From assembly GCA_037143735.1 (NCBI GenBank), contig JBAWYD010000001.1, forward strand, positions 1-49,615: DNA of 49,615 bases, written 5' to 3'. Every line of letters begins with the position of its first letter. Within the stretch, counting starts at the first letter, position 1. A program made the translations under genes and the position numbers. The DNA is from Deltaproteobacteria bacterium. Lineage in GTDB: Bacteria > Desulfobacterota > Syntrophia > Syntrophales > UBA2185. Under the pieces are notes generated by a model that was not told the origin of the DNA, did no database searches, and saw nothing but the letters and a program-made list of their open reading frames with translations. This document shows, piece after piece, positions 1-49,615 of the stretch.

Positions 1-94
1 GCGGCCCGCCGAAGCTGACCGAAACCTCATTGATCCAGATGAGTCCCATATCATCTCGCCTGTGAAAACGATTAATTAGCTTTTCCTTCTTCAT
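1..94 (-). CDS. 5' end of a CDS running off the left edge (MKKEKLINRFHRRDDMGLIWINEVSVSFGGP...); possibly an ABC-type ATPase N-terminus
   Basis: ATG at 94..92 is preceded by a GGAGGT Shine-Dalgarno at about 97..102 on the minus strand. The frame stays open to the window edge. The 'NEVSVSFGG' string resembles the first beta-strands of ABC ATPases. Too short to be in the ORF track. Confidence 0.3.
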   Translation of the reverse strand, partial: MKKEKLINRFHRRDDMGLIWINEVSVSFGGP

Positions 95-190
95 ATACCT
101 CCACTGCGAAAAAAAATATCAAAAAATTGCCTTTCTTGTGTTACTTGTATTGCATGCTTAAAGCAAATTCATATCAGTAGGAGGTAAATC

Positions 191-1498
191 ATGAATCGTC
201 GAGAGTTTATCAACCTTGCGGGCGCTCTGGCAGTTGGAGTGACAGGAGCCGATACGCTGAAAGACCTGATGGCCAAGGGGCCATCGGGGATAATGGTCGG
301 CGACGCCTTTGCAGGCCCCCTTCCTATGAATCGCTTAAACGCCTTTGCCGAGGAAGTGATCAAGCGAAAGCACTATGCCGTGGGCTATCCCATCAATCAG
401 GACCTCAACATGAAAGACTTTTATGAATGGTTCGTTGACTCCGGGCTGTGCAATGTTTCGATGAACAATGTGGGCAACCCTCGAAAAGAAAGCGCCCTGA
501 TGAACAGTCACGCCTTCGAGAATGAAGTCATAGAATATTTCGCGCCATTATTCGGCTTCAAGCCTGGCGAGGCATGGGGCATGGTGACCCACAGCGGAAC
601 TGACGGCAATATGCACGGCATGTATTTCGGGGTCAAATACCTTCAGGCCAAGACAAAGCAGTTGCCAATTGTTTATGTTTCCGAAGAGGCTCATTACTCC
701 ATCAAGAAATTGGCTGATTTGCAAAACCTCGAACTGAGGATCATCCCAGCCGTTCCTATGGGGCAAATGGACGTATCTGCTTTTGAAAAGGCGATCGACC
801 CAACAAAGCCTGCGCTGGTGGTCGTTGCCATTGGGACTACGTTCAAAGGGGCTATTGACGATCATCCCGCGATTGACGCCGCTCTTCGCAGGGCGAATCC
901 GCCCGCTGTGTACACCATGCTGGATGCGGCGCTCTTTGGCGGCTATATACCATTTTCTCCATTCAAGGATGTCATCAACAAGCAGAAGCTTGCTTTTGAC
1001 GCAATAGCCGTTAGCGGACATAAATTCTTTGGGTTTGATGAGCCGCTGGGCCTTTTCATCACAACGAACGCGGTGTTCAACAGCCAAAACCCGTTTCGGG
1101 TATCCTATCTGAACGATGCCGTTCCTACCATTACCTGTTCCCGTTCGGCGTTGGGGGCTTTGAAGTTCTGGTGGCAAATGACCCGAAACGGCGATAGAGA
1201 ATATGCGAAACAAGCCGCATACATTCTTGAAACTGCGCAGTATCAAAAAGACAAGCTTGACGGAATGAACTATCCTGCGTGGCTGAACCCCATGTCGAAC
1301 ACTGTCTTTTTCAAACGGCCGGGCGATTGGATCATGAAAAAGTGGGACCTTGCGCCGGACCATGACAAAAGGCTATGTGGCGATCTGGCTCATGAAATCC
1401 TGATGCAACACGAAAGCAGAAAGACCGTTGACGAGTTCATCGCCGATCTCAAGAAAGACGTTTCTATGAGGGGCAGGGGACAACAGTTACATGGCTGA
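191..1498 (+). CDS. Group II PLP-dependent decarboxylase, histidine-decarboxylase-like, with a twin-arginine (Tat)-like N-terminal signal
   Basis: GGAGG RBS upstream. 'SGTDGNMHGMYFG', 'GYP', 'NSHAFENEVIEYFAPLF' and the PLP-lysine motif 'VSGHKFFG' align by eye with bacterial pyridoxal-dependent histidine decarboxylases. The N-terminus 'MNRREFINLAGALAVGVTGA' fits the Tat consensus (S/T)RRxFLK followed by a hydrophobic stretch. Confidence 0.8.
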   Translation: MNRREFINLAGALAVGVTGADTLKDLMAKGPSGIMVGDAFAGPLPMNRLNAFAEEVIKRKHYAVGYPINQDLNMKDFYEWFVDSGLCNVSMNNVGNPRKESALMNSHAFENEVIEYFAPLFGFKPGEAWGMVTHSGTDGNMHGMYFGVKYLQAKTKQLPIVYVSEEAHYSIKKLADLQNLELRIIPAVPMGQMDVSAFEKAIDPTKPALVVVAIGTTFKGAIDDHPAIDAALRRANPPAVYTMLDAALFGGYIPFSPFKDVINKQKLAFDAIAVSGHKFFGFDEPLGLFITTNAVFNSQNPFRVSYLNDAVPTITCSRSALGALKFWWQMTRNGDREYAKQAAYILETAQYQKDKLDGMNYPAWLNPMSNTVFFKRPGDWIMKKWDLAPDHDKRLCGDLAHEILMQHESRKTVDEFIADLKKDVSMRGRGQQLHG

Positions 1499-1608
1499 TG
1501 CTGAAGTTATTGTTTCAATAGTGACAAAGCAGGGGCTTTCAGGCGTTTTATGACTTCATCAGGATTGGTGTTTTACAAAGGGATGATCGAGATATCTTTT
1601 TGATATTT

Positions 1609-1685
1609 TGGTGAGCCGTGCGGGAATCGAACCCGCGACAAACGGATTAAAAGTCCGCTGCTCTACCGGACTGAGCTAACGGCCC
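1609..1685 (-). tRNA. tRNA-Lys (anticodon UUU), CCA encoded
   Basis: The reverse complement folds as a cloverleaf: acceptor GGGCCGT/ACGGCTC (one G-U pair), D arm GCTC/GAGC, anticodon arm GCGGA-CUUUUAA-UCCGU, T arm GCGGG-TTCGATT-CCCGC, and a terminal CCA. Confidence 0.9.
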
Positions 1686-1754
1686 ACGTGATAATGTTTT
1701 TTTAAGCCCGCCCTTCTACTAATAAGTGATGCGGGTTGTCAAGAAGAAAAGCAG

Positions 1755-3053
<1,299 letters not shown>

Positions 3054-3071
3054 TTATGTATTTCCTCCTGA

Positions 3072-4658
3072 TTACATCTCCAGTTGGGTAACTGAGATGA
3101 TATTGGGCAGACTCTGAAGCTTGTTGAGAACATCTTCGGATACCATGGTGTCCGTCGTCAGGACAACGAGGGCCTGTTTGTCAACCGCTTCCCGGCTCAG
3201 ATGAAGTCTTGCGATATTGACCTTGTTGGCCCCGAGGGTGTTTCCGATGTTGCCGATGACGCCCGGTTTGTCGTAGTTTGACACAACGAGCATGTGGCCT
3301 TCCGGAATGATCTCGACGGTAAATTTGTTGATCCTGACGATTCTCGGTTCCTGTCTTCCGAAAATGGTGCCCGCCGTACAGCTCTTTCCCTCGGATGTCT
3401 TGACGGTGAGGGATATCATGCTTGTGTAATCCCCGACTTCGCTGCTTCTTGACTCGACAACCCTGATCCCCCGATCTCTGGCAATGACGGGTGCATTGAT
3501 GTAGTTGACGTTTTCATTGAGAATGGGTGTCAGCAATCCCTTAAGGAGCGAGATGGTGATGGGCGCCACATTGTAATTCAGGATTTCACCGCTGTATTCC
3601 ACGATGACCTCCTTGATGCCTCCCTTGATGATCTGGGCATCGAATCTCCCCAGTTTTTCCGCAAGATTAACGTAGGGCTGGATAACGCTCAGAAGCTCCG
3701 CGCTGACCGACGGGAAATTAACGGCGTTTCTGATTTCCCCTTTTGTCAGGAAACCGGCAATCTGTTCGGCGATGGCGATGGCCACGTTGATCTGGGCCTC
3801 ATCGGTTGAGGCCCCCAGGTGGGGCGTGCAGATGACGTTTTCGAGAGCCACGAGATCCGTGTTTTTTGTCGGCTCTTCTTCAAAGACGTCGAGGGCCGCG
3901 CCTGCAACTTTTCCGGAGACAAGGGCGTCATAAAGATCCTTCTCGACGACAATACCCCCCCGTGCGCAGTTGATGATGAAAACGCCCTTTTTCATTTTCG
4001 CAAAGGCTGCGGCGTTGATCAGTCCTTTCGTGTCTTTTGTGCTGGGTGTGTGAACGGTGATGAAATCGGACTTTTTCAAAAGGTCGTCGATGGCGACAAG
4101 GGTAATTCCCATTTTCTCGGCGGCGGTGGGGGAAATGAAAGGATCATAGGCAATCACATTCATCTTCAGTCCCAGCGCCCGATCGGCGACAATGGTCCCG
4201 ACACGACCGATGCCGATGATGCCGAGGGTCTTGTTAAAATACTCGTTGCCCATGAACTTGTTTTTTTCCCACTTTCCCGCTTTCATGGACGCCGTCGCCT
4301 GGGGGATCTTTCTGGCAAGGGAGAGCATCATGGCAATGGCGTGTTCCCCCGTGGTGATGGTGTTCCCCCCCGGGGTGTTCATGACGACGATTCCCCGCTT
4401 GCTTGCTGCCACTATGTCCACATTGTCGAGGCCGATGCCGGCCCTTCCGATGACGGTAAGCTTTTCAGCGCAGTCGATAATTTCCCTGGTGACCTTGGTT
4501 GCACTCCTTATGGCCAGCCCGTCATAGTCTTTAATGACGCCCTTGAGTTCATCCGGTGTGAGGTTCGTCATGACATCCACCTCGATTCCCGGTGTATTCT
4601 TAAATATTTCTATACCTTCTACAGACAGGGTATCGCTCACAAGAACTTTTTTTATCAT
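3072..4658 (-). CDS. serA: D-3-phosphoglycerate dehydrogenase (long form with C-terminal ACT domain)
   Basis: 528 aa. NAD-binding 'GIIGIGRVG', the 'GRAGIGLDNVD' motif and catalytic 'TPHLGAST' are present. The C-terminal ~80 aa look ACT-like. Confidence 0.95.
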   Translation of the reverse strand: MIKKVLVSDTLSVEGIEIFKNTPGIEVDVMTNLTPDELKGVIKDYDGLAIRSATKVTREIIDCAEKLTVIGRAGIGLDNVDIVAASKRGIVVMNTPGGNTITTGEHAIAMMLSLARKIPQATASMKAGKWEKNKFMGNEYFNKTLGIIGIGRVGTIVADRALGLKMNVIAYDPFISPTAAEKMGITLVAIDDLLKKSDFITVHTPSTKDTKGLINAAAFAKMKKGVFIINCARGGIVVEKDLYDALVSGKVAGAALDVFEEEPTKNTDLVALENVICTPHLGASTDEAQINVAIAIAEQIAGFLTKGEIRNAVNFPSVSAELLSVIQPYVNLAEKLGRFDAQIIKGGIKEVIVEYSGEILNYNVAPITISLLKGLLTPILNENVNYINAPVIARDRGIRVVESRSSEVGDYTSMISLTVKTSEGKSCTAGTIFGRQEPRIVRINKFTVEIIPEGHMLVVSNYDKPGVIGNIGNTLGANKVNIARLHLSREAVDKQALVVLTTDTMVSEDVLNKLQSLPNIISVTQLEM

Positions 4659-4705
4659 AGGGGATCTCCTTCAACACTGCTCATGAAAGATTTTAATTTC
4701 GTCAC

Positions 4706-5833
4706 TCATATTTCTTTGATTTTTTGATAATAAACAGTTTCAAGTTCCAGGAGGGCAGACGTGATGTCTTCCCGTTCGATAGTCGGGCCGCACCAGAAGC
4801 GGAATCCCGGCGGGGCGTCCTTGTACGCATTGATATCATGAGCCATGTTCTTTTTGCTCAGTTCAGCGGAAATCCCTTTAAGAAATTTTGTGCGTTCCTC
4901 TTCAGGCAGAGACTTCACTTTTTCGCTTACGACGTTCAGGCAGACGGACGTATTGGACCGGATGTCACGGCTGTCGGCAAGAAAATCAATCCAGTCGTTT
5001 TTTTCCACCCACGCCTCGATGATCCGGAGATTGGACTGACTCCTTTCGATAAGACCTTTCAGTCCCATTTCTCCCGCCCAGTTGAGTGCATCGAGGTAAT
5101 CTTCCACGCAGAGCATGGACGGGGTATTGATGGTATCCCCCTCAAATATACTCAGGTTGATTTTCCCTCCCTTTTTCATCCGGAATATTTTGGGAAGGGG
5201 CCAGGGGGGGTCATAGGATTCGATACGGGCAACGGCCCTGGGGCTCAGAACCAGCATGCCGTGCGCCGCTTCCCCGCCGAGGCATTTCTGCCAGGAAAAG
5301 GTCAGGACATCCACTTTCGACCAGTCGATGGGCATGGCAAAAGCGGCGCTGGTGGCGTCGCATATGGAGAGACCTTCACGATCCTGCGGAATCCAGTCCC
5401 AGTTCGGAATTTTAACCCCGCTCGTTGTGCCGTTGGCAACAAAGACAACATCGCAAGACCAGTCGATGGCTTTAAGATCCGGAATTTTGCCGTATTCGGC
5501 TTTTAAAACGGTTGGATTCAGTTTAAGCTGTTTGGTGATGTCCGTGGCCCATCCTTCGGAAAAGCTTTCCCATACCAGAACCGTAACCGGCCGGGGTCCC
5601 AGAAGACTCCACATGGCAGCTTCAAATGTACCCGTATCCGAGCCCGGCAGTATCCCGGCCAGATAATCTGCGGGAATCTCCAGAATCTTCTTTGTCTCTC
5701 TGATGGCCTTTGCCAGTCTTTCCTTGCCGAGGGCTGATCGGTGAGACCGGCCCACCGGGGTTTCTTTTAAGACTTCAAGGCTCCAGCCTGGCCTCTTGCT
5801 GCATGGACCGGAACTGAAATTTGGATTATGCAT
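4706..5833 (-). CDS. serC: Class V aminotransferase, phosphoserine aminotransferase-like (serC-type, short 'Methanosarcina-type' family)
   Basis: Sits adjacent to serA. 'NFSSGPC', '[16 protein letters not shown]' and PLP-lysine '[10 protein letters not shown]' are present. I prefer the ATG at 5833 (MHNPNF...) over the ORF-track start at 5902. Confidence 0.8.
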
Positions 5834-6330
5834 GGCGATAATGTCCCTCACTTTTTGTAAAAATAGACATAGATGTATATCAGCATTGAAATGATTACTC
5901 AAGAATTTTTGGTTTCATACTGACTGAGACAAGAAAAAGACATATGTCCGGACAATACTTTGACATAGCGTAGTTAGTTCCATTTTGTAGGGGGGGATCG
6001 AGGAGGCTTTTTAAGAGGAATGTTTAGATAGTAATTTGACAAGGATTTTAAATACGGTTCATCCGGTTGATGCGTACTTCCTCAACAAATCGTCACTCCA
6101 GATGGAGATGCAGGATTTCAATTCGTTATCAACAATGTTATTTCAAAAAAATTGTGATATGGATGGCGGGAAGATGGTAGTTTGCGAGTGCAAAGACAGC
6201 AGATAAATGGTCATTGCATAGAGCCCTGAAGGTTCCCGTGGGGCGGGGAAGTCATCAGGAAACTTTAGAATAATTTGTTGGCCGAGAAGAAACGATAGCA
6301 GAGACAGTCTGACCGTGATAGGGTAAGCAC

Positions 6331-7221
6331 ATGAACCTTTTTGAGAAGAACGGGCACGCAATCATATGGGGAGACGCCATCGAGGCACTGAGCAACGAGA
6401 TTCCAGACGGTTCCGTTGATTTAGTTTTTGCCGACCCACCCTACAATATCGGCAAGAACTTCAACGGTCGCAAGGATCGCTGGCCCTCCGACGAGGCATA
6501 TCTGTCATGGTGTTACCAATGGCTTGAACTCTGTATCTCGAAACTCAAGCCCAATGGTAGTCTCTACGTGATGACCGCAACCCAGAATATGCCATACTTC
6601 GACATCTTTCTCCGTCAACGCCTCAACATTCTGTCTCGCATCGTATGGGCGTATGACAGTTCCGGGGTACAGGCCCGCAATTACTTCGGTTCGCTTTACG
6701 AACCCATCCTGTATTGCGTTAAGGACAAAGATAGCTACACCTTCAACGCAGATGACATCCTTGTCGAAGCACGCACCGGTGCAACTCGTAAGTTGATCGA
6801 CTACCGAAAACCTGTCCCGACCATGTACAACAGCAAGAAAGTTCCGGGAAACGTCTGGAACATTCCGCGAGTCAGGTATCGAATGGACGAATACGAAAAC
6901 CATCCCACGCAGAAACCGACAGCTCTGCTGGACAGAATAGTAAGGGCGAGTTCAAATCTTGGCGATCTTGTACTTGATCCGTTTTCCGGTACATTCACAA
7001 CTTCGTCAGTCGCGCAGATTTTGGGGCGCGATTCCATCGGCATCGAGGCCGAGGAGGAGTACGTGAAAATCGGACTTCGCCGTTTGGCCATTCAGGAACA
7101 ATACAATGGAGAAGTCCTGCGGCGTGAACCGAAGACATACGAACAACAAGAATCGCCTGCTCAACAACATTTGGCGATCTTTGAAAGGCGGACACAATGG
7201 AGCACGACTTCACACCGGTGA
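6331..7221 (+). CDS. Beta-class (circularly permuted) N6-adenine or N4-cytosine DNA methyltransferase
   Basis: Motif IV 'FADPPYNIG' lies near the N-terminus and SAM motif I 'LDPFSGTFTT' near the C-terminus. 'HPTQKP' is present. This order and size are typical of Type II beta MTases. Confidence 0.9.
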   Translation: MNLFEKNGHAIIWGDAIEALSNEIPDGSVDLVFADPPYNIGKNFNGRKDRWPSDEAYLSWCYQWLELCISKLKPNGSLYVMTATQNMPYFDIFLRQRLNILSRIVWAYDSSGVQARNYFGSLYEPILYCVKDKDSYTFNADDILVEARTGATRKLIDYRKPVPTMYNSKKVPGNVWNIPRVRYRMDEYENHPTQKPTALLDRIVRASSNLGDLVLDPFSGTFTTSSVAQILGRDSIGIEAEEEYVKIGLRRLAIQEQYNGEVLRREPKTYEQQESPAQQHLAIFERRTQWSTTSHR

Positions 7222-8327
7222 TTAGCGAGGTGCTTACTCGGCACTTCGGAGACGCCTCACAAGACCTTTTTGAGAAGAGTCCGCTTCTTCAGTACATTAA
7301 CCTCAAGACAGTTTCCGCCACGCGTGGTTCAAAGGCAAGAAGCAGTTTCGCAAATCTCTACGCGATCTATGTGCTGGTGGAAGACTACGTGGCGCATGGT
7401 TTTCATAAGAAAGGGGATTACTCGAAATACGCTGGTGCGCAATTTTCGAAACTCTTCAAGCGGCAACGCGAGTTACCGTTTGGAAGTAAGTTGCAGAACC
7501 ACGGTCTGAATGACCGGTTGAATGGTGAATTCCGCAAGTTCTTCCCACAAGTGGACGCGCAGCCAATTCTAAGAGTGGTTGAGACTCGTAGGTACTGGAT
7601 AAACCGCAGACTCGTCGTGCTTTCGCTCGGAAAGAAGATGTTCGACATCGCCGAAGCCATCATCGAGATCATAAACGCATACGCCAAGGCGAAACAGGCA
7701 TCATTTGCCGGATTCATTAAGACCTGCGAACAACTGCGTGGCATTTCCAAACAGAAGAACGACAAGGTGGAAGGATTTGTTCTTGGACTGTTGGCTCCAA
7801 ATGTTGATGCCCGCATATTTGAGATCGTCAGTTATGCCATTTTGAAATACTTCTATCACGATCAAACAGTCTATTTCGGTTTTCAGTTGGATGATTTGGA
7901 AAAATCACCTCTGATTCTCTACAAGACCGGACGCACAAATGCCAACGACGGCGGCATTGATTTCGTGATGACGCCACTGGGGCGTTTCTTTCAGGTCACG
8001 GAGACGCTCGATGTACGGAAATATTTCTTGGATATCGATAAAATCGAGCGGTATCCGATAACCTTTGTCATCAAAGCCGTGGAATCCTCAGATGATCTTC
8101 TCAAGAAACTACGTGAAGGCGCAGAGCGCCAGTACTCTGTTAAGGCCATTGTAGAGAAGTACATGGCTTGCATTGAAGAGGTCATCAACATACCAATACT
8201 GCAAGAGCGCTTCAGGGCAGGCATATCCCAAGGCTACCTTGGCAACATCATGACCGAGATCGTCAGACAAAGCAAAGTCGAGTTCAACTACGAGGAACCA
8301 GACGACGATGAGAATGGCGAAGAATGA
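7197..8327 (+). CDS. Putative cognate Type II restriction endonuclease (family not recognised)
   Basis: Overlaps the MTase 3' end by 25 nt on the same strand. 'NDGGIDFVMTPLGRFFQVTETLDVRK' resembles a PD-(D/E)XK / Mrr-like core. The call rests mainly on context. Confidence 0.5.
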   Translation: MEHDFTPVISEVLTRHFGDASQDLFEKSPLLQYINLKTVSATRGSKARSSFANLYAIYVLVEDYVAHGFHKKGDYSKYAGAQFSKLFKRQRELPFGSKLQNHGLNDRLNGEFRKFFPQVDAQPILRVVETRRYWINRRLVVLSLGKKMFDIAEAIIEIINAYAKAKQASFAGFIKTCEQLRGISKQKNDKVEGFVLGLLAPNVDARIFEIVSYAILKYFYHDQTVYFGFQLDDLEKSPLILYKTGRTNANDGGIDFVMTPLGRFFQVTETLDVRKYFLDIDKIERYPITFVIKAVESSDDLLKKLREGAERQYSVKAIVEKYMACIEEVINIPILQERFRAGISQGYLGNIMTEIVRQSKVEFNYEEPDDDENGEE

Positions 8328-8863
8328 AATTGGCCAACAATGTGCTGCCTACGTACGACATGACCGTCCGCTGTCAAGTTGACGGAGAGCACTGGCGTTG
8401 TGGATCAATCATTTCAATCGTAAATTTTCATAACATTTTGCTCACCGGCATTATTGCTTTGTTGTCAGTCGAAGCTCACTTCAACAGGGTATCAACTCAA
8501 AAGTTCGCATCACCCGGATGAACCCGTGCGCTACGCAGAGCCGCGTGGAGACACCAAAGGGCGCGTCTGGATACGTGGTTGCGATAAACGACTTCGGCGG
8601 ATGGCCGATTGCTTAGGGAAAATGGGACAACGGATCACAAAACGTGCCGAGCAATAAACTGACATGAAAACCGAGGGCATGCTCGCTATTTGATTAATAA
8701 TAACAATGAGTAAAAGTAGTTCGCGCGGCGAACTCCTCTCTAATTAAGTCCCTCATGTCGGGTGAGATATGTGCGCGAAATCTGATAAAGTGGAAAAGAA
8801 ACTTGATAGCGGATCCCAGGAGGTGAGGGTTTTGGACCCCGGTGCCCTTAAAAAGGATTCTTC

Positions 8864-8892
8864 TTGACGCCTCGTTGAAAATAACCTATATT
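8864..8892 (+). promoter_or_regulatory. Sigma-70-like promoter for the Phd/RelE pair
   Basis: TTGACG (8864..8869), a 17-nt spacer, then TATATT (8887..8892), about 38 nt upstream of the antitoxin start. Confidence 0.4.
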
Positions 8893-8929
8893 GAGTATCA
8901 AATAATGGTTTTATATTGGAGGCATGTGT

Positions 8930-9175
8930 ATGGATTATCTACTGGCAAAATCGTCTGTCAGCATCACGGACCTGAAAAAAAACCCTTCGGCAATCATCAA
9001 GGAGGCTGAGGGGGCGCCTGTAGCTATACTGAAGAACAACAGACCTTCCGCTTATATTGTTCCGGCGGATACGTTTGAGGCCATGCTGGAAAAACTGGAC
9101 GATCTGGAAATCGCAAGGATTGTCAAGGAGCGGAAAAGGGATAAGACAGTCCGGGTATCTCTTGATGAGTTATAA
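8930..9175 (+). CDS. Phd/YefM/StbD-family type II antitoxin
   Basis: 81 aa. 'SITDLKKNPSAIIKEAEGAPVAILKNNRPSAYIV' is a typical Phd/YefM N-terminal fold. GGAGG lies 7 nt upstream of the ATG at 8930 (the ORF track starts at 8924). The 3' end overlaps the toxin start. Confidence 0.8.
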   Translation: MDYLLAKSSVSITDLKKNPSAIIKEAEGAPVAILKNNRPSAYIVPADTFEAMLEKLDDLEIARIVKERKRDKTVRVSLDEL

Positions 9176-9449
9176 CCTTGAATTCAAGGAATCCGCTCTT
9201 AGGGAATGGGGTAAGCTGGACAGGCCGATAAGGGAACAATTCAAAAAGAAACTGTCTAAACGTCTTGAAAATCCGAAGGTTGAGGCGGACAAGGTCAGTG
9301 GATTGGTAAATACGTACAAGATTAAGCTTCGTGTCGTGGGGCTGCGTCTGATCTATGTCGTTGACGATGAAACAAACACCCCGACTGTTTATGCCGTGGG
9401 GAAACGAGACAAAAAGACGGCCTATCGGAAGGCCAAAGAACGTGTATAG
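9165..9449 (+). CDS. RelE/StbE/ParE-superfamily type II toxin
   Basis: 94 aa starting MSYNLEFKESALREWGKL. 'YKIKLRVVGLRLIYVVDDETNTPTVYAVGKRDK' is typical of RelE/StbE. Overlaps the antitoxin by 11 nt. Confidence 0.85.
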   Translation: MSYNLEFKESALREWGKLDRPIREQFKKKLSKRLENPKVEADKVSGLVNTYKIKLRVVGLRLIYVVDDETNTPTVYAVGKRDKKTAYRKAKERV

Positions 9450-9455
9450 GATATT

Positions 9456-10838
9456 TTGGAATTTAAGGAGACCTTTCGATTGAAAAAAATCAAGACTCAG
9501 TTTTTCTGTCAGAATTGCGGGCATCAGTCTTCGAAATGGCTGGGCAAATGTCCCTCCTGCAATGAATGGAACCAGTTCGTCGAAGAGGAAGTACGTTCCG
9601 CCGATCCCGCCATGTCATCCGAGATTCCCTTCAATGAAGCTCCCCTACCGATAGAGGATATCGTTGCCGATGAGAAAGAAAGGATCTCCACGGGGATGGT
9701 CGAGATGGACAGGGTGCTCGGGGGCGGCATCGTCAACGGTTCCGTGACACTGGTCGGCGGTGATCCCGGTATCGGAAAATCGACCCTTCTGCTTCAGATC
9801 CTCCAGAATCTGGCCCTCCAGAATCTGAAGGTGCTGTATGTTACCGGAGAAGAATCGGCAAAGCAGATCAAGCTCCGGGGAAAAAGAATCGGGGCTTCAT
9901 CGGGGAATCTCCTGGTCCTCGTTGAAATCGCCCTTGAAAATATCACCCGCCATATTAAAGACATATCGCCGAAGGCAGTTGTAGTGGATTCCATTCAGAC
10001 GGTTTACACGTCTGCTCTCGGGTCGGCTCCCGGCAGTGTGGGACAGGTCAGGGAATCATCCGGGAAGCTCATTCTGCTTTCAAAGAAGACGGGCATTCCC
10101 GTTTTTCTGATCGGCCATGTGACCAAGGACGGGTCCATCGCCGGGCCGAAAGTTCTGGAGCACATGGTGGACACCGTCCTCTATATCGAGGGGGATTCGG
10201 GCCACGCTTACCGGATCGTCCGGGGCATAAAAAACCGTTTCGGACCGACCAATGAAGTCGGCGTCTTTGAGATGAGAGACAGCGGACTCTCGGAAGTATC
10301 CAACCCCTCCGCTTTTTTTCTGACGGAAAGACCGGAAGGGGCGGCGGGCTCCGTTGTGGTGCCGAGCATGGAGGGCACCCGGCCGATCCTTATTGAAATT
10401 CAGGCACTCGTCAATCCGACGAATTTTGGCATGCCGAGACGTACCGCCATCGGGGTCGACCCTAATCGGGTGTCCCTCCTGGTTGCCGTTATGGACAAAG
10501 TATGCGGATTACACCTCAGTAACCATGACATCTTTATCAATGTGGCCGGCGGCATCAAGGTCAATGAACCTGCCATCGATCTGGGGATCGTTTCCGCCAT
10601 GGCCTCCAGTTTTCTGGACCGGCCCATCGATCCGGGAATTGCCGTTTTCGGCGAGGTGGGTCTCACCGGCGAGATAAGAGGGATCTCCCAGATGGAAACG
10701 CGGATCAAAGAAGCCGCCCGCATGGGATTCACCCGCTGCATTCTCCCCAGGACCTTCTCAAAGGTCGGGTCCGTGGAAAAGAAGATGGATCTCATAAGGA
10801 TCAATAACGTAAAAGAATTGCTGGAACACTTGTTTTAG
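9456..10838 (+). CDS. radA: DNA repair protein RadA/Sms
   Basis: Zn-finger 'CQNCGHQSSKWLGKCPSCNEW', Walker A 'GGDPGIGKST', the 'KNRFG' motif and a Lon-like C-terminal domain. The true start is probably the TTG at 9480 (AAGGAG lies 9 nt upstream). Confidence 0.95.
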   Translation: MEFKETFRLKKIKTQFFCQNCGHQSSKWLGKCPSCNEWNQFVEEEVRSADPAMSSEIPFNEAPLPIEDIVADEKERISTGMVEMDRVLGGGIVNGSVTLVGGDPGIGKSTLLLQILQNLALQNLKVLYVTGEESAKQIKLRGKRIGASSGNLLVLVEIALENITRHIKDISPKAVVVDSIQTVYTSALGSAPGSVGQVRESSGKLILLSKKTGIPVFLIGHVTKDGSIAGPKVLEHMVDTVLYIEGDSGHAYRIVRGIKNRFGPTNEVGVFEMRDSGLSEVSNPSAFFLTERPEGAAGSVVVPSMEGTRPILIEIQALVNPTNFGMPRRTAIGVDPNRVSLLVAVMDKVCGLHLSNHDIFINVAGGIKVNEPAIDLGIVSAMASSFLDRPIDPGIAVFGEVGLTGEIRGISQMETRIKEAARMGFTRCILPRTFSKVGSVEKKMDLIRINNVKELLEHLF

Positions 10839-10844
10839 AAGCTG

Positions 10845-11546
10845 ATGGTTATGCAGAAAAAAGTTCTGATCGTGGATGACGAAAAAGATATTGTCGATCT
10901 CATTGCATACAATCTTGAAAAGGAAGGATTCGCGACGCTCAGGGCCTATGATGGAGAGGCGGCCCTTGGTCTTGCAAAGGCTAAGAAACCTGACCTGATC
11001 ATCCTTGATTTGATGCTTCCCGGTGTCCGGGGGCTGGATGTGTGCCGGTTCATTCGGAAAAATCCGGACACGGAAACCCTGCCCATTATCATGCTGACGG
11101 CGCGATCCGATCAGACGGACAAGATTCTGGGCCTGGAAATAGGGGCGGATGATTACATCACCAAGCCGTTCAGTGTCAGAGAGTTGATTGCCAGAGTCCG
11201 TGCCGTCCTGCGAAGATGGGATGAGCGTTCAAAGACAGCTAAAACAGAGACATTTCATTTTAAAGGCCTCCACATGAATTACGAGACTTATGAGGTTACC
11301 GTGGACGGCAGAAGGATTGAAATGAGTCCGACGGAAATCAAACTGCTCCGTTTTCTGACGCAGCATCCCGGCAGGGTTTATACCCGGGATCAACTCCTGG
11401 ATTATGTCTGGGGAGACGAAGCCTTTGTGGAGCCCCGGACGGTGGATGTACACATCAGCCGCTTGAGAGCCGCAATTGAAACAGACAAGGAAAATCCGCA
11501 ATATATTCTTACCGTCAGAGGGATCGGTTATAAGTTCGCTGCATGA
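10845..11546 (+). CDS. phoB: OmpR/PhoB-family response regulator (PhoB-like)
   Basis: Receiver domain ('VLIVDDE', 'DLIILDLMLPG', 'KPF') plus a winged-helix output domain ('VDVHISRLR', 'RGIGYKF'). Sits at the head of the pit/pst/phoU/phoR cluster. Confidence 0.85.
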   Translation: MVMQKKVLIVDDEKDIVDLIAYNLEKEGFATLRAYDGEAALGLAKAKKPDLIILDLMLPGVRGLDVCRFIRKNPDTETLPIIMLTARSDQTDKILGLEIGADDYITKPFSVRELIARVRAVLRRWDERSKTAKTETFHFKGLHMNYETYEVTVDGRRIEMSPTEIKLLRFLTQHPGRVYTRDQLLDYVWGDEAFVEPRTVDVHISRLRAAIETDKENPQYILTVRGIGYKFAA

Positions 11547-11610
11547 ACCCCTTCAGGGGTCACATGAGTCTGTCACTTTTTCAGAAAGGTTTATTGATTT
11601 GCTTCGGACA

Positions 11611-11650
11611 AATTCACCGATTTTTCACGATCCTGTCATCAAACTGTAAC
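11611..11650 (+). promoter_or_regulatory. Tandem Pho boxes upstream of pit
   Basis: Four 7-mers occur at exact 11-bp periodicity: AATTCAC cgat TTTTCAC gatc CTGTCAT caaa CTGTAAC. The last pair matches the E. coli Pho box CTGTCAT-A(A/T)A(T/A)-CTGT(C/A)A(C/T). A weak -10 (TAGTGT) lies 10 nt downstream. Confidence 0.6.
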
Positions 11651-11740
11651 AATTAACTGGTAGTGTCTGCCGAAGATTGTTTGCCGGTGTAGCCAATCGC
11701 CTTCACTGGAACAATATTATCATTATGAGGGAAAACCTGT

Positions 11741-12739
11741 ATGGATAGTTACCCGCTGGCAACCGTTATCTTCGTCGTTTTCATAGCTCTCATCTTTGAC
11801 TTCATTAACGGTTTTCATGACTCTGCAAATTCAATTGCCACAATCGTTTCAACCCGTGTGCTGAGCCCCCGAAACGCCGTCATAATGGCGGCCTTTTTCA
11901 ACTTTGTGGCTGTCTTTTTTGTCGGCGTTCAGGTGGCAAAGACAGTCGGTACGGGAATTATTAATCCCGCCATTGTGGATAACAGGCTTATCTTATCCGC
12001 TCTGGGCGGGGCCATAACCTGGAACCTCATCACGTGGTGGCTGGGTCTGCCCAGCAGTTCTTCCCATGCCCTGATAGGCGGCCTTATCGGAGCTGGTCTC
12101 GTGAAAGGTGGAACGGAGGTGCTGGTCTGGAAGGGCATCATTAAAACAGCGAGTTTTATTGTTCTTTCCCCCATCATCGGCCTGAGTCTCGGATTGCTGT
12201 TAATGGTCGTGACGTTAAATTTCTCCCGGTACTCGACGGTGGCGGGAGCGGACAGAATATTTAGAAGGTTCCAGTTGTTTTCTGCCGCCATTTTCAGCCT
12301 CAGTCACGGTATGAACGATGCGCAGAAAACAATGGGGATCATTGCCGTCGTTCTGTTCAGCAGCGGCTATCTGGGATCAACATTTTATATTCCTTACTGG
12401 GTTGAGTTTGCCTGTTATCTTGTTATCGCGTTGGGGACGATGATGGGAGGATGGCGGATTGTCAAGACCATGGGAACGAAGATCACAAAACTTGAGCCCA
12501 TGGGAGGGTTTTGTGCAGAGACTGCGGCTGCCATCTCCATTATTGGCGCTACGGCGGCAGGCATTCCCGTAAGCACGACCCATACGATCACAGGCGCCAT
12601 TATGGGAGTGGGCGCCACGAAACGGCTGACGGCCGTCCGATGGGGGGTTGCAGGAAATATCGTCTGGGCCTGGGTATTGACCATACCCATAGCGGCATTT
12701 ATTTCAGCTGCCATATATTTTACTTTGATCGCTTTTTAA
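11741..12739 (+). CDS. pitA: PiT-family inorganic phosphate transporter
   Basis: 332 aa polytopic membrane protein. The 'GFHDSANSIAT' and 'SHGMNDAQK' signatures are typical of PiT/PHO4. Confidence 0.9.
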   Translation: MDSYPLATVIFVVFIALIFDFINGFHDSANSIATIVSTRVLSPRNAVIMAAFFNFVAVFFVGVQVAKTVGTGIINPAIVDNRLILSALGGAITWNLITWWLGLPSSSSHALIGGLIGAGLVKGGTEVLVWKGIIKTASFIVLSPIIGLSLGLLLMVVTLNFSRYSTVAGADRIFRRFQLFSAAIFSLSHGMNDAQKTMGIIAVVLFSSGYLGSTFYIPYWVEFACYLVIALGTMMGGWRIVKTMGTKITKLEPMGGFCAETAAAISIIGATAAGIPVSTTHTITGAIMGVGATKRLTAVRWGVAGNIVWAWVLTIPIAAFISAAIYFTLIAF

Positions 12740-12791
12740 ATAATGAACCATGCATTCCATGAAATCGACGCCAGATATCATTTTTTTCAGC

Positions 12792-12831
12792 AGGTCATCA
12801 GGTTTTAACAATTATGTCATCAAGCTGTAAC
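12792..12831 (+). promoter_or_regulatory. Tandem Pho boxes upstream of pstS
   Basis: AGGTCAT cagg TTTTAAC aatt ATGTCAT caag CTGTAAC at 11-bp periodicity. A -10 TATGAT (12842..12847) lies 10 nt downstream, the same architecture as E. coli PhoB-dependent promoters. Confidence 0.65.
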
Positions 12832-12871
12832 ATTTATCCTTTATGATGTAAGAAAAAACGAGGAGGAAAAA

Positions 12872-13720
12872 ATGAGCAAATTATTAAAACAATTGTTGTT
12901 GGGTTCATTGTGCCTGTTGTTCAGCGCGGGTGCGGTGTGCGCCGAAAAAATCGTCATCAAGGGCTCGACAACCGTCCTTCCCCTTGCCCAGGCGACACTG
13001 GAAGCCTATATGAAGGCGAATCCGGGTGTCAATATATCGCTGTCCGGGGGCGGTTCCGGCGAAGGCATCAAGGCCCTGATCGATAAATCGACGGACATTG
13101 CAAATTCATCACGGGAAATCAAGGGCAAGGAAGTGGAATTGGCGAAATCGAAAGGGGTCAATCCGGTTGCCACGATCGTCGCGATCGACGCGATTACTCC
13201 GATTGTTAATCCGAAAAACAAGGTCATAAACCTGACCATCGACCAGTTGAGCCAGATCTACCAGGGCAAGATCAAAAACTGGAAAGAAGTGGGCGGTGAC
13301 GATCTGAAAATCGTTGTCATCTCCAGAGACAGCAGCTCCGGCACCTTTGAGGCCTGGGCGGAGATGGTCCTCAACAAGGCCAAGGTAGCGCCCACGGCCC
13401 AGTTACAGGCGTCCAATGGCGCGATTGTGCAGGCCATCTCTAAAAACAGATACGCCATCGGCTATATCGGATTGGGGTATTTAAACAAATCGGTAAAACC
13501 CCTGACGGTCAATGGCGTTCAGGCTTCGGCAAAAACAGCCATCTCGAAGGAATATCCCGTTGCAAGACCCCTGTACATGTACACCAACGGCCAGCCGGCA
13601 GGGGGTGTGGAAAAATTCATCAAGTTCGTGTTGAGCCCGGCGGGCCAGAAGCTGGTTGCGAAGGAAGGTTTTGTCCCACTCGCAGGAACAAAAGAGAAGT
13701 CGAAAAAGGGGAAAAAGTAG
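12872..13720 (+). CDS. pstS: Phosphate ABC transporter substrate-binding protein
   Basis: Signal peptide, 'GSTTVLPL', 'SGGGSGEG' and 'SRDSSSGTF' motifs. Followed by pstCAB. Confidence 0.9.
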   Translation: MSKLLKQLLLGSLCLLFSAGAVCAEKIVIKGSTTVLPLAQATLEAYMKANPGVNISLSGGGSGEGIKALIDKSTDIANSSREIKGKEVELAKSKGVNPVATIVAIDAITPIVNPKNKVINLTIDQLSQIYQGKIKNWKEVGGDDLKIVVISRDSSSGTFEAWAEMVLNKAKVAPTAQLQASNGAIVQAISKNRYAIGYIGLGYLNKSVKPLTVNGVQASAKTAISKEYPVARPLYMYTNGQPAGGVEKFIKFVLSPAGQKLVAKEGFVPLAGTKEKSKKGKK

Positions 13721-13760
13721 GTATTCCGGATAATCCGTCGTAAGATCCAGAAGGCGAATT

Positions 13761-14648
13761 GTGACAAGTTATTTCAGAGAAATCTTTATTAAGAATATTT
13801 TTGCATTTATAGCATTTATGTCTGTGCTCCTCCTGGGACTCATCGTTTTTTTCCTGTTCCGGGAGGGCATTCCCATTTTCCAGGAGATCTCTGTATCCAA
13901 ATTTATCTTTGGCTCAGCCTGGTATCCAACCTACGATCCGCCTGAATACGGGATCTGGCCGCTTATTGTCGGCTCCCTGTTGGTCACTCTGTTTTCCTGC
14001 CTGATAGCGGTGCCCCTGGGCGTGATGTCTGCCATTTACATCTCGGAGATTGCCCCGTCCGCCATTAAAGAGGTCCTGAAATCGATTATTGAACTCCTGG
14101 CTGGTCTTCCTTCCGTCGTGCTCGGTTTTTTCGGCATGGTCATTGTCGCGCCCTGGATGCAGGAAACCTTTGATCTGCCGACGGGACTGAATATCATCAA
14201 TGCTTCGGTCATGCTGGCGATTATGGCTATTCCCACCATATCGAGCATTTCGGAAGACGCCCTGTACGCGGTGCCGAGAGAGTTCAAGGAAGCCTCCTAT
14301 GCCCTGGGGGCGACAAAATTTGAAACAATAATAAAGGTTATCATGCCGGCGGCTCTTTCCGGTATTTCGACAGCCGTCATTCTTGGTATGGCCAGAGCCA
14401 TTGGTGAGACCATGGTCGTGTTGATGGTTGCCGGAGGTGCAGCCGCTATTCCCGAGAGCATATTCGATCCTGTGAGACCCATGCCGGCAAGCATCGCTGC
14501 GGAGATGGGCGAAGCGCCTTTCGGGAGCGGTCATTACCACGCTCTGTTTGCCACGGGTATCGTCCTGTTTTTTGTCACACTTGCTTTTAATCTGATTGCC
14601 GATTACATCTCTAATAAATTCAAGGAAGTAGGTTCAGGAACGCTATGA
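13761..14648 (+). CDS. pstC: Phosphate ABC transporter permease PstC
   Basis: GTG start. Polytopic membrane protein with an EAA-like loop 'EASYALGATKFETI'. Position in the pst operon supports the call. Confidence 0.9.
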   Translation: MTSYFREIFIKNIFAFIAFMSVLLLGLIVFFLFREGIPIFQEISVSKFIFGSAWYPTYDPPEYGIWPLIVGSLLVTLFSCLIAVPLGVMSAIYISEIAPSAIKEVLKSIIELLAGLPSVVLGFFGMVIVAPWMQETFDLPTGLNIINASVMLAIMAIPTISSISEDALYAVPREFKEASYALGATKFETIIKVIMPAALSGISTAVILGMARAIGETMVVLMVAGGAAAIPESIFDPVRPMPASIAAEMGEAPFGSGHYHALFATGIVLFFVTLAFNLIADYISNKFKEVGSGTL

Positions 14649-15499
14649 AGTGGCGTTATTTCAAGCAGACGATTTTTTTTACCGTGGTGCGCCTGTCTGC
14701 ATTGGTCATCACCCTTTCCCTGGTAGGGATACTTGTCTATATTTTTTTTCAAGGTTTTCAAGCCATCACCTGGGATTTTCTGACCCTGCCGCCGACGGAT
14801 TCCATGACCCGGGGCGGGATCATGCCGGCCATTATCGGAACCCTCTACCTGACCTTAGGAGCCATCTCCGTCGCTTTGCCCCTGGGCGTCGTTTCCGCTA
14901 TCTACCTTTCGGAATATGCAAAGAAAGGGATCTTCATACGCGTCATCCGCGTCGGGGTGAACTGCCTTGCCGGAGTGCCCTCGGTGGTCTTCGGACTTTT
15001 CGGTCTGGGATTTTTTGTTGTCTTTCTCAAATTCGGCTCCAGCATCCTCTCCGGGTCGCTAACCCTGGGGATTTTGATCCTGCCAACCATCATCGGAGCC
15101 TCGGAAGAGGCCTTGAAAGCAGTACCGCAGACATTCCGCGAGGCATCATTGGCCCTGGGCGTATCCAAATGGCAGACCATCTACCGGATTGTCCTGCCGG
15201 CGGCGATGCCCGGCGTCCTGACGGGCGCCATCCTGGGTGTCGGCCGGGCAGCAGGAGAAACCGCGCCCATCATGTTCACGGCGGCGGCCTTTTTCACGGC
15301 GATTCTGCCGAAATCAATTTTTGATGAGGTCATGGCACTGCCTTATCATATCTATGTCTTGGCAACGGCCGGTACGCACATCGAACAGACAAGGCCGCTT
15401 CAGTATGGTACGGTACTGGTACTGGTGGCTCTGGTGTTGGGAATCGATCTGATCGCCATCATTATTCGCAGCACGATGAGAAGGAAAAAAAGGTGGTAA
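14645..15499 (+). CDS. pstA: Phosphate ABC transporter permease PstA
   Basis: ATGA overlap with pstC. EAA loop '[14 protein letters not shown]'. Confidence 0.9.
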
Positions 15500-16263
15500 C
15501 GGTGGAAAAAAACTTTATAATAAAAACGAGGGATGTGGATTTCTTCTATGGTTCGTTCAGGGCCCTGACGAACATTACGATTAATTTTGAGACAAAGCGA
15601 GTCACCGCCCTGATCGGACCGTCCGGCTGTGGAAAATCGACCCTTCTGCGGCTTCTCAACAGGATGAACGATCTGATCGACGGCACCAGGGTAGAAGGGG
15701 AGGTCCTCTTTGAGGACCGGAATATCTATGACCCTGATGTGGACCCGGTAGAGATTCGCCAGAGAATCGGCATGGTTTTCCAGAAGCCAAATCCCTTTCC
15801 GAAGTCCATATTGAACAATATCACGTTCGCACCGAAGCTATCGGGCATCACGACAAAGAGCGATCTCGAAGCCCTCGTTGAACATAGTCTGAAACAGGCT
15901 GTCCTGTGGGATGAAGTAAAGGATATTTTGAACCGGTCCGCCATGACCCTGTCCGGCGGTCAGCAGCAGAGGCTCTGCATCGCCCGGGCTCTGGCCATGA
16001 AGCCCGATGTCCTTCTCATGGACGAACCGACGTCGGCGCTGGATCCTATTTCCACCGCGAAGATTGAGGAGCTGATTGACGAACTGAAGAAATATTACAC
16101 GATCATCATCGTGACGCACAACATGCAACAGGCAGCGCGTGTTTCGGAATTTACAGGTTTTTTCTATATAGGCAAGCTGATTGAGTTCAATGCCACAGAA
16201 AAGATTTTTACCAATCCCGACGTGAAGCAGACGGAAGATTATATTACGGGTCGATTCGGTTGA
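15493..16263 (+). CDS. pstB: Phosphate ABC transporter ATP-binding protein
   Basis: Walker A 'GPSGCGKST', signature 'LSGGQQQR', Walker B '[11 protein letters not shown]'. Confidence 0.95.
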
Positions 16264-16275
16264 TGAGGTGACAAA

Positions 16276-16968
16276 ATGGAAGAAAGACGGCACACCAGTA
16301 AAGAATATGAACGAGAACTCCAGGAAATAAAGGAGGGGCTCCTTTACCTGGGCGCCCTGGTAGAAAAGGGTATTGAACGGTCAATCAAATCTCTCATGGA
16401 CAGAGACACGGAGCTGGCGCGAAAAGTCGTTTGCGATGATGACGATATCGATCAGCTGGATATTGAAATTGAAGAGAAGTGTATTCGTGTTCTGGCTTTG
16501 AGGCAACCGACAGCACGTGATTTGAGGTTTATCACGACGGCCATCAAAATTAATGGCCACCTGGAAAGAATCGGCGACATGGCGGTCAATATCGCGGAAA
16601 AAGCAATCATTTTGAATGAAGAGCCGCAGATGAAACCGTATATTGACATTCCCCGGATGGCCGAAATTGCACAGGGGATGATCAGAGAGAGCCTCGATTC
16701 TCTGGTTCATGAAAACGTCGATCTGGCAAACAAGGTCAGGATGGAGGATGAGACGATAGATGATCTCAATGACCAGATATTCAGGGAACTTCTTACCTAT
16801 ATGATGGAAGATGTCCGGACGATTCACAGGGCGCTGATCATTTCCCATGTATCCAAGAGCCTTGAAAGGATTGCCGACCACGCGGTCGGTATTGCCGATA
16901 TGGTGGTATACATGGTTACGGGCAAAAGCGTGAGACACGGAGCGATTTGCGACCCCCGGGAGGAGTAG
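16276..16968 (+). CDS. phoU: Phosphate signalling regulator PhoU
   Basis: 230 aa two-repeat helical protein with duplicated 'LERIGD/LERIAD' motifs. Lies immediately after pstB. Confidence 0.93.
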   Translation: MEERRHTSKEYERELQEIKEGLLYLGALVEKGIERSIKSLMDRDTELARKVVCDDDDIDQLDIEIEEKCIRVLALRQPTARDLRFITTAIKINGHLERIGDMAVNIAEKAIILNEEPQMKPYIDIPRMAEIAQGMIRESLDSLVHENVDLANKVRMEDETIDDLNDQIFRELLTYMMEDVRTIHRALIISHVSKSLERIADHAVGIADMVVYMVTGKSVRHGAICDPREE

Positions 16969-16969
16969 G

Positions 16970-18733
16970 TTGAAAAGCAGTCTGTTCCAAAAGGTATTCG
17001 GCAGTTATCTCTTGATGATCGTCCTTGCTCTTGTGGGCATGAGCTTTTTCATGATTCAGCAGATCGAAGTCTCATTCATCAGGGAAGTAAAGGAAGATCT
17101 GACAGCGCGGTCGCGTATCATGGCGATGATGCCGGGAAATGAAATTGAAAACAAAATAAAGACCCTGGCCGATATATCCCATGCCCGGATTACCCTGGTG
17201 GATCCTTCCGGTACAGTGATTGTGGACTCGGAGAAAAACACATCGGAGATGGAAAGTCATCTGAACCGCCCGGAAATTCAGGAGGTAAGAATCAAGGGGC
17301 ATGGCGAAGCGATCCGTTTCAGCCATTCCCTGGGTGTGGATATGTTCTATGTCGCATCACCGATCATGAATGGTTCTGAATTAAAAGGCTACATTCGCCT
17401 CGCAAGACCCCTATTTGAGGTGAAAAGATCGATGGATCAGATATATCATGCCATGTACTGGTTTATTCTAATCATTACAGCATCATCTCTGATTATGGCT
17501 TTTCTGTTTTCCCGGAAGTTTGTATCGCCCATCCGGAAAATCGGCTCATATACTCAAAAAATATGCGATGGCGAAAACCCCGGTACGCTTCTGGTGGAAT
17601 CAGACGACGAGATTGGGCAACTGGCAAAAAATATCAACTGCATGGTTGATCAATATCGGGAGAAAGTTCGGTATGCCGATGAGGAGAGGGGGAAGCTCGA
17701 GTCCGCCTTTGCCAGCATGATCGAGGGCGTGGTCGTTCTGAACAATCAAAAACGTATCGAGTTAATGAATAAGGGAATGAATGACATTATCGGGCGGCGG
17801 TATTCCGTTGACGTCATCGGCAAGACGTCGCTTGAGGCATTCAGGAATCTTGATTTGCAGAACGCTCTGGAAATATTCGATGAAACAAAATGCCCGATTT
17901 CACGGGAGATCAGCCTCGGCGACGAAAATCCTGTTATTATGAATGTCAATATTTCGGTGATTTATGGACTTCCCGGCAATGAAGAGAAAACAATGATGGT
18001 TTTTCATGACATCACCCGCCTGAAGAAATTAGAGAGGATGCGCGAAGACTTCGTTGCAAATGTGACCCATGAAATAAAGACCCCCCTTACCGCCATTATC
18101 GGGTTCATTGAAACCCTTCAGGACGGGGCCATTGAAGAGAGCCGGACGGCGAAAACGTTTCTCAACACCATTGCCGAGAACGCCCGCCGTCTTAACCGTC
18201 TTGTAGATGGTCTTCTGATTCTTTCCAACATTGAACTGGGTGAGATGACATTGCGCCTTGAAGGGGTGACTGTCGGTGAGGTTGTTGATCATGTCCTGCC
18301 CATTTTCGAGGGCAGAGCTCAGAAGAAAAACCTGAAGATCGACAAAAACCTTCCCGAATGCCTTCCAATGATTAACGCGGACAGGGACCGGGTGGCACAG
18401 GTTCTTCTGAATGTTATCGATAACGCCGTTAAATTTACACCCGACGGAGGAAGTGTAACCATCAAGGCATATGAAGAAGGTAAAGATTATGTGGTCATCC
18501 AGGTGGTTGATACCGGCGTCGGAATACCGAAAAGTGAAATGCCCAGATTAGGAGAACGATTTTATCGTGTGGACAGGGCGCGGTCAAGAGAATTGGGAGG
18601 CACCGGCTTGGGGCTCTCAATTGTCAAGCATCTCATGAAAGCCCACCAAGGCAGGATAGAAATTGAAAGCAGAATGGGCGCCGGCACGACCATATCCCTA
18701 CATTTCCCGGTTTACCGGGGGAGTCATTCATAG
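16970..18733 (+). CDS. phoR: PhoR-like sensor histidine kinase (TM-HAMP-PAS-HisKA-HATPase)
   Basis: TTG start. H-box 'FVANVTHEIKTPLTAI', N box 'NAVKFTP', G boxes 'DTGVGIP' and 'GGTGLGLSIVK'. Confidence 0.85.
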   Translation: MKSSLFQKVFGSYLLMIVLALVGMSFFMIQQIEVSFIREVKEDLTARSRIMAMMPGNEIENKIKTLADISHARITLVDPSGTVIVDSEKNTSEMESHLNRPEIQEVRIKGHGEAIRFSHSLGVDMFYVASPIMNGSELKGYIRLARPLFEVKRSMDQIYHAMYWFILIITASSLIMAFLFSRKFVSPIRKIGSYTQKICDGENPGTLLVESDDEIGQLAKNINCMVDQYREKVRYADEERGKLESAFASMIEGVVVLNNQKRIELMNKGMNDIIGRRYSVDVIGKTSLEAFRNLDLQNALEIFDETKCPISREISLGDENPVIMNVNISVIYGLPGNEEKTMMVFHDITRLKKLERMREDFVANVTHEIKTPLTAIIGFIETLQDGAIEESRTAKTFLNTIAENARRLNRLVDGLLILSNIELGEMTLRLEGVTVGEVVDHVLPIFEGRAQKKNLKIDKNLPECLPMINADRDRVAQVLLNVIDNAVKFTPDGGSVTIKAYEEGKDYVVIQVVDTGVGIPKSEMPRLGERFYRVDRARSRELGGTGLGLSIVKHLMKAHQGRIEIESRMGAGTTISLHFPVYRGSHS

Positions 18734-18794
18734 CAAATAATCCGGACAAAAAAATCCTGCCCCTCCGCTCCCGCAAATTTTTGTTAACCATCCC

Positions 18795-18822
18795 TTGACA
18801 TGATGGAATTGATGTATATTTT
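18795..18822 (+). promoter_or_regulatory. Sigma-70-like promoter upstream of groES
   Basis: TTGACA (18795..18800), a 16-nt spacer, then TATTTT (18817..18822). No CIRCE inverted repeat is visible. Confidence 0.35.
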
Positions 18823-18895
18823 ATGGCCTGACCCGTGGAGGGATAATATTGTCTTTTAATATTAAAGTATAATGAAGAAAGGAGAGGTTAGTAGC

Positions 18896-19186
18896 ATGAA
18901 GATCAGACCATTACAGGATAGGGTGATTATTAAGCGGTTGGAGGAAGAGGAGAAGACAAAAGGTGGAATCATCATCCCCGATACAGCCAAAGAAAAACCT
19001 GTCGAAGGTGAAGTCGTCGCCGTAGGCAAAGGAAAAACCGCAGATGACGGAAAATTGATCAAGCTTGACGTCAAAGCCGGTGACCGGGTTCTCTTCAGTA
19101 AATATGCTGGTACGGAAGTGAAAATTGAGGGTGTGGAACATCTCATCATGAGAGAAGACGACATTCTGGGAATCATTGAAAAGTAA
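18896..19186 (+). CDS. groES: Co-chaperonin GroES
   Basis: '[35 protein letters not shown]' is canonical. GGAGAGG RBS precedes the ATG at 18896. Confidence 0.97.
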
Positions 19187-19209
19187 TGACAATAAGGAGG
19201 ATAAGTTAG

Positions 19210-20853
<1,644 letters not shown>

Positions 20854-20890
20854 AAAGCCTGAATCAAAACGCAAATATATGATAACGAAA

Positions 20891-20922
20891 AGCCCTCTGC
20901 GAAACCGCAGGGGGCTTTTTTT
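20891..20922 (+). terminator. Rho-independent terminator after groEL
   Basis: An 11-bp stem AGCCCTCTGCG / CGCAGGGGGCT (one G-U pair), loop AAAC, followed by a T7 run. Confidence 0.8.
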
Positions 20923-20986
20923 AAATAGGGACAGCGCCCATTTATCTATGGTTCGGCAAGCTTTTCTCCATGAAAACGAGGGACTT

Positions 20987-21532
20987 TCAACCGTGCTCTT
21001 CCGTATCACAGTATTTTTGGAGTAATCGGGCATATTGGGGATTTGTTCTCAAACCATCCCAATCAGTATCCCTTTCGATATAGACAAGATCCCTGAAACC
21101 TTTGCGAAGAGCCTTCTCCAGGAATTCCAGCGCTGGCCCTTCTTTTCCAGAGAGGGCATGGAGGCAGGCTGTCGCGTAATAGGCCTCCGCCAAATCCGGA
21201 TCATTTTTCAAGGCCCGTTCAAAAGTCGCAAGCGCCTCTTGCTTTAGTCCTTCGCGTTTCGCAAGAATGACGCCCAGGTCGTAATATCCAACCGCATAGT
21301 TAGGGTTGATCTCGATGGCATGACGTAACGATTTCTCAGCCTCCAACGTCTGTCCCAGATTATCATACGTCTGACCGAGGAGATTATGATACTCCGGTTT
21401 ATCAGGTGCAAGGTCCACAGTCTTCTGGAAATTTTCAAGGGCTTCCATGTATCGCTGCATTTGGAACAACTTGCATCCGAGGTTGAAATAGGCAAAAGCT
21501 AATTCTTCCAAAATCTTTTTTTCATCTTTCAT
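20987..21532 (-). CDS. Tetratricopeptide (TPR) repeat protein
   Basis: 181 aa with about four 34-aa repeats of the pattern 'A..Y..LG..Y...G....A...F..AL..DP'. Confidence 0.8.
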   Translation of the reverse strand: MKDEKKILEELAFAYFNLGCKLFQMQRYMEALENFQKTVDLAPDKPEYHNLLGQTYDNLGQTLEAEKSLRHAIEINPNYAVGYYDLGVILAKREGLKQEALATFERALKNDPDLAEAYYATACLHALSGKEGPALEFLEKALRKGFRDLVYIERDTDWDGLRTNPQYARLLQKYCDTEEHG

Positions 21533-21627
21533 AACCCAAAACTCCTTTCACTCTTTGCACCAATTCCATAAAGACAACATATAGTCTTCCATTTCGGCTT
21601 TTGTTGTTTATTAATTTGTCCGGTATC

Positions 21628-23337
21628 CTAACCATCCTCCCCATCCTCTTCTGAAACATTCAGAGATAGCAGATTGACGGCTTCGACGGAGGGAAGTTCC
21701 TGCACGTTCTTGAGCTTTCTTCCAATAGCTCTCGACCGGACCTTGGCCTTTTCGATGGTGTCCGTTGCCTGATGCAGTTTGTTCTGAACGATGTCCAGAA
21801 CATCGCCGTACTTCGTCCATTCGGTCTTGACCGCCGCAAGAAGGTTCCATACCTCGCTGGAACGCTCCTGAATGGCAAGCGTGCGGAACCCCATCTGAAG
21901 GCTGTTCAAAATGGACCAAAGGGTAGTCGGACCGGCGATCACCACCCGGCACTCCCTTTGGATGACCTCGGTCAACCCGGGTCTTCGGATGACTTCGGCA
22001 AAAAGTCCCTCGATGGGCAGGAACAGAATGCCGAAATCCGTGGTCTTTGGGGGGCTCAGGTATTTCTCGCAGATGTCCCTGGCGCAGCTCTTGACGCGGT
22101 TCTCAAGCTGTTTTCCTGCTACTTCCACACCCTCTACATCGACCTTCTCTTGAGCCTCAATCAGACGTTGATAGTCTTCGACAGGGAACTTGGCATCAAT
22201 CGGGAGCCAGACGGTCTCATCCTTCTCCAAACCTTGTCCCGGCAACTTGATCGCAAACTCGACACGCTCGCCGCCATCCCTCGTGGCCACGTTCATGGCG
22301 AACTGATCGGGATTGAGAACCTGCTCCAACAGCGCCCCAAGTTGCACTTCACCCCAAGTCCCACGCGTCTTGACGTTCGTAAGTACCTTTTTGAGGTCGC
22401 CAACGCCCGTGGCAAGTGTCTGCATCTCCCCAAGCCCCTTGTGCACCTGCTCCAGGCGTTCGCTGACTTGTTTAAAGGATTCTCCCAGACGTTTTTCCAG
22501 CGTCCCTTGAAGTTTTTCGTCCACGGTCTGTCGCATTTGATCAAGCTGTTTGGCGTTGTCGATCTGCATGCTTTGAAGTTTGCCTTCCACCGTAACTCTG
22601 ACCGCCTCAAGTTTTTTCTCATTTGAATCGGAAAGCTTTCCGATCGCCGCCGACATTGTTTCAAGTTGGGTTTTTTGGACATTGGCCATCTCCCCCATTG
22701 TTTTGGTGGTGGCTTCTGTGATCCCTTTGAGAGCCGCTATGACCTCTTCCCTTAATTGTTTAGCACCTGTGGCCGATTCAGTTCGTATACCATCGAGTTT
22801 CTCACCACTGGTCTTTGTCAAGGAGGCGATCTGTCCTGAGAATGTTTCAAGCTGAGCTTTTTCGGCAACGGCCAAATCTTTCATCGTCTTGGCCATCGTC
22901 TCAGAGATGCTTTTGAGGGTCGTCACGACTTCTTCACGAAGCTGCTTAGCCCCTAAGGCTGATTCTGAACGCACGCCGTCCAACCGCTCACCGCTGGCAT
23001 GGGCAAAGGCACCGAGCTGACCCGAGAAAGCATCGAGTTGCCCTTTTTGTATATTGGCAACATCCATCATTCGCTGAACCACGGAATCACCGAAGGTTTT
23101 GAAGGCTTCGGTGAGTTCATGCCGCTGTTCCCTTGCTGCCTTGCTGAGTTCATCCCGGCTGTGAGCCACTTCCTCCCGGACCGCTCGTTCGGTACGTTCC
23201 TGCGCTTTTTCGAAGGCATCGAGGCGGGGAGCAAGCACAGCGGCGTCGCTTTGCGATGCCTTCTTTAAGAGAATCAACAGGAGCCCGATAACAACAACCA
23301 GCATGATCAATGCTGCAATCAACAGGGTATCAGACAT
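21628..23337 (-). CDS. rmuC: DNA recombination protein RmuC with an expanded N-terminal coiled coil
   Basis: N-terminal TM helix and a long coiled coil. The C-terminal nuclease-like region ('VEFAIKLPG', 'LPIDAKFPVEDY', 'FGILFLPIEGLFAE') is typical of RmuC. I prefer the ATG at 23337 (GGGAGGAG RBS 8 nt upstream) over 23391. Confidence 0.9.
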   Translation of the reverse strand: MSDTLLIAALIMLVVVIGLLLILLKKASQSDAAVLAPRLDAFEKAQERTERAVREEVAHSRDELSKAAREQRHELTEAFKTFGDSVVQRMMDVANIQKGQLDAFSGQLGAFAHASGERLDGVRSESALGAKQLREEVVTTLKSISETMAKTMKDLAVAEKAQLETFSGQIASLTKTSGEKLDGIRTESATGAKQLREEVIAALKGITEATTKTMGEMANVQKTQLETMSAAIGKLSDSNEKKLEAVRVTVEGKLQSMQIDNAKQLDQMRQTVDEKLQGTLEKRLGESFKQVSERLEQVHKGLGEMQTLATGVGDLKKVLTNVKTRGTWGEVQLGALLEQVLNPDQFAMNVATRDGGERVEFAIKLPGQGLEKDETVWLPIDAKFPVEDYQRLIEAQEKVDVEGVEVAGKQLENRVKSCARDICEKYLSPPKTTDFGILFLPIEGLFAEVIRRPGLTEVIQRECRVVIAGPTTLWSILNSLQMGFRTLAIQERSSEVWNLLAAVKTEWTKYGDVLDIVQNKLHQATDTIEKAKVRSRAIGRKLKNVQELPSVEAVNLLSLNVSEEDGEDG

Positions 23338-23487
23338 GATCCAACTCCTCCCAAAATTTGTTTGTTGAATAGACCGGTTACTTTCGGTCATTCATCTATT
23401 TACCTGTATTTTCCCTATATCTTTATGTTGATGTCATAGCTACTAACCCCCATGCCGGGGTCGGGCACATCCGAGGGGTAGGATTGA

Positions 23488-23643
23488 TTAGTAGTCTATG
23501 TGCAGTTTGGATAGAATATCCGGTGAGTCTCGCTTTACAATGTGGTAAGCCACCTTCTCATTACAATATGCCACAAAATCACCCGCCTCCAACGCTTCTT
23601 TCAAGACGGTGTAGTAGTCAACCGCTGGAGTAATAATCAACAC
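23488..23643 (-). pseudogene. Truncated tandem paralog of the 23692..23979 ORF (51 codons from a GTG; could be a gene remnant or a small functional ORF)
   Basis: Hand translation gives VLIITPAVDYYTVLKEALEAGDFVAYCNEKVAYHIVKRDSPDILSKLHIDY. This aligns with the C-terminal half of the upstream ORF (FAVAYYVILDDALSNGDFVLYNSGPPPTYRVVRKGQPDIMS). It is in the same frame and follows two in-frame stops. Confidence 0.4.
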
Positions 23644-23691
23644 TCTATGAGAAGCTCAACCGGTATGCTGGAGCTTCCGAGTAGAAGTGAT

Positions 23692-23979
23692 TTACTGTTT
23701 CATGGACATGATGTCTGGCTGTCCTTTTCTCACAACGCGATATGTCGGTGGTGGTCCGCTATTGTATAGAACGAAGTCACCATTTGATAAAGCATCATCC
23801 AGTATCACATAATAAGCAACCGCAAACTGATGTTCCCTTAATTTGGATTGTATCTCTTCAATGGTAACAAATTTGTCCAAACTTGGATCAATTTTAGAAA
23901 TAATCATTGAATGTGGTTTTGGTTTAGTTTCTTCTAATGCCGCCAAGAACTCTCCTTTTGTAAAAACCTTGCCTGTCAA
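23692..23979 (-). CDS. Small hypothetical protein (95 aa, TTG start), last gene of the candidate defence operon
   Basis: Open frame co-directional with the operon and 96 nt downstream of the glycosylase gene. No recognisable motif. A truncated paralog lies immediately downstream. Confidence 0.55.
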   Translation of the reverse strand: MTGKVFTKGEFLAALEETKPKPHSMIISKIDPSLDKFVTIEEIQSKLREHQFAVAYYVILDDALSNGDFVLYNSGPPPTYRVVRKGQPDIMSMKQ

Positions 23980-24075
23980 TATATCGCCCCCCGCTTTAAC
24001 ATTATTGATAACTAATCGAAATCATTCATTTTCATCGAGGTTGGCTGGTTGTGTATATCAGGAATCTATTATCTT

Positions 24076-24855
24076 TTACAATTTCTTATAAAAACAATGC
24101 TTTACAACAAGACATTTACTGCATGTTGGCACATTTTCAAGACAGATACCCTGGGGAAGTCCAATGTCCATATCATCTTCGATATGCCCAAATTTCACCA
24201 TGATAATGTCTACATATCTATGGCTATAGCCGGTTTCTTCAGCAAATTTGTTGCAGACTTGCCGTGCGTCATCAAGGCAAGTTTCATTTCTGACCAATTG
24301 CAGGCGGCTCAATACCCTCATAATAACCCTGTCAGGTTTTATCGTTTTTGCCCCGATATCCGTGAGAAAATGGTGCACTGTCGCCTCGCCCATATAAGAG
24401 AAGGTATGTCTAAGGATCGTTGCCGCCTTTTCGAGATCTTCCGGGCTTCGGTTAAAATTCAAAGACCCCAGATAGTTTTTAAAGGAACCATGCCGCTTCG
24501 TTATGGCCTCTACGATTTTTGCGTTTGAAATGGCTGACCTTATTTTAGCGGGATGCCTGATCATCTTTGAATCTGTCAGGATCTTATTGAAATCGGACTC
24601 ATCATATCGGGCAACTGTTTTGTAGTCTGGGAAATATCCTTTGATTGTATCGATCTTGCTCGTTACGGTCTTGCTTTTCATGCCTGCGTAAAAAGGGATG
24701 TAGGCAAGAACCTGATAAAGGTAATTGTCATCGAAGGCTTCAAAGTCAAAGTGCTTGAACCGCTCGAATCTGCTGAGCACTGTCTCACGCGAATAATTTG
24801 AATTTTTAATGATGGTTTCCAGAATCAAATCGAATATATTTCTATGCTTTCCCAT
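24076..24855 (-). CDS. HhH-superfamily DNA glycosylase (Tag/EndoIII-like, MpgII-type) with a C-terminal [4Fe-4S] cluster loop
   Basis: 'AGMKSKTV...FPDYKTVARYDESDFNKILTDSKMIRHPAKIRSAISNAKIV...HGSFKNYL' aligns with E. coli Tag ('AGLSWITV...FDPVKVAAM...AGIIRHRGKIQAIIGNARAY...FADFVW'). An HhH-plus-Asp segment 'MGEATVHHFLTDIGAKTIKPDRVIMRV' is present. The C-terminal 'CLENVPTCSKCLVVKHC' is exactly C-X6-C-X2-C-X5-C, as in EndoIII and MutY. I prefer the ATG at 24855 (AGAGGA RBS) over 24924. Confidence 0.8.
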   Translation of the reverse strand: MGKHRNIFDLILETIIKNSNYSRETVLSRFERFKHFDFEAFDDNYLYQVLAYIPFYAGMKSKTVTSKIDTIKGYFPDYKTVARYDESDFNKILTDSKMIRHPAKIRSAISNAKIVEAITKRHGSFKNYLGSLNFNRSPEDLEKAATILRHTFSYMGEATVHHFLTDIGAKTIKPDRVIMRVLSRLQLVRNETCLDDARQVCNKFAEETGYSHRYVDIIMVKFGHIEDDMDIGLPQGICLENVPTCSKCLVVKHCFYKKL

Positions 24856-24901
24856 TTTAATCCTCTTATCCCAGTAATATTGTATAATTGACCATGATGT
24901 T

Positions 24902-25843
24902 TCAGGGGGACGTTGAAAAACCATCCCGTGTGACTTTGTTCGATCCTTGAATCAATATCTCGTCAAGCGGATCATAAGCAGCCGTTTCCTTTTGATAATC
25001 TTTCCAGCGTTTTTCATAAACAGTCTGCGCCAAAAGTGATACATCCGTCGTTCTGCCTTCATCATCCGACTCATCAAGACCGTAGTCGTAACGAATTCCA
25101 CCGCGTTCAGTCAGAATATACCGGGCATGGGGTTTGTCACCGTCTGGTTTTTCCTTCCAACGGAAAACACGCAATTGCGAACCTTCCGGTAGGATTGGAG
25201 ACAAATAATTCTGGCAACGCTCCTGCCAGATATCCAGAGGAGGAGGGGGCTTTTTTATCGATTCTTTATACTCGGCATGAAGTTCACAACGGCGGGGCTT
25301 GTTGTTTTCGAAGGTAAAATTGATGATATGGGAAAATGTATCCCGGAATCTCGGTAATTCCGGATTGAAATGAGGATCAATCATCATGATTTCTTTACTG
25401 AAATTTAAAAGCGATCTTGCGCAAACCGCAAGATCGTATGCCTTTCGCGGCACTATTTTTTCCCTCGGGACATTCCATAGCTCGATTGTTTCATCAATGT
25501 CTTCCGCAATCAGGACTTTTTCGTGATTTCTCGGATTTTCACATGAGATAATGGCGTGAAAAAATTTAATGTCATGTTGATTTTCGGCGTTTTCGAGCCA
25601 GCCTCGTTCTGAAGAGTAATTCCTGTTGGAATTTATCAGCTTATGCTCCATATTGCGCAGCTTTTCAACAACGGCCGTCCTTTTCACTCCCTCTATAATA
25701 CAGTGGCTTATCGCCTCTTTCTGCCATCTTCGGGGGAAACGGGATATCAGTCTGCCATGGTGAACACCGCACTGGTCAATCACATATTTGAACGTTGGCC
25801 AGTTGTTGAGACAAGCGGGGTCCAGGGCAAATTCATGAATCAT
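24902..25843 (-). CDS. Hypothetical protein (313 aa), translationally coupled to the upstream ATPase
   Basis: The ATG at 25843 overlaps the ATPase stop codon as ATGA (the ORF-track start is 25888). I found no Walker, HNH, TIR, Toprim or PD-(D/E)XK motif. Candidate conserved strings are 'IMMIDPHFNP' and 'PHARYILTERGGIRYDYGLD'. Confidence 0.7.
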   Translation of the reverse strand: MIHEFALDPACLNNWPTFKYVIDQCGVHHGRLISRFPRRWQKEAISHCIIEGVKRTAVVEKLRNMEHKLINSNRNYSSERGWLENAENQHDIKFFHAIISCENPRNHEKVLIAEDIDETIELWNVPREKIVPRKAYDLAVCARSLLNFSKEIMMIDPHFNPELPRFRDTFSHIINFTFENNKPRRCELHAEYKESIKKPPPPLDIWQERCQNYLSPILPEGSQLRVFRWKEKPDGDKPHARYILTERGGIRYDYGLDESDDEGRTTDVSLLAQTVYEKRWKDYQKETAAYDPLDEILIQGSNKVTRDGFSTSP

Positions 25844-27675
25844 CAGAAAAGCTCCTTTTCGCGTTCGGTGAAAAAGCCTTCCGGCCATTTATCGATAAAA
25901 TCCCCATCCTCGGAAATGCGCAATTCCATGAGTTCCGTGCCGTGTTCCGTCGGCTTGGCATAAATGACAGCCACATCCTCTGGCTTGAGGGGTGGCTGGC
26001 CTTCCTCCAGTTCGCCGTTGGTCGTCTCCCGGATACGCCGGAGCAGGCGCAGCAGGAGATGCTCACTATGGGTTTCAATTATATATTGACATGGTTTCTT
26101 TTTCGCTCCTTCGATAAAGAAATCGGCCAATTCTGTCTGTAGACGCGGGTGAATGTGGATCTCTGGTTGCTCGATAAACTTGTAGCTCCATTCAGAACGA
26201 TCATAGTATTGCCCATTCCACTCATAGCGATCGGAAATCAGGCCGTCCACGAGTATAGGCAGGATCTGGCTTATGCCGAAGCCGACATCCTTGATGCAGG
26301 ATTCAATGCCTGTTTCCGTGCTAATGAGAACTATTTCGTAATAATCCCTGACCACAGGACGAACATTGATCTCGTAGCCTGCTTCCAGGCGCTTGAGCCA
26401 TGCGTTGACCTTCTCCAGAATGTCCGGCCTGGCAATTAGAATGTCCATCGTGTTTTCCCCTTTGCTGCCCACAGTTGCCGGCGCTGTTCCCGAATAGGCA
26501 TACATACGCTCTGGCATGGCCCGAAGAGGTCCGATATAGGTCGTCAAGGCCAGCATGTCCTGAAAACACCTAGAGGCGAGAAGAACCGCCGTGTAAGGAA
26601 GATAAAAACAGTGTGCTTCATCAGTCTCGCGCGCATCGGAAGCTCGCTGTTCTGTAAGCGCGCCAGCCTGTGATACCGCATGGATGAACCTGTACTCCTC
26701 GCCCGTAACCAATTTCTGGGGAAAACAATTACCCAGCGCGATAAGGCGATCAAAATATCCGTAATTATTGTGAAATACTGCTACCATCTCCATTAAATCA
26801 CTGTCAGACAAGTCCTGTATACTCTTTTGCAAAGATTCCAAAAAGGATAGGTAGCGCTCGCATTTTTTTATTTCCTCCTTGGCCTGGATATTCTCCAATG
26901 TATTTTCTTCCGCCTTTGCTTCCTTTGCCCTTGCTTTGGCAAGACGTTCTCTCAAAGGAGTCATCTCCTCTGTCAGGCCCATATCAGATGGTTCCTCTCC
27001 TTCTTCTTGTAGTCTTCGATTACTATCTGCGTTATAATCCCAGCGTGCCTTGACGCATGGATGATCCAGATTTAACTCTGTACGACACAACATATTTGAT
27101 GTTTTTAGTTTTTCCAGCTCCTCTTTCGCTTGTTTATAATTGGAATTTTTGATGGCTTCGGGGTCATTTTTTTCAACAAATTCTTGGATGATACTTTCCC
27201 ACATAGAGATTGCACTCTGCATCTCCGGGATGTCGTCCAGCAGGCGGTATGCTGTTACCACTTCTCCTCCGACCCGGTCGGAGATATCAATGGCCTTGAC
27301 ACGGATGTTGCGTTGCCTGTCCAAGGCAAAGCGCATACCAAGGGCAATCGTTTGTGTAGGGTTCCATACCCACGCCAAGTCATCTTCAGCCAGCGAAGAT
27401 GCATCCATAGCGATACTGAACCCAAACTCTTTCTGTTCGTTGTGGCCGTTGATAAATTCTCGGTAGGTGCCGGCATCGAGTAACTGTCCCCTGGGAATCA
27501 ACGCGCCTTGCTTGCGCCCCCCTTCATCAAGTGTCTGTTTGAACAACAGCAGCGCCTGCATAAGAGAGCTTTTCCCGGAACTATTTGGTCCATAAAGAAG
27601 AGTGATTGGCTTTAATGGGATGCGCTGCATCTTGCCGAAGGATTTGAAATTTTCGATGCCGATTTCTGTAAACAT
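25843..27675 (-). CDS. ABC/SMC-like ATPase of the AAA15/AAA21 type with a central coiled-coil insertion and a DUF3696-like C-terminal tail
   Basis: Walker A 'LYGPNSSGKSS', signature-like 'GFGISQILPIL', Walker B 'FIEQPEIHIHP', H-loop 'IIETHSEHLL'. Residues about 170-300 are charged heptad-like sequence ('RERLAKARAKEAKAEENTLENIQAKEEIKK'). The tail reads 'DGDFIDKWPEGFFTEREKELF'. AGGAGA RBS lies 6 nt upstream. Confidence 0.85.
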   Translation of the reverse strand: MFTEIGIENFKSFGKMQRIPLKPITLLYGPNSSGKSSLMQALLLFKQTLDEGGRKQGALIPRGQLLDAGTYREFINGHNEQKEFGFSIAMDASSLAEDDLAWVWNPTQTIALGMRFALDRQRNIRVKAIDISDRVGGEVVTAYRLLDDIPEMQSAISMWESIIQEFVEKNDPEAIKNSNYKQAKEELEKLKTSNMLCRTELNLDHPCVKARWDYNADSNRRLQEEGEEPSDMGLTEEMTPLRERLAKARAKEAKAEENTLENIQAKEEIKKCERYLSFLESLQKSIQDLSDSDLMEMVAVFHNNYGYFDRLIALGNCFPQKLVTGEEYRFIHAVSQAGALTEQRASDARETDEAHCFYLPYTAVLLASRCFQDMLALTTYIGPLRAMPERMYAYSGTAPATVGSKGENTMDILIARPDILEKVNAWLKRLEAGYEINVRPVVRDYYEIVLISTETGIESCIKDVGFGISQILPILVDGLISDRYEWNGQYYDRSEWSYKFIEQPEIHIHPRLQTELADFFIEGAKKKPCQYIIETHSEHLLLRLLRRIRETTNGELEEGQPPLKPEDVAVIYAKPTEHGTELMELRISEDGDFIDKWPEGFFTEREKELF

Positions 27676-27690
27676 GATGGTTCTCCTGAT

Positions 27691-27852
27691 TTATTGGCCT
27701 TTTTTCACCGCAGTAGCTTCATCCTCTTCAACTTTCTTTGATAAAGCCATTCTTACATAGGTTGACATGTCACAGTTAAACCTCTCAGCCTGTTTCTGAA
27801 TTCTTTCCTTAAATGCGTGGTTCGCTCTGATTATCATTACTGAAGTCTTCAT
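27691..27852 (-). CDS. Ribbon-helix-helix (CopG/Arc-like) DNA-binding protein, first gene of the operon
   Basis: 'MKTSVMIIRANHAFKERIQKQAERFNCDMSTYVRMALSKK' fits the beta-alpha-alpha RHH pattern. An AGGA RBS lies 7 nt upstream of the ATG at 27852. Alternative longer starts are 27945 (ATG) and 27981 (TTG). Confidence 0.65.
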   Translation of the reverse strand: MKTSVMIIRANHAFKERIQKQAERFNCDMSTYVRMALSKKVEEDEATAVKKGQ

Positions 27853-27988
27853 GCTTCTTTCCTTTGAGGGCAATTTGACATGATGGTTGTGCAAGCTGTG
27901 AGACAAAGCATTAAAATGAGCAACATTCCTGTAATGATCTTCCATGACATTTCCTGCCTCCCTTGATATGTATTTACTCAAGGGCTAG

Positions 27989-28004
27989 AGCAGGTTCTAT
28001 GCCA
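27989..28004 (-). promoter_or_regulatory. Candidate sigma-54 (-24/-12) promoter
   Basis: The minus strand reads TGGCAT-AGAAC-CTGCT against the consensus TGGCAC-N5-TTGCW. The GG and GC dinucleotides have the correct 10-nt separation. It sits in the intergenic region upstream of the RHH/ATPase operon and 1.4 kb from a sigma-54 activator gene. Confidence 0.55.
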
Positions 28005-28080
28005 GGTACATGTATCTCATATAATGTCATGATATTGTTAGATTATTAAATTTGTGCGTTTTTTATAGCTGAAAGAAAAC

Positions 28081-28094
28081 GTAATATATATTAC
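28081..28094. promoter_or_regulatory. Perfect 14-bp palindrome, candidate enhancer (UAS)/operator
   Basis: GTAATATATATTAC is its own reverse complement. It lies about 77 bp upstream of the -24 element, a typical distance for bEBP binding sites. Confidence 0.3.
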
Positions 28095-28149
28095 TATAAC
28101 AGTAAACATCGTTACCTTAAAACGCCTTCAGATATGTTTGTTCCAGCCG

Positions 28150-29397
28150 TCAGGCAAGCCAGTTCCACGGAATGGCGATTACATGAGAGTGGAGCCAACG
28201 GATTTCTGAACCGGTGTATAGAAGGACGCCCCTGACAGTTTGGGGATATGCTTCGAGAAAGAGAAGAAGATTCTTGTAGTCGTTATATCCGGGATTGTCG
28301 GTCATTTTGACTTCGAACGCCAGTAGTTTTCGTCCGTGTTCAATAACGAAATCGACCTCCTTGTTGCCCGTTGTTTGCCAGAAGTATATTTTCCCCTTGG
28401 GGGTCATTAATTCCGTCAAAATCCTCAGGTGCAAGAATATCATGGTTTCAAAGAAATTTCCAAGTTCTCTTCCCTTGCGCAGGGCATCCTCATCGAAGTA
28501 GCCTGACAGATAGACGCTCAATGCGGGATCAACAAAATACAGTTTGGGAGTTTTTTTTATCTGACTGGTGCGATTTACGTAAAAAGCCGGCACCCTGGAG
28601 ACGATGTTCGATATCTCCATAAGCCTAAGGTAACGAAATACAGTGGACTGGCTAACGCCCGTGTCTCTCGCCACGTCGGTCTGTTTCATCATGCAGCCGG
28701 TGCGCAGGGCGAATGATTCCACCACCTTTCTGAAATCAATCAGAGAATCGACCTGAGATAACTGACGCAAGTCTCTTTCCAGATATGTCCTGACGTATCC
28801 CTCCCACCAGAGAGATATCTGCTTGGGATTGTCCAGAGTCAGAAGCGGCGGCATAAAGCCCCGCAAAATCAGCGGCAGCGGATCTGTGGCATCTTTTTTC
28901 TGTTCTTTGATTTCAAGGTCATCGTTCCATAAGTTCAGAAAATTCTGAAATGCATCTTCCTTTCCTGTCATTTCTCCGTGCGACATCGGCAGGAGTTCAA
29001 AATAAACCGCTCTTCCCGCAAGTGTTTCACTTACCTTTTCCATCAACAGGAGATTTGCAGAGCCTGATATGAGGAATCTCAACCTTCTTTGGCTTGAATC
29101 AACGGCAAGTTTTATGGCGGAAAAGACTTCGGGCAATCTCTGTGCTTCGTCGATGATGATTTTTTCCGCCCCTTTCCAGAGGATTTGAGGATCGCTTTTC
29201 GCCTGCTGAAGAATTCTATGATCGTCAAAGCTGACATATCTGAAGTCGGGAAACTCGTTTTGAAGAAGGGTGCTTTTGCCTACTTGTCTTGCGCCCGTTA
29301 AAACCACAACAGGAAATATTTCAATAGCTGCGGCTACTTCCTTAGCCATCCATCTTTTTTTGTAAATCAATTCAGGTGCTGAATAGTTTTCATTCAT
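28150..29397 (-). CDS. AAA+ ATPase with DUF4143-type C-terminal region (COG1373-like) carrying a PD-(D/E)XK-like motif
   Basis: Walker A 'LTGARQVGKST', Walker B 'IIIDEAQ', a wHTH-like 'VSQSTVFRYLRLME', and C-terminal 'EVDFVIEHGRKLLAFEVK'. Confidence 0.85.
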   Translation of the reverse strand: MNENYSAPELIYKKRWMAKEVAAAIEIFPVVVLTGARQVGKSTLLQNEFPDFRYVSFDDHRILQQAKSDPQILWKGAEKIIIDEAQRLPEVFSAIKLAVDSSQRRLRFLISGSANLLLMEKVSETLAGRAVYFELLPMSHGEMTGKEDAFQNFLNLWNDDLEIKEQKKDATDPLPLILRGFMPPLLTLDNPKQISLWWEGYVRTYLERDLRQLSQVDSLIDFRKVVESFALRTGCMMKQTDVARDTGVSQSTVFRYLRLMEISNIVSRVPAFYVNRTSQIKKTPKLYFVDPALSVYLSGYFDEDALRKGRELGNFFETMIFLHLRILTELMTPKGKIYFWQTTGNKEVDFVIEHGRKLLAFEVKMTDNPGYNDYKNLLLFLEAYPQTVRGVLLYTGSEIRWLHSHVIAIPWNWLA

Positions 29398-29452
29398 AAC
29401 GTGAATAATATTTATATTTCTTTATAAGTCAAGATAATTATTGCTTTATGAA

Positions 29453-31006
29453 TCACATCCCAAACTTTTCCTTCGCCCGCTTGCGGAAGGTATGGGGTTT
29501 GATTTTGAGGAGTCGGGCAGCGGCTTCCCGGTTGCCGTCTTTCATTTTGATGGCTTCTTCATAGCAGGACTTTTCAAGATCGTGCAGATATGCGTCGATG
29601 TCCAGACCTTCGGGCGGGACGGAGGTTTGCCGGAAAGGCGTAGAGGGCGTATCTTTAGAAGACAGGAATGAAGGTGATGTTTCCGGAGGCAGGTCTGCGT
29701 CTCTGATAACATTGCCTTTTGATATAACAAATGCCCGCTCCATAGCGTTCTCGAGTTCCCGAATGTTGCCCGGCCAGGCGTAATCAAGGATTTGTTTCAT
29801 TGCTTCCCGGCTGAGCTGCTTCTTCTGACGGTAACGATGGTTATGGTTGTTCAAAAAATGCTCCACGAGGAAAGGAATATCTTCTTTTCTGTCGCGTAAG
29901 GGCGGCATCTGAATATCGATGACCTTCAGCCGGTAATACAAGTCTTCCCGGAATTTGCCTGCGGTGACGAACCCGGCCAGATCCCGGTTGGTGGCGGCGA
30001 TAACCCGCACATCCGTCTTTATGGGGTTCAAGCCGCCGACGCGCGTGATCTCATAATCCTGCAGAACCCGGAGGATCTTGGCCTGGGCGGGCAGGGGCAT
30101 ATCGCCTATTTCGTCGAGGAAAATGGTTCCTTTGTTAGCCAGTTCGAATTTGCCCTTCTTCTGCTGAATCGCACCGGTAAACGCGCCCTTTTCATGGCCG
30201 AAAAGTTCGCTTTCCACGAGGGTTTCCGGAATGGCCGCGCAGTTAACCACAATGAAAGGCTCAGTTTTTCTCGCACTGTTGAAATGAACCGCACGGGCGA
30301 TGAGTTCCTTGCCCGTACCGGTTTCCCCTTGAATTATGACGGCAGAGTCATACCGGGAAGCAGCCCTGACCACATCAATTACCTTCTCCAGGGCAGGGCT
30401 TTTACCGATCATCCGGAGATCGGAAAATTCGCGAACAATGTCGTCCCTTTCCGCCTCTAACTGTTCTTTTCTCAATAAGGTTACGACATAATCAAGATTC
30501 TCCAGTGCAGGGGACGAAATCAGGGGAAAGTTATCGAGAGGTAAATGGATTTCGGAGACAGCCTTTTGACGGGGCCTCAAAAACCTGGGCGGTGTGATTT
30601 TGAGCAGAGTCGCCGGAACCAGTCCTGACCGGGAAAGGAGAAACCAGATTGTCTGCATCTGCGGCGTCCCGGATGCCGTGGCAATCCAGTAAGATGGCTG
30701 CTCATTTTTGTGCTTGCCCATGATATCCTGACAGAGCCTGTTCATATGGAGAAACAGGTTTTCATAGTCCGTAGGATCAGAAATGTCGATGTTTAGTATG
30801 CTGGTTTCGACGTCATTCACGCGTCCGGCGATCTCATCCTGAAGGTTGTGGGCATTGGTCAGGGTATTCGGGGTTGTAAAAATATATATCCACTGGAAAT
30901 GCCGCTCCCCGAGAAGCGTCAGCACGGGGCCTTCGGAATTGATGCCCTGGATGATTTCGAGGTTGAATGGATCCCGGTTGCCGGCAAAGGTGAGCAGTAT
31001 ATCCAT
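29453..31006 (-). CDS. Sigma-54-dependent transcriptional activator with an RtcR-like CARF N-terminal domain
   Basis: AAA+ core 'GETGTGKE', '[15 protein letters not shown]' (GAFTGA) and 'IFLDEIGDM'. C-terminal Fis-type HTH '[19 protein letters not shown]'. The N-terminal ~170 aa, including '[19 protein letters not shown]', align with 'YLIHITTGTHVAQICWFLL' of E. coli RtcR. Confidence 0.85.
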
Positions 31007-31020
31007 AGCGATTCCTCAGA

Positions 31021-31428
31021 TTACGGTTTAACGCCTCTGATCTCAAGAAATTCCCGGGGTGTGACAATGTTTATTCCCTGATACCGGCGGACATCAATCA
31101 GCGCCTTGTCACCGGAGACGACATATTGGGCCTTCAGGGCCAGGGCGCAGGCGATGAATTTGTCGTCGTCCGGGTCAGCGACGACATGAACTTCCGGCGT
31201 TCTGGTCGTAAAGACAATGTGGAAGCCGGTGGCGAAAAGCTTCAGCAATTCCTCCAGCTCCTGCGTATTGTCGAATCCCAGGCGACGGAGAACTTCGATG
31301 TATTCATCAAAGATTTCCTGCGAAAGGCAGAGTGTCAGGCGGCCATCTTTCCATAAATCGATGATTGCTCTCGGGTTGCCTCCGAAGAAGGAGGAAATGA
31401 AAACATTGGTATCCAGGACGACCCTCAT
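31021..31428 (-). CDS. PIN-domain toxin (putative RNase)
   Basis: 'MRVVLDTNVFIS' (first acidic residue), 'EEL', 'DPDDDKFIACA' and 'VVSGDKAL' are typical of the PIN_3/TIGR00305-type family. ATGA overlap with the upstream antitoxin gene. Confidence 0.85.
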   Translation of the reverse strand: MRVVLDTNVFISSFFGGNPRAIIDLWKDGRLTLCLSQEIFDEYIEVLRRLGFDNTQELEELLKLFATGFHIVFTTRTPEVHVVADPDDDKFIACALALKAQYVVSGDKALIDVRRYQGINIVTPREFLEIRGVKP

Positions 31429-31673
31429 GTCTTGCCCTGCCTGACTTCCTGAATGGTCTCGGAAATCCGGTCGGCTGTGACGCCCTGCGAGACCAGCCGC
31501 ATTCCGATTTTTTCCCAGAGACCGTCCACATATGCGGCTATATCGCGGCTGGATATATATTCCTCCAGCAGCTCCCGGACGACGTCGCTGGTCGTTTTCC
31601 CCTCCGCCCGCGCAAAGCGGTTTACTTTATCTTTAAGCACAGGATCGATCCGGATGATCATCTGGGTAGACAT
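31425..31673 (-). CDS. RHH-type antitoxin partner of the PIN toxin
   Basis: 'MSTQMIIRIDPVLKDKVNRFARAEGKTTSDVVRELLEEYI' fits the RHH pattern. AAGGAGGAG RBS lies 6 nt upstream of the ATG at 31673 (ORF-track start 31724). Confidence 0.7.
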   Translation of the reverse strand: MSTQMIIRIDPVLKDKVNRFARAEGKTTSDVVRELLEEYISSRDIAAYVDGLWEKIGMRLVSQGVTADRISETIQEVRQGKT

Positions 31674-31783
31674 GGCGCTCCTCCTTTTGTGAAACCGTAT
31701 TAAACGTTTATACGATATATACAAAAGAAAACAGTGTCAAGAAAATTTTCAGCCGATAAAATCTGATGGGTTCGTAAAATGTC

Positions 31784-31862
31784 GTCATTCCGGCGAAAGC
31801 CAGAATCCAGAATAAATGTAACTACTGGAAAGAACTGGATTCCGGATCAAGTCCGGAATGAC
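31784..31862. repeat. About 79-bp nested-palindrome (REP/MITE-like) intergenic element
   Basis: Outer perfect 10-bp inverted repeat GTCATTCCGG (31784..31793) / CCGGAATGAC (31853..31862). Inner inverted repeat CCAGAATCCAG (31800..31810) / CTGGATTCCGG (31835..31845) with one mismatch. Confidence 0.6.
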
Positions 31863-31903
31863 AAAGTAGGGATTTAAGGTGTGAGGCTTGATTTTAACGG
31901 CAA

Positions 31904-32287
31904 TCATCCATATCCCAGTTCGATCAGCCTGTCTTCGCTGATCCCTATGAAGTGGGCGATCTCGTGTACGACGGTGATTTCGATCTCTTCCTCTAACTCC
32001 TCCAGCGTTTCGCACATCTCCTCGATGGGTTTACGGAAGATGTAGATCGTGTCCGGATAAAGAGGAGGATAGAGGGCTGTGCGCTCCGTCATGGCGGTGC
32101 CCACATATAAACCCAGAGGAGAGTCCTCCGTCGACAACCCCAGTTCCTTCAGCATTTTCCGGGAGGGCTTTTCACGGACGGAGATCAGAACATTGTCAAG
32201 GTAATGGCGGATCTCCTCGGGAATGCGGGAGATCGCCCTTTCTACGATCCTGAAGAAATCCTTTTCGGACAGTGTTTTTACAGCCAA
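31904..32287 (-). CDS. Small zinc metallopeptidase-family protein (DUF1025/minigluzincin-like)
   Basis: 127 aa with HExxH 'VVHEIAHFIGISEDRL' near the C-terminus. Confidence 0.75.
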   Translation of the reverse strand: MAVKTLSEKDFFRIVERAISRIPEEIRHYLDNVLISVREKPSRKMLKELGLSTEDSPLGLYVGTAMTERTALYPPLYPDTIYIFRKPIEEMCETLEELEEEIEITVVHEIAHFIGISEDRLIELGYG

Positions 32288-32478
32288 TGTGCAAACCTCC
32301 GTCGAAAATCCGGTACGTTATGATATAAGAATTCTTTCACAAGTAAAGATTATAATCGTCGTCATGGTTAAACCGGCGGCTTATTTTTTACTTCTGCTTG
32401 AAAGTCAAATATTTCTGTGATAGCGTACGCGGTCATTGATTACGAAACAATAAGCATCATACAAGTTAGGAGAGTCAG

Positions 32479-35265
32479 ATGGACTACAAAGATACCTTGA
32501 ATTTGCCGAAAACAGATTTTCCCATGAAGGCGAACCTTGCCCGTAAAGAACCGGAAATGCTCAAATCATGGCAGGAGGTGGATATTTACGGGAAGATCAG
32601 AGAGGCGTCAAAGGGAAGAGAGCTATACATCCTTCATGACGGGCCTCCTTATGCCAACGGAAGCATCCATCTGGGCACGGCATTGAACAAGGTCATCAAG
32701 GATATGGTCATCAAGGCGAAAAACATGTCCGGTGCAGACAGCATTTATGTTCCCGGGTGGGACTGTCACGGCCTTCCCATCGAACACCAGGTTGAGAAAG
32801 AACTGGGTGGAAAACAGTCTTCCATGTCCCAGGCGGATAAGCGGCGGTTCTGTCGGGCTTTTGCAGAAAAATTTGTAGGCATTCAGCGGGAGCAGTTCAA
32901 ACGGCTGGGCGTATTCGGAGAATGGGAGAAACCCTATCTGACCATGAGTTACGCCTATGAGGCGGCGACCGTCGAGGAATTCGGCAAGCTCCTGTTCAAC
33001 GGCGATGTGTACAAGGGGAAGAAGCCCGTATACTGGTGCGCCTCCTGCAAGACGGCCCTGGCAGAGGCCGAGGTCGAGTACGGCGATCATATCACCCCGT
33101 CCATCTATGTCAAGTTTTCCATGATATCGGATATTTCCCCGGTGCGCCCGAAGCTGAAAGGGGAGAAAATCAGTGTGGTGATCTGGACCACGACGCCCTG
33201 GACCCTTCCCCCGAACCAGGCGATTGCCCTGCACGCGGATTTTGTCTATGTTGCCGTGAAGGTTGGTGATGAGGTCTTGATTCTTGCCAAGGAACTGCTG
33301 GATTACTGCATGGATGCCTTTGGTTACAAGACCTTTGAAGTTCTCGATGAATTTCCCGGTTCGGCCCTGGAAGGTCTCAAATGCAGACATCCGTTCATTG
33401 ACCGGGAGAGCCTCCTCATCCTGGCGCCATTTGTAACACTCGATGCCGGAACGGGATGCGTGCATATCGCACCGGGCCATGGCCAGGAAGACTATGAAAT
33501 CGGCATGCAGTACGGTCTGAATAACTACGCCCCCGTCGATGACGACGGAAAATATACCTCCGATGTGGCCTTTTTTGCCGGGCAGTTTGTCTTTGACGCG
33601 AATGAGTCGGTGATCAAAAAGCTCGATGAGATCGGCGCCCTGCTCAATCGCGTGGATATTGAGCATTCCTACCCCCACTGCTGGCGGTGCAAAAAACCCA
33701 TCATTTTCCGCTCCACGGAACAGTGGTTTATTTCCATGGAGAAGAACAACCTGAGAGAAAAAGCCCTTGAAGCCATCGATACGGTCCGTTGGGTGCCGAC
33801 GTGGGGCCGTGACCGGATATTCGGGATGATCAAGAACCGTCCGGACTGGTGTATTTCCCGTCAGCGCCTGTGGGGCGTGCCGATTACCATGTTTTACTGC
33901 AACCACTGCAAAAGCGAGGTCATGACGAAGGACATCATGGACCATGTGGTGAAACTGGTCGGCGAATACGGCGCCGATGTATGGTTTGAGAAAGAACCGA
34001 AAGACCTGATGCCCGCAGGAATTGTCTGTCCCGCTTGCGGGAAGGATACATTCACAAAGGAGACCGATATTCTGGATGTGTGGTTTGATTCCGGCGTCAG
34101 TCATGCCGCCGTGCTGGAAAAGTGGTCCAGTCTGAGATCCCCTGCCGATATGTATCTGGAAGGAAGCGACCAGCACCGGGGGTGGTTCCATTCTTCCCTG
34201 CTGGAATCGGTCGGAACCAGAGGCCGCGCCCCTTATAAAACCGTTTTGACCCACGGTTTTGTCGTTGACGGCGAGGGAAAGAAGATGTCCAAGTCGGTGG
34301 GCAACGTCATCGATTCCCAGGAAATCATCGATCAATACGGTGCGGAAATCCTGAGACTCTGGGTGGCCGCCGAGGATTACACCCAGGATATCAGAATTTC
34401 AAATGAAATCCTGGATCGCCTTGTGGAAGCCTACAGGCGCATACGCAACACGAGCCGCTTTATTCTGGGGAACCTGTATGATTTTGATTGCACAAGTCAT
34501 ATGGTCCCCTATGCCGATATGGAAGAAATGGACAGATGGGCGCTTCACAGACTTCAGGAGATTATCGGGCGAGTGAGGGATGCCTATGATCAATATCAGT
34601 TCCATGTGGTCTTCTATACCCTTTACAATTTCTGTACCGTTGACCTCAGCGCCCTGTACCTGGACGTCCTGAAGGACAGGCTCTATACCTCCAGGGCGCA
34701 GTCGGGGAAGCGCCGGTCCGCGCAGAGCGCCATGTACATGATTCTTGACGCTATGACGCGATTGCTTGCACCCATCCTGACGTTTACGGCGGAAGAGATA
34801 TGGTCGTCGCTGCCGTCTCATGGAGGCAAAGAGATCAGTGTGCACCTGACTCGTCTCCCCTCCGCAAGTCCTGAATTGACGGATATGGAACTCGCGGAAC
34901 GCTGGAAAACCATGGTCGCGTTAAAGGGTGAGGTTTCAAAGGCCGTTGAAATTGCCAGACAGAAGAAGGTGATTGGTCACACACTGGACGCCCGTGTGGA
35001 TATTGCCCCGCCGGAAAAACTCAGGGAGTTCCTTGCTGCCCGTCTGGAAGATATGAGGGCGTTGTTGATCGTGTCCCAGGTGGATATTGTGCCCATAGAC
35101 AGCCTTACTGACCCCTATGTGAGCGGGGAATTTGAGGGCCTGACCATCGGTGTCTCAAGGGCGCGGGGAGAAAAATGCAGCCGGTGCTGGGTATTCTGCG
35201 AGTCCGTGGGGGTGAACGCCGAACACCCGACCATCTGTACCCGATGCTGCGGCAATCTTGAGTAA
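32479..35265 (+). CDS. ileS: Isoleucine--tRNA ligase
   Basis: 928 aa. HIGH-type '[11 protein letters not shown]', 'KMSKS', a CP1 editing domain, and a C-terminal Zn finger 'CSRCW...CTRCC'. Confidence 0.98.
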
Positions 35266-35279
35266 TCAGAGGACGACCC

Positions 35280-35795
35280 TTGAACAAGAAAATCGTCGTT
35301 TTGATGACAACGGTCGGCTTTGTGGTTCTTCTGGATCTGGTCACCAAGGCTTACATTGCATCGACCATGTTCCTTCATGAGTCATTTGCCGTCATTGAAG
35401 GCTTTTTCAATATCACCTACATCCGGAATCCTGGCGCCGCATTCGGATTTCTTGCCGGGGCGTCACCCGGGTTCCGCATCACCTTCTTCCTGTTTGTCAC
35501 CATCGCCGTCATGGTCATGATTCTTTATTATATCATCAAAAGCGACACGGTGGATCTCCTCGAAACCTTTTCTTTGTCCCTCATTCTTTCCGGCGCTCTG
35601 GGGAATATGATAGACCGGGTGAGGTTCGGAGAAGTGATTGACTTTATCGATGTCTATATCGGATCGCATCACTGGCCTGCTTTTAATGTGGCTGATTCAG
35701 CGATTTCCGTTGGAGCCGTCATGATCGTCATTGCCATGTTGAAAAAAAAGGAACAGGGAGATCATTCTCCATCCGGGAAAATAAAAGAGGGCTGA
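35280..35795 (+). CDS. lspA: Lipoprotein signal peptidase II
   Basis: TTG start. 'NPGAAFGF', 'GNMIDR' and 'FNVADSAI' motifs. Canonical ileS-lspA linkage. Confidence 0.93.
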   Translation: MNKKIVVLMTTVGFVVLLDLVTKAYIASTMFLHESFAVIEGFFNITYIRNPGAAFGFLAGASPGFRITFFLFVTIAVMVMILYYIIKSDTVDLLETFSLSLILSGALGNMIDRVRFGEVIDFIDVYIGSHHWPAFNVADSAISVGAVMIVIAMLKKKEQGDHSPSGKIKEG

Positions 35796-35829
35796 TGAAG
35801 ATCGGTATGCGTAAGGGGTTCATGTCAAC

Positions 35830-37182
35830 ATGAAAAGGGCTTTGTCAAAACTCTTGTCGCCACAGAAAATATTCATCCTCAGTTTCGCCGTCACTATTCT
35901 GATCGGGGCCATTCTTCTGTGGTCTCCTTTTTCAGCCGGTCGCGGCCATATCTCTTTTGTGGATGCCCTTTTTACCTCCGCATCGGCTGTCTGTGTGACG
36001 GGTCTTGCCGTTCTGGATATCGGCAAAGCCTTCTCCGTTCCCGGGCAGATGATTACCCTGTTTCTGTTCCAGGTCGGAGGGCTGGGAATCATCACCTTTT
36101 CGGTGGTGCTGTTCGGTTTGATGGGGCGGGGAATTTCGTTCAAGGGACGGGAAATCGTTCAATCGACGTTTCTCCATACACCGCGAAGGGATTTATTTGT
36201 CATTGTGAAATGGGTTCTCGCGTTGACTTTTGTGATTGAAGCTGTTGGGACCCTTTTGTTGTTTGTTCGATTTTCCCGGGATTTTTCACCGGGCTGGGCA
36301 TTCTATCACGCGTTATATAACGCAGTCTCTGCCTTCAATAATTGCGGGTATTCACTTTTTTCAGATAACTTAATGGGTTATCAGAGTGATGTGATAGTCA
36401 ATCTCACCATCATGGGCCTGATTGTTCTTGGAGGGATCGGCTTTATCGTGCAGTATGAAATCATTTCCTGGTTGCGGGGGTTTCAGAAAAAACTCTCCAT
36501 TCATACTAAAATTGTTTTACTGATGACATCCGTTTTGATTCTGGGCGGGGCTATATTGTTTTATCTATTTGAAATAAATCATATTATCAAGGATGCCCCG
36601 ATCAAGACACAGATACTGACGTCGTTCTTTCAGTCTGTCGTTCCGCGGACAGCGGGTTTTAACACGGTGGATATCGGTCAGTTGACCAATGCGACAATCC
36701 TTGTCATGATCATCCTCATGTTTATCGGCGCCTCCCCGGGCTCCACGGGAGGTGGGATTAAAACGACGAGTTTTACCCTGCTCCTTCTCATGATCTGGAG
36801 CAGGCTGAAAGGCCGGGAAGAGGTCAACATCTTCAACAGAACCATTCCCGGCGAGGTTTTGACCAGAACCATTGCCATCATCTTTGCGTCTGCCTTCTCG
36901 ATTACTCTTATCACCTCCATTCTTTTGATATTAGGGAACGAGAGCACATTGCCGCCATTGAATACCCGCCACTTTTTTGTGGAGTATCTTTTTGAGACCG
37001 TATCCGCCTTTGGCACGGTGGGTCTGTCCATGGGGATTACGGCAAACATGAACGACATGCAGAAACTGGCCATTATTTTGATGATGTTTGCCGGAAGGGT
37101 AGGGCCTTTGACGCTTGCCTTTTCCTGGTATGCTTCAAAAAGGGGGTTAACCTATGCAGAGGAATCCGTTATGGTGGGCTAA
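35830..37182 (+). CDS. trkH: TrkH/KtrB-family potassium uptake membrane subunit
   Basis: 450 aa polytopic protein with repeated selectivity-filter-like 'GLG' and 'TAGF/TGGG/TVGLS' P-loops. Confidence 0.9.
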   Translation: MKRALSKLLSPQKIFILSFAVTILIGAILLWSPFSAGRGHISFVDALFTSASAVCVTGLAVLDIGKAFSVPGQMITLFLFQVGGLGIITFSVVLFGLMGRGISFKGREIVQSTFLHTPRRDLFVIVKWVLALTFVIEAVGTLLLFVRFSRDFSPGWAFYHALYNAVSAFNNCGYSLFSDNLMGYQSDVIVNLTIMGLIVLGGIGFIVQYEIISWLRGFQKKLSIHTKIVLLMTSVLILGGAILFYLFEINHIIKDAPIKTQILTSFFQSVVPRTAGFNTVDIGQLTNATILVMIILMFIGASPGSTGGGIKTTSFTLLLLMIWSRLKGREEVNIFNRTIPGEVLTRTIAIIFASAFSITLITSILLILGNESTLPPLNTRHFFVEYLFETVSAFGTVGLSMGITANMNDMQKLAIILMMFAGRVGPLTLAFSWYASKRGLTYAEESVMVG

Positions 37183-37194
37183 GGAGGTTTAACA

Positions 37195-37842
37195 ATGCAA
37201 CGTGTTATTGTCATCGGATTGGGCATTTTTGGCTTCAACATCGTTAAGGAGTTGTATGAAAACGGATTTGAGGTCATTGCCGTCGATAAAAACAAAGACG
37301 CCATCCAGCGCGTGAGGGATTTTGCGACAAAGGCCATTCTGGCGGATGGCACGGACAATGAAGTCATGGAACTCATAGGCATCCATGAAGATGACGTGGC
37401 GATCATTTCATTTGGAGAAGATCTGGCGGCGGCCACGCTCATTACTCTTCACCTCAAGCAGATGAGGGTCAAGAATATCATTGTGAAGGCGCCTAATGAA
37501 GAACACAAGCTCATCCTGGAAAAGGTGGGGGCGACGGATGTAATCATCCCGGAGAAAGAAATTGCCGGCAAGGTCGCCAAGAGCCTTATTTCACCAAACG
37601 TCCTGGACTGTCTTCCCCTTTCCGACGGTTACATGATCTATGAAATTGCTCCCCCTCACGGATTTCTGGGAAAAAGCATCGGGGAACTTCAGTTAAGAAG
37701 CAAATATCATGTCGAAGTTATTGCCGTCCGGGACGTCCTGACGGATCAGGTTCATATGGTGCCGCGGGCGGATCTTGTGCTCAAGGATGGAGAGGTTCTC
37801 GTGGTAATTGCCAGGGAGAAGGATATAAAGAAGATCAAATAA
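37195..37842 (+). CDS. trkA: TrkA/KtrA-type RCK (TrkA-N + TrkA-C) potassium uptake regulatory subunit
   Basis: 'VIVIGLGIFGFNIVKEL' Rossmann motif plus a C-terminal TrkA-C fold. Adjacent to trkH. Confidence 0.9.
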   Translation: MQRVIVIGLGIFGFNIVKELYENGFEVIAVDKNKDAIQRVRDFATKAILADGTDNEVMELIGIHEDDVAIISFGEDLAAATLITLHLKQMRVKNIIVKAPNEEHKLILEKVGATDVIIPEKEIAGKVAKSLISPNVLDCLPLSDGYMIYEIAPPHGFLGKSIGELQLRSKYHVEVIAVRDVLTDQVHMVPRADLVLKDGEVLVVIAREKDIKKIK

Positions 37843-37861
37843 ATAAGGAAAGAAGGAATAT

Positions 37862-38161
37862 ATGAATGTAATCATTGATTTTTCGATTTTTCCGATGGAC
37901 AAGGGAGAGAGCGTCAGCGCTTATGCGTCACGTGCCGTGAAAATCATCAAAGCCAGCGGTCTTGCGCATCACATCGGACCCATGGGGACGGCCATCGAAG
38001 GGCAGTGGGATGAAGTCATCGGCGTGATAGGCCGTTGCATGGAGGATCTCCAGAAGGACTGCGACCGGCTGTATATGACCATGAAGGTGGACTACCGGAA
38101 AAAGGGAGAACCCGGACGAATTGCAAAGAAGGTCAAAACGGTAGAGAAAAAGTCAGTCTGA
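37862..38161 (+). CDS. MTH1187/YkoF-like (UPF0045) small thiamine-binding-family protein
   Basis: 99 aa. 'FSIFPMDKGESVSAYASRAVKIIKASGLAHHIGPMGTAIEG' is typical of the family. Confidence 0.8.
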   Translation: MNVIIDFSIFPMDKGESVSAYASRAVKIIKASGLAHHIGPMGTAIEGQWDEVIGVIGRCMEDLQKDCDRLYMTMKVDYRKKGEPGRIAKKVKTVEKKSV

Positions 38162-38256
38162 TTTAACTCAACAGTTTAGGTTGTAGAAATCGATTTTTGC
38201 CCGAAGCGCGGGTTTCTCCAGGATTTATTCGATTGATGGTTAAGACACAGGGGTTT

Positions 38257-39252
38257 ATGGATACGCAACGTCGCAAAGTAGGGATCGCCATACTTTCCGT
38301 CATCTCCAACACGACGCTCGTGGTGATGAAGTTGTTTGTCGGCTTGCTGATCGGCTCTGTCTCCATCATCTCGGAGGCGATTCACTCCGGGGTGGACCTG
38401 CTGGCGGCCATCATCGCGTTGTTTTCGGTGAAGACTTCCAGTATTCCGGCCGACAGAAAGCACCCCTTCGGACATGGCAAAATCGAGAATATCTCCGGAA
38501 CGATCGAGGCTCTGCTGATCTTTGTTGCGGCGATCTGGATTATCATTGAAGCAGGGAAAAAGCTTATGCATCCGGAGCCGATGGAGGCGATCGGCTGGGG
38601 TGTCGGTGTCATGCTGGTTTCAGCAGTCGTCAATATCGTCGTTTCGAAGATGCTGTTTAAAGTCGGACTGGAAACGGATTCAATTGCCCTGCAGGCCGAC
38701 GCCTGGCATCTGCGAACAGATGTGTACACCTCTATCGGAGTGATGGTCTCTCTGTGCCTGATCTGGATGGGTCAATGGATCTTCCCCGGCAGGGATTTCT
38801 TCTGGCTCGACCCTGTTGCCGCGATGGGCGTGGGCCTCCTCATTATCAAGGCGGCCTATGATTTGACCGCCCAGTCGGCGAAGGACCTGCTGGATGTCCA
38901 TCTTCCCGATGTGGAAGTAGAATGGATCCGTCAGTGTATTCTCGATCACAATTTTGTCGTTCGAGGCTTCCACGATCTGAGAACGCGCAAGGCGGGACAC
39001 TTCCGTTTTGTAGAGTTCCACTTGAAAGTCGATCCCCATATGTCGGTGATGGATTCCCACGATATCACGAAAGTATTAAAGAAAAAGATCAGGGCGCAAT
39101 TCCCGGGGACGACCGTGACCATCCATATCGAACCCTGCGACAGCGATTGTGTTGACAAATGTATCGAAGGATGCCTCCTGCCGGAACAAAAAAGGCGGGA
39201 AATGCAAGACAACGGCGTGGCAGCGGCCTGTATCTTCCGCAAAACATTATAA
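38257..39252 (+). CDS. Cation diffusion facilitator (CDF) family metal efflux transporter
   Basis: 'SEAIHSGVDLLAAIIALF' and 'ADAWHLRTDVYTSIGV' metal-site motifs, plus a C-terminal cytoplasmic domain. The start is uncertain (38197, 38236 or 38257). Confidence 0.85.
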   Translation: MDTQRRKVGIAILSVISNTTLVVMKLFVGLLIGSVSIISEAIHSGVDLLAAIIALFSVKTSSIPADRKHPFGHGKIENISGTIEALLIFVAAIWIIIEAGKKLMHPEPMEAIGWGVGVMLVSAVVNIVVSKMLFKVGLETDSIALQADAWHLRTDVYTSIGVMVSLCLIWMGQWIFPGRDFFWLDPVAAMGVGLLIIKAAYDLTAQSAKDLLDVHLPDVEVEWIRQCILDHNFVVRGFHDLRTRKAGHFRFVEFHLKVDPHMSVMDSHDITKVLKKKIRAQFPGTTVTIHIEPCDSDCVDKCIEGCLLPEQKRREMQDNGVAAACIFRKTL

Positions 39253-40800
39253 ATCTTCCGGCCTTTCCGATCTGTCGCTGTATAGACTTCTTTGTTCAAT
39301 CTGCTTTATCAGGCTGTTAAAAATTATATTATGAAGCGGAAGGAAAATATACCAGTATAACATTCCTGCTAACGTATCCGTATCGTAATATGCCGTGATC
39401 GACAGCTTGTTTTTACCGTCATCCTGCGGCATTATCATGAATTCAAGCCATCCACGTCCAGGCAGTTTCATTTCCGCCCGGAGCAAAAGTCTCTGGTTTT
39501 TCCTGATGTCTTCAACGCGCCAGAAGTCAATGACATCGTTTATTTTCAGACTTGCGTCGCTGCGTCGTCCCCGCTGTGAACCGACTCCCAGGAGCAACCT
39601 GTCGACCATCCCTCTGAGCCACCACATCCAGTTGCCTTGGAACCAGCCTTCCTTACCGCCAACCCCGCATAAAGCTTCAAACAGCGCTGATGCGCTTTTT
39701 TCTGTGATGATCGAATACGATGCAGTGTAATAGGGAAGTTTCCCAAGTTCATGGAATTTCAGGGCAAGGCTGTGGTTCTTTGGATATGCATCGGACCACC
39801 TTGTGTATACTTTGTCCTGTTCTTCCCTCAGCAGAGCCCGTTCTACCGCCTCCCTGTAAGTTAAAGTTTCAAAAGGAATAATTTCTCTGATCGAATCATT
39901 TTGACAGATTACTTCATTTTTTAATCCTTCAATAAGAGGATGAATGATCGGGGCGGGAACAGGAGTAATAATGCTTGCAATATATGAGTAGACGCGCAGG
40001 TTGGAAAATGGAAGACTGGCAAATATCCGCTTTTTACCCATAACCACAGCAAACATTTCCATCATCTGCCGGTAGGTTAAAATATTTTTTCCACCGATGT
40101 CGAATGATTTACCCGATGTTGTCGGCGTCTCCAGACATCCGACCAGGTACTTGATAACATCGCGGATGGCAATCGGTTGGCAACGGGTGTTGGTCCACCT
40201 GGGCACATTTATGACGGGAATCTTTTTTACGATGTGCTTGATAATTTCATAGGAGGCGCTTCCCGATCCAATGATGATTGCAGCTCTGAGGACGGTGACC
40301 GGGACATTCCCTTTTTTGAGTTCATCCGCCACCTGGATCCTGCTGTGCAGATGGTCGGACAGTTTGGTGGTAACGTCTCCCAACCCTCCGAGATAGATGA
40401 TTCGTTTTACGTTGTTCTCCTCGGCAGCCCGCATGAAATTATGTGCGGCATGGTTGTCGGCATCATGAAAACCCTGCGGTCCAAGGAGCAGAGAATGTAT
40501 CAGATAAAACGCCGTGTGTATGCCATTGAGTGCAGTTCCCAGAGTTTCACATTTAAGAGCATCGGCAATGACCACCTCGGCGTCCGGCCAGAGGTTTTGG
40601 TACTGGAAGGCATTATCTCGCACCATCACCCGCACCTGATAGCCCCGTGCACGCAGTTCATGGATGAGCCTCCCCCCTATGTATCCGGAGGCGCCGGTTA
40701 CCAGAATTTTTACATCTCCTGACAGCGGTCTGGTGGAAAGACCCGTACAAAAAAGGTCTTTCTGTTCAGGGAAAAAGGACTGTTCCATGTATGGTTCCAT
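39247..40800 (-). CDS. NAD(P)-binding SDR/NmrA-like protein fused to a DUF2867-like C-terminal domain
   Basis: 'ILVTGASGYIGGRLIHELRARGYQV' Rossmann motif. 517 aa, so there is a long C-terminal extension. Confidence 0.75.
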   Translation of the reverse strand: MEPYMEQSFFPEQKDLFCTGLSTRPLSGDVKILVTGASGYIGGRLIHELRARGYQVRVMVRDNAFQYQNLWPDAEVVIADALKCETLGTALNGIHTAFYLIHSLLLGPQGFHDADNHAAHNFMRAAEENNVKRIIYLGGLGDVTTKLSDHLHSRIQVADELKKGNVPVTVLRAAIIIGSGSASYEIIKHIVKKIPVINVPRWTNTRCQPIAIRDVIKYLVGCLETPTTSGKSFDIGGKNILTYRQMMEMFAVVMGKKRIFASLPFSNLRVYSYIASIITPVPAPIIHPLIEGLKNEVICQNDSIREIIPFETLTYREAVERALLREEQDKVYTRWSDAYPKNHSLALKFHELGKLPYYTASYSIITEKSASALFEALCGVGGKEGWFQGNWMWWLRGMVDRLLLGVGSQRGRRSDASLKINDVIDFWRVEDIRKNQRLLLRAEMKLPGRGWLEFMIMPQDDGKNKLSITAYYDTDTLAGMLYWYIFLPLHNIIFNSLIKQIEQRSLYSDRSERPEDL

Positions 40801-40936
40801 TTAATGAGCATCCCCTAAGAATCTCCTTACGACGTTCTGAAGTATAGGGGAAGATATGTTTGTATGTCAACGCGATTTTTATCCACAAGAACCATCTTGT
40901 GCCTCTGTCGAGGGGCGTCCGGTATTTTCTTGAGGG

Positions 40937-43030
40937 TCAGCCTGAAACAATGGCGGCGTCCACCGCAACGGCCCCGCATTTGCTGATGATCAGGGGGTTG
41001 ATGTCGATTTCCTGAATCCTCGGGTACAGGACACCGAGGTTACCCAGATTGACGAGGATGCGAGCAAGCTCCTCCCTGTCAACGGGCGAATCTCCTCTGA
41101 AACCGTTCAGGAGTTTCTGCCCCTTGAGGCGGTCGATGAGTTCCATGGCTTCTTTTTTAGTCAGGGGGGCCAGAGCGAAAACAGCGTCTCCTATAATCTC
41201 TGCCATGATACCGCCGATTCCCAGCATCACACAGGGGCCGAACTGGGGGTCCCGCACCAGCCCGGCAATGATCTCAACCTTCCCCTCCACCTGTTTATAG
41301 ATCAGGACCCGTCCCGATGGGCCCATCTTTTTCTTCAGGATATCAAAAACCCGGCAGGCTGCCTCAGGCGTTGTGATGTTCAAATGAACCAGGCCCAGTT
41401 CTGTCTTGTGGATGCCTCCGGGTTGCATCCCCTTCATGACAAGGGGGAATCCTATCTGTCGGGCCGTCTTCTCGCACTGCAATGAATCGGCGACGATTTC
41501 CTCTTCCACGGTGGGGATGCCGCAGGCCCTGATGATACGCTTCGAGTCGTATTCATTGAGAGGTCCCACAGTCGTATTGATCAATTCATTCAGGTCGCCG
41601 GACAGAGAGGATGTGATCCCCTTCACCGGCGGCAAGCTTGCGATTTCATCGTGCTGCCGCTGGCGGACGACGGCAGACAGGCATTCCACCGCACGAGAAA
41701 GTTCCTCAAAGACGGGGATGCCGTAAGACAAGGCTTCAATCCTGAAAAGAAAAGCCTCTTCTCGCCTGCCCAGAAGCCAGATGAAGACAGGTTTTCCCGA
41801 AGTGTGACGCTGCCTGGCTGTATCGTCCAGGTCAAGCTTTAACCGGAGATTGCCGGCGAAGGCGTGCAAAATAACGGCGTCGACACCAGGATCAGCAAGG
41901 ACGGCTGAGAGCGCCCGGCTGTACACGTCAACGTCGCTTCCTCCGTGCTTTTCCAGGGCAGGCCATAGATCAACGGGATTGGAGGCTGGCATCCAGTCCG
42001 GAAAGAGGTGGGACAGGGCTTCTTTGGTTGTGGAAGAAAGCTCCGAAACGGCAAGACCGAATTCCTCTGCAAAGTCCGACGTAAGGATGCCCGAACCGCC
42101 GCTGAAGGTGAGAACGGCGATACGGCCTTCCCGGTTGACGGACCCGGCGGGGACAAGGGCTAAAGAGCGGCAGATGTCGGTCATCTGCTTGAAGTCTCGA
42201 GCTTCAATGACGCCTGCCTGGGCCAGAACACCGGAGGTGATCCGATGATTTCCCGCCAGGGACGCCGTATGGCTTAACGCCGCTTCCGCCCCTTTTTTAC
42301 TTTTTCCTCCCGTGAGAACCACAACGGGCTTTGTGCTCCGGCGGCATAGTTCCATAAACCGTCTGCCGTCGGAAAATGTTTCCAGATAAAGCCCCACAAC
42401 GGCGGTGGCCGGATCCTGCAGGAGATAGGCCATCAGATCGTTTTCGTTGACGTCTATTTTGTTGCCGATGGAGCATACCTTGCTGATGCCCATGACGCCA
42501 TGACTCATAAGATCGACGAGAAACCCTGCAGACAGCAAGCCGCTCTGAACGACGAGAGACACCATACCGGGAAGAAGACCCTGCTGGAGCGAGGCTGGAT
42601 CCATAAAGGAGAATACATGGCGGTGGACGGCGTCAACGAGCCCCATGCAGTTGGGCCCCCACAGGCGGATGCCCGTTTGATCGGCAATATCTTTGAGCGA
42701 CTGCTGGAGCCTTCTGCCTTCCTGCCCCGTTTCCGCAAAGCCTCCTGATTCTATCATGACTCCCCGGATTCCTCTGGCGGCGCAAGCTTCGACAGCCGCC
42801 GGGACCTGATTTGCGGGGACGAAGACAATAGCCAGGTCAGCATGCCCCGGAATGGCGCTGACTGTTGGGTAGCATCGCAGGCCGTCAATATCCTCATACC
42901 GGGGATTGACGGGATAGATATTCCCTTTGTAGCCCGTCATGATATTTTTCAGGATGGCGTAGCCGCCCTTGAGTGGGTTCGGCGTCGCGCCAACTATGGC
43001 AATCCCGTCGGGATTAAAGAAAAATTCCAT
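40937..43030 (-). CDS. ADP-forming acetyl/acyl-CoA synthetase (fused CoA-binding, CoA-ligase and ATP-grasp domains)
   Basis: 697 aa. N-terminal 'PDGIAIVGATPNP...YPVNP' CoA-binding domain, a 'GPNCMG' segment, and a C-terminal ATP-grasp domain ('GFPLVMK'). Confidence 0.85.
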   Translation of the reverse strand: MEFFFNPDGIAIVGATPNPLKGGYAILKNIMTGYKGNIYPVNPRYEDIDGLRCYPTVSAIPGHADLAIVFVPANQVPAAVEACAARGIRGVMIESGGFAETGQEGRRLQQSLKDIADQTGIRLWGPNCMGLVDAVHRHVFSFMDPASLQQGLLPGMVSLVVQSGLLSAGFLVDLMSHGVMGISKVCSIGNKIDVNENDLMAYLLQDPATAVVGLYLETFSDGRRFMELCRRSTKPVVVLTGGKSKKGAEAALSHTASLAGNHRITSGVLAQAGVIEARDFKQMTDICRSLALVPAGSVNREGRIAVLTFSGGSGILTSDFAEEFGLAVSELSSTTKEALSHLFPDWMPASNPVDLWPALEKHGGSDVDVYSRALSAVLADPGVDAVILHAFAGNLRLKLDLDDTARQRHTSGKPVFIWLLGRREEAFLFRIEALSYGIPVFEELSRAVECLSAVVRQRQHDEIASLPPVKGITSSLSGDLNELINTTVGPLNEYDSKRIIRACGIPTVEEEIVADSLQCEKTARQIGFPLVMKGMQPGGIHKTELGLVHLNITTPEAACRVFDILKKKMGPSGRVLIYKQVEGKVEIIAGLVRDPQFGPCVMLGIGGIMAEIIGDAVFALAPLTKKEAMELIDRLKGQKLLNGFRGDSPVDREELARILVNLGNLGVLYPRIQEIDINPLIISKCGAVAVDAAIVSG

Positions 43031-43048
43031 TGTAAATCTCCATCATTT

Positions 43049-43519
43049 TTAAGGTCGCTGGATGATCACATCCAGGTATTTTTTGCCCCATTTCTTTGCG
43101 TCTTTTTCGTCGGGGAAGAAGACATCGATATGATCTCCCTTGATGGCGCTCCCGATGTCATGAACTTCTCCCCAGCCGTACCCGGGGACGTACATCTTCG
43201 TCCCATAGGGGTAGCGGCTGGTATCCGCGGCGATGGTTCCCTTTTTCGCCCTGGTTCCGTCGGATGTAATCCCCACCTTTTTTCTCTCTCCTTCACGGGG
43301 CCCGTAGGCGTACACGGGAGGCAGGAGACAGCATCCCCATTTATGCTTCCATCCCGTGGACTTCTGGCCTGCGTCATAGGCGGTGACCAGCATTTTTCGC
43401 TTCTCCGGTTTACGGTCTTTGTCGCGGGGAAGGCCGCATCCGTAAACCAGGATGATGCAAAGAAGGCTGATGACCGGTATGAATAAAACACTTTTTCTTG
43501 ACGCAATCATAACCGGCAA
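43049..43519 (-). CDS. 3D-domain (MltA-like) lipoprotein
   Basis: Lipobox 'LVYGC'. 'GTIAADTSRYPYGTKMYVPGYGWGEVHDIGSAIKGDHIDVFF' contains the three conserved Asp residues of 3D domains. Confidence 0.75.
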   Translation of the reverse strand: MPVMIASRKSVLFIPVISLLCIILVYGCGLPRDKDRKPEKRKMLVTAYDAGQKSTGWKHKWGCCLLPPVYAYGPREGERKKVGITSDGTRAKKGTIAADTSRYPYGTKMYVPGYGWGEVHDIGSAIKGDHIDVFFPDEKDAKKWGKKYLDVIIQRP

Positions 43520-43620
43520 ACTACCATAAGGAACATATTTGTTTCAAGGCATTCATATATTACCTCGACAATTTGTTACGCAAGCCAACGCTTGCGACTA
43601 CTTTAAGCACTTTTAACTGT

Positions 43621-45603
43621 TCATATATCGACGCGCACGGGCAGTATCACCGTTGTGATGCCGTTCCACTGGAGCCGACGCTGAATGGCAAATGCCGTTT
43701 CATTGTGGAGAATCTTCTGGAAAAGGCGTTCTTGACGAAAGATAAGTTTGCCGGCAAAAACCGTGGATCTGGGGAAGTCCTTCACGAGAGATTCGCAGAT
43801 GTGTGTTGCCGATTCAACGGCGTCTGTTCCCACATCCATTCTGTAATCCGCAGGGAATCCGTATGAGCGGGCAAGTTCGACGTATTTTTTCAGGTTATTT
43901 TGAACGGATGCCTTCAGGGCTTCTATTTCGGCGACACCTTTAAAAGAACCCGAATCAATCTCGGCGACAGAGACAAAAATGAAATTCCTGTATAATTTTG
44001 GAAATTCGCGGATAACGGAAATCCAGGCATGAATTCCGAAACCGCTGAATCCGCTGACAAGCAGAATCGCAGTCATTTCCTTTGGATCTACCGGTTCGCT
44101 GTTGGGGTGGCCGCCGGCGGGAAGGGCTGAAACAATTTCCTCAAGTTGACGAACTCCCCGACGCACTTTCCGGTAGTGTCCGCGAATGAGATAACATAAT
44201 CCAATCACCACGGACGTAATGAGGAGGGTCACCCAGCCGCCCTCTTCAAATTTCTCGAAAACGGTGATGAATAGGATGGTAAGACAGAGAATCAGGCCAA
44301 TGACATGTATAACAATGTGTCTCTTCCATGCGGTATCCCTGGTCCTGTTTCGTATGTAGAAACTTGCCATGGCGAACTGGGATAAAGAAAATGTAAGGAA
44401 CACGTTGATGGAATACATGACGACAAGGGCGGATACCGAACCGCCGGTGTAAAGCAGCACCAGGAGGGCGGCGCCGCCCATCAGGAGAACGCCGTTCTGC
44501 ATGGTGAGCCGCTCTGATAATGACGCAAAACGGCGGGGAAGCCATGAATCAATCGACATGTTTGCCATGACGCTTGGCCCGCCTGCAAATCCGGATTGGG
44601 CGCCCACCATGAGGAGAGCCCCTTCAGAGAGTATGGTAATCAGCGCAATCCATCCTCCCATTGGCCAGTTGCTGAAAGTAAGATCGGCAAGAATGGCATT
44701 CAACGTCTTGCCTTCGACAGGTTTAATTTGAAAAAGAGAGTAACACAAAAGCAGCCCGCCCGCAGTGACGGCGAGCGATGTCGCCAGGTATACCATCGTC
44801 CGCTTGCCCGTTTGCACCTTCGGCTCCCGCATGAGCTGCATCGCGTTTGAGACTGCCTCGATTCCCGTATAGGTGCCTCCTCCCATGGAAAAGGCCCGGA
44901 GAAAGATTGCCAGCATGCCGATATAGCCGATCGTTGACAGATCCTGTCTGAATGCTCCCTTGAACTCCTGTGTAACGATCCCGAACTGGTCGGCATGACT
45001 CAGCAGGCCGTAACCGATCAACAGAACATGGGTCACAACGAAGATAATGAATATGGGCGCAAGGAGGGTTACGGATTCTTTTACGCCCCTCAGGTTCATG
45101 ACAACGAGCAGAAAGATTAAGAAGACGACAAAGATCACTTTGTATTTGAGAAAGGCAATGGGTAAAAAGCTGAAGAAGGCGTCGCCGCAGGAGGCCAGAG
45201 ATACGGTGATGGTCAGCACATAATCGACGAGAAGCGCGCATCCGGATATGACACCGGCGTTTTTGCCGATCATATGGGTAGAGACAATATAACCGCCGCC
45301 GCCGTGGGGAAAATGTTCAATAATGCGTGTGTAGGCGTAAGAAATGATAAACACGGTAAAAGCTGTTGCCAGGGCCAGGAAAACAGCGATGTACGTATGG
45401 GTTCCCAGTGCCTTGAAAGCCTCCTCGGGGCCATAGGAAGATGATGAAAGTCCGTCGGCGCCAAGGCCGATCCAGGCAAGAACAGGTATGAGGGATATCT
45501 TGTGAAAGATGGAAGGTTCGTTGATGTCTCGCGGCGCGCCGATCAGCCTGTGACGCAATTTCTCAAAGAAATTTGATTCCTGGTCAGGGTCTGTTGAACT
45601 CAT
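43621..45603 (-). CDS. APC-superfamily transporter with a C-terminal cytoplasmic domain, KimA-like (possible K+/H+ symporter)
   Basis: 660 aa. 'GGGGYIVS...GCALLVDYVLTITVS', 'LRAFSMGGGTYTGIEAVSNAM' and C-terminal 'ILHNETAFAIQRRL' align, from memory, with B. subtilis KimA ('GGGAYIVS...LLVDYILTVAVS', 'LKAFSSGCSALTGVEAISNAI', 'ILHNQSAFLLRVRL'). Confidence 0.7.
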   Translation of the reverse strand: MSSTDPDQESNFFEKLRHRLIGAPRDINEPSIFHKISLIPVLAWIGLGADGLSSSSYGPEEAFKALGTHTYIAVFLALATAFTVFIISYAYTRIIEHFPHGGGGYIVSTHMIGKNAGVISGCALLVDYVLTITVSLASCGDAFFSFLPIAFLKYKVIFVVFLIFLLVVMNLRGVKESVTLLAPIFIIFVVTHVLLIGYGLLSHADQFGIVTQEFKGAFRQDLSTIGYIGMLAIFLRAFSMGGGTYTGIEAVSNAMQLMREPKVQTGKRTMVYLATSLAVTAGGLLLCYSLFQIKPVEGKTLNAILADLTFSNWPMGGWIALITILSEGALLMVGAQSGFAGGPSVMANMSIDSWLPRRFASLSERLTMQNGVLLMGGAALLVLLYTGGSVSALVVMYSINVFLTFSLSQFAMASFYIRNRTRDTAWKRHIVIHVIGLILCLTILFITVFEKFEEGGWVTLLITSVVIGLCYLIRGHYRKVRRGVRQLEEIVSALPAGGHPNSEPVDPKEMTAILLVSGFSGFGIHAWISVIREFPKLYRNFIFVSVAEIDSGSFKGVAEIEALKASVQNNLKKYVELARSYGFPADYRMDVGTDAVESATHICESLVKDFPRSTVFAGKLIFRQERLFQKILHNETAFAIQRRLQWNGITTVILPVRVDI

Positions 45604-45667
45604 AAGGTCTGTTTAATCCCGCAGATGTGTTTCCATGGATGATGCACATGGTGAACGCGCCCATTTC

Positions 45668-46027
45668 TCATGTTATCGGATTTTCAATGTGAATGCCGTC
45701 GGCGATATAACCGCAGAGAAAACCACGCTTGCCATTCAGGTGCGTACCGGGCTCGTCATATATTCGGATTGAAAAGTCTTGGGTGGTTACTTTGAGATGA
45801 AGTGTTTTAGCGTCTGCAAGGGTGATCTGTATGGGCCTGCAATTTGTCGGGAGATTGTCGGCATCACTGTCTTTGAATGATATTTCGTGTTTCCCGGATT
45901 CTACGGTGACGCTATGGGCCTTTAATGGAAACACTTCTCCCGAGTCACAGCCATTAAGAAGTATGGTGTAGTTAAAGTGACGACTTACATTCTCAATAAT
46001 GATTTCGGAAGCCATTATACGATTCAC
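45668..46027 (-). CDS. Hypothetical small protein (119 aa, beta-rich)
   Basis: Open frame only. No recognisable motif. Lies between the Type IIG gene and the KimA-like gene on the same strand. Confidence 0.45.
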   Translation of the reverse strand: MNRIMASEIIIENVSRHFNYTILLNGCDSGEVFPLKAHSVTVESGKHEISFKDSDADNLPTNCRPIQITLADAKTLHLKVTTQDFSIRIYDEPGTHLNGKRGFLCGYIADGIHIENPIT

Positions 46028-46177
46028 TGACCTTCATTGTATAGAGAGTTCCTCCCTGAGTGTCAAATAAAAACAGGGTGGCGAACCGGGACCTTATCTT
46101 TGCTTTTTCGTCGGATGGGTTCCGCAGGGTATTTTCCAAGGATTATTGTATGAATTCATGGATGTTGGACCTGCTCA

Positions 46178-49100
46178 TTATTTCACCGGCCAGCCGCCGT
46201 GGGTGTCGATGGTCTCGTCGATGGCCGCCATGTGGCGGATGGTTTCGGCCAAGGCGGCGACGACGCGCTGGTAATGGGTGATGTCGTCATAGGTAAGCGG
46301 GCGGCCCTTCCGGTCCTTGAGCCATTTCCGGCAGACCTGGTAACCGCCGACATGAAACGCCCACACCTCCGGGGGCACTCCCTCGAAGTACTGGGTCTTG
46401 TTGATCCAGACACGCCCTGCTCCATGCCGACCCTTGTCTTCCTTTCCATCTGGGGAGGAACTCCCGTTATACCCATCCCTCCCCTGGCGGGAGGGATCGA
46501 GGGAGGGGGAAGCTTCCGCATATTGAACCGTTTCCACAAGATTGTCCCCCGCAATGGGGTAGGCCGTGATCAGCGGCATTGTTTTTTCCATCAGGTGCAG
46601 CGCCACAAGCTCTTCCCCGATGCCGCAAAGATTGCGGAACAAATCGGCGTTTGACGTCAGGGGCAGGCGAGGAAAGTCGATCTTGAGGAACTCGGCGTAA
46701 CGGCTGCGGTAGGCCGGGGAATGGAAGACGGCATACATGTAAGCGAAAATATCCTCCGGGCCGAAGGTCTGTTGCCGGTCTCCCTTGCCGTCGGGGATGA
46801 AGACCATGCCGAGACGGGCGGCAATATCCTCGATGAACGCCGGGGCAAGGTTGGGGCGGCGGGAAGAAGAATTGTCTGTTTTAAACAATGAAGTTTCAGA
46901 CTCGCTCTCAAGATAAAGAGGGAAATGGAAACTGTTATTTGATGTTTTGGGAGAGAGAAGAATCTTCTCCGACGGAAACTTTGTCAAATAGATATGGGCA
47001 AATGATTCGCCCTTTGTCATACGACTTGTTAAAAGAGCAATATTATCGCCAATCATCTGGTTCATGACGGCTGGCCGGGGCCTACTGTGAAATCCCCTCG
47101 AGTGGCCGGTATAGAAGGTGAAACGATCATCAAAAGGCCGGTAGGCCAATCTGATCAAAGAACTGTCTGAAAGTCCGGTCTGTTTCAAGTCAGATTGGGC
47201 CAGTGCTATTTGCCAATCTTGTGAGTCTTCGCCAAGGTCCAATTCCTGACGGGCCACTTCAGGTGGCAATGAAATAAAACGACCAAGCTTTTCTTTCGCT
47301 TCCTCGGAGGTCATGTGCACGGCCAAGTGGTCGCGTGACGTCACTATTCCTACTGAGTAGATCGACATCATATCCGTAACCTTCCATCCCCGTTCGTATT
47401 CCGGCAGCAAAGCGATATCCTGCGGCACAAAAAGATAAAACGGCGGTTGGGGCGTCAGAGTTTCCCAGGTTGTGGTCTGAATGTCGTTTTCCCAGAGCCA
47501 GGCATATTTGCTGCCGGAGAGCTTCCGTCCATCCGGGGTGTTTTCATGGACCTCGCGGATTCCCCAGAGGTGGGCATGGTGGATTCGGGAAGGGCGGTCT
47601 TGGGCATTATGCTTTTTCACAAAGATCCCGATGGCCACACCCTGCTGGATGTCGAAGACATTTTCATCTTTCGAGCCGTCGGGACAGCGCTCCTTCTTCT
47701 TGCTGTTGCCGTGGAGATCGAGGAGATAGATGTCGTCGAAGGTGTTCATGAGGCTTTGGCGCATTCCCCGGAAAGTCGGGTTGTCAAGATAGCCGTGATT
47801 CGTGATGAAGGCAAGGATACCGTAACCCGTTTTCTCGATCCGCCACTGGGCAAAGCGGATGAATTTGACATAATCGTCCTGTAGCCCTTTCGGATTGCGC
47901 TCACCCAGAGGCTGACCGTCCACTGAATAATAGTCCCGGATCAGTGCGCTGATCCATTCTCCTGTATTAGCGGATTCATATGAATACGGCGGATTACCCA
48001 GGATGACCATTACCGGCGCATCCTGTTTGACCGCACCGGCGGCGTTGACCTCTTCGACAAGCCACCGGGTGAAGAGAGGCATATCGCTGATTTTATAGGC
48101 CTCCTCCAGTGTGTTGGTGAGGTAGATACGGAGGCGCTCGTCCGAGCCGAAGTCATAGCCGTATTGGGCAAGCTGGAGACCAAGCTTCATGTGGGCCACG
48201 GCGTAAGGGGCCATGAGAAGTTCAAAGCCGAAAATCCTCGGCAGAAGGTGCCGGGATACATAACCCTGTTCGCCGCTCCATGCGCCGACCTGACCGGCTT
48301 TGCAGATGTGGTCATGAATCTGATCAATGACGCCGTGGAGGAATGTTCCCGTTCCTGCGGCCGGATCGAGAATCAGGACGCGATGAATTTCCGAGCCCCC
48401 CTCACCCTGCCCCTCTCCCGCCGGGGGAGAGGAAACTTTTGGTTTTGTCAGCTTGATCTTGCCCGTATCGGCCAGGCCGTCCGGCAGGCAGAAATCGGTT
48501 TTCAGCAGATGATCGACGCTGCGGACGATATAGGAAACGACCGGTTCGGGGGTGTAATAGACGCCCCTGGCCTCTCGCATCTTAGGATCATAGGCGGTCA
48601 GGAAGGTCTCGTAGAAATGGACGACGGGGTCTTCCTGGCGGGTGCGCTTCCCGAAATCCCGGAGGATGCCTTCCATGTCCGTCCGGTCCAGAAGGGTCGC
48701 AAGGTCATCGACAATCCAGACGATGCGTCCGTCCATGTCCGGCCCGGCGATGTAATTGAAGAGTCTCCGCAGAAAGGGATTCGTTTTGGGCAGATCGAAG
48801 GCGGCATGCTCCCGGATAAAATGATTTCCCTTTTCCAGGCGGGTGTTGCAGCGGGCGGCGAAGAGGCCGTAACAGATGGTCTGGGCGTACATGTCGGCGA
48901 ACTGTTCCGCCGTCAGATCATGCAGAAGGACCTTCCGGAAACCATCCATTTGCATATGGAGAGCGCCTTCCTCTCCTTCATCGTTCAGGGCATTCAGGAT
49001 CGTCGTTCGGGTCTGACGGGCCAGTGAGGCCATGCGGACGGCCAGATCCTTTGGCGTATTAATCAGAGCTACGCGTTCGTGAAAAAAGGCTGAGAGGAGT

Positions 49101-49516
49101 TCCGCAACCTGGGCGGCACCTGCCTTGTCGATCTTCAGTTTGCCGGAAAATTCCAGCTTCGCAAGGCGGGCCGTCAGGCGGTGGGCGCCCGCTACGTACC
49201 AGCGGAATTCGAGGTAGTCCGTAAGGAGGAGATTACCGAGGCTTTCCCTGTAGCGCTTTAACTGTTCCTCTTTTTCCGCGGCGTCCAGGGATTTGCCCAC
49301 ATCCTTGGCTTCGATATATCCGACGGGGATGTCGTGCCGGGAGACGATGAAATCGGGTGCGCCACATTTTTCCCGTTTCGGCTCGTTGGTAGCGGTAATA
49401 TTTTCGGCAAGGGATTCTATGAGTTCCTTCAGGGCAGGGCGGTGGGTGTGCTCCGTGGCGTTGCCTGCCTTGAGGTTCCGTTCAACGGCGGTCAGGTAGC
49501 TTTTCATAGGTTCCAT
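46178..49516 (-). CDS. Type IIG/IIL (MmeI-like) fused restriction endonuclease / N6-adenine methyltransferase / specificity protein
   Basis: N-terminal PD-(D/E)XK 'APDFIVSRHDIPVGYIEAKD', gamma-class MTase motif I 'LDPAAGTGTF' followed by motif IV 'GNPPYS'. The C-terminal 'YFEGVPPEVWAFHVGGYQVCRKWLKDRKGR' is typical of the Type ISP/IIL C-terminal specificity domain. No helicase motifs are present. I prefer the ATG at 49516 (or 49507) over the ORF-track TTG at 49600. Confidence 0.85.
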   Translation of the reverse strand: MEPMKSYLTAVERNLKAGNATEHTHRPALKELIESLAENITATNEPKREKCGAPDFIVSRHDIPVGYIEAKDVGKSLDAAEKEEQLKRYRESLGNLLLTDYLEFRWYVAGAHRLTARLAKLEFSGKLKIDKAGAAQVAELLSAFFHERVALINTPKDLAVRMASLARQTRTTILNALNDEGEEGALHMQMDGFRKVLLHDLTAEQFADMYAQTICYGLFAARCNTRLEKGNHFIREHAAFDLPKTNPFLRRLFNYIAGPDMDGRIVWIVDDLATLLDRTDMEGILRDFGKRTRQEDPVVHFYETFLTAYDPKMREARGVYYTPEPVVSYIVRSVDHLLKTDFCLPDGLADTGKIKLTKPKVSSPPAGEGQGEGGSEIHRVLILDPAAGTGTFLHGVIDQIHDHICKAGQVGAWSGEQGYVSRHLLPRIFGFELLMAPYAVAHMKLGLQLAQYGYDFGSDERLRIYLTNTLEEAYKISDMPLFTRWLVEEVNAAGAVKQDAPVMVILGNPPYSYESANTGEWISALIRDYYSVDGQPLGERNPKGLQDDYVKFIRFAQWRIEKTGYGILAFITNHGYLDNPTFRGMRQSLMNTFDDIYLLDLHGNSKKKERCPDGSKDENVFDIQQGVAIGIFVKKHNAQDRPSRIHHAHLWGIREVHENTPDGRKLSGSKYAWLWENDIQTTTWETLTPQPPFYLFVPQDIALLPEYERGWKVTDMMSIYSVGIVTSRDHLAVHMTSEEAKEKLGRFISLPPEVARQELDLGEDSQDWQIALAQSDLKQTGLSDSSLIRLAYRPFDDRFTFYTGHSRGFHSRPRPAVMNQMIGDNIALLTSRMTKGESFAHIYLTKFPSEKILLSPKTSNNSFHFPLYLESESETSLFKTDNSSSRRPNLAPAFIEDIAARLGMVFIPDGKGDRQQTFGPEDIFAYMYAVFHSPAYRSRYAEFLKIDFPRLPLTSNADLFRNLCGIGEELVALHLMEKTMPLITAYPIAGDNLVETVQYAEASPSLDPSRQGRDGYNGSSSPDGKEDKGRHGAGRVWINKTQYFEGVPPEVWAFHVGGYQVCRKWLKDRKGRPLTYDDITHYQRVVAALAETIRHMAAIDETIDTHGGWPVK
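46475..46497. repeat. GC-rich 9-bp-stem hairpin embedded in frame in the Type IIG gene
   Basis: ATCCCTCCC-ctggc-GGGAGGGAT. It encodes 'DPSRQGRD' within a G/S/P-rich segment. Confidence 0.6.
48412..48432. repeat. GC-rich 8-bp-stem hairpin embedded in frame in the Type IIG gene
   Basis: CCTCTCCC-gccgg-GGGAGAGG. It encodes part of 'SSPPAGEGQGEGGSE', immediately N-terminal to MTase motif I. Confidence 0.6.
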
Positions 49517-49519
49517 GAT

Positions 49520-49547
49520 ATTATAGTGGGAAAATGTTTCTATGCAA
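49520..49547 (-). promoter_or_regulatory. Sigma-70-like promoter abutting the Type IIG start codon
   Basis: The minus strand reads TTGCAT (49547..49542), a 16-nt spacer, TATAAT (49525..49520), then ATC-ATG. No Shine-Dalgarno is present. Confidence 0.35.
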
Positions 49548-49615
49548 GGTTGTTCGCTGCTGGTGTCAAGAGCAAATAGACTTGTCCGGTTTTGTAGCAA
49601 ATGAGTTGTCCGCTT

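Follow-up and report, generated by a model that had tools for sequence, protein, structure and literature searches.

Organization of the locus

The window, i.e., the whole analyzed stretch of 49,615 nucleotides, contained a series of co-directional genes on the minus strand, located beside rmuC. In order, these genes encode an RHH protein (27691-27852; 53 aa from the ATG at 27852, or 84 aa from a possible longer in-frame start at 27945), an NsnB-like ABC ATPase (25843-27675; 610 aa, carrying a large insert and ending in a DUF3696 helix), the NsnC-like effector X313 (24902-25843; 313 aa), a Tag-like HhH DNA glycosylase that carries a Cys cluster of the [4Fe-4S] type (24076-24855; 259 aa from MGKHRN), and a small orphan ORF (23692-23979; 95 aa). 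Their order and spacing were as given in the original prediction, and a sixth ORF of 51 aa (23488-23643) was added. The ribosome-binding site in the 15-nt gap between the RHH and ATPase genes was confirmed as AGGAG, and the 46-nt gap between the X313 and glycosylase genes contained AAGAGGA. The ATPase and X313 genes overlapped as proposed, although the junction is TGATG, a 1-nt stop/start overlap, and not ATGA. Terminator-like matches within the operon did not exceed their frequency in shuffled sequence. The RHH-ATPase-X313-glycosylase operon is real and switch-controlled.

The region had been described as markedly AT-rich, with 23-37% GC versus 60% in a neighboring gene. This contrast was not upheld by regional GC, and the enrichment is modest and uneven: the GC content was 0.40-0.42 across the glycosylase gene, the small ORFs, and the RHH gene, 0.45-0.51 across the X313 and ATPase genes, and 0.48-0.55 in the flanks.

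The 95-aa ORF had no family-profile match in Pfam, NCBIfam, or PADLOC and no homologue in the 103 related loci, and only four homologues were found among 1.84 billion representatives. The 51-aa ORF is a truncated paralogue of its C-terminal half (BLASTP, 45% identity over 40 aa, E 2e-10). The small protein, which had been counted as an operon member, is lineage-specific and not conserved with the operon, and its membership in the system is doubtful.

Promoter and activator

A gene encoding an RtcR-like enhancer-binding activator with a CARF - sigma-54 AAA+ - Fis HTH architecture was identified on the minus strand (29453-31006) by Pfam (Sigma54_activat 1.3e-71, RtcR 1.4e-09, HTH_8) and PADLOC (RtcR_PspF2 CARF_AAA_HTH, 2e-136). 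Close homologues of this activator (phmmer E 1e-220 to 1e-244) were located upstream of the ATPase-X313 pair in ten related loci, and more distant homologues were found upstream of the pair in others. Between the activator gene and the putative activator sites lies a minus-strand gene for an AAA_14/DUF4143 ATPase (28150-29397; Pfam DUF4143 4e-38, AAA_14 1.5e-27), which is the PADLOC candidate PDC-S01 (6e-103). It was not found at the corresponding position in related loci and is a neighbor, not a conserved part of the operon. The surrounding accessory block, as predicted, included toxin-antitoxin (TA) genes (PIN and RHH), the DUF4143/AAA_14 gene, and the RtcR-like CARF activator.

A predicted sigma-54 (-24/-12) promoter, TGGCATAGAACCTGCT (27989-28004, minus strand), was the sole match to TGGCAY-N5-YYGCT in the window. 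Upstream of it are two putative activator sites on the same strand, GTAACGATGTTTAC at 111 nt (28102-28115; one mismatch to GTAAY-N4-RTTAC) and the palindrome GTAATATATATTAC at 90 nt (28081-28094). The two sites are spaced 21 bp apart, and equal spacing was found in seven related loci. The palindrome was the sole exact match in the 49.6-kb window, where 0.04 would be expected. In activator-linked loci, the ATPase ORF was preceded at a distance of 20-140 nt by a near-identical sigma-54 element, and no comparable element was found there in loci linked to restriction-modification (R-M) genes. Among related loci, a comparable sigma-54 motif was present at 17 distinct promoters, and the palindrome motif was enriched approximately 80-fold in the region 30-200 nt upstream of such promoters, occurring at 12 of the 17. 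From these sequence features, the CARF activator, its sites, and the sigma-54 promoter are predicted to control the operon. This regulatory layer, with its paired GTAAC-N4-GTTAC sites, was overlooked in the original prediction.

The conserved ATPase-X313 pair

The assignment of the ATPase to the AAA15/21 type was borne out by Pfam (AAA_15 1.8e-27, together with AAA_21 and DUF3696), and the PADLOC matches were NsnB (the best, 4.9e-57), PDC-M55A (1e-53), and HEC-03B (8e-51). It has approximately 265 residues more than the 345-position NsnB model. In 59 ATPase homologues, the Walker A pattern GxNSxGKS[ST] was conserved, the signature was GxGxxQ, GP(L)R replaced the Q-loop, and ETHSEH was invariant. 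The Walker B sequence matched EQPExHxHP in all of the twelve commonest variants, which represent 56 of the 59 homologues. The protein is probably an ATP-binding switch, because the catalytic glutamate of Walker B is absent.

X313, described previously as motif-less, indeed had no match in Pfam, NCBIfam, or PADLOC profiles, but it is not featureless. Its AF2 model (pLDDT 93) predicted a PIN-like N-domain (about residues 1-115) and a PLD-superfamily C-domain (about 125-300), with Foldseek matches to FAM83 (4urj, 2.5e-5), PLD3/4, NucT, Zucchini, BfiI, and SauUSI; the PIN-like assignment comes from one weak match (1o4w, E 0.035). The C-domain carries D156 (conserved in at least 90%) after beta2 and the invariant H239-x-R241 before beta5, an arrangement described for PB-PLD1/MIT_C (PMC12065111). 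As judged from the model, X313 is an NsnC-like effector with an inPIN plus PLD-like plan. Its kinship to NsnC and to the HEC-03 partners is architectural and not shown by sequence, since no PADLOC model matches X313. The PLD-like domain may have phosphodiesterase or nuclease activity, MIT_C relatives not being proven nucleases.

The pair was co-localized in essentially all of approximately 73 lineages, which span more than 10 phyla and are phylogenetically non-independent, and the ATPase gene was always immediately upstream of the X313 gene. The contexts were always of defense type. Two settings were found: the pair was embedded in type I R-M operons, adjoining hsdR-M-S genes in 16 lineages and usually lying directly downstream of hsdS, or it was placed behind an RtcR-like CARF/sigma-54 activator, as in the window. 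Other neighbors included OLD, AAA_13, KwaB, AbiE, Fic, RhuM, integrase, and TA genes. The pair also occurs alone in defense islands, and at least 33 lineages lacked any glycosylase.

The glycosylase slot

The prediction of an Fe-S Tag-like glycosylase was confirmed by matches to Adenine_glyco (Pfam, 1.9e-16) and OGG (PADLOC, 1e-15), by a C-x6-C-x2-C-x5-C cluster, and by an Asp that is invariant within KPDRVIMR. This family follows X313 directly in five lineages besides that of the window (loci L032-35, L039, L040-42, L058, and L088), one of them with a remnant only (L057), and in other lineages it is replaced by unrelated glycosylases. The third slot was occupied in eight lineages by the c24 family, which has a TDG/MUG fold (pLDDT 90; the top 50 Foldseek matches all belong to the UDG superfamily), in two by an HhH-GPD family (PADLOC OGG 8e-5), in two by an OB+HhH-motif family assigned by motif only, and in three by the c36 family, to which no fold was assigned. 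A third gene was absent in seven lineages of the sigma-54 clade, and none of the glycosylase families occupied the slot in any of the 33 non-sigma-54 lineages whose downstream sequence was available.

Between loci with 92% identical X313, the cassette had been cleanly exchanged, with the boundary at the X313 stop codon, and third-slot states were interleaved in the X313 tree. The third position is a swappable cassette slot, which in relatives of the activator group nearly always holds some DNA glycosylase. The Tag-like glycosylase was also found as a solo gene at a prophage end, in a mobile element, and in NERD-UvrD or TA islands, as was c24 beside PLD/TIR genes or R-M remnants. Between loci, the glycosylase was 72-78% conserved versus 45-62% for X313, which suggests independent horizontal movement. 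The gap between X313 and the Tag-like gene ranged from 46 to 220 nt, and X313 and c24 either overlapped at stop and start or were a few nucleotides apart.

The RHH protein showed weak Pfam matches to NikA-like proteins and DUF6290. Its homologues were found only in loci with the Tag-like glycosylase or its remnant, and in L060, where the contig ends before the slot. The gene lies upstream of the ATPase gene in L057 and L060 and flanks the glycosylase gene in L032-35, L040-42, and L088, in some loci within the gap after X313. It was not found in c24-, c36-, or HhH-GPD-type loci or in solo glycosylase loci. The proposed fixed five-gene system did not hold: the conserved core consists of two genes, and the glycosylase, with its RHH companion, is exchangeable.

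Comparison with known systems

The statement that the locus matches no named system has to be revised, since the ATPase is NsnB-like and HEC-03-like (PADLOC) and X313 has the plan of Menshen NsnC (PMC12065111; bioRxiv 10.1101/2024.01.29.577857). Both Menshen and HEC-03 are experimentally validated defenses (bioRxiv 10.1101/2024.01.29.577857; PMC12065111). Menshen consists of NsnA-NsnB-NsnC (Millman 2022), with domain analysis by Li et al. (NAR 2025; PMC12065111). It shares with the window the ATPase type, including the DUF3696 tail, the GxG signature, the missing Walker-B Glu, and Arg in place of the Q-loop Gln, as well as the two-domain plan of X313 with an effector resembling the PB-PLD1/MIT_C class. 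However, NsnA (ParB-DUF262 + ParBDB) was not found in the window or in any locus checked, the window ATPase is longer, X313 matches no Menshen HMM, and the operon adds sigma-54 control and a glycosylase slot after the effector.

HEC-03 (Payne et al.) is a validated two-gene defense of an ABC ATPase and a PIN-domain protein that is embedded in other defense operons (bioRxiv 10.1101/2024.01.29.577857), similar to the R-M-embedded relatives of the pair. X313 differs from its partner in having no VapC-like active PIN domain (no HMM match) and in the fusion of the PIN-like domain to a PLD-like domain, and the window copy lies outside an R-M system, with sigma-54 control and a glycosylase. Single-gene defense glycosylases include Brig1 (PMC11078745), the Dag families, and UDG-like proteins (bioRxiv 10.1101/2025.10.29.685425). 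The slot enzymes likewise belong to the HhH (window) or UDG (c24) superfamilies, occur in AT-rich, mobile, and defense-island contexts, and are also found as solo genes, but here they follow the ATPase and putative nuclease within an operon that has an inducible promoter, and the window enzyme is Tag-like with a Cys cluster and an RHH companion. RtcR-headed defense superoperons were reported for CoCoNuT type IV restriction systems (Bell et al., eLife 2024; PMC11090510). In both cases, a CARF-AAA+-HTH RtcR homologue heads co-directional defense genes in arrays that also contain YprA-like DEAD helicases and type I R-M genes, and the arrangement fits a second-line defense induced by RNA-damage signals. 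Unlike these superoperons, the island of the window has no McrBC-like CoCoNuT genes, its promoter and predicted activator sites are explicitly located, and its cargo is an NsnB/NsnC-like pair with glycosylases.

Proposed function and alternative explanations

The defense-operon reading of the original prediction was upheld by the defense-type contexts of the pair and the recurrence of the Tag-like glycosylase after X313. We propose, with a probability of roughly 0.6, that separable modules form an inducible anti-phage (anti-invader) operon here, in which a sigma-54-gated, Menshen/HEC-03-like core is combined with a glycosylase slot. The activator would bind its two sites and, on a signal reaching the CARF domain, turn on RHH-ATPase-X313-glycosylase. 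Comparison with RtcR suggests that this signal may be cyclic-phosphate-ended RNA fragments or a cyclic oligonucleotide. The core would be a two-gene relative of NsnB-NsnC and HEC-03 without the NsnA sensor. Its ATPase is probably an ATP-binding switch. By analogy, the DUF3696 tail of the ATPase would hold X313 by its PIN-like N-domain, and the ATPase may thereby gate the PLD-type phosphodiesterase or nuclease domain. The Tag-like glycosylase most likely acts on invading DNA, from which it would excise an unusual or modified base in the manner of Dag and Brig1. Our default reading is that these modules are co-regulated and probably synergistic rather than an obligate three-protein machine, because core pairs without glycosylases, and glycosylases without the core pair, are found elsewhere. 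The combination of an NsnB/NsnC-like pair with a glycosylase slot is new and has not been described before. The same set of parts, with a damage-type regulator controlling an ABC ATPase, a nuclease, and glycosylases, could also make up a repair operon.

An obligate integrated system, close to the original idea, appears possible but clearly less probable. The glycosylase would replace NsnA as the specificity or sensor subunit and excise a modified phage base, the ATPase would recognize the abasic site or the glycosylase-DNA product complex and release or activate the PLD nuclease, and a glycosylase swap would amount to retargeting. The use of one slot by four to five unrelated glycosylase families, none of them there in the R-M-embedded clade, is consistent with such a machine, as are the tight X313-c24 junctions, the swap boundary exactly at the X313 stop codon, the loss of the DNA sensor of Menshen, and the presence of Tdp1-type end processors as well as nucleases among PLD-superfamily enzymes. 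Nevertheless, many lineages conserve a complete core pair but no glycosylase, and two genes suffice for validated HEC-03 (bioRxiv 10.1101/2024.01.29.577857). Both Tag-like and c24 enzymes occur solo in defense islands or prophages, and for Dag, Brig1, and UDG-like glycosylases, one gene is enough for defense (PMC11078745; bioRxiv 10.1101/2025.10.29.685425). The differing conservation of glycosylase and X313, and the spacing before the Tag-like gene, also argue against it.

The patchy, AT-rich, and mobile distribution of the operon, its tiny families (35 and 69 clusters among 5.8 billion), and the cassette swapping make a stress-induced repair operon improbable. In such an operon, the RtcR-type regulator would sense nucleic-acid damage, and lesions in the DNA of the cell itself would be processed by the induced proteins, namely a base-excision glycosylase, a phosphodiesterase, and an SMC/RecF-like ATPase. 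The classical repair folds of the third-slot enzymes (Tag, TDG/MUG, and EndoIII-like), the control of a damage-responsive RNA repair operon by RtcR proper (PMC7790460), and the adjacent rmuC would fit, but the sister clade sits within type I R-M operons and defense islands, the ATPase is homologous to validated defense ATPases, TA modules and PDC-S01 lie within the block, and housekeeping glycosylases are core genes, unlike those of the operon (bioRxiv 10.1101/2025.10.29.685425). We consider a TA-like addiction module, in which RHH would restrain a toxic glycosylase or PLD nuclease as its antitoxin or repressor and a genomic island would be stabilized, to be very unlikely. In its favor, RHH travels only with the Tag-like glycosylase, TA genes are abundant near related loci, and toxicity was reported on HEC-03 expression (bioRxiv 10.1101/2024.01.29.577857); however, RHH is missing from solo glycosylase loci and from the loci with other slot families, TA modules contain nothing equivalent to the 610-aa ABC ATPase, and the predicted promoter is an activator-dependent sigma-54 promoter and not an autorepressed sigma-70 TA promoter.

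Organization of the operon

The minus strand of the window between 23.4 and 28.1 kb contained a tight set of co-directional genes that forms an operon. In order, it encodes an RHH protein of 53 aa (27691-27852, with ATG at 27852 and an alternative in-frame ATG at 27945), an ATPase of 610 aa (25843-27675), a 313-aa protein termed X313 (24902-25843), a glycosylase of 259 aa (24076-24855), and two small ORFs of 95 aa (23692-23979) and 51 aa (23488-23643). The gaps of 15 nt between the RHH and ATPase genes and of 46 nt between the X313 and glycosylase genes were as described in the original prediction, with AGGAG as the ribosome-binding site in the former and AAGAGGA inside the latter. The overlap between the ATPase and X313 genes is also real, with one base common to stop and start, but it reads TGATG and not ATGA. 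The GC content was 0.40-0.42 across the glycosylase, small ORFs, and RHH genes and 0.45-0.51 across X313 and the ATPase, versus 0.48-0.55 in the flanks, a compositional contrast that is weaker and patchier than first estimated. One flank consists of groEL, a TPR gene, and rmuC, and the other of ileS. The accessory block extends to 32.3 kb and also harbors a PIN/RHH toxin-antitoxin pair, a Zincin_1 protein, a DUF4143/AAA_14 ATPase, and an RtcR-like CARF/sigma-54 activator (29453-31006, minus strand). No RNA family was found by an Rfam scan of 21-33 kb, and scans for sigma-70 promoters and terminators gave results no better than those with shuffled sequence.

The ATPase and X313

The ATPase matched AAA_15 (1.8e-27), AAA_21, and, at its C-terminus, DUF3696 (1.6e-5) in Pfam, and its best PADLOC matches were NsnB of Menshen (4.9e-57 over residues 1-609), PDC-M55A (1e-53), and HEC-03B (8.4e-51). 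Among 59 non-identical homologues, the Walker A pattern GxNSxGKS[ST] was kept, the signature was GxGxxQ (mostly GxGxSQ), GP(L)R occupied the Q-loop position, and ETHSEH was invariant. Walker B reads EQPExHxHP in all twelve commonest variants, accounting for 56 of the 59 homologues (residues 501-510 in the window), and the catalytic Glu is therefore missing. These motifs suggest that ATP binding, not turnover, may drive the ATPase switch. NsnB departs from the canonical motifs in the same manner (Walker B DE to EN, Q to R, and SGG to GxG; Li et al., PMC12065111), although Walker B is EN in Menshen proper and EQ in the family studied here. The EQ form is a natural counterpart of the experimental E-to-Q 'ATP-trap' mutation in ABC ATPases.

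X313 had been called motif-less, and searches of Pfam, NCBIfam, and PADLOC, PIN models included, indeed gave no match, so current defence finders would miss this well-conserved family (approximately 193 clusters). Structure comparison altered that description. Foldseek searches with a confident AlphaFold2 model (pLDDT 93) placed the C-terminal half in the phospholipase-D (PLD) superfamily (FAM83 2.5e-5, PLD3/4, NucT, Zucchini, BfiI, and SauUSI; 2.5e-5 to 1e-3), and the N-terminal half gave one weak PIN match (1o4w, E 0.035, probability 0.90, 113 aligned columns). In the C-domain, D156 (at least 90% conserved) follows beta2 (151-155), and an invariant H239-x-R241 precedes beta5 (241-245). The PB-PLD1/MIT_C-like effector of some NsnC proteins has Asp/Glu after beta2 and HDR before beta5 (Li et al., PMC12065111), and the X313 C-domain has the same topology as this PB-PLD1 class, a likeness drawn from the published description. 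X313 is therefore predicted to have the NsnC plan of a putative PIN-like N-domain and an effector C-domain.

Conservation and genomic contexts of the pair

We collected 103 loci with X313 relatives from one genome per species, metagenome contigs, and look-ups of the encoding contigs; they represent 73 lineages at 90% identity. The ATPase gene lies immediately upstream of X313 wherever the contig extends far enough. Of the co-occurrence raised in the original prediction, the ATPase-X313 part held in essentially all of the 73 lineages, and the contexts were of the defence type. Phyla with the pair include Desulfobacterota, Nitrospirota, Planctomycetota, Myxococcota, Acidobacteriota, Bacteroidota, Omnitrophota, Firmicutes, and Proteobacteria.

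Two contexts dominate, one of restriction-modification (R-M) genes and one of the activator. Among distant relatives (X313 25-40% identical), the pair comes after hsdR-hsdM-hsdS; in 16 distant lineages its neighbors are type I hsdR-M-S genes, most often with hsdS immediately before it, and elsewhere it lies among OLD, AAA_13, KwaB, AbiE, Fic, RhuM, and integrase genes. In the clade of the window (X313 40-96% identical), an RtcR-like activator gene is located upstream. Tandem duplications of the entire pair were seen in two related loci: L011 (1510-8951) has two ATPase-X pairs, and in L050 (4016-11290) a further ATPase, another X-like protein with an HQRY motif, and a distant UDG-like gene come after ATPase-X313.

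The gene slot after X313

The position after X313, termed the third slot, varied among the loci. The Tag-like HhH/[4Fe-4S] glycosylase of the window occupies it in five further lineages (L039, L032-35/L088, L040-42, L058, and a remnant in L057). A family of approximately 285 aa, c24, was found in eight lineages; its AlphaFold2 model (pLDDT 90) had only members of the UDG superfamily among its top 50 Foldseek matches (TDG 4e-5, MUG 2e-4), and its invariant FKNPHPDS sits where the GINPG catalytic-Asn motif falls. A short HhH-GPD protein (PADLOC OGG 8e-5, AVDIH motif) and, by motif evidence only, a protein with an OB-fold and GVGPK...VID were each found in two lineages; family c36, whose fold is unassigned, occurred in three, and seven lineages had no third gene. 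Alignments of the Tag-like family with the L045-type and L007-type proteins in hhalign were too shallow to be informative, and the HhH-glycosylase call for L045/L048 therefore comes solely from the GVGPK...VID motif. Profile or sequence searches of PDB with c24, c36, the L045-type protein, and the L050 UDG-like protein gave nothing significant, and c36 had no match in Pfam at E <= 10 or in PADLOC. By eye, the strand-end motifs VAVVSH, FTWDE, CGESN, and NPLHD of c36 (approximately 260 aa; L002:9044-9847, L003:3624-4379, and L046:1495-2310) recall EEP- or metallophosphatase-type nucleases.

In loci L046 and L047, X313 is 92% identical and the DNA is 90% identical up to the X313 stop codon, where c36 in L046 switches to the UDG-like c24 in L047; homology resumes 1.3-2 kb later (L046:1456-3516 versus L047:4287-5572). 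This is a clean cassette replacement starting exactly at the stop codon. On the X313 tree the third-slot states are interleaved, indicating frequent swaps. The third-slot families were absent after X313 in 33 of 33 lineages of other clades with enough downstream sequence. The position after X313 is a recombination-prone slot for exchangeable cassettes, among which glycosylases of at least two unrelated superfamilies are enriched. Adjacency of the glycosylase by chance was considered and is countered by recurrence, non-homologous replacement, and the location of the swap boundary exactly at the stop codon of X313. The c24 family comprises 69 clusters, and solo members lie beside resolvase, PLDc_2 nuclease, and TIR protein genes in Syntrophus aciditrophicus, as well as next to R-M remnants.

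The Tag-like glycosylase and the RHH protein

The N-terminus of the window glycosylase is Tag-like (Adenine_glyco 1.9e-16; PADLOC OGG 1e-15). An HhH element is followed by an invariant Asp (KPDRVIMR), and the C-terminal end, C-x6-C-x2-C-x5-C, has the [4Fe-4S] spacing of the EndoIII/MutY type. By these features the enzyme shares a glycosylase fold with catalytic residues with the single-gene defence glycosylases Dag and Brig1, and it likewise lies in a mobile, AT-rich defence-island setting (GC 0.40-0.41 versus 0.48-0.55 in the flanks), not in the core genome.

The family is tiny (35 clusters). Members without the core pair of ATPase and X313 were located beside recG, toxin-antitoxin genes, and DUF4143, in a recombinase/ParA element, at a prophage end, and in a NOV_C / PRTase-CE / NERD-UvrD island. 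Between loci the glycosylase is 72-78% identical, compared with 45-62% for X313, and this better conservation suggests that the glycosylase may move independently of the core pair. Homologues of the RHH protein are confined to Tag-like loci, where they precede the ATPase (the window, L057, and L060) or flank the glycosylase (L032-35, L040-42, and L088). RHH is part of the glycosylase cassette rather than of the core. In L032 (8133-8923), DNA homology to the window glycosylase reaches upstream of the called 201-aa gene with the frame interrupted, so this copy is N-terminally truncated or frameshifted, and L057 (4295-4453) retains a glycosylase remnant only.

Predicted sigma-54 promoter and activator sites

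The original prediction had not noticed a regulatory layer. TGGCAY-N5-YYGCT matches just once in the 49.6-kb window, at a predicted sigma-54 -24/-12 promoter, TGGCATAGAACCTGCT, at 28004-27989 on the minus strand. Activator-linked loci have near-identical elements 20-140 nt before the ATPase ORF, but none were found at this position in R-M-linked loci. Approximately 90 nt upstream of the promoter lies a predicted activator site, GTAATATATATTAC, the sole exact GTAAY-N4-RTTAC in the window (0.04 expected), and a second predicted site, GTAACGATGTTTAC, with one mismatch to this motif, lies approximately 111 nt upstream. The palindrome occurs at 12 of 17 distinct promoters, usually paired and 21 bp apart, with a density of 7.6 per kb at promoters versus 0.095 per kb elsewhere in the same loci (approximately 80-fold enrichment).

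The promoter and paired sites constitute the classical layout of an enhancer-binding-protein regulon, here of the RtcR type, with a CARF - sigma-54 AAA+ - HTH activator, a -24/-12 promoter, and upstream activator sites. As judged from these elements, transcription of the operon very probably awaits triggering of the CARF activator. The island genes lack RtcA or RtcB domains; the regulator is RtcR-like and not RtcR. RtcR homologues have already been noted at the head of defence "superoperons" of CoCoNuT systems (PMC11090510); no McrB/McrC (CnuB/CnuC) or CnuH-type genes are present in the window at 23.4-32.3 kb.

The AAA_14/DUF4143 ATPase gene (28150-29397, minus strand; PADLOC single-gene candidate PDC-S01, 6e-103) separates the activator gene from the predicted activator sites. 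L041 also has a DUF4143 gene close to its activator, and L104 has one close to a solo glycosylase. The window activator is directly preceded (31021-32287, minus strand) by genes for a PIN (TIGR00305-type) toxin, an RHH/RelB-like antitoxin, and the Zincin_1 metallopeptidase. In L032 and L113, PIN/Phd or ParE toxin-antitoxin pairs are likewise located between the activator and the ATPase.

Comparison with known systems and possible function

Menshen consists of NsnA, NsnB, and NsnC. No DUF262, as in NsnA (ParB-DUF262 + ParBDB), was found in any gene of the window at 23.4-32.3 kb, and in nine distant loci the ATPase is preceded by AAA_13, OLD, KwaB, DUF2130, HDOD, and other genes, never by DUF262; membership of Menshen was therefore rejected. 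The ATPase nevertheless shares with NsnB the AAA_15-type ABC fold family, the DUF3696 C-terminal helix, and the degenerate Walker B, Q-loop, and signature. HEC-03 is a validated two-gene system of an ABC ATPase and a PIN protein, both genes being required (bioRxiv 10.1101/2024.01.29.577857). An ATPase of the HEC-03 family is present here, but the HEC-03 partner is a VapC-like PIN protein, whereas X313 lacks a PADLOC or Pfam PIN match and has a weak PIN-like fold with an extra PLD-like domain; furthermore, HEC-03 is embedded in Hma, BREX, or R-M operons, and the window copy is not. The earlier statement that the gene combination matches no named system is too broad, the ATPase being NsnB-/HEC-03-like and X313 NsnC-like in its predicted plan.

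We describe a conserved NsnB-like/NsnC-like pair without NsnA, found in defence-island contexts and, in the window, preceded by a sigma-54 promoter and conserved sites beside a CARF activator. The combination of an ABC ATPase and an effector with a PIN-like domain is already known as a kind from Menshen and HEC-03; the X313 family, the loss of NsnA, the mapped sigma-54/CARF circuit, and the glycosylase slot were not found in the literature searched. By analogy with Menshen and the validated HEC-03, we infer that the operon is anti-phage. The ATPase would gate the PLD-like effector of X313 via DUF3696, as in the AF3 models of Li et al., the glycosylase would excise modified bases from phage DNA, as single-gene Brig1 and Dag do, and the CARF domain would respond to a signal.

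Since each module also occurs alone, we take co-regulated, probably synergistic modules as the default reading (probability of roughly 0.6). Defence glycosylases are so far known as single genes only in the literature searched, and the finding that they have been captured repeatedly downstream of an ATPase-nuclease pair points to synergy or real coupling. One route to synergy could be that abasic sites and the nuclease together turn base excision into DNA breakage. Real coupling, the main rival reading but a tentative and distinctly less favored one, would mean that the glycosylase is built into a restriction machine coupled to base excision, as its replaceable specificity subunit; the recurrent swaps within the slot are consistent with it, and the solo glycosylases and the core pair without any of these glycosylases in 33 lineages of other clades are consistent with separate modules. 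In such a machine, Tag-like, TDG/MUG-like, and HhH-GPD enzymes would read different phage base modifications and leave abasic sites, the NsnB-like ATPase would sense these and license the PLD nuclease, and the CARF activator would arm the system when first-line defences raise an RNA-damage or cyclic-nucleotide alarm. If so, glycosylase-guided immunity by several components would be seen here for the first time, as would a sigma-54/CARF-gated immune system whose promoter and activator sites are mapped. The DNA glycosylase itself could fit a repair operon, which we consider improbable given the defence islands in which the pair resides, and an addiction module, for which the RHH gene and the nearby toxin-antitoxin pair could speak, is more doubtful still, RHH being absent from c24-, c36-, and HhH-GPD-type loci and from solo glycosylase loci.

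As synergistic modules or otherwise, these genes represent a branch of the Menshen/HEC-03 family that is widespread and lacks NsnA, with PIN-like + PLD-like proteins as predicted effectors. The CARF enhancer-binding protein, the paired GTAAC-N4-GTTAC sites 21 bp apart, and the -24/-12 promoter make an RtcR-type "second-line, signal-induced defence" directly testable. In addition, synergy or coupling of this kind would be relevant to bacterial defence against phages with hypermodified DNA, and the glycosylase slot is a practical source for mining new glycosylase specificities.

Small ORFs and downstream genes

The 95-aa ORF had no homologue in the 103 related loci and just four among 1.84 billion representatives; its family is almost an orphan, and a fixed five-gene system was accordingly rejected. 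The 51-aa ORF is a truncated tandem paralogue of it (45% identity over 40 aa, E 2e-10; both within 23488-23979, minus strand). One or two genes past the third slot, a DEAD/Helicase_C protein of approximately 875 aa with a Cys-rich C-terminus recurs (L005:10374-13013, L006, L036-38, L044, L054-57, and L113; BrxH/SngC/DpdF-like in PADLOC and YprA/DUF1998-like), and in many cases a small Zn-ribbon ORF (...KICKRCFREF...CPECREELG...) comes before its gene.

Follow-up and report, generated by a model that had tools for sequence, protein, structure and literature searches.

Genes of the groEL-ileS island

In the window, by which we mean the whole stretch of 49,615 nucleotides that was analysed, an AT-rich island of 11.6 kb flanked by groEL and ileS houses the gene of an HhH DNA glycosylase (Table 1). 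This gene is itself AT-rich (GC 41.4% versus 49.9% for the whole window; GC3 0.47 versus 0.60 for groEL), and no second member of its family was found within the window. Homologues are about 258 aa long and the ribosome-binding site AGAGGA lies just 5′ of the ATG at 24855, so the gene is real as originally delimited; a start at the first ATG (24924), giving 282 aa, was rejected on the same grounds. When marks of the island borders were sought, no tRNA gene was found near the island, there were no Rfam matches, and no flanking repeats were present in the window.

Table 1. Features of the island around the glycosylase gene, with positions in the window
Feature	Position	Strand	Basis
RmuC-family protein	21628..23391	minus	Pfam RmuC 1.3e-76
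Two small paralogous ORFs (95 aa, 51 aa)	23488..23979	minus	downstream of glycosylase
HhH DNA glycosylase gene	24076..24855	minus	259 aa; ORF and translation
Predicted [4Fe-4S] cluster loop C238-X6-C245-X2-C248-X5-C254	24094..24144	minus	read from sequence
HhH hairpin M-G156-E-A158-T159 and Gly/Pro-Asp loop	24316..24408	minus	alignment columns
Tag-like core, residues ~41-168	24352..24735	minus	alignments to Tag structures, column conservation
PLD-fold protein, 313 aa, NsnC-like	24902..25843	minus	AF2 and Foldseek
ABC-type ATPase, 610 aa, NsnB-like	25843..27675	minus	Pfam AAA_15, AAA_21, DUF3696; PADLOC
Ribbon-helix-helix (RHH; Arc/NikA-like) protein, 53 aa	27691..27852	minus	weak Pfam NikA-like, PHROG Arc-like repressor
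Sigma-54-type -24/-12 motif	27989..28004	minus	upstream of RHH gene
DUF4143/AAA_14 ATPase	28150..29397	minus	Pfam; matches PADLOC candidate PDC-S01
RtcR-type sigma-54 activator (CARF-like N-terminus, AAA+, HTH_8)	29453..31006	minus	Sigma54_activat 1.3e-71, RtcR 1.4e-9

The glycosylase gene comes last in a same-strand run with the genes of the RHH protein, the ABC-type ATPase and the PLD-fold protein. A gap of 46 nt separates it from the PLD-fold gene, no terminator was predicted in this gap, and the genes may be co-transcribed. To this extent the locus agrees with the original prediction, which had placed the glycosylase fourth in an ATPase operon; its association with the ATPase pair has to be narrowed to one subclade of the family, as described below.

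The ATPase was matched to NsnB of PADLOC (E 4.9e-57) and to Pfam DUF3696 (1.6e-5). For the PLD-fold protein, a Pfam scan returned no match. Its AlphaFold2 model (pLDDT 91.3) was matched by Foldseek to FAM83, NucT, PLD3/4, SauUSI and Zucchini, and its invariant residues include E187-x-H189 and H239-x-R241. The ATG of this gene at 25843 overlaps the stop codon of the ATPase gene, and both genes are translationally coupled. Of 80 related loci, 75 have the ATPase gene immediately before a PLD-like gene. Pfam and PADLOC scans detected neither NsnA nor DUF262 among the neighbouring genes.

The RHH gene lies 15 nt upstream of the ATPase gene and is preceded by a putative sigma-54 motif, TGGCATAGAACCTGCT, which is a match with two mismatches. 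Over the window as a whole such motifs are not enriched (21 matches, 21.7 expected). The weight of this one comes only from its position and from the enrichment upstream of homologous ATPase genes, where the same motif occurs within 110 nt in 10 of 55 related loci (about 0.8 expected). The gene of the DUF4143/AAA_14 ATPase is inserted between the RHH gene and that of the RtcR-type activator. RtcR-type regulators are found near the ATPase/PLD pair in 12 loci.

On the other side of the glycosylase, the two small ORFs (45% identity over 40 aa) form the most AT-rich part of the island; they gave no family matches in Pfam, PADLOC and PHROG. As to the RmuC gene that lies beyond them, RmuC-like genes come directly after the ATPase/PLD pair in two other loci (L115 and L116).

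Domain make-up and conservation of the glycosylase family

The similarity to Tag, which the original prediction had noticed in the N-terminal region, was found by two approaches and extends further than supposed. Residues ~40-170 match Pfam PF03352 (Adenine_glyco; E 1.9e-16, 60.8 bits, cut-off 25), with only positions 20-116 of the 177 profile positions covered, and the family profile matches Tag structures with an E-value of 5.6e-15 (profile positions 47-174). Beyond the N-terminus, the similarity runs on through the HhH motif. The protein stayed below the cut-offs of the models specific for Tag: NCBIfam TIGR00624 scored 31.2 bits (cut-off 232.5) and PRK10353 scored 28.3 (cut-off 349). Within the core, a DNA-intercalation loop F55-Y56-x-G58-M59 can be recognised, in which G58 and M59 align to G43 and L44 of Tag. 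K-P-D, H162, N111 and T159 are invariant in the family.

Two residues of the 3-methyladenine pocket of Tag are replaced. E38 aligns to I53, in a column that holds V or I in 166 of 167 family sequences, and W46 aligns to S61 (A or S in 169 of 170). Because of these replacements the glycosylase is, as judged from its sequence, not a canonical Tag. The alignments reach Tag residues ~27-173 only, and the N- and C-terminal segments of Tag that bear the Zn-snap have no counterpart. In E. coli Tag, the Zn-snap is formed by Cys4, His17, His175 and Cys179.

Instead, the C-terminus carries the sequence CLENVPTCSKCLVVKHC, in which four cysteines are arranged as in the cluster loop of EndoIII. An EndoIII-type loop had been proposed in the original prediction. 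In the family, each cysteine is kept in 165-168 of 174 aligned homologues, and the exact C-X6-C-X2-C-X5-C spacing is present in 133 of 164 full-length sequences, most of the others showing C-X5-C-X2-C-X5-C. The cluster loops of Mig (1kea), EndoIII (2abk) and MutY also gave weak alignments with the family profile (E 0.05-1). The loop would hold a [4Fe-4S] cluster in place of the Zn-snap of Tag.

The score against Pfam HhH-GPD (PF00730) stays below the gathering score (17 bits, cut-off 26.2). G156-E157-A158-T159 corresponds to G-R-K120-T of EndoIII, and from the spacing of the motifs and established knowledge of HhH-GPD proteins we take A158 to be the equivalent of K120 and D175 that of D138. 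An alanine at the lysine position had been proposed before, and the replacement turned out to be a trait of the whole family: the column holds I, V, A, R or T, and lysine in only two of 172 sequences. The downstream aspartate, likewise expected, stands in K173-P174-D175, which is unchanged in 172 of 172. With the lyase lysine missing and the aspartate retained, the enzyme is predicted to be monofunctional, a view that holds on sequence, on family conservation and on the AlphaFold2 model. Since there is no Schiff-base lysine, it would leave an abasic site without nicking the strand.

The check by structure modelling that had been suggested gave a model with a pLDDT of 94.6. Foldseek placed Tag first among its matches (TM 0.63), then MjOgg, EndoIII-3 and MutY, and no close solved structure was found for the family. 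Homologues formed 90 clusters in one database search, and 216 clusters at E<=1e-30 were counted among the 1.84 billion representatives of another database. Given these 90 clusters and 216 representatives, the combination of a Tag core with four cysteines is far beyond chance. The family is a rare, unstudied and uncharacterised Tag-related four-cysteine subfamily of HhH glycosylases. Our literature searches found no published description of a Tag-type glycosylase with an iron-sulfur cluster. In the collections of sequenced phages and plasmids, only canonical Tag-type matches were obtained (residues ~36-168), and IMG/VR yielded only three matches to the family. The only PADLOC match of the glycosylase was the model 'OGG' (PDLC00910), whose parent system was not found in the literature.

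Mobility and gene neighbourhood

That the gene is not of the housekeeping type, as the original prediction had assumed, is borne out by its low GC and by a variable, mobile context. In a sister species (GroEL 96.6% identical), the glycosylase gene at the same groEL locus is truncated by an IS element. Close homologues sit in a prophage and in an integrative element, and further ones have McrBC or NERD-UvrD/STAND genes as neighbours or are surrounded by toxin-antitoxin genes. A search of 83 loci for a neighbour conserved in the family found none. The glycosylase gene described here is most likely accessory and acquired by horizontal transfer, and the groEL-ileS island around it is variable. The mobile, defence-rich and AT-rich setting is true of the window and the close clade, but not of much of the distant family. 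The more distant homologues stand alone, without the ATPase/PLD pair, and the wider family (35-48% identity, 45 loci) lies mostly among genes of the housekeeping type, for example those for ETF, methionine synthase, Pol A and CTP synthase. Its ancestral role may therefore be repair.

From the domain make-up and this setting, we give roughly even chances to the reading that the protein is a monofunctional [4Fe-4S] HhH glycosylase with an accessory role, most likely in defence against invading DNA. Against this reading count the near absence of the family from sequenced phages and plasmids, the lack of a PADLOC system call, the two mismatches of the sigma-54 motif and the many pair loci without the glycosylase. 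The position of the distant members among ordinary metabolic and informational genes argues for another view, namely that a repair glycosylase for alkylated, deaminated or oxidised bases merely resides, or is co-induced, in the island. Its task might be to mend the host chromosome following stress, or following the collateral damage done when the neighbouring system fires. Homology to Tag fits such a role, the sources annotate the family as 3-methyladenine glycosylase I, RmuC, a recombination/repair-type protein, is encoded nearby, and another locus has an MGMT-like DNA-binding gene behind the pair. Operons for nucleic-acid repair are under the control of RtcR regulators, which also counts for repair. 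However, the residues by which Tag recognises 3-methyladenine are replaced, the gene is AT-rich, non-syntenic and interrupted by an IS element in the sister species, its close homologues occupy a prophage, an integrative element and defence islands, and 216 clusters are very few for a core repair function. We therefore hold repair to be a serious possibility, yet a rather doubtful one.

Only four of the 80 pair loci scanned contain the glycosylase (76 do not), three further lineages with both were found by look-up, and most family members have no ATPase/PLD neighbours. The arrangement with the glycosylase behind the pair is thus limited to one subclade with about five lineages. Where the trio recurs, identity goes down to 42-77% for the ATPase and 59-63% for the PLD-like protein, and that of the glycosylase stays at 72-76%. 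Beside the trio, L099-101 and L178 contain RtcR-type homologues (60-68% identity), and in L099-101 and L178-180 the glycosylase gene has a homologous RHH gene as neighbour. In contig P0004, there is an overlap of 14 nt between the start of the glycosylase gene and the gene before it. In L119, another ATPase/PLD pair is directly followed by an unrelated, clusterless Tag-like gene. A deletion in L187 and L188 has removed the ATPase gene together with half of the PLD-like gene, whereas the RHH and glycosylase genes are intact; linkage of glycosylase and pair may therefore be simple co-inheritance.

The pair itself is often embedded in type I R-M loci, and the gene that comes after it varies. Often this gene is of a DNA-modification-reading kind (for example GmrSD, a Tag-like gene or an MGMT-like gene). 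In L106, L110, L182 and others it encodes a protein of 280-285 aa, for which a UDG/Brig-like glycosylase was suspected from 'FKNPHPDS'. This assignment was dropped; comparison with Pfam, PHROG and PDB profiles gave only a weak match to HNH_2 (E 0.006).

Such variable readers behind the pair would suit a glycosylase that serves a Menshen-like system as its obligate third subunit, in place of the DNA sensor NsnA. It would detect modified invading DNA, might also process it, and would pass a signal to the ATPase and the PLD-fold nuclease or make substrates for them. The pair lacks any DUF262/NsnA gene, the trio is kept despite the deep divergence of the partner proteins, and the overlapping start in P0004 and the independent Tag-like gene in L119 point in the same direction. 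A precedent is given by END nucleases, in which a PLD nuclease is joined to an EndoIII-like sensor of modified bases (PMC12191111). Against an obligate subunit, most glycosylase homologues lack the pair and most pairs lack the glycosylase, and L187 and L188 retain the RHH and glycosylase genes after the deletion. In addition, END nucleases have an inactivated sensor domain, in contrast to the invariant catalytic aspartate here. We regard an obligate subunit as unlikely.

The survival of the RHH-glycosylase unit after loss of the ATPase pair could also be read as that of a selfish cassette, similar to toxin-antitoxin or restriction-glycosylase systems, in which the glycosylase would attack normal DNA unless repressed or neutralised. 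An RHH gene stands immediately before the glycosylase gene in L099-101, L178-180 and L187/188, and the locus is crowded with toxin-antitoxin modules. In the window, however, the RHH gene is upstream of the ATPase gene and does not adjoin the glycosylase, many homologues have no RHH neighbour, and no methyltransferase partner is present. We know of no HhH glycosylase that acts as a toxin, and we consider a selfish cassette highly improbable.

Proposed function and known systems

For the accessory defence glycosylase, to which we return here, the following course can be proposed. The cassette would comprise, in this order, a sigma-54-like promoter, the RHH gene and the genes of the NsnB-like ABC ATPase, the NsnC-like PLD-fold protein and the glycosylase, with the RtcR-type activator adjoining. 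The glycosylase would be expressed together with the neighbouring ATPase/nuclease module and probably be able to act alone. Its substrate would be a non-canonical base (phage-modified or otherwise abnormal) in invading DNA, which it would flip from the double helix and release by hydrolysis of the glycosidic bond. A foreign modified base as substrate, which the original prediction had brought up, is plausible by analogy to Brig1, the Dag families and END nucleases.

A closer coupling of these components can be imagined, although we rate it as improbable. In such a three-part immune cassette, the glycosylase, itself catalytically competent, would replace NsnA, find the modified base in the invading DNA and excise it. 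The abasic sites, or the complex of enzyme and DNA, would then license the NsnB-like ATPase, which would set the PLD-fold nuclease free or activate it, and the CARF/sigma-54 activator of the RtcR type would switch on the whole cassette after an RNA-damage signal. At the same time, the family would be a long-missing link, and Tag would descend from an HhH glycosylase with an iron-sulfur cluster and the aspartate.

Glycosylases have been recognised as immune effectors only recently (Brig1 in 2024, the Dag families in 2025), and HhH domains as sensors of modified bases for PLD nucleases became known with the END nucleases in 2025. Since the glycosylase has been kept by a module without NsnA over deep divergence, and a Tag-like gene is found in the same position in L119, the locus is a concrete and testable candidate for a system of several genes in which base excision is coupled to a nuclease under ATPase control. 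The mapping of DNA modifications might also profit from the enzyme, which may have a new base specificity.

The closest known relative is Tag (PF03352, TIGR00624; PDB 2ofk, 4ai5, 1lmz). In both proteins, the helical core is homologous from around residue 27 of Tag up to and including the HhH motif. They also share the helical barrel, the intercalating G-[LMF] loop, the conserved Asn in I-x-N-A and the absence of the lyase lysine. They differ in the N-terminal ~40 residues and in the C-terminus, where the four-cysteine loop takes the place of the Zn-snap ligands. Tag is an odd member of the HhH proteins, with a Zn-snap instead of an iron-sulfur cluster and without the HhH-GPD catalytic aspartate, whereas this aspartate is invariant as part of K-P-D in the family described here. 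A Tag-type core with both the aspartate and the four-cysteine loop is a ready-made test of the evolution of Tag and of the contributions of cluster and aspartate.

With the iron-sulfur enzymes EndoIII (Nth), MutY, Mig/MIG and MpgII, the glycosylase has in common the C-terminal C-X6-C-X2-C-X5-C loop, the HhH motif with an Asp ~17 residues further on, and a similar fold (TM 0.5-0.66). MutY, Mig and MpgII are likewise monofunctional, as is predicted here. The sequence similarity to EndoIII, MutY and Mig is, however, marginal and confined to the cluster loop. Compared with EndoIII, Lys120 is replaced and the core is nearest to Tag, not to Nth.

Among defence proteins, Dag1-17 are HhH glycosylases in AT-rich mobile contexts, and some of them cluster near Tag in structure trees (bioRxiv 10.1101/2025.10.29.685425). 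Brig1 is a defence glycosylase (PMC11078745; as cited in bioRxiv 10.1101/2025.10.29.685425). Dag and Brig genes usually stand alone in AT-rich, mobile or defence contexts, with Brig3 in an operon with BapA. Beside the Dags as described there, the present protein stands apart as recognisably Tag-like, devoid of the lysine and equipped with a four-cysteine loop; a mention of an iron-sulfur cluster in Dags was not found in the preprint text. Brig1, Brig2 and Brig3 have a UDG fold, in contrast to the HhH fold here.

In END nucleases, which act in anti-phage defence, a PLD nuclease forms a single polypeptide with an inactivated EndoIII/Ogg domain, and the HhH module reads hypermodified bases (PMC12191111). 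The combination of a PLD-fold nuclease with a module of the HhH glycosylase type is thus found in both cases. Here, however, the two are encoded by separate genes (Table 1) with an ABC ATPase in addition, the four-cysteine loop is present, and because the catalytic aspartate is kept the glycosylase is probably active.

For the pair, the nearest system is Menshen (NsnA-NsnB-NsnC; PMC12065111), in which the ATPase is likewise of the NsnB type with DUF3696 as its tail. In the window, the gene that comes next is translationally coupled to that of the ATPase; its product has at the C-terminus a PLD-like domain with an H-x-R motif, much as in PB-PLD1, an effector variant of NsnC described in the same work (PMC12065111), and the frequent embedding of the pair in type I R-M loci fits the associations reported for Menshen (PMC12065111). 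A term search of the Menshen paper (PMC12065111) found no control by a sigma-54 activator of the RtcR type. The main difference lies in the third component: in contrast to Menshen, no NsnA (ParB-DUF262) gene is present here, and a Tag-like glycosylase gene is located downstream instead.

The glycosylase gene and its island

The island between groEL (end 20853) and ileS (start 32479) comprises 11.6 kb, with every gene on the minus strand. From the small ORFs through the glycosylase to the 313-aa gene, GC content drops to 38-45%, against a window mean of 50%; GC3 of the glycosylase gene is 0.47, versus 0.60 in groEL. No other gene of the island is as AT-rich as the two small ORFs, which gave no family match in Pfam, PADLOC or PHROG. 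The toxin-antitoxin pair and the metallopeptidase-like gene form its ileS-side end.

Genes of the island in window coordinates
Feature	Position	Strand	Remarks
TPR protein	20987-21532	-	
RmuC	21628-23391	-	
Two small paralogous ORFs	23488-23643 (51 aa) and 23692-23979 (95 aa)	-	45% identity over 40 aa
Glycosylase	24076-24855	-	
313-aa protein	24902-25843	-	no Pfam match
610-aa ATPase	25843-27675	-	AAA_15/AAA_21/DUF3696
53-aa RHH protein	27691-27852	-	
DUF4143 ATPase	28150-29397	-	PADLOC PDC-S01
RtcR-type sigma-54 activator	29453-31006	-	
PIN_3 toxin and RHH_1 antitoxin pair	31021-31724	-	
Zincin_1 metallopeptidase-like gene	31904-32287	-	

The glycosylase ORF has its stop end at 24076 on the minus strand, and translation from its first ATG, at 24924, would yield 282 aa. 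Since almost all homologues have a length of about 258 aa, and since AGAGGA stands in front of the ATG at 24855, the real gene encodes 259 aa and has exactly the boundaries named in the original prediction. Its start follows the 313-aa gene at a spacing of 46 nt, and no terminator was predicted between the two.

Pfam assigns the protein to Adenine_glyco (PF03352, E 1.9e-16); HhH-GPD stays under its cut-off and the NCBIfam Tag models match weakly (31 bits versus a cut-off of 232). By sequence, Tag structures are the closest solved relatives. The C-terminus reads C238-LENVPT-C245-SK-C248-LVVKH-C254, corresponding to C-X6-C-X2-C-X5-C. A word-index search delivered 90 homologue clusters and a complete HMMER search against 1.84 billion cluster representatives delivered 216 family representatives at E<=1e-30; this is a genuine but rare family. 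In an alignment of 174 sequences, each of the four cysteines is kept in 165-168, and K173-P174-D175, H162 and N111 are invariant or almost so. The column matching Lys120 of EndoIII (A158 here) is occupied by I, V, A, R or T, and by Lys in two sequences only. The exact EndoIII spacing of the cysteines is found in 133 of 164 full-length members, the remainder showing mostly C-X5-C-X2-C-X5-C.

Against Tag structures, the family profile gives an alignment with E 5.6e-15 that begins at about Tag residue 27 and extends through the HhH motif; its matches to Mig, EndoIII and MutY are weak (E 0.05-1) and fall exactly over their cluster loops. In the profile alignments, the 3-methyladenine pocket of Tag is altered (E38 to V/I, W46 to A/S), whereas its intercalating Gly-Leu loop is retained as G58-M/F59. 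For the Zn-snap segments at the two termini of Tag, alignments to Tag structures show no counterpart. An AlphaFold2 model built from the family alignment is confident (pLDDT 94.6); in a Foldseek search of the PDB, Tag ranks first (TM 0.63, target), followed by MjOgg, EndoIII-3, MutY and Mig, and no structure covers the whole query well (TMq <=0.57). The anatomy proposed at the outset, a Tag-type core with an EndoIII/MutY-type Asp and Fe-S loop and devoid of the lyase Lys, is thus correct by alignments and family profile. Because established HhH-GPD enzymology can be applied to this combination, the enzyme is predicted to be monofunctional and to bear a cluster.

Some family glycosylases (P0018, P0019, P0023) carry a fused C-terminal extension of about 130 aa. 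It is homologous to the N-termini of proteins whose own genes lie immediately upstream of other family glycosylases (L076 7537-8466, L085 6214-7659; 31-40% identity, E down to 1e-13), and this fusion-or-neighbour domain is without Pfam match.

The ATPase/PLD pair and its proposed control

The 610-aa ATPase, of the ABC type, matches the PADLOC model of NsnB (E 4.9e-57), and its stop codon is overlapped by the start of the 313-aa gene. The model of the 313-aa protein (pLDDT 91.3) shows a phospholipase-D-type fold with structure matches to FAM83, NucT, PLD3/4, SauUSI and Zucchini; E187-x-H189 and H239-x-R241 are invariant. The pair agrees with the published NsnB and NsnC of the Menshen defence system, the latter with a PB-PLD1 effector (PMC12065111). 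The PLD-like protein has 193 homologue clusters. As the ATPase lies directly upstream of the PLD-like gene in 75 of 80 metagenomic loci, these being all loci with enough upstream sequence, the two form a strict two-gene module, one in which the Menshen sensor NsnA is missing. It directly follows hsdR-hsdM-hsdS (type I R-M) in 22 of the 80 loci, and the gene on its 3' side varies greatly (RmuC, GmrSD, REase-helicase, RadC, MGMT-like, a 280-aa unknown family, Tag-like). In sister-clade pairs, this third slot is taken by a conserved 280-285-aa family (L106 4308-5150, L110 7931-8788, L182 5093-5947 and relatives) with often overlapping or near-abutting starts; family searches gave no match apart from a weak HNH_2 (E 0.006).

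An RtcR-type (CARF-like) sigma-54 activator is encoded near the pair in about 12 of 80 loci, and 10 of 55 loci have a -24/-12 motif of the type TGGCAC-N5-TTGCT at 12-101 nt upstream of the ATPase gene, with about 0.8 expected within the searched 110 nt. Together these suggest a defence-like module controlled in an RtcR-type manner. In the window, the motif TGGCATAGAACCTGCT occupies 27989-28004 (-), a short way upstream of the RHH gene; activator or motif were also noted at L100, L101, L103, L106, L119, L123, L132 and L139-141.

Association, gain and loss of the glycosylase

In 4 of the 80 loci (L098-L101), the pair is followed by the Fe-S-type glycosylase, and further lineages came from look-ups of the closest relatives. 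P0001 has a 93% identical glycosylase and the same three-gene order; in P0004 (76%), there is a 14-nt overlap between the glycosylase start and the 324-aa gene before it. In L178-180, identity to the window is 74% for the glycosylase, 63% for the PLD-like protein, 42% for the ATPase and 68% for the activator. Within the subclade of at least 70% identity, the glycosylase has stayed beside the pair while its partners diverged to 42-77% identity. L119 represents an independent association: a clusterless Tag-like protein of 281 aa (3269-4114; Adenine_glyco E 3.7e-6), with K-P-D retained and the Cys loop absent, is encoded directly after a different ATPase/PLD pair with an upstream sigma-54 motif. 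The adjacency kept despite partner divergence and this second lineage argue for some selective link, which may be co-expression or cooperation.

An RHH gene immediately precedes the glycosylase in L099-101 and L178-180. At the chromosomal locus of L178 (L187 62-1507, L188 1525-2970), other toxin-antitoxin genes take the place of the ATPase gene and of the PLD-like gene's N-terminal half, while RHH and glycosylase genes are intact and 89% identical to L178. A selfish cassette of these two genes would fit this retention; we regard it as highly improbable. Copies of about 80 bp of the 3' end of an rtcR-like gene (L178 701-775, ~3108-3183, 8146-8226; L188 445-525) flank a block of toxin-antitoxin, ATPase, PLD-like, RHH and glycosylase genes. 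They look like the footprint of a cassette insertion there, and such repeats are absent from the window.

A sister species, with GroEL 96.6% and sensor kinase 74.6% identical to those of the window, has a glycosylase shortened to 201 aa, its gene lying 128 nt from the groEL 3' end. In L093 (13-1754), an IS630-like element (DDE_3 and HTH) abuts its truncated 5' end; in L094-L097 and L001 the shortened gene stands at the contig end. RmuC is missing there, as are the small ORFs and the ATPase pair. In 83 genomic loci with a family member (L001 at 86% identity, the others at 30-48%), neither the ATPase nor the PLD-like gene is present, and the loci share no conserved neighbour. The view that this is not a housekeeping gene is supported: it is no syntenic core repair gene but an accessory one that turns over.

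Most neighbours at 45 scanned family loci have ordinary metabolic or informational roles, and some defence genes are scattered among them. Closer homologues (57-78% identity) occupy plainly mobile or defence settings: in a prophage between serine recombinases and a lysis cassette, inside an integrative element, adjoining McrBC or NERD-UvrD, STAND and NOV_C genes, and amid toxin-antitoxin genes. A repair enzyme riding in the island would suit the former surroundings better than the latter, and we consider it a possible but distinctly less likely reading. A 48% identical homologue in a Pseudomonadota MAG lies between Cas_VVA1548-family and Cas2 genes (L002 8615-11561).

Menshen contains NsnA, a DUF262 sensor, whereas a scan of the genes neighbouring the window pair revealed no NsnA/DUF262 gene. 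The glycosylase might fill this place as an obligate sensor subunit, which we judge improbable; its activity is probably autonomous, because the family also occurs without the pair and can outlast its loss. Most likely, at about even confidence, it would be a monofunctional Fe-S HhH glycosylase that lies beside a Menshen-like ATPase/PLD module, is probably expressed together with it and acts as an accessory effector of defence type. The observation behind the original prediction is confirmed, and its interpretation, a non-housekeeping enzyme possibly directed at a foreign base, is supported in part.

Comparison with known systems

We searched the literature for a Tag-type enzyme carrying an Fe-S cluster and found none described; the glycosylase appears to be a new architectural variant among HhH glycosylases in a new gene association. 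It was the UDG-fold enzyme Brig1 that is reported to have established base excision as a mechanism against viruses (PMC11078745). Dag1-17 are HhH glycosylases of Vibrio integrons which restrict 7-deazaguanine phages; they reside in AT-rich mobile DNA, some are near Tag in structure trees, and Dag1 relies on a Lys-Asp pair and seems to be bifunctional (bioRxiv 10.1101/2025.10.29.685425). Fe-S clusters are not mentioned in that preprint. In END nucleases, a PLD nuclease is fused to an inactivated EndoIII/Ogg domain sensing hypermodified bases, which is a direct precedent for cooperation of PLD and HhH proteins (PMC12191111).

Follow-up and report, generated by a model that had tools for sequence, protein, structure and literature searches.

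Organization of the locus

The window, i.e. the whole 49.6-kb stretch of DNA analyzed, holds on its minus strand a gene for an RtcR-like bacterial enhancer-binding protein (29453..31006), the presumed activator, which is encoded two genes upstream of a defense-like operon. A PIN toxin gene lies immediately upstream of the activator gene. Between the activator gene and the putative enhancer of the operon sits a gene for a DUF4143 AAA ATPase (28150..29397, minus strand; PADLOC PDC-S01). Only the window and locus L011 have it after the activator gene. The closest relative, L001, is without it and carries a HigB/HigA pair instead, with ~50 nt of the DUF4143 3′ end remaining, and L014 and L015 have the enhancer immediately after the activator gene. 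To judge from these gene arrangements, the DUF4143 gene is probably an insertion that lies outside the module.

The core of the operon is a two-gene module. Its first gene encodes a 610-aa ABC-type ATPase (25843..27675, minus strand) with AAA_15/AAA_21 and a C-terminal DUF3696, which matches the profiles of NsnB (5e-57), PDC-M55A (1e-53), HEC-03B (8e-51) and AriA (2e-29) and also that of GajA. Translationally coupled to it is the gene for a protein of the PLD-superfamily fold (24902..25843, minus strand; ORF open back to 25888), which was assigned by fold search. The 328-aa protein gave no match in Pfam, PADLOC or NCBIfam profiles, and its ~193 homologs are all annotated as hypothetical. Its AF2 model (pLDDT 93) retrieved FAM83, NucT, PLD3/4, BfiI, SauUSI and Zucchini with Foldseek, and the modeled fold makes it a candidate nuclease. 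Its conserved histidines include H189 and H239. Sequence searches of solved structures with the PLD-like profile and with the ATPase gave no useful result, which leaves the fold search as the sole informative one. The third gene of the module encodes a 282-aa Tag/HhH-GPD-like DNA glycosylase-like protein (24076..24924, minus strand; Pfam Adenine_glyco 2e-16, PADLOC OGG 1e-15) and is variable, with other loci carrying unrelated third genes. More distant ATPase/PLD-like pairs sit inside type I restriction-modification (R-M) operons, beside RmuC, Fic, Mrr and AbiE genes. RmuC is encoded downstream in the window. An exact-protein look-up found no identical record for the ATPase or the activator of the window.

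The ATPase gene is preceded by a gene for a 53-aa ribbon-helix-helix (RHH) protein (27691..27852, minus strand) with weak Pfam matches to NikA-like/DUF6290. The protein is 92% identical in L001, and the gene is found at this position only in the window and in L001/L012. The DUF4143 stop (28150) and the RHH ATG (27852) are 297 bp apart, the figure already given in an earlier note on this DNA. That note placed the RHH gene first in the operon, which had to be revised: closest to the promoter is a 33-codon ORF for a truncated lipoprotein remnant (MSWKIITGMLLILMLCLTAC..., 27849..27950, minus strand) with the ribosome-binding site (RBS) AAGGGAGG at 27964..27957, and its stop overlaps the RHH ATG (ATGA). 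Since this ORF with its own RBS lies within the 297 bp, the true non-coding gap measures 199 nt. The 33 codons correspond to the signal peptide and lipobox of a lipoprotein of 158-170 aa, whose gene comes first downstream of the promoter in L002 and L005. In the comparison with L001 the lipoprotein frame has 3 synonymous and 8 non-synonymous substitutions, giving no clear sign of purifying selection, while 27950-27852 read as an N-terminal extension of the RHH protein has 1 and 9, respectively. As the substitutions favor neither frame, we regard the segment as a leader or as a remnant in decay.

The -24/-12 element

Upstream of this ORF we located the predicted sigma-54 -24/-12 promoter element TGGCATAGAACCTGCT (27989..28004, minus strand) by direct reading, best weight-matrix score and conservation. 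From 28004 to 27989 it reads TGGCAT-AGAAC-CTGCT, compared with the consensus TGGCAC-N5-TTGCW. The invariant GG (28003/28002) and GC (27991/27990) stand in canonical GG-N10-GC spacing, as the earlier note had claimed for this minus-strand element; departures from the consensus are C in place of the preferred T at -15 and TA in place of CG at -21/-20. Canonical sigma-54 geometry predicts a transcription start near 27978 (27977..27979, minus strand), 12 nt downstream of the -12 C. This would give a 28-nt leader, which is followed on the same strand by the strong RBS and the ORF.

A weight-matrix scan, also suggested in the earlier note, ranked TGGCATAGAACCTGCT first in the whole window with a score of 14.87 (runner-up 12.8), the matrix being no more than an approximate rendering of the published consensus. 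This score is reached somewhere in 36% of dinucleotide-shuffled windows, and 0.0008 matches this good are expected in the promoter gap on its strand. The motif TGGCA-N7-TGC occurs three times in the window compared with 1.5 expected on both strands, two of the three being one palindromic site inside a gene; the earlier estimate of about one match per 65 kb of one strand is correct. GG-N10-GC is likewise found as often as chance predicts. Since the bare-motif counts are at chance level, motif statistics alone cannot support the promoter claim. The significance of the match comes instead from its conservation and position in related loci, which make it strongly non-random. Palindromic TGGCAGGAGCGTTGCCA at 25212-25228 was rejected as a promoter, as it lies inside the PLD-like gene and is more likely a hairpin.

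No sigma-70-like promoter was detectable in 27600-28400, gap included, and no terminator in the stretch from the DUF4143 gene to the promoter. The DUF4143 gene itself has a sigma-70-like site in front of it (29432..29405). With this site and no terminator in between, some activator-independent low-level read-through into the operon is possible. A leader RNA or riboswitch in the gap is unsupported, given that we found no Rfam match there and that the predicted RNA fold is unremarkable (z = -1.55).

Paired palindromes and spacer

The putative proximal enhancer (upstream activating sequence, UAS) is the perfect 14-bp palindrome GTAATATATATTAC (28081..28094, no strand), assigned by direct reading, conservation and its fit to the family consensus GTAAY-N4-RTTAC. 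It is the sole exact copy in the window. A repeat finder that filters out runs of short units does not list it. The palindrome starts at -90 from the T of TGGC, from which it is separated by 76 nt, and its center lies ~-110 from the predicted start. The 75 nt between palindrome and promoter are 75% A+T, compared with 50% for the window. A distal palindrome, GTAACGATGTTTAC (28102..28115, read on the minus strand), with one mismatch to the consensus, is found 21 bp upstream of the proximal one, center to center; it starts at -111 from TGGC and is centered ~-131 from the predicted start. This copy is imperfect in the window and half-degenerate in L001. Both palindromes fall within the ~80-150 bp upstream of the -24/-12 element where dyad-symmetric UASs are placed. 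The perfect palindrome in A+T-rich DNA described earlier is therefore present as reported, and its interpretation as an enhancer agrees with its position and conservation, but the enhancer is bipartite and the second copy at 28102..28115 had been missed. Within the A+T-rich spacer, TATCATGACATTA (28022..28034, minus strand) has one mismatch to WATCAANNNNTTR and may be an IHF site. Comparable IHF-like sites in 11 of 18 related promoters are a similarly weak hint.

Conservation across related loci

Nine loci were collected by ATPase homology (39-85% identity). Their top same-strand sigma-54 matches precede the module or accessory genes except in L003 and L009, where the matrix matches were rejected as promoters: they lie inside conserved coding sequence and are without palindromes. 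The palindrome pair is present in seven of the nine. The palindrome motif was defined on these loci and then tested on metagenome loci fetched by the CARF domain alone. All CARF-fetched loci with enough downstream DNA show the order activator, palindrome(s), top sigma-54 match and ATPase. ATPase/PLD pairs without the activator have neither palindrome nor sigma-54 match.

The set comprises 18 promoters from 16 non-redundant related loci, with the best sigma-54 match on the coding strand before the ATPase/PLD-like pair or accessory genes, and ATPase homologs lie downstream of the promoter in all related loci. GTAAY-N4-RTTAC palindromes lie upstream of every one of the 18; as a rule there is a pair with a spacing of 21 bp, whose members begin at ~-110 and ~-89. 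The arrangement 14+7+14 recurs in 15 of the 18, and nearly all promoters with two copies keep the 21-bp spacing, in line with helical phasing. Proximal offsets range from -87 to -92 in 14 promoters and from -98 to -101 in three, with a single one at -109; these steps of ~10 and ~20 bp indicate that the same helical face is kept. Within 316 kb of related DNA, 19 of 20 exact GTAAY-N4-RTTAC matches fall in the -145..-75 zones of the 18 predicted promoters, which make up 0.4% of that DNA (binomial p ~1e-44 for exact palindromes). What the analysis demonstrates is thus the elements, their conservation, the fixed phasing and the co-occurrence with the activator and its HTH sequence. A scan of viral contigs with the double palindrome gave 81 A+T-rich matches, only 4 of them with even a weak sigma-54 score nearby; these matches are informative solely as a negative control.

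Comparison with the closest relative yields a footprint. The -24/-12 element, its internal spacer included, is 100% identical in L001/L012. Versus L001, two blocks stand out as perfectly conserved within a spacer that has diverged, one of 25 nt that contains the palindrome and one of 18 nt that covers the -24/-12 element. This identity and the equivalent top matches in 16 related promoters, more distant loci included, lend support to the sigma-54 promoter proposed in the earlier note. Note that many of the loci are phylogenetically close (Syntrophaceae/Smithella-type MAGs), so part of the conservation could be shared ancestry, though the spacers have diverged. MAG assemblies related to the window include those holding CAZIQY010000066.1, CAZJMX010000036.1 and CAZYIE010000015.1. 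Overall, the comparison supports the view that the palindrome behaves as an enhancer and is the putative binding site of the activator.

The RtcR-like activator

The protein encoded at 29453..31006 combines CARF, sigma-54 AAA+ and HTH domains. As evidenced by the Pfam Sigma54_activat match (1e-71), the Walker A/B motifs and an intact GAFTGA read directly from the sequence, it is a sigma-54 activator, which fits the earlier idea of an activator-driven promoter. Its N-terminus matches Pfam RtcR with 38.1 bits (cut-off 23.1), and PADLOC RtcR_PspF2--CARF_AAA_HTH covers its full length (2e-136). HTH_8 scores 20.1 bits, just below the Pfam cut-off of 22 bits. Against the NCBIfam RtcR equivalog the protein reaches 345.7 bits where the cut-off is 650, and there is no RtcB or RtcA among the neighbors in the window; we therefore call it RtcR-like and not an RtcR ortholog.

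Activator orthologs accompany the module in every locus with enough upstream DNA. The recognition helix of the HTH is invariant wherever the palindrome occurs, as seen in 14 activators, although the linker next to it varies. Where the helix differs, as in outgroup activators, the palindrome is missing. A gene for rpoN is absent among the genes of the 49.6-kb window; the intact GAFTGA activator implies sigma-54 in the host without proving it.

Comparison with known systems

In the classical cases of NtrC at glnAp2, PspF at pspA, DctD and ZraR, two or three dyad-symmetric sites lie ~80-150 bp upstream of the -24/-12 element. These tandem-site enhancers have their sites on the same helical face and an A+T-rich or IHF-bent spacer, and their activators bind with a Fis-type HTH_8. 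The present architecture differs from them in its recognition sequence and in its sensor, which here is a CARF domain.

The E. coli rtcBA promoter combines a -24/-12 element with a UAS and an IHF site (PMC9650030), and RtcR is kept inactive by its CARF domain as long as no signal is received (PMC9650030, PMC7790460). As in the RtcR-rtcBA system of E. coli and Salmonella, the activator is of the CARF-AAA+(GAFTGA)-HTH type and its predicted sigma-54 target has a UAS and, here possibly, an IHF site. Unlike in that system, there is no rtcB or rtcA; the targets are ABC ATPase, PLD-like and glycosylase-like proteins, and their genes lie downstream in the same orientation as the activator instead of being divergent. 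The enhancer sequence GTAAY-N4-RTTAC, derived from aligned loci, is defined here for this clade only.

RtcR homologs head defense superoperons at CoCoNuT type II/III-A loci, according to the passages on them in Bell et al. (eLife 2024, PMC11090510). Those passages predict regulation by the RtcR homologs by analogy and define no promoter or enhancer sequence for them. As far as they describe the superoperons, the likeness to our locus extends to an RtcR-like CARF activator at the 5′ end of co-directional defense-type genes, to ancillary genes inserted between activator and core system, to an RNase toxin directly upstream of the activator (PIN toxin here, BrnT-like there) and to the association with type I R-M and RmuC, which here is seen in distant relatives (PMC11090510). 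Unlike in the loci described there, no McrBC/CoCoNuT genes are present, and the core is a different two-gene module.

The ATPase resembles Menshen NsnB, PARIS AriA, Gabija GajA, PDC-M55 and HEC-03 in matching their profiles and in being paired with a putative nuclease. Its partner, unlike theirs, matches no cognate partner profile in PADLOC, so the ATPase/PLD-like pair is not a member of the known ATPase-nuclease systems. The fold of the partner, as modeled, appears to be PLD-type, as opposed to TOPRIM/OLD or HNH in known pairs.

Discussion

From the position, phasing and conservation of these elements we conclude that the operon very probably has an enhancer-dependent sigma-54 promoter, whose paired 14-bp palindromes are bound by the RtcR-like activator encoded upstream. 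Under such control the nuclease-containing, defense-like operon should stay silent until the activator is triggered. In the mechanism that we propose, sigma-54 RNA polymerase would sit on TGGCAT-N5-CTGCT (28004..27989) in a closed complex that it is unable to open alone. Activator dimers would occupy both palindromes (28081..28094 and 28102..28115), two helical turns apart, via their C-terminal Fis-type HTH. A signal would relieve the N-terminal CARF domain and allow the activator to assemble an active AAA+ ring; if RtcR, which is constitutively active without its CARF domain, is a guide, a product of RNA damage or a nucleotide second messenger may play this part. The A+T-rich spacer would then loop, possibly aided by IHF, so that the ring contacts the polymerase and ATP opens the promoter at ~27978. 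Transcription would proceed through the lipoprotein remnant, the RHH gene, the ABC ATPase, the PLD-like candidate nuclease and the Tag-like glycosylase. Of this scheme, activator binding, sigma-54 dependence and the nature of the signal are what we infer, as is a role of the operon in defense.

What the promoter serves is a separate question. The CARF domain may be an infection or RNA-damage sensor that switches on a small multi-operon immune regulon via the bipartite enhancer and sigma-54 promoters, a possibility that we put forward tentatively. Such a regulon would comprise the lipoprotein and the ATPase with the PLD-like nuclease and the variable third gene, to which relatives would add a membrane protein, a zinc-ribbon protein and a helicase. 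The label ‘defense’ for the operon is plausible but provisional.

Alternatively, promoter and enhancer are real and the regulon serves stress-induced nucleic-acid repair or maintenance, as RtcR-rtcBA does, and not anti-phage defense. The sole characterized RtcR controls RNA repair (PMC7790460, PMC9650030), and the gene content offers some parallels: the Tag-like glycosylase in the operon, RmuC downstream in the window and, in related loci, a DEAD/Helicase_C helicase encoded in a second operon of the sigma-54 type. We nevertheless consider a repair regulon rather unlikely, as distant ATPase/PLD-like pairs lie within type I R-M operons near RmuC, Fic, Mrr and AbiE and the ATPase matches the defense profiles NsnB, PDC-M55A, HEC-03B, AriA and GajA. 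Moreover, the locus gathers toxin-antitoxin pairs and a variable third gene in the manner of defense islands, and RtcR homologs are reported at the head of defense superoperons (PMC11090510).

The palindromes could also be operators for a repressor, be it the RHH protein, the DUF4143 HTH ATPase or an antitoxin, with transcription by sigma-70 or read-through and a fortuitous -24/-12 match. RHH proteins commonly bind tandem or inverted repeats, the DUF4143 gene has a sigma-70-like site before it and no terminator lies between it and the promoter, and the -24/-12 match taken alone is within chance for a 50-kb window. This explanation is very unlikely, as the RHH gene is confined to the window and L001/L012 and DUF4143 after the activator to the window and L011, whereas palindromes and -24/-12 element occur in all 18 promoters, also directly before the ATPase or unrelated genes. 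The gap is without a sigma-70-like promoter, and the palindrome goes together with a single, specific HTH sequence in the activator. Its distance to -24 is either constant or differs by whole helical turns, a regularity for which a repressor operator would have no need. A lack of any regulatory role, with promoter element and palindromes matching by chance in A+T-rich intergenic DNA, is suggested by the bare-motif frequency, equal to expectation, and by the 81 double palindromes unlinked to sigma-54 elements in A+T-rich viral contigs, but is effectively refuted by the co-occurrence, fixed phasing and conservation over 18 promoters in 316 kb (p ~1e-44 for exact palindromes) and by the perfectly conserved footprint blocks versus L001.

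The enhancer-dependent sigma-54 promoter under the RtcR-like activator is a well-supported but expected case of enhancer-dependent transcription, in which a textbook architecture is placed on an uncharacterized R-M-associated module without a new principle. RtcR-like CARF activators recur at the head of defense islands, and the literature covered by our search holds no description of the promoters, enhancers or signals of these activators. Our analysis supplies a conserved cis-regulatory architecture, in which TGGCAY-N5-YTGCT is preceded at a distance of ~75 bp by two GTAAY-N4-RTTAC palindromes spaced 21 bp from each other. It comes with a matching invariant HTH helix in the activator and a defined target, the uncharacterized ABC-ATPase/PLD-like pair, which occurs within type I R-M operons as well. 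With architecture, helix and target conserved, the regulon becomes predictable in genomes, and experiments with reporter, activator and ligand are straightforward. If the module is toxic, the cell's tolerance of it would be explained by sigma-54 control, whose basal activity is very low. If the immune regulon exists, it would represent CARF signaling at the level of transcription and independent of CRISPR, and the signature of GTAAY-N4-RTTAC and -24/-12 element would be a handle for reading out the natural ligand by reporter.

A probable sigma-54 element and an upstream palindrome precede the operon

The earlier note had proposed, from the sequence alone, a sigma-54 promoter with an upstream palindrome at 27989-28094, and direct reading bore out its coordinates, the GG-N10-GC spacing, the 297-bp gap and the predicted transcription start. 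The -24/-12 element TGGCATAGAACCTGCT lies on the minus strand at 28004..27989, with GG at 28003/28002 and GC at 27991/27990, a spacing typical of sigma-54 promoters. The perfect palindrome GTAATATATATTAC (28081..28094), 76 nt upstream of this element, occurs only once in the whole window, and the spacer between the two is 75% A+T compared with 50% for the window. On the same strand, transcription is predicted to start near 27978, ahead of a ribosome-binding site AAGGGAGG (27964..27957) and an ATG at 27950 that begins a 33-codon ORF (27849-27950), the stop of which overlaps the ATG (27852) of the RHH gene (27691-27852; 53 aa). Scanning 27600-28400 detected neither a sigma-70-like promoter nor a terminator; the gap has no Rfam match and its RNA fold is not unusual.

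The pattern TGGCA-N7-TGC occurs three times in the window versus 1.5 expected, in agreement with the previous estimate of one chance match per 65 kb. Using the proposed sigma-54 matrix scan, with an approximate matrix written from the published consensus, we found that the site is the top match on either strand of the window (14.87; runner-up 12.8). Equal or better scores were found in 36% of dinucleotide-shuffled windows, while 0.0008 matches at that score are expected within the 199-nt gap on the coding strand only. The -24/-12 motif alone is not above chance in the window.

Palindromes and predicted promoter are conserved at related loci

A genome scan with the operon's ABC ATPase as query yielded nine loci (L001-L009, 39-85% identity). 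An activator orthologue (68-78% identity) is encoded upstream of the ATPase in L001, L005 and L006, which are all the loci with sufficient upstream DNA. The top match to the approximate matrix falls on the ATPase strand in all nine. In L001, the closest relative of the window, it is the same 16-mer; in L006 and L007 it precedes the ATPase by 60-93 nt, and in L002 and L005 it stands before a gene for a 158-170-aa lipoprotein that itself precedes the ATPase. The matches in L003 and L009 are inside coding sequence and were discarded as promoters. A second match lies downstream of the module, the ATPase gene and its 328-aa partner, in L004, L005 and L008. A second putative enhancer and sigma-54 promoter lies there in L005 (13741), L004 (4046), L008 (2617) and L014 (13470). 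It would drive genes for a small membrane protein, a zinc-ribbon protein of 61 aa and a DEAD/Helicase_C helicase of 875 aa; the window has none of the three.

Inspection of the upstream sequences revealed a shared 14-bp palindrome, GTAAY-N4-RTTAC, usually in two copies with 7 bp between them (21 bp centre to centre). Counted from the T of TGGC, the copies begin at about -110 and -89. This arrangement recurs in the window, where the palindrome noted earlier is the proximal copy (-90) and a distal copy with one mismatch, GTAACGATGTTTAC, starts at -111 (28115..28102, minus strand). A pairwise footprint of the window against L001 shows perfect conservation over 25 nt around the proximal palindrome and over 18 nt covering the -24/-12 element, within an A+T-rich spacer that has diverged.

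Metagenome loci were also retrieved by the CARF domain of the activator alone (residues 1-195), a query containing neither promoter nor ATPase. The order activator, palindrome(s), top sigma-54 match and ATPase is present in every locus with enough downstream sequence (L012, L014, L015, L016, L017/18, L019, L021, L022/23 and L024), the ATPase usually being followed by the 328-aa homologue. Across 316 kb of non-redundant sequence, from loci many of which are phylogenetically related, 19 of 20 exact palindrome matches fall within the -145..-75 zones of 18 promoters, zones that make up 0.4% of that sequence. Of the 18 promoters, 14 have the start of the proximal copy at -87..-92, three at -98..-101 and one at -109; these shifts amount to roughly one or two helical turns. 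There are three copies in L007 and in L017. Between enhancer and promoter, 11 of the 18 cases have an IHF-like site that differs from WATCAANNNNTTR at one position at most (28034..28022 in the window), a suggestive feature.

The activator is the likely partner of the palindrome

The RtcR-like activator (517 aa; 29453-31006, minus strand) matches the Pfam RtcR/CARF domain (38 bits), Sigma54_activat (1e-71), AAA_lid_14 and, slightly under the cut-off of 22, HTH_8 (20.1 bits). It matches PADLOC RtcR_PspF2--CARF_AAA_HTH over its full length (2e-136), with intact Walker A, Walker B and GAFTGA motifs. Its score for the NCBIfam RtcR equivalog is 346 bits, where the cut-off is 650, and we rejected it as an RtcR orthologue.

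The RHH protein and the DUF4143 protein were considered as explanations of the palindrome. Both genes flank the promoter in the window; the RHH gene is promoter-proximal only there and in L001/L012, and DUF4143 follows the activator only there and in L011, so neither accounts for a motif present at all 18 promoters. The C-terminal HTH of the activator, GNREAAA(R/K)LL-I-(K/Q) (13 protein letters not shown), is essentially invariant in 14 of 14 activators from palindrome-carrying loci, and the linker preceding it is highly variable among them. In the outgroup activators of L025 and L027 (30-40% CARF identity) and of L032 the helix differs and the palindrome is absent; L029, L031 and L034, which have the ATPase/328-aa pair without the activator, show neither palindrome nor sigma-54 match. 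We infer that the activator would bind the palindromes.

Genes around the promoter

The DUF4143 AAA ATPase gene (28150-29397, minus strand; PADLOC PDC-S01) looks like an insertion between activator and enhancer, since in L014 and L015 the enhancer directly follows the activator stop codon. L001 carries a HigB/HigA pair and a DUF4143 3' remnant of about 50 nt at that position (8796-9388 and 9480-9560). This segment is an insertion hot spot, with DUF4143 (PDC-S01) in the window and L011, other toxin-antitoxin pairs in L006 and nothing in L014/L015. The DUF4143 gene has its own sigma-70-like site (29432..29405) and no terminator separates it from the operon, so some read-through is possible.

Directly upstream of the activator gene, on the minus strand, lie genes for a RelB/RHH-type antitoxin (31425-31724) and a PIN toxin (PIN_3; 31021-31428), preceded by a sigma-70-like site (31740..31712) and probably co-transcribed with the activator gene. 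The operon is followed, after about 700 bp, by a gene for a 587-aa RmuC-family protein (21628-23391, minus strand) whose N-terminal region is transmembrane and coiled-coil; in L029 and L030 RmuC is also found inside a type I restriction-modification (R-M) operon. The window further encodes a 1140-aa Type ISP enzyme (Type_ISP_C and N6_Mtase; 46178-49600, minus strand), another R-M-type enzyme, an N6_N4 DNA methylase, and after it a 376-aa protein without family match (6331-8327, plus strand), and tRNA-Lys (anticodon TTT; 1609-1685, minus strand) between a decarboxylase-like gene and purA. The remainder is ordinary chromosome (among others purA, serA, radA, pst/pho genes, groEL, ileS, lspA and trkHA), with no rpoN among the genes of the window. 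Nearest relatives are Syntrophaceae/Smithella MAGs.

Operon products point to a plausible defence role

The product of the 33-codon ORF consists of a signal peptide and lipobox (LTAC) and can be aligned to the N-terminal part of the full-length lipoproteins from L002 (1608-2120) and L005 (8064-8540), which have 158-170 aa and faint PEGA similarity. Substitutions relative to L001 reveal clear purifying selection in neither frame, and we read the ORF as a putative lipoprotein remnant or leader. Where the rest of the lipoprotein would be expected, the window and L001 have the RHH gene.

The 610-aa ABC ATPase (25843-27675, minus strand; AAA_15/AAA_21 and DUF3696) matches the NsnB, PDC-M55A, HEC-03B and AriA profiles. 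The 328-aa protein, without family match (ORF 24902-25888, same strand), probably starts at ATG 25843, overlapping the ATPase stop by one base, and is followed by a gene for a Tag/HhH-GPD-like glycosylase-like protein (24076-24924, minus strand). The family of the 328-aa protein has approximately 193 members, all of them annotated 'hypothetical' and none with a Pfam domain. An AlphaFold model of the protein is confident (pLDDT 93.4, pTM 0.89), and its C-terminal half resembles, with modest TM-scores, members of the phospholipase D superfamily, among them the nucleases NucT, PLD3/4, BfiI, SauUSI and Zucchini; His189 and His239 are invariant. The model makes it a candidate nuclease. Within this PLD-like gene, the palindromic TGGCAGGAGCGTTGCCA (25210-25230) fits the sigma-54 pattern whichever strand is read; it was also called as a terminator-like hairpin.

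Distant ATPase/PLD-like pairs (L029-L035) are found inside type I R-M operons, beside RmuC, Fic, Mrr and AbiE genes, as the last genes in the order hsdR, optionally rmuC, hsdM, hsdS, ATPase, PLD-like. The sigma-54 activator of L032/33 is a different one, and no more than 5 nt after it comes a very strong -24/-12 element, TGGCATGTTCATTGCT (L032 320-335), immediately ahead of hsdR. This R-M context, together with toxin-antitoxin pairs scattered across the related loci, makes a defence role plausible; a role in stress or repair, like that of Rtc, is also conceivable. Both the activating signal and the biological role are inferred.

Comparison with known systems

In the E. coli rtcBA promoter, too, a UAS and an IHF site accompany a -24/-12 element, and RtcR is kept off by its CARF domain (PMC9650030). 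In a computational description of CoCoNuT systems, RtcR homologues head co-directional defence 'superoperons' in which ancillary genes separate the activator from the core and an RNase toxin immediately precedes the activator (PMC11090510), an arrangement that the PIN_3 toxin parallels. Annotated RtcR genes likewise occur in defence islands of Pseudomonas (PMC12191111). Our literature search found no definition of promoters or enhancers for these RtcR-like activators and nothing on this ATPase/PLD-like module. The layout of the elements is the one known from classical bacterial enhancer-binding protein (bEBP) enhancers with a sigma-54 promoter. Given the known architecture and the RtcR precedents, the locus falls within a known kind of regulation, of which it is a well-supported further case.

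Follow-up and report, generated by a model that had tools for sequence, protein, structure and literature searches.

A CARF-sigma-54 regulator of the RtcR_PspF2 family predicted to control a Menshen-like ATPase-PLD operon in a Deltaproteobacteria bacterium

Expression of most known anti-phage systems is assumed to be constitutive. That CARF-type sensors might instead induce defence genes at the transcriptional level in response to a signal is a prediction dating from 2014 that, to our knowledge, has never been demonstrated, and no experimental demonstration of it was found in the literature searched. The prediction arose from a family of RtcR-like regulators that are unlinked to rtc genes and lie beside restriction-modification (R-M) genes, for which sigma-54 activation of defence was proposed (Makarova et al. 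2014, PMC4012209), and it was later widened to defence "superoperons", those of the CoCoNuT type having RtcR homologues at their head (Bell et al. 2024, PMC11090510). As it was predicted in both 2014 and 2024, the wiring of such a regulator to defence is not a new idea, and the locus described here is a clearly wired example of it, not a new kind of system. RtcR of E. coli and Salmonella activates rtcBA, from which it is usually encoded divergently. Direct binding of RtcA and RtcB to the RtcR CARF domain, and a need for both in activation, have been reported (Kotta-Loizou et al. 2022, PMC9650030). Other CARF sensors have different outputs: Csm6 ends in a HEPN RNase, whereas the cA4-responsive, CRISPR-associated Csa3 controls the transcription of immune genes through a winged HTH, without an AAA+ or sigma-54 step. 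On the effector side, one of the closest described systems is Menshen (NsnABC), in which the DUF3696 tail docks NsnC (PMC12065111).

The window analysed here, a stretch of 49,615 nt, encodes on its minus strand a 517-aa regulator (29453-31006), which a first-pass annotation had described as RtcR-like at its N-terminus, fused to a GAFTGA AAA+ core and a Fis-type HTH. The N-terminal motif that had been set against E. coli IHITTGTHVAQICWFLL reappeared when the protein was aligned by BLASTP with RtcR of MG1655 (30% identity over 396 columns, beginning only at residue 54), and the RtcR N-terminal domain PF06956 was matched at residues 47-147 (38.1 bits; gathering score, 23.1). Pfam also placed Sigma54_activat (240 bits, residues 199-366) and AAA_lid_14 (91 bits) in a sigma-54 interaction core and lid covering approximately residues 199-445 (29672-30412), where the GAFTGA, Walker A (GETGTGKE) and Walker B (FLDEIGD) motifs are intact and which matches NifA, ZraR, NtrC1 and PspF in the PDB. 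The C-terminal Fis-type HTH (29471-29587) scored slightly below the HTH_8 cutoff (20.1 bits against 22), and the equivalent C-terminus of the relative L029 clears it with 29.7 bits. The regulator has, in short, the architecture of RtcR (CARF, NtrC-type sigma-54 AAA+ and HTH), with which it would also share sigma-54 dependence and a presumed autoinhibition by the CARF domain.

The PADLOC model PDLC01995 (RtcR_PspF2--CARF_AAA_HTH) aligned over the full length of the regulator (residues 2-512; profile positions 2-476 of 481) with 453.9 bits (E 2.1e-136), compared to 222.5 bits for each of the sister profiles RtcR and RtcR_PspF1. As the NCBIfam RtcR equivalog NF038308 reached 345.7 bits against a cutoff of 650, over residues 43-506 only, the profile scores indicate that the regulator is not an RtcR orthologue; they identify it as a full-length member of the catalogued RtcR_PspF2 family. 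The sense of this name is taken here from the PADLOC label, and the family was probably defined in a 2020 paper on CARF classification. With the rtc-unlinked PspF-type regulators the protein has in common its architecture, the full-length profile match, the lack of rtc linkage, a position on the 5' side of defence genes (with type I R-M in relatives), RNase toxins encoded alongside, and the published prediction itself, namely sigma-54 activation of the downstream defence genes. It differs in its cargo, which is an NsnB/NsnC-like ATPase-PLD pair here and CoCoNuT/McrBC in Bell et al. 2024, and neither PMC4012209 nor PMC11090510 gives the enhancer, promoter and spacing described below.

Unlike RtcR, the regulator lies upstream of and co-directional with its putative target and has no adjacent rtcBA. 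The absence of rtcA and rtcB nearby, noted in the first-pass annotation, held in tblastn searches of the window, which produced only noise (E > 0.1), and domain searches of the other window ORFs revealed no rtc or cas domains and no rpoN. Similarly, no CRISPR-like array was detected in the window, in agreement with the earlier statement that CRISPR-cas is missing from it, and a single tRNA was the only Rfam family found. The regulator does not qualify as an ancillary CARF effector of type III CRISPR-Cas, as there is no cas10, csm or cmr gene or array in the window, and no cas genes or arrays were noted in the related loci examined.

The sensor domain of the regulator (approximately residues 1-165; 30512-31006) was modelled with AF2 as part of residues 1-200 (pLDDT 83), and all 42 Foldseek matches of this model in the PDB at E <= 1e-3 were CARF domains. 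The best matches, both by sequence profile and by structure, were the CARF domains of Csm6 proteins (EiCsm6, 6TUG; StCsm6', 8PCW/8PE3), the profile matching the cA6-binding 6tug and 8pcw. Two pocket loops, G9-N-R-D-P13 and S112-G-T-P-Q-M117, coincide with the loops of Csm6 that contact cA6, and in relatives 24-80% identical the corresponding segments (G-x-R-D-P and G-T-P-x-M-Q-T) are the most conserved of all. Three of the four cA6-sensing residues of Csm6 are kept (Asn10, Thr114 and Gln116), and the ring-nuclease residue Thr11 is replaced by an Arg that is invariant in the regulator family. The corresponding loops of RtcR read GTVLDY and TGTHVA, against GNRDP and SGTPQM in the regulator, whose first 53 residues, including a pocket loop, remained unaligned with the E. 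coli protein; a sequence search of the PDB returned no structure of an RtcR CARF domain. In sequence, then, the pocket resembles that of cA6-binding Csm6 more closely than that of E. coli RtcR, and the conserved loop pattern argues for a nucleotide-type ligand.

A scan of the window with a loose sigma-54 consensus (TGGCACN5TTGCW, up to 2 mismatches) was uninformative, with 21 matches against 21.7 expected, and a strict GG/GC-anchored pattern was used in its place. This pattern occurs once in the 49.6 kb, counting both strands: TGGCAT-AGAAC-CTGCT, with GG at -24 and GC at -12, at 28004-27989 on the minus strand, in front of the operon. The match that had been reported ahead of the ATPase/glycosylase genes is consequently the only strict one in the window. 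Upstream of its -24 element lie two putative UAS palindromes, a proximal one at 90 nt (GTAATATATATTAC, 28081-28094) and a distal one at 111 nt (GTAACGATGTTTAC, 28102-28115). They are the only GTAA-N6-TTAC sites in the window, where 0.19 would be expected, and no shuffled sequence out of 100 contained two or more. A -24/-12 element with an activator site about 80-150 nt away is the arrangement found at promoters served by enhancer-binding proteins. Several observations weigh against this wiring: the -12 element, CTGCT, departs from TTGCW; the window does not contain rpoN; 329 nt, including two tiny ORFs, separate the promoter from the start of the ATPase gene; an unrelated gene of 1.25 kb separates the regulator from the enhancer; and the close relatives L001-L003 are frameshifted and retain no enhancer, suggesting that the system is often lost.

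These elements were followed through about 80 related loci, of which 1.18 Mb entered the promoter and palindrome statistics. A homologue search with the CARF domain alone had returned mostly fragments; it served to locate contigs and revealed short CARF-HTH forms. A palindrome lies 66-122 nt upstream of 20 of the 43 promoter matches (chance, about 1%), in spacing classes of 88-92, 109-113 and 121-122 nt. The syntenic locus L005 has a promoter element with no difference in sequence, and in the other loci equivalents precede the ATPase gene. Every close relative with enough flanking sequence has the enhancer-promoter pair after the regulator, and the rule was upheld in L076/77, L081 and L082, loci reached by a separate route that started from the partner protein described below. 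Moreover, the HTH sequence of the regulator co-varies across loci with the presence of the GTAA-N6-TTAC palindrome, and by analogy the HTH would bind these sites.

The operon behind the promoter is on the minus strand as well. It may begin with a lipobox-like leader ORF of 33 aa (27849-27950), which was found by sequence reading, is uncertain as a real gene and has a counterpart (76% identical) in L005 only. The first clear gene (27691-27852) encodes a 53-aa RHH-like protein with sub-threshold matches to NikA-like and DUF6290 models; it is 92% identical in L005 and was absent from all loci other than that one and the window. The first cargo gene (25843-27675) encodes a 610-aa NsnB-like ABC ATPase (AAA_15/AAA_21), in which Pfam recognised a C-terminal DUF3696 tail (residues 563-609) besides AAA_15. 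The PADLOC NsnB model was matched with 192 bits (E 4.9e-57) over positions 1-339 of 345, the ATPase carrying an insertion of about 265 aa relative to the profile. PADLOC also reported matches to PDC-M55A and HEC-03B and weak ones to AriA, GajA, PtuA and AbiLi, and the N-terminus weakly resembles RecF, SMC and Rad50.

The second cargo gene (24902-25843) overlaps the ATPase gene in a TGATG start-codon arrangement that implies translational coupling. Its 313-aa product had no match in Pfam, PADLOC or NCBIfam, and all of its approximately 190 homologues are annotated as hypothetical. In the AF2 model (pLDDT 90.7) the C-terminal half adopts a PLD/MIT_C-like fold, for which Foldseek returned 2ymb, PLD, PLD3/4 and SauUSI. 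The residues E202, H254-x-R256 and D272 are invariant in the family, and the E...HxR pattern fits the description of the PB-PLD1 active site, so by analogy the partner would be a PLD/MIT_C-like nuclease. The third gene (24076-24924) encodes a 282-aa homologue of Tag/HhH-GPD-like DNA glycosylases that is matched by PADLOC OGG and by Pfam Adenine_glyco (60.8 bits against a cutoff of 25), and falls far short of the NCBIfam Tag model TIGR00624 (31.2 bits against 232.5). A glycosylase-like gene is present only in the window and L005, the third gene varying between loci, and it was discarded as a core effector. The gene for RmuC, just downstream of the operon (21628-23391, Pfam), was likewise discarded as cargo because it is linked in no other locus. 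A terminator scan for the operon end gave chance-level counts.

The ATPase and its partner resemble the NsnB and NsnC components of Menshen: the former combines an ABC ATPase with a DUF3696 tail, as NsnB does, and the fold and E...HxR pattern in the C-terminal half of the latter fit the PB-PLD1 class of NsnC effector domains. The analogy is partial, since NsnA (ParB-DUF262) is absent, no DUF262 or ParB domain being found in any operon gene, and since the likeness of the partner to NsnC, which joins an inactive-PIN (inPIN) N-domain to a C-terminal effector domain, is drawn from the C-terminal half; nor does the PADLOC NsnC model match the partner. In contrast to Menshen, the pair here would answer to a CARF regulator of its own, and it is often found attached to type I R-M genes. 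It shares the two-gene ATPase-nuclease logic of PARIS AriAB, Septu PtuAB, Gabija GajA and AbiL/RloAB, and like the rlo genes it occurs in type I R-M operons, whereas its effector is PLD-like instead of Toprim or HNH and its ATPase has the DUF3696 tail.

An ATPase gene downstream of the regulator was found in 13 loci and in 9 of the 12 close-family loci with enough sequence, and the linkage recurs in Chloroflexi, Rhodothermales and Gammaproteobacteria. When neighbourhoods were sampled from the partner protein, four of seven contained the regulator and the remaining three were truncated. Regulator, enhancer, promoter and ATPase operon thus travel together across phyla, and the conserved cargo is the ATPase with its PLD-like partner, while neither the glycosylase gene nor the DUF4143 gene next to the regulator is conserved. 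In many loci the pair has no further cargo beside it, and in some it adjoins type I R-M genes, within whose operons it was found in L052, L067, L074, L078, L083 and the P0124 contig. Conversely, members of the regulator family stand in front of unrelated cargo as well (C3 proteins and TPR proteins). Relatives lacking the AAA+ module (L004, L029 and L030; such CARF-HTH variants occur in Chloroflexi loci) are functionally analogous to Csa3. No close-family locus contains rtcA or rtcB; rtcB is divergent to distant Myxococcota CARF relatives (L039, L043, L046 and L049) and to no others.

Domain content, cis elements and the conserved linkage of these to regulator and cargo were computed directly, and are best explained, with a probability of roughly 0.7, by a cis-acting, ligand-gated bacterial enhancer-binding protein that drives the ATPase-partner-glycosylase operon. 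According to this model, the Fis-type HTH would bind the tandem GTAA-N6-TTAC palindromes (28081-28115), and occupation of the CARF domain by its signal would relieve an autoinhibition like that presumed for RtcR and allow the AAA+ ring to remodel sigma-54 RNA polymerase at TGGCAT-N5-CTGCT (28004-27989). The minus-strand operon would then be transcribed from about 27950 to 24076, yielding in order the small RHH protein, the NsnB-like ATPase with DUF3696, the PLD/MIT_C-like partner and the Tag-like glycosylase. The ATPase-partner pair would constitute a Menshen-like NsnB/NsnC module without NsnA, most likely an ATPase-controlled nuclease directed against invading nucleic acid; a defence role of the operon and DNA as its target are suggested by analogy with related systems. 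The regulator may have further targets in trans elsewhere in the genome. Of the original proposal that a CARF sensor switches on a DNA-targeting defence operon, the switching gained ground from the conserved enhancer, promoter and ATPase linkage, while the glycosylase was reduced to a lineage-specific third gene.

Could the protein nevertheless be a true RtcR that acts on an rtcBA RNA-repair operon in another part of the genome, with defence neighbours by coincidence? The shared three-domain architecture, the Pfam RtcR domain, the 30% identity to the E. coli protein and the Myxococcota relatives divergent to rtcB would allow it, but we regard it as very unlikely given the 346 bits against an equivalog cutoff of 650, the PADLOC RtcR score of 222 bits far under the 454 of RtcR_PspF2, the unaligned first 53 residues with their pocket loop, the lack of rtcA/rtcB in the close family, and the enhancer and sigma-54 promoter conserved in cis before the ATPase operon. 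Those cis elements might in turn be chance or unrelated sequences, for instance toxin-antitoxin (TA) operators, leaving the operon independent of the regulator. The palindrome arms are indeed short and AT-rich, TA modules often adjoin the palindrome and the loose sigma-54 scan was at chance level; such a coincidence is nonetheless highly improbable, as the strict motifs occur nowhere else in the window, their spacing is significantly coupled across many lineages, they co-vary with the HTH, and they persist in L006, L012, L021 and L082, which have no TA module and where the palindrome lies 14-21 nt past the regulator stop.

Two other explanations keep the wiring or the operon and change its meaning. 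If the CARF domain were a protein-interaction module, with no small molecule or RNA as ligand, and were released by the cargo proteins or a neighbouring toxin, the binding of RtcA and RtcB to the RtcR CARF domain (PMC9650030) would be a precedent, and the tight co-occurrence of regulator and ATPase-partner pair would follow; we consider this unlikely, since the most conserved segments are the pocket loops that coincide with the cA6-contacting loops of Csm6 and since the same regulator family heads the C3 and TPR cargo. Alternatively, the operon could be a DNA-repair module that stress induces, with no part in anti-phage defence, in analogy with the induction of RNA repair by RtcR. An Adenine_glyco domain, an ATPase N-terminus with weak likeness to RecF, SMC and Rad50, and the downstream rmuC gene are what such a module might contain. 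That conservation of the module does not extend to the glycosylase, which also scores far under the Tag cutoff, that RmuC is linked to the regulator in no other locus, that the ATPase matches defence models (NsnB, PDC-M55A, HEC-03B, AriA and GajA), and that the module recurs inside operons for type I R-M and in variable islands rich in TA genes makes this quite improbable.

Returning to the ligand-gated enhancer-binding protein, its CARF pocket is closer to that of Csm6 than to that of RtcR, so the ligand may be either "RNA damage" or a "nucleotide signal". By analogy with RtcR, it could be a 2',3'-cyclic-phosphate RNA end, and the RNase toxins encoded beside these regulators, a PIN protein here and HigB, RelE-like or HicA proteins in relatives, might generate such ends; by analogy with Csm6 and Csa3, it could be a cyclic oligoadenylate (cOA). 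A bolder, tentative version, which we hold to be rather unlikely, is that the CARF domain is a Csm6-type receptor for a cA6-like cOA that switches on a stand-alone Menshen-like ATPase-PLD module. If true, this would make the regulator the first enhancer-binding protein for sigma-54 under the control of a cOA second messenger, responding to a signal made elsewhere in the cell (by type III CRISPR-Cas or another cyclase); relatives of the regulator would also drive type I R-M transcription, and the AAA+-less CARF-HTH forms would act through sigma-70 promoters in phyla lacking sigma-54. The Csm6-like pocket makes the question of 2',3'-cyclic-phosphate RNA end versus cyclic oligoadenylate directly testable. 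In any case, this locus and its relatives provide a compact, fully specified test case for signal-gated defence transcription: one regulator, two copies of a 14-bp palindromic enhancer, one sigma-54 promoter and a cargo of two to three genes, in which an uncharacterised ATPase-PLD module (NsnB/NsnC-like, no NsnA) is linked to a dedicated sensor. Since E. coli has sigma-54, all of it could be reconstructed there.

Between the regulator and the enhancer, a minus-strand gene (28150-29397) encodes an AAA_14 and DUF4143 ATPase, recognised by Pfam and by the PADLOC candidate model PDC-S01. This slot is variable, being occupied in the syntenic L005 by HigB and an HTH_3 protein; the ATPase is absent from L005 and other close loci, and was discarded as part of the system and classed as an insertion. 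Directly upstream of the regulator, Pfam identified an RHH antitoxin and PIN_3 toxin pair on the same strand (31021-31724), preceded by a sigma-70-like site (31740-31712). The regulator starts 14 nt past the PIN stop and is probably co-transcribed with the pair, an arrangement repeated in L005 and L024. More generally, TA modules were often seen beside the regulators and the palindromes.

The regulator is encoded by a 517-aa ORF on the minus strand (29453-31006), and the architecture given to it in the first-pass annotation, a CARF domain fused to a GAFTGA-type AAA+ core and a Fis-type HTH, was borne out. Pfam gave 240 bits for the sigma-54 interaction domain and 91 bits for the associated lid, and placed the RtcR N-terminal domain at residues 47-147 (38.1 bits versus a gathering score of 23.1), with the HTH slightly below its cutoff (20.1 versus 22 bits). 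The GAFTGA, Walker A and Walker B motifs are all intact, and residues 1-200, modelled with AF2 (pLDDT 83.4), matched nothing but CARF domains in the PDB. The motif resemblance to E. coli RtcR was reproduced by BLASTP against the MG1655 protein (30% identity), in an alignment starting only at residue 54. Identity as an RtcR orthologue was rejected, as the NCBIfam RtcR equivalog scored 345.7 bits versus a cutoff of 650. The protein is a full-length match to the PADLOC model RtcR_PspF2--CARF_AAA_HTH (E 2e-136, 454 bits), the PADLOC RtcR model reaching just 222 bits. In agreement with the reported absence of rtcBA and CRISPR-cas, neither rtcA nor rtcB and no CRISPR-like array were detected in the window, no cas, rtc or rpoN domains were found among its other ORFs, and Rfam searches of the window returned a single tRNA.

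A loose sigma-54 consensus matched the window only at chance level. By contrast, a strict, GG/GC-anchored pattern (TGGCA[CT]-N5-YYGC[AT]), searched on both strands, gave one match in the 49.6 kb, at 28004-27989 (-), confirming the promoter match noted ahead of the ATPase operon. The palindrome GTAA-N6-TTAC occurs twice in the window, at 28081-28094 and 28102-28115, 90 and 111 nt upstream of this promoter; the expected number is 0.19, and two copies were reached in 0 of 100 shuffles. A sigma-70-like site precedes the DUF4143 gene and another (31740-31712) the RHH antitoxin gene; the regulator starts 14 nt past the PIN stop, with no promoter-like site of its own, and is therefore probably made constitutively together with this toxin-antitoxin pair, gating the downstream operon.

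Loci for comparison were collected by scanning a CARF-only alignment against species-representative genomes (69 loci), and further ones were added through protein-identity look-ups. With the window proteins as tblastn queries, 13 loci showed the ATPase downstream of the regulator and 7 showed the partner; of the 12 close-family loci whose sequence extends 1.5 kb or more downstream, 9 had the ATPase. ATPase/partner loci with the regulator also span Spirochaetaceae, Chloroflexi, Rhodothermales and Gammaproteobacteria, and no conserved linkage to the regulator was seen for the DUF4143 gene, the glycosylase or RmuC among the loci compared. The element TGGCA[CT]-N5-YYGCW lies between regulator and cargo in every close locus, 55-112 nt ahead of the ATPase start in the short-gap loci L006, L012 and L021, and in close loci GTAA-N6-TTAC stands upstream of it, often in two copies. 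Over 1.18 Mb of loci, the palindrome was located 66-122 nt upstream of 20 of the 43 promoter matches, versus about 1% expected, in spacing classes of 88-92, 109-113 and 121-122 nt. This rule held in L076/77, L081 and L082, which were reached independently via the partner protein, and the palindrome accompanies regulators with an HTH sequence of the window type, being absent from groups with other HTHs. Taken together, the conserved promoter, palindrome spacing, independent loci and HTH covariation provide strong comparative evidence that the regulator acts in cis on the adjacent promoter, with the palindrome as its putative binding site.

The proposal that a CARF regulator switches on the adjacent defence operon is thus supported as far as computation allows, and needs three corrections, which concern the conserved cargo, the DUF4143 gene and the CARF domain. 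CARF-gated sigma-54 activation of defence genes is already published as a prediction, and PADLOC already has a model for the family: RtcR-like CARF/NtrC-AAA+/HTH proteins without Rtc linkage, often beside restriction-modification systems, were predicted to be sigma-54 activators of downstream genes triggered by infection-derived ligands (Makarova et al. 2014, PMC4012209), and defence "superoperons" headed by RtcR homologues were described with 2',3'-cyclic-phosphate RNA as the proposed signal (Bell et al. 2024, PMC11090510). Our literature search found no experimental test of the predicted sigma-54 activation of defence genes by RtcR-like regulators. Now that the enhancer and promoter, the rule for their spacing and the identity of the cargo are defined, this long-standing prediction becomes directly testable.

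Downstream of the promoter, the minus strand carries two small reading frames, one of 33 aa (lipobox-like) and one of 53 aa for an RHH-like protein, and then the genes for an ABC ATPase of 610 aa (25843-27675; AAA_15/AAA_21 plus a DUF3696 tail), for its partner (24902-25843), where the true start codon and the ATPase stop overlap in TGATG, and for a 282-aa Tag/HhH-GPD-like protein (24076-24924). The ATPase matched PADLOC NsnB over the whole profile (192 bits) and also the candidate models PDC-M55A and HEC-03B, matches to AriA, GajA and PtuA being weaker than NsnB. In Menshen, the DUF3696 tail of the ABC ATPase NsnB has a predicted docking role towards the N-domain of NsnC; NsnC in turn bears a polymorphic effector, of which one class, PB-PLD1, is MIT_C/PLD-like, with an active site of D/E plus HDR (PMC12065111). 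The partner belongs to a family of ~190 "hypothetical" proteins without a Pfam domain, with E202, H204, H254, R256, Y257, G263, G270 and D272 invariant; the best PDB matches of its confident AF2 model (pLDDT 90.7, pTM 0.86) were MITD1 MIT_C (2ymb), PLD, the nucleases PLD3/4 and the nuclease domain of SauUSI. Its C-terminal fold is akin to the MIT_C/PLD class of NsnC effectors. Unlike in Menshen, no ParB-DUF262 protein (NsnA) is present with the ATPase-partner module, which is therefore NsnB/NsnC-like yet not Menshen as defined.

The pair is appended to HsdR-HsdM-HsdS in several phyla (L052, L067, L074, L078, L083 and the contig of protein P0124), with a sigma-54 activator ahead wherever sequence extends that far; of the neighbourhoods sampled through the partner, 4 of 7 contained the regulator and the other 3 were truncated. 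In L083 (3629-9906), two tandem pairs lie 3' of HsdRMS, the first ATPase being split by a frameshift. Of the "ATPase/glycosylase" operon originally named as the target, the ATPase is conserved, but the conserved unit is the ATPase-PLD pair, the glycosylase-like gene being seen only in the window and the syntenic locus L005. Its product scored 31 bits with the Tag model, far under the cutoff of 232. The DUF4143 gene (28150-29397 (-)) is an insertion. It encodes an ATPase with AAA_14 and DUF4143 domains (343 bits with PDC-S01, a single-gene candidate of PADLOC), occupies the slot between regulator and enhancer and is missing in L005; genes like it occur close to distant regulators in L031 and L053.

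The CARF domain of the regulator is Csm6-like. Among PDB sequences its profile matched only cA6-binding Csm6 proteins (6tug, E 8e-6; 8pcw, E 3e-5), which also headed the structural matches of the model, ahead of Cam1, Cad1, ring nucleases and Csa3; the regulator is also similar to PADLOC CARF1--CARF_HEPN (E 1e-14). Equivalents of EiCsm6 Asn10, Thr114 and Gln116, conserved residues needed for cA6 sensing (PMC7101355), occupy the same positions (3 of 3), whereas that of Thr11, a stabiliser of the ring-nuclease transition state, is an invariant Arg in the regulator family. The pocket loops of E. coli RtcR (GTVLDY and TGTHVA) are unlike those of the regulator. The shared residues contact the ribose-phosphate backbone and do not discriminate between a cyclic oligoadenylate and an RNA 2',3'-cP end.

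RNase-type toxin genes recur beside regulators in the loci compared, recalling the BrnT/RelE association with RtcR homologues noted by Bell et al. (PMC11090510). An RHH-PIN pair lies directly upstream of the regulator in the window (31021-31724), L005 and L024, and HigB + HTH_3, Unstab_antitox + ParE/RelE-like, HicA or PIN genes occupy the slot in L005 (11350-11942), L001, L011, L017, L077 (2016-2195) and L081 (135-536). Toxin-generated RNA ends are thereby suggested as a possible trigger of the regulator; these pairs may be the source of activating ends, or mere island clutter.

Some islands contain at least two enhancer-promoter pairs (L020, 11642/11753 and 17398/17486; L015, 4373/4486 and 6214/6327), and a single regulator is therefore likely to control several cargo units. 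Another cargo that recurs, an unannotated ~170-200-aa protein (cluster C3), follows a promoter and leader that are highly conserved, TGGCATGGTTGCTGCTCTATCC. Spirochaete relatives, whose HTH reads AARLLGxNPPAFRKALRERF, carry the palindrome in front of the regulator gene itself (L027, 9757-9844; L040, 129-153; L047, 507), accompanied in L027 by a sigma-54 promoter, implying autoregulation or a regulator-first operon. Several close relatives of the regulator are truncated or frameshifted (L001, 9995-10993, 330 aa; L002/L003, 10001-11172, 254 + 116 aa), with neither enhancer nor sigma-54 promoter left in L002/L003, which suggests that the switch decays often.

Short regulators of 262-281 aa (P0013, P0014 and P0016; L029 10001-10837, L030 1749-2594 and L004 10001-10789) have the same CARF and Fis-type HTH without the AAA+ module; L029 and L030 are Chloroflexi genomes. 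In L029 the same ATPase directly follows the short form. For L004 and L030, GTAA-N6-TTAC lies at the 3' end of the regulator gene; the gene after it (type I R-M-like, NERD-UvrD) begins 66-78 nt beyond the palindrome, and no sigma-54 promoter is present there. It looks as if sensor and DNA site were unchanged and the output module swapped.

Elsewhere in the window, the glycosylase-like gene and RmuC are separated by a pair of small ORFs (95 and 51 aa; 23488-23979 (-)) that resemble each other and have no family match. A 296-aa N6_N4 DNA methylase overlaps a 376-aa ORF without a family match (6331-8327 (+)), possibly forming a small type II restriction-modification pair. A further defence gene, ~15 kb from the regulator, encodes a large Type ISP restriction-modification enzyme (46178-49600 (-); Type_ISP_C, 294 bits, plus an N6_Mtase fragment).
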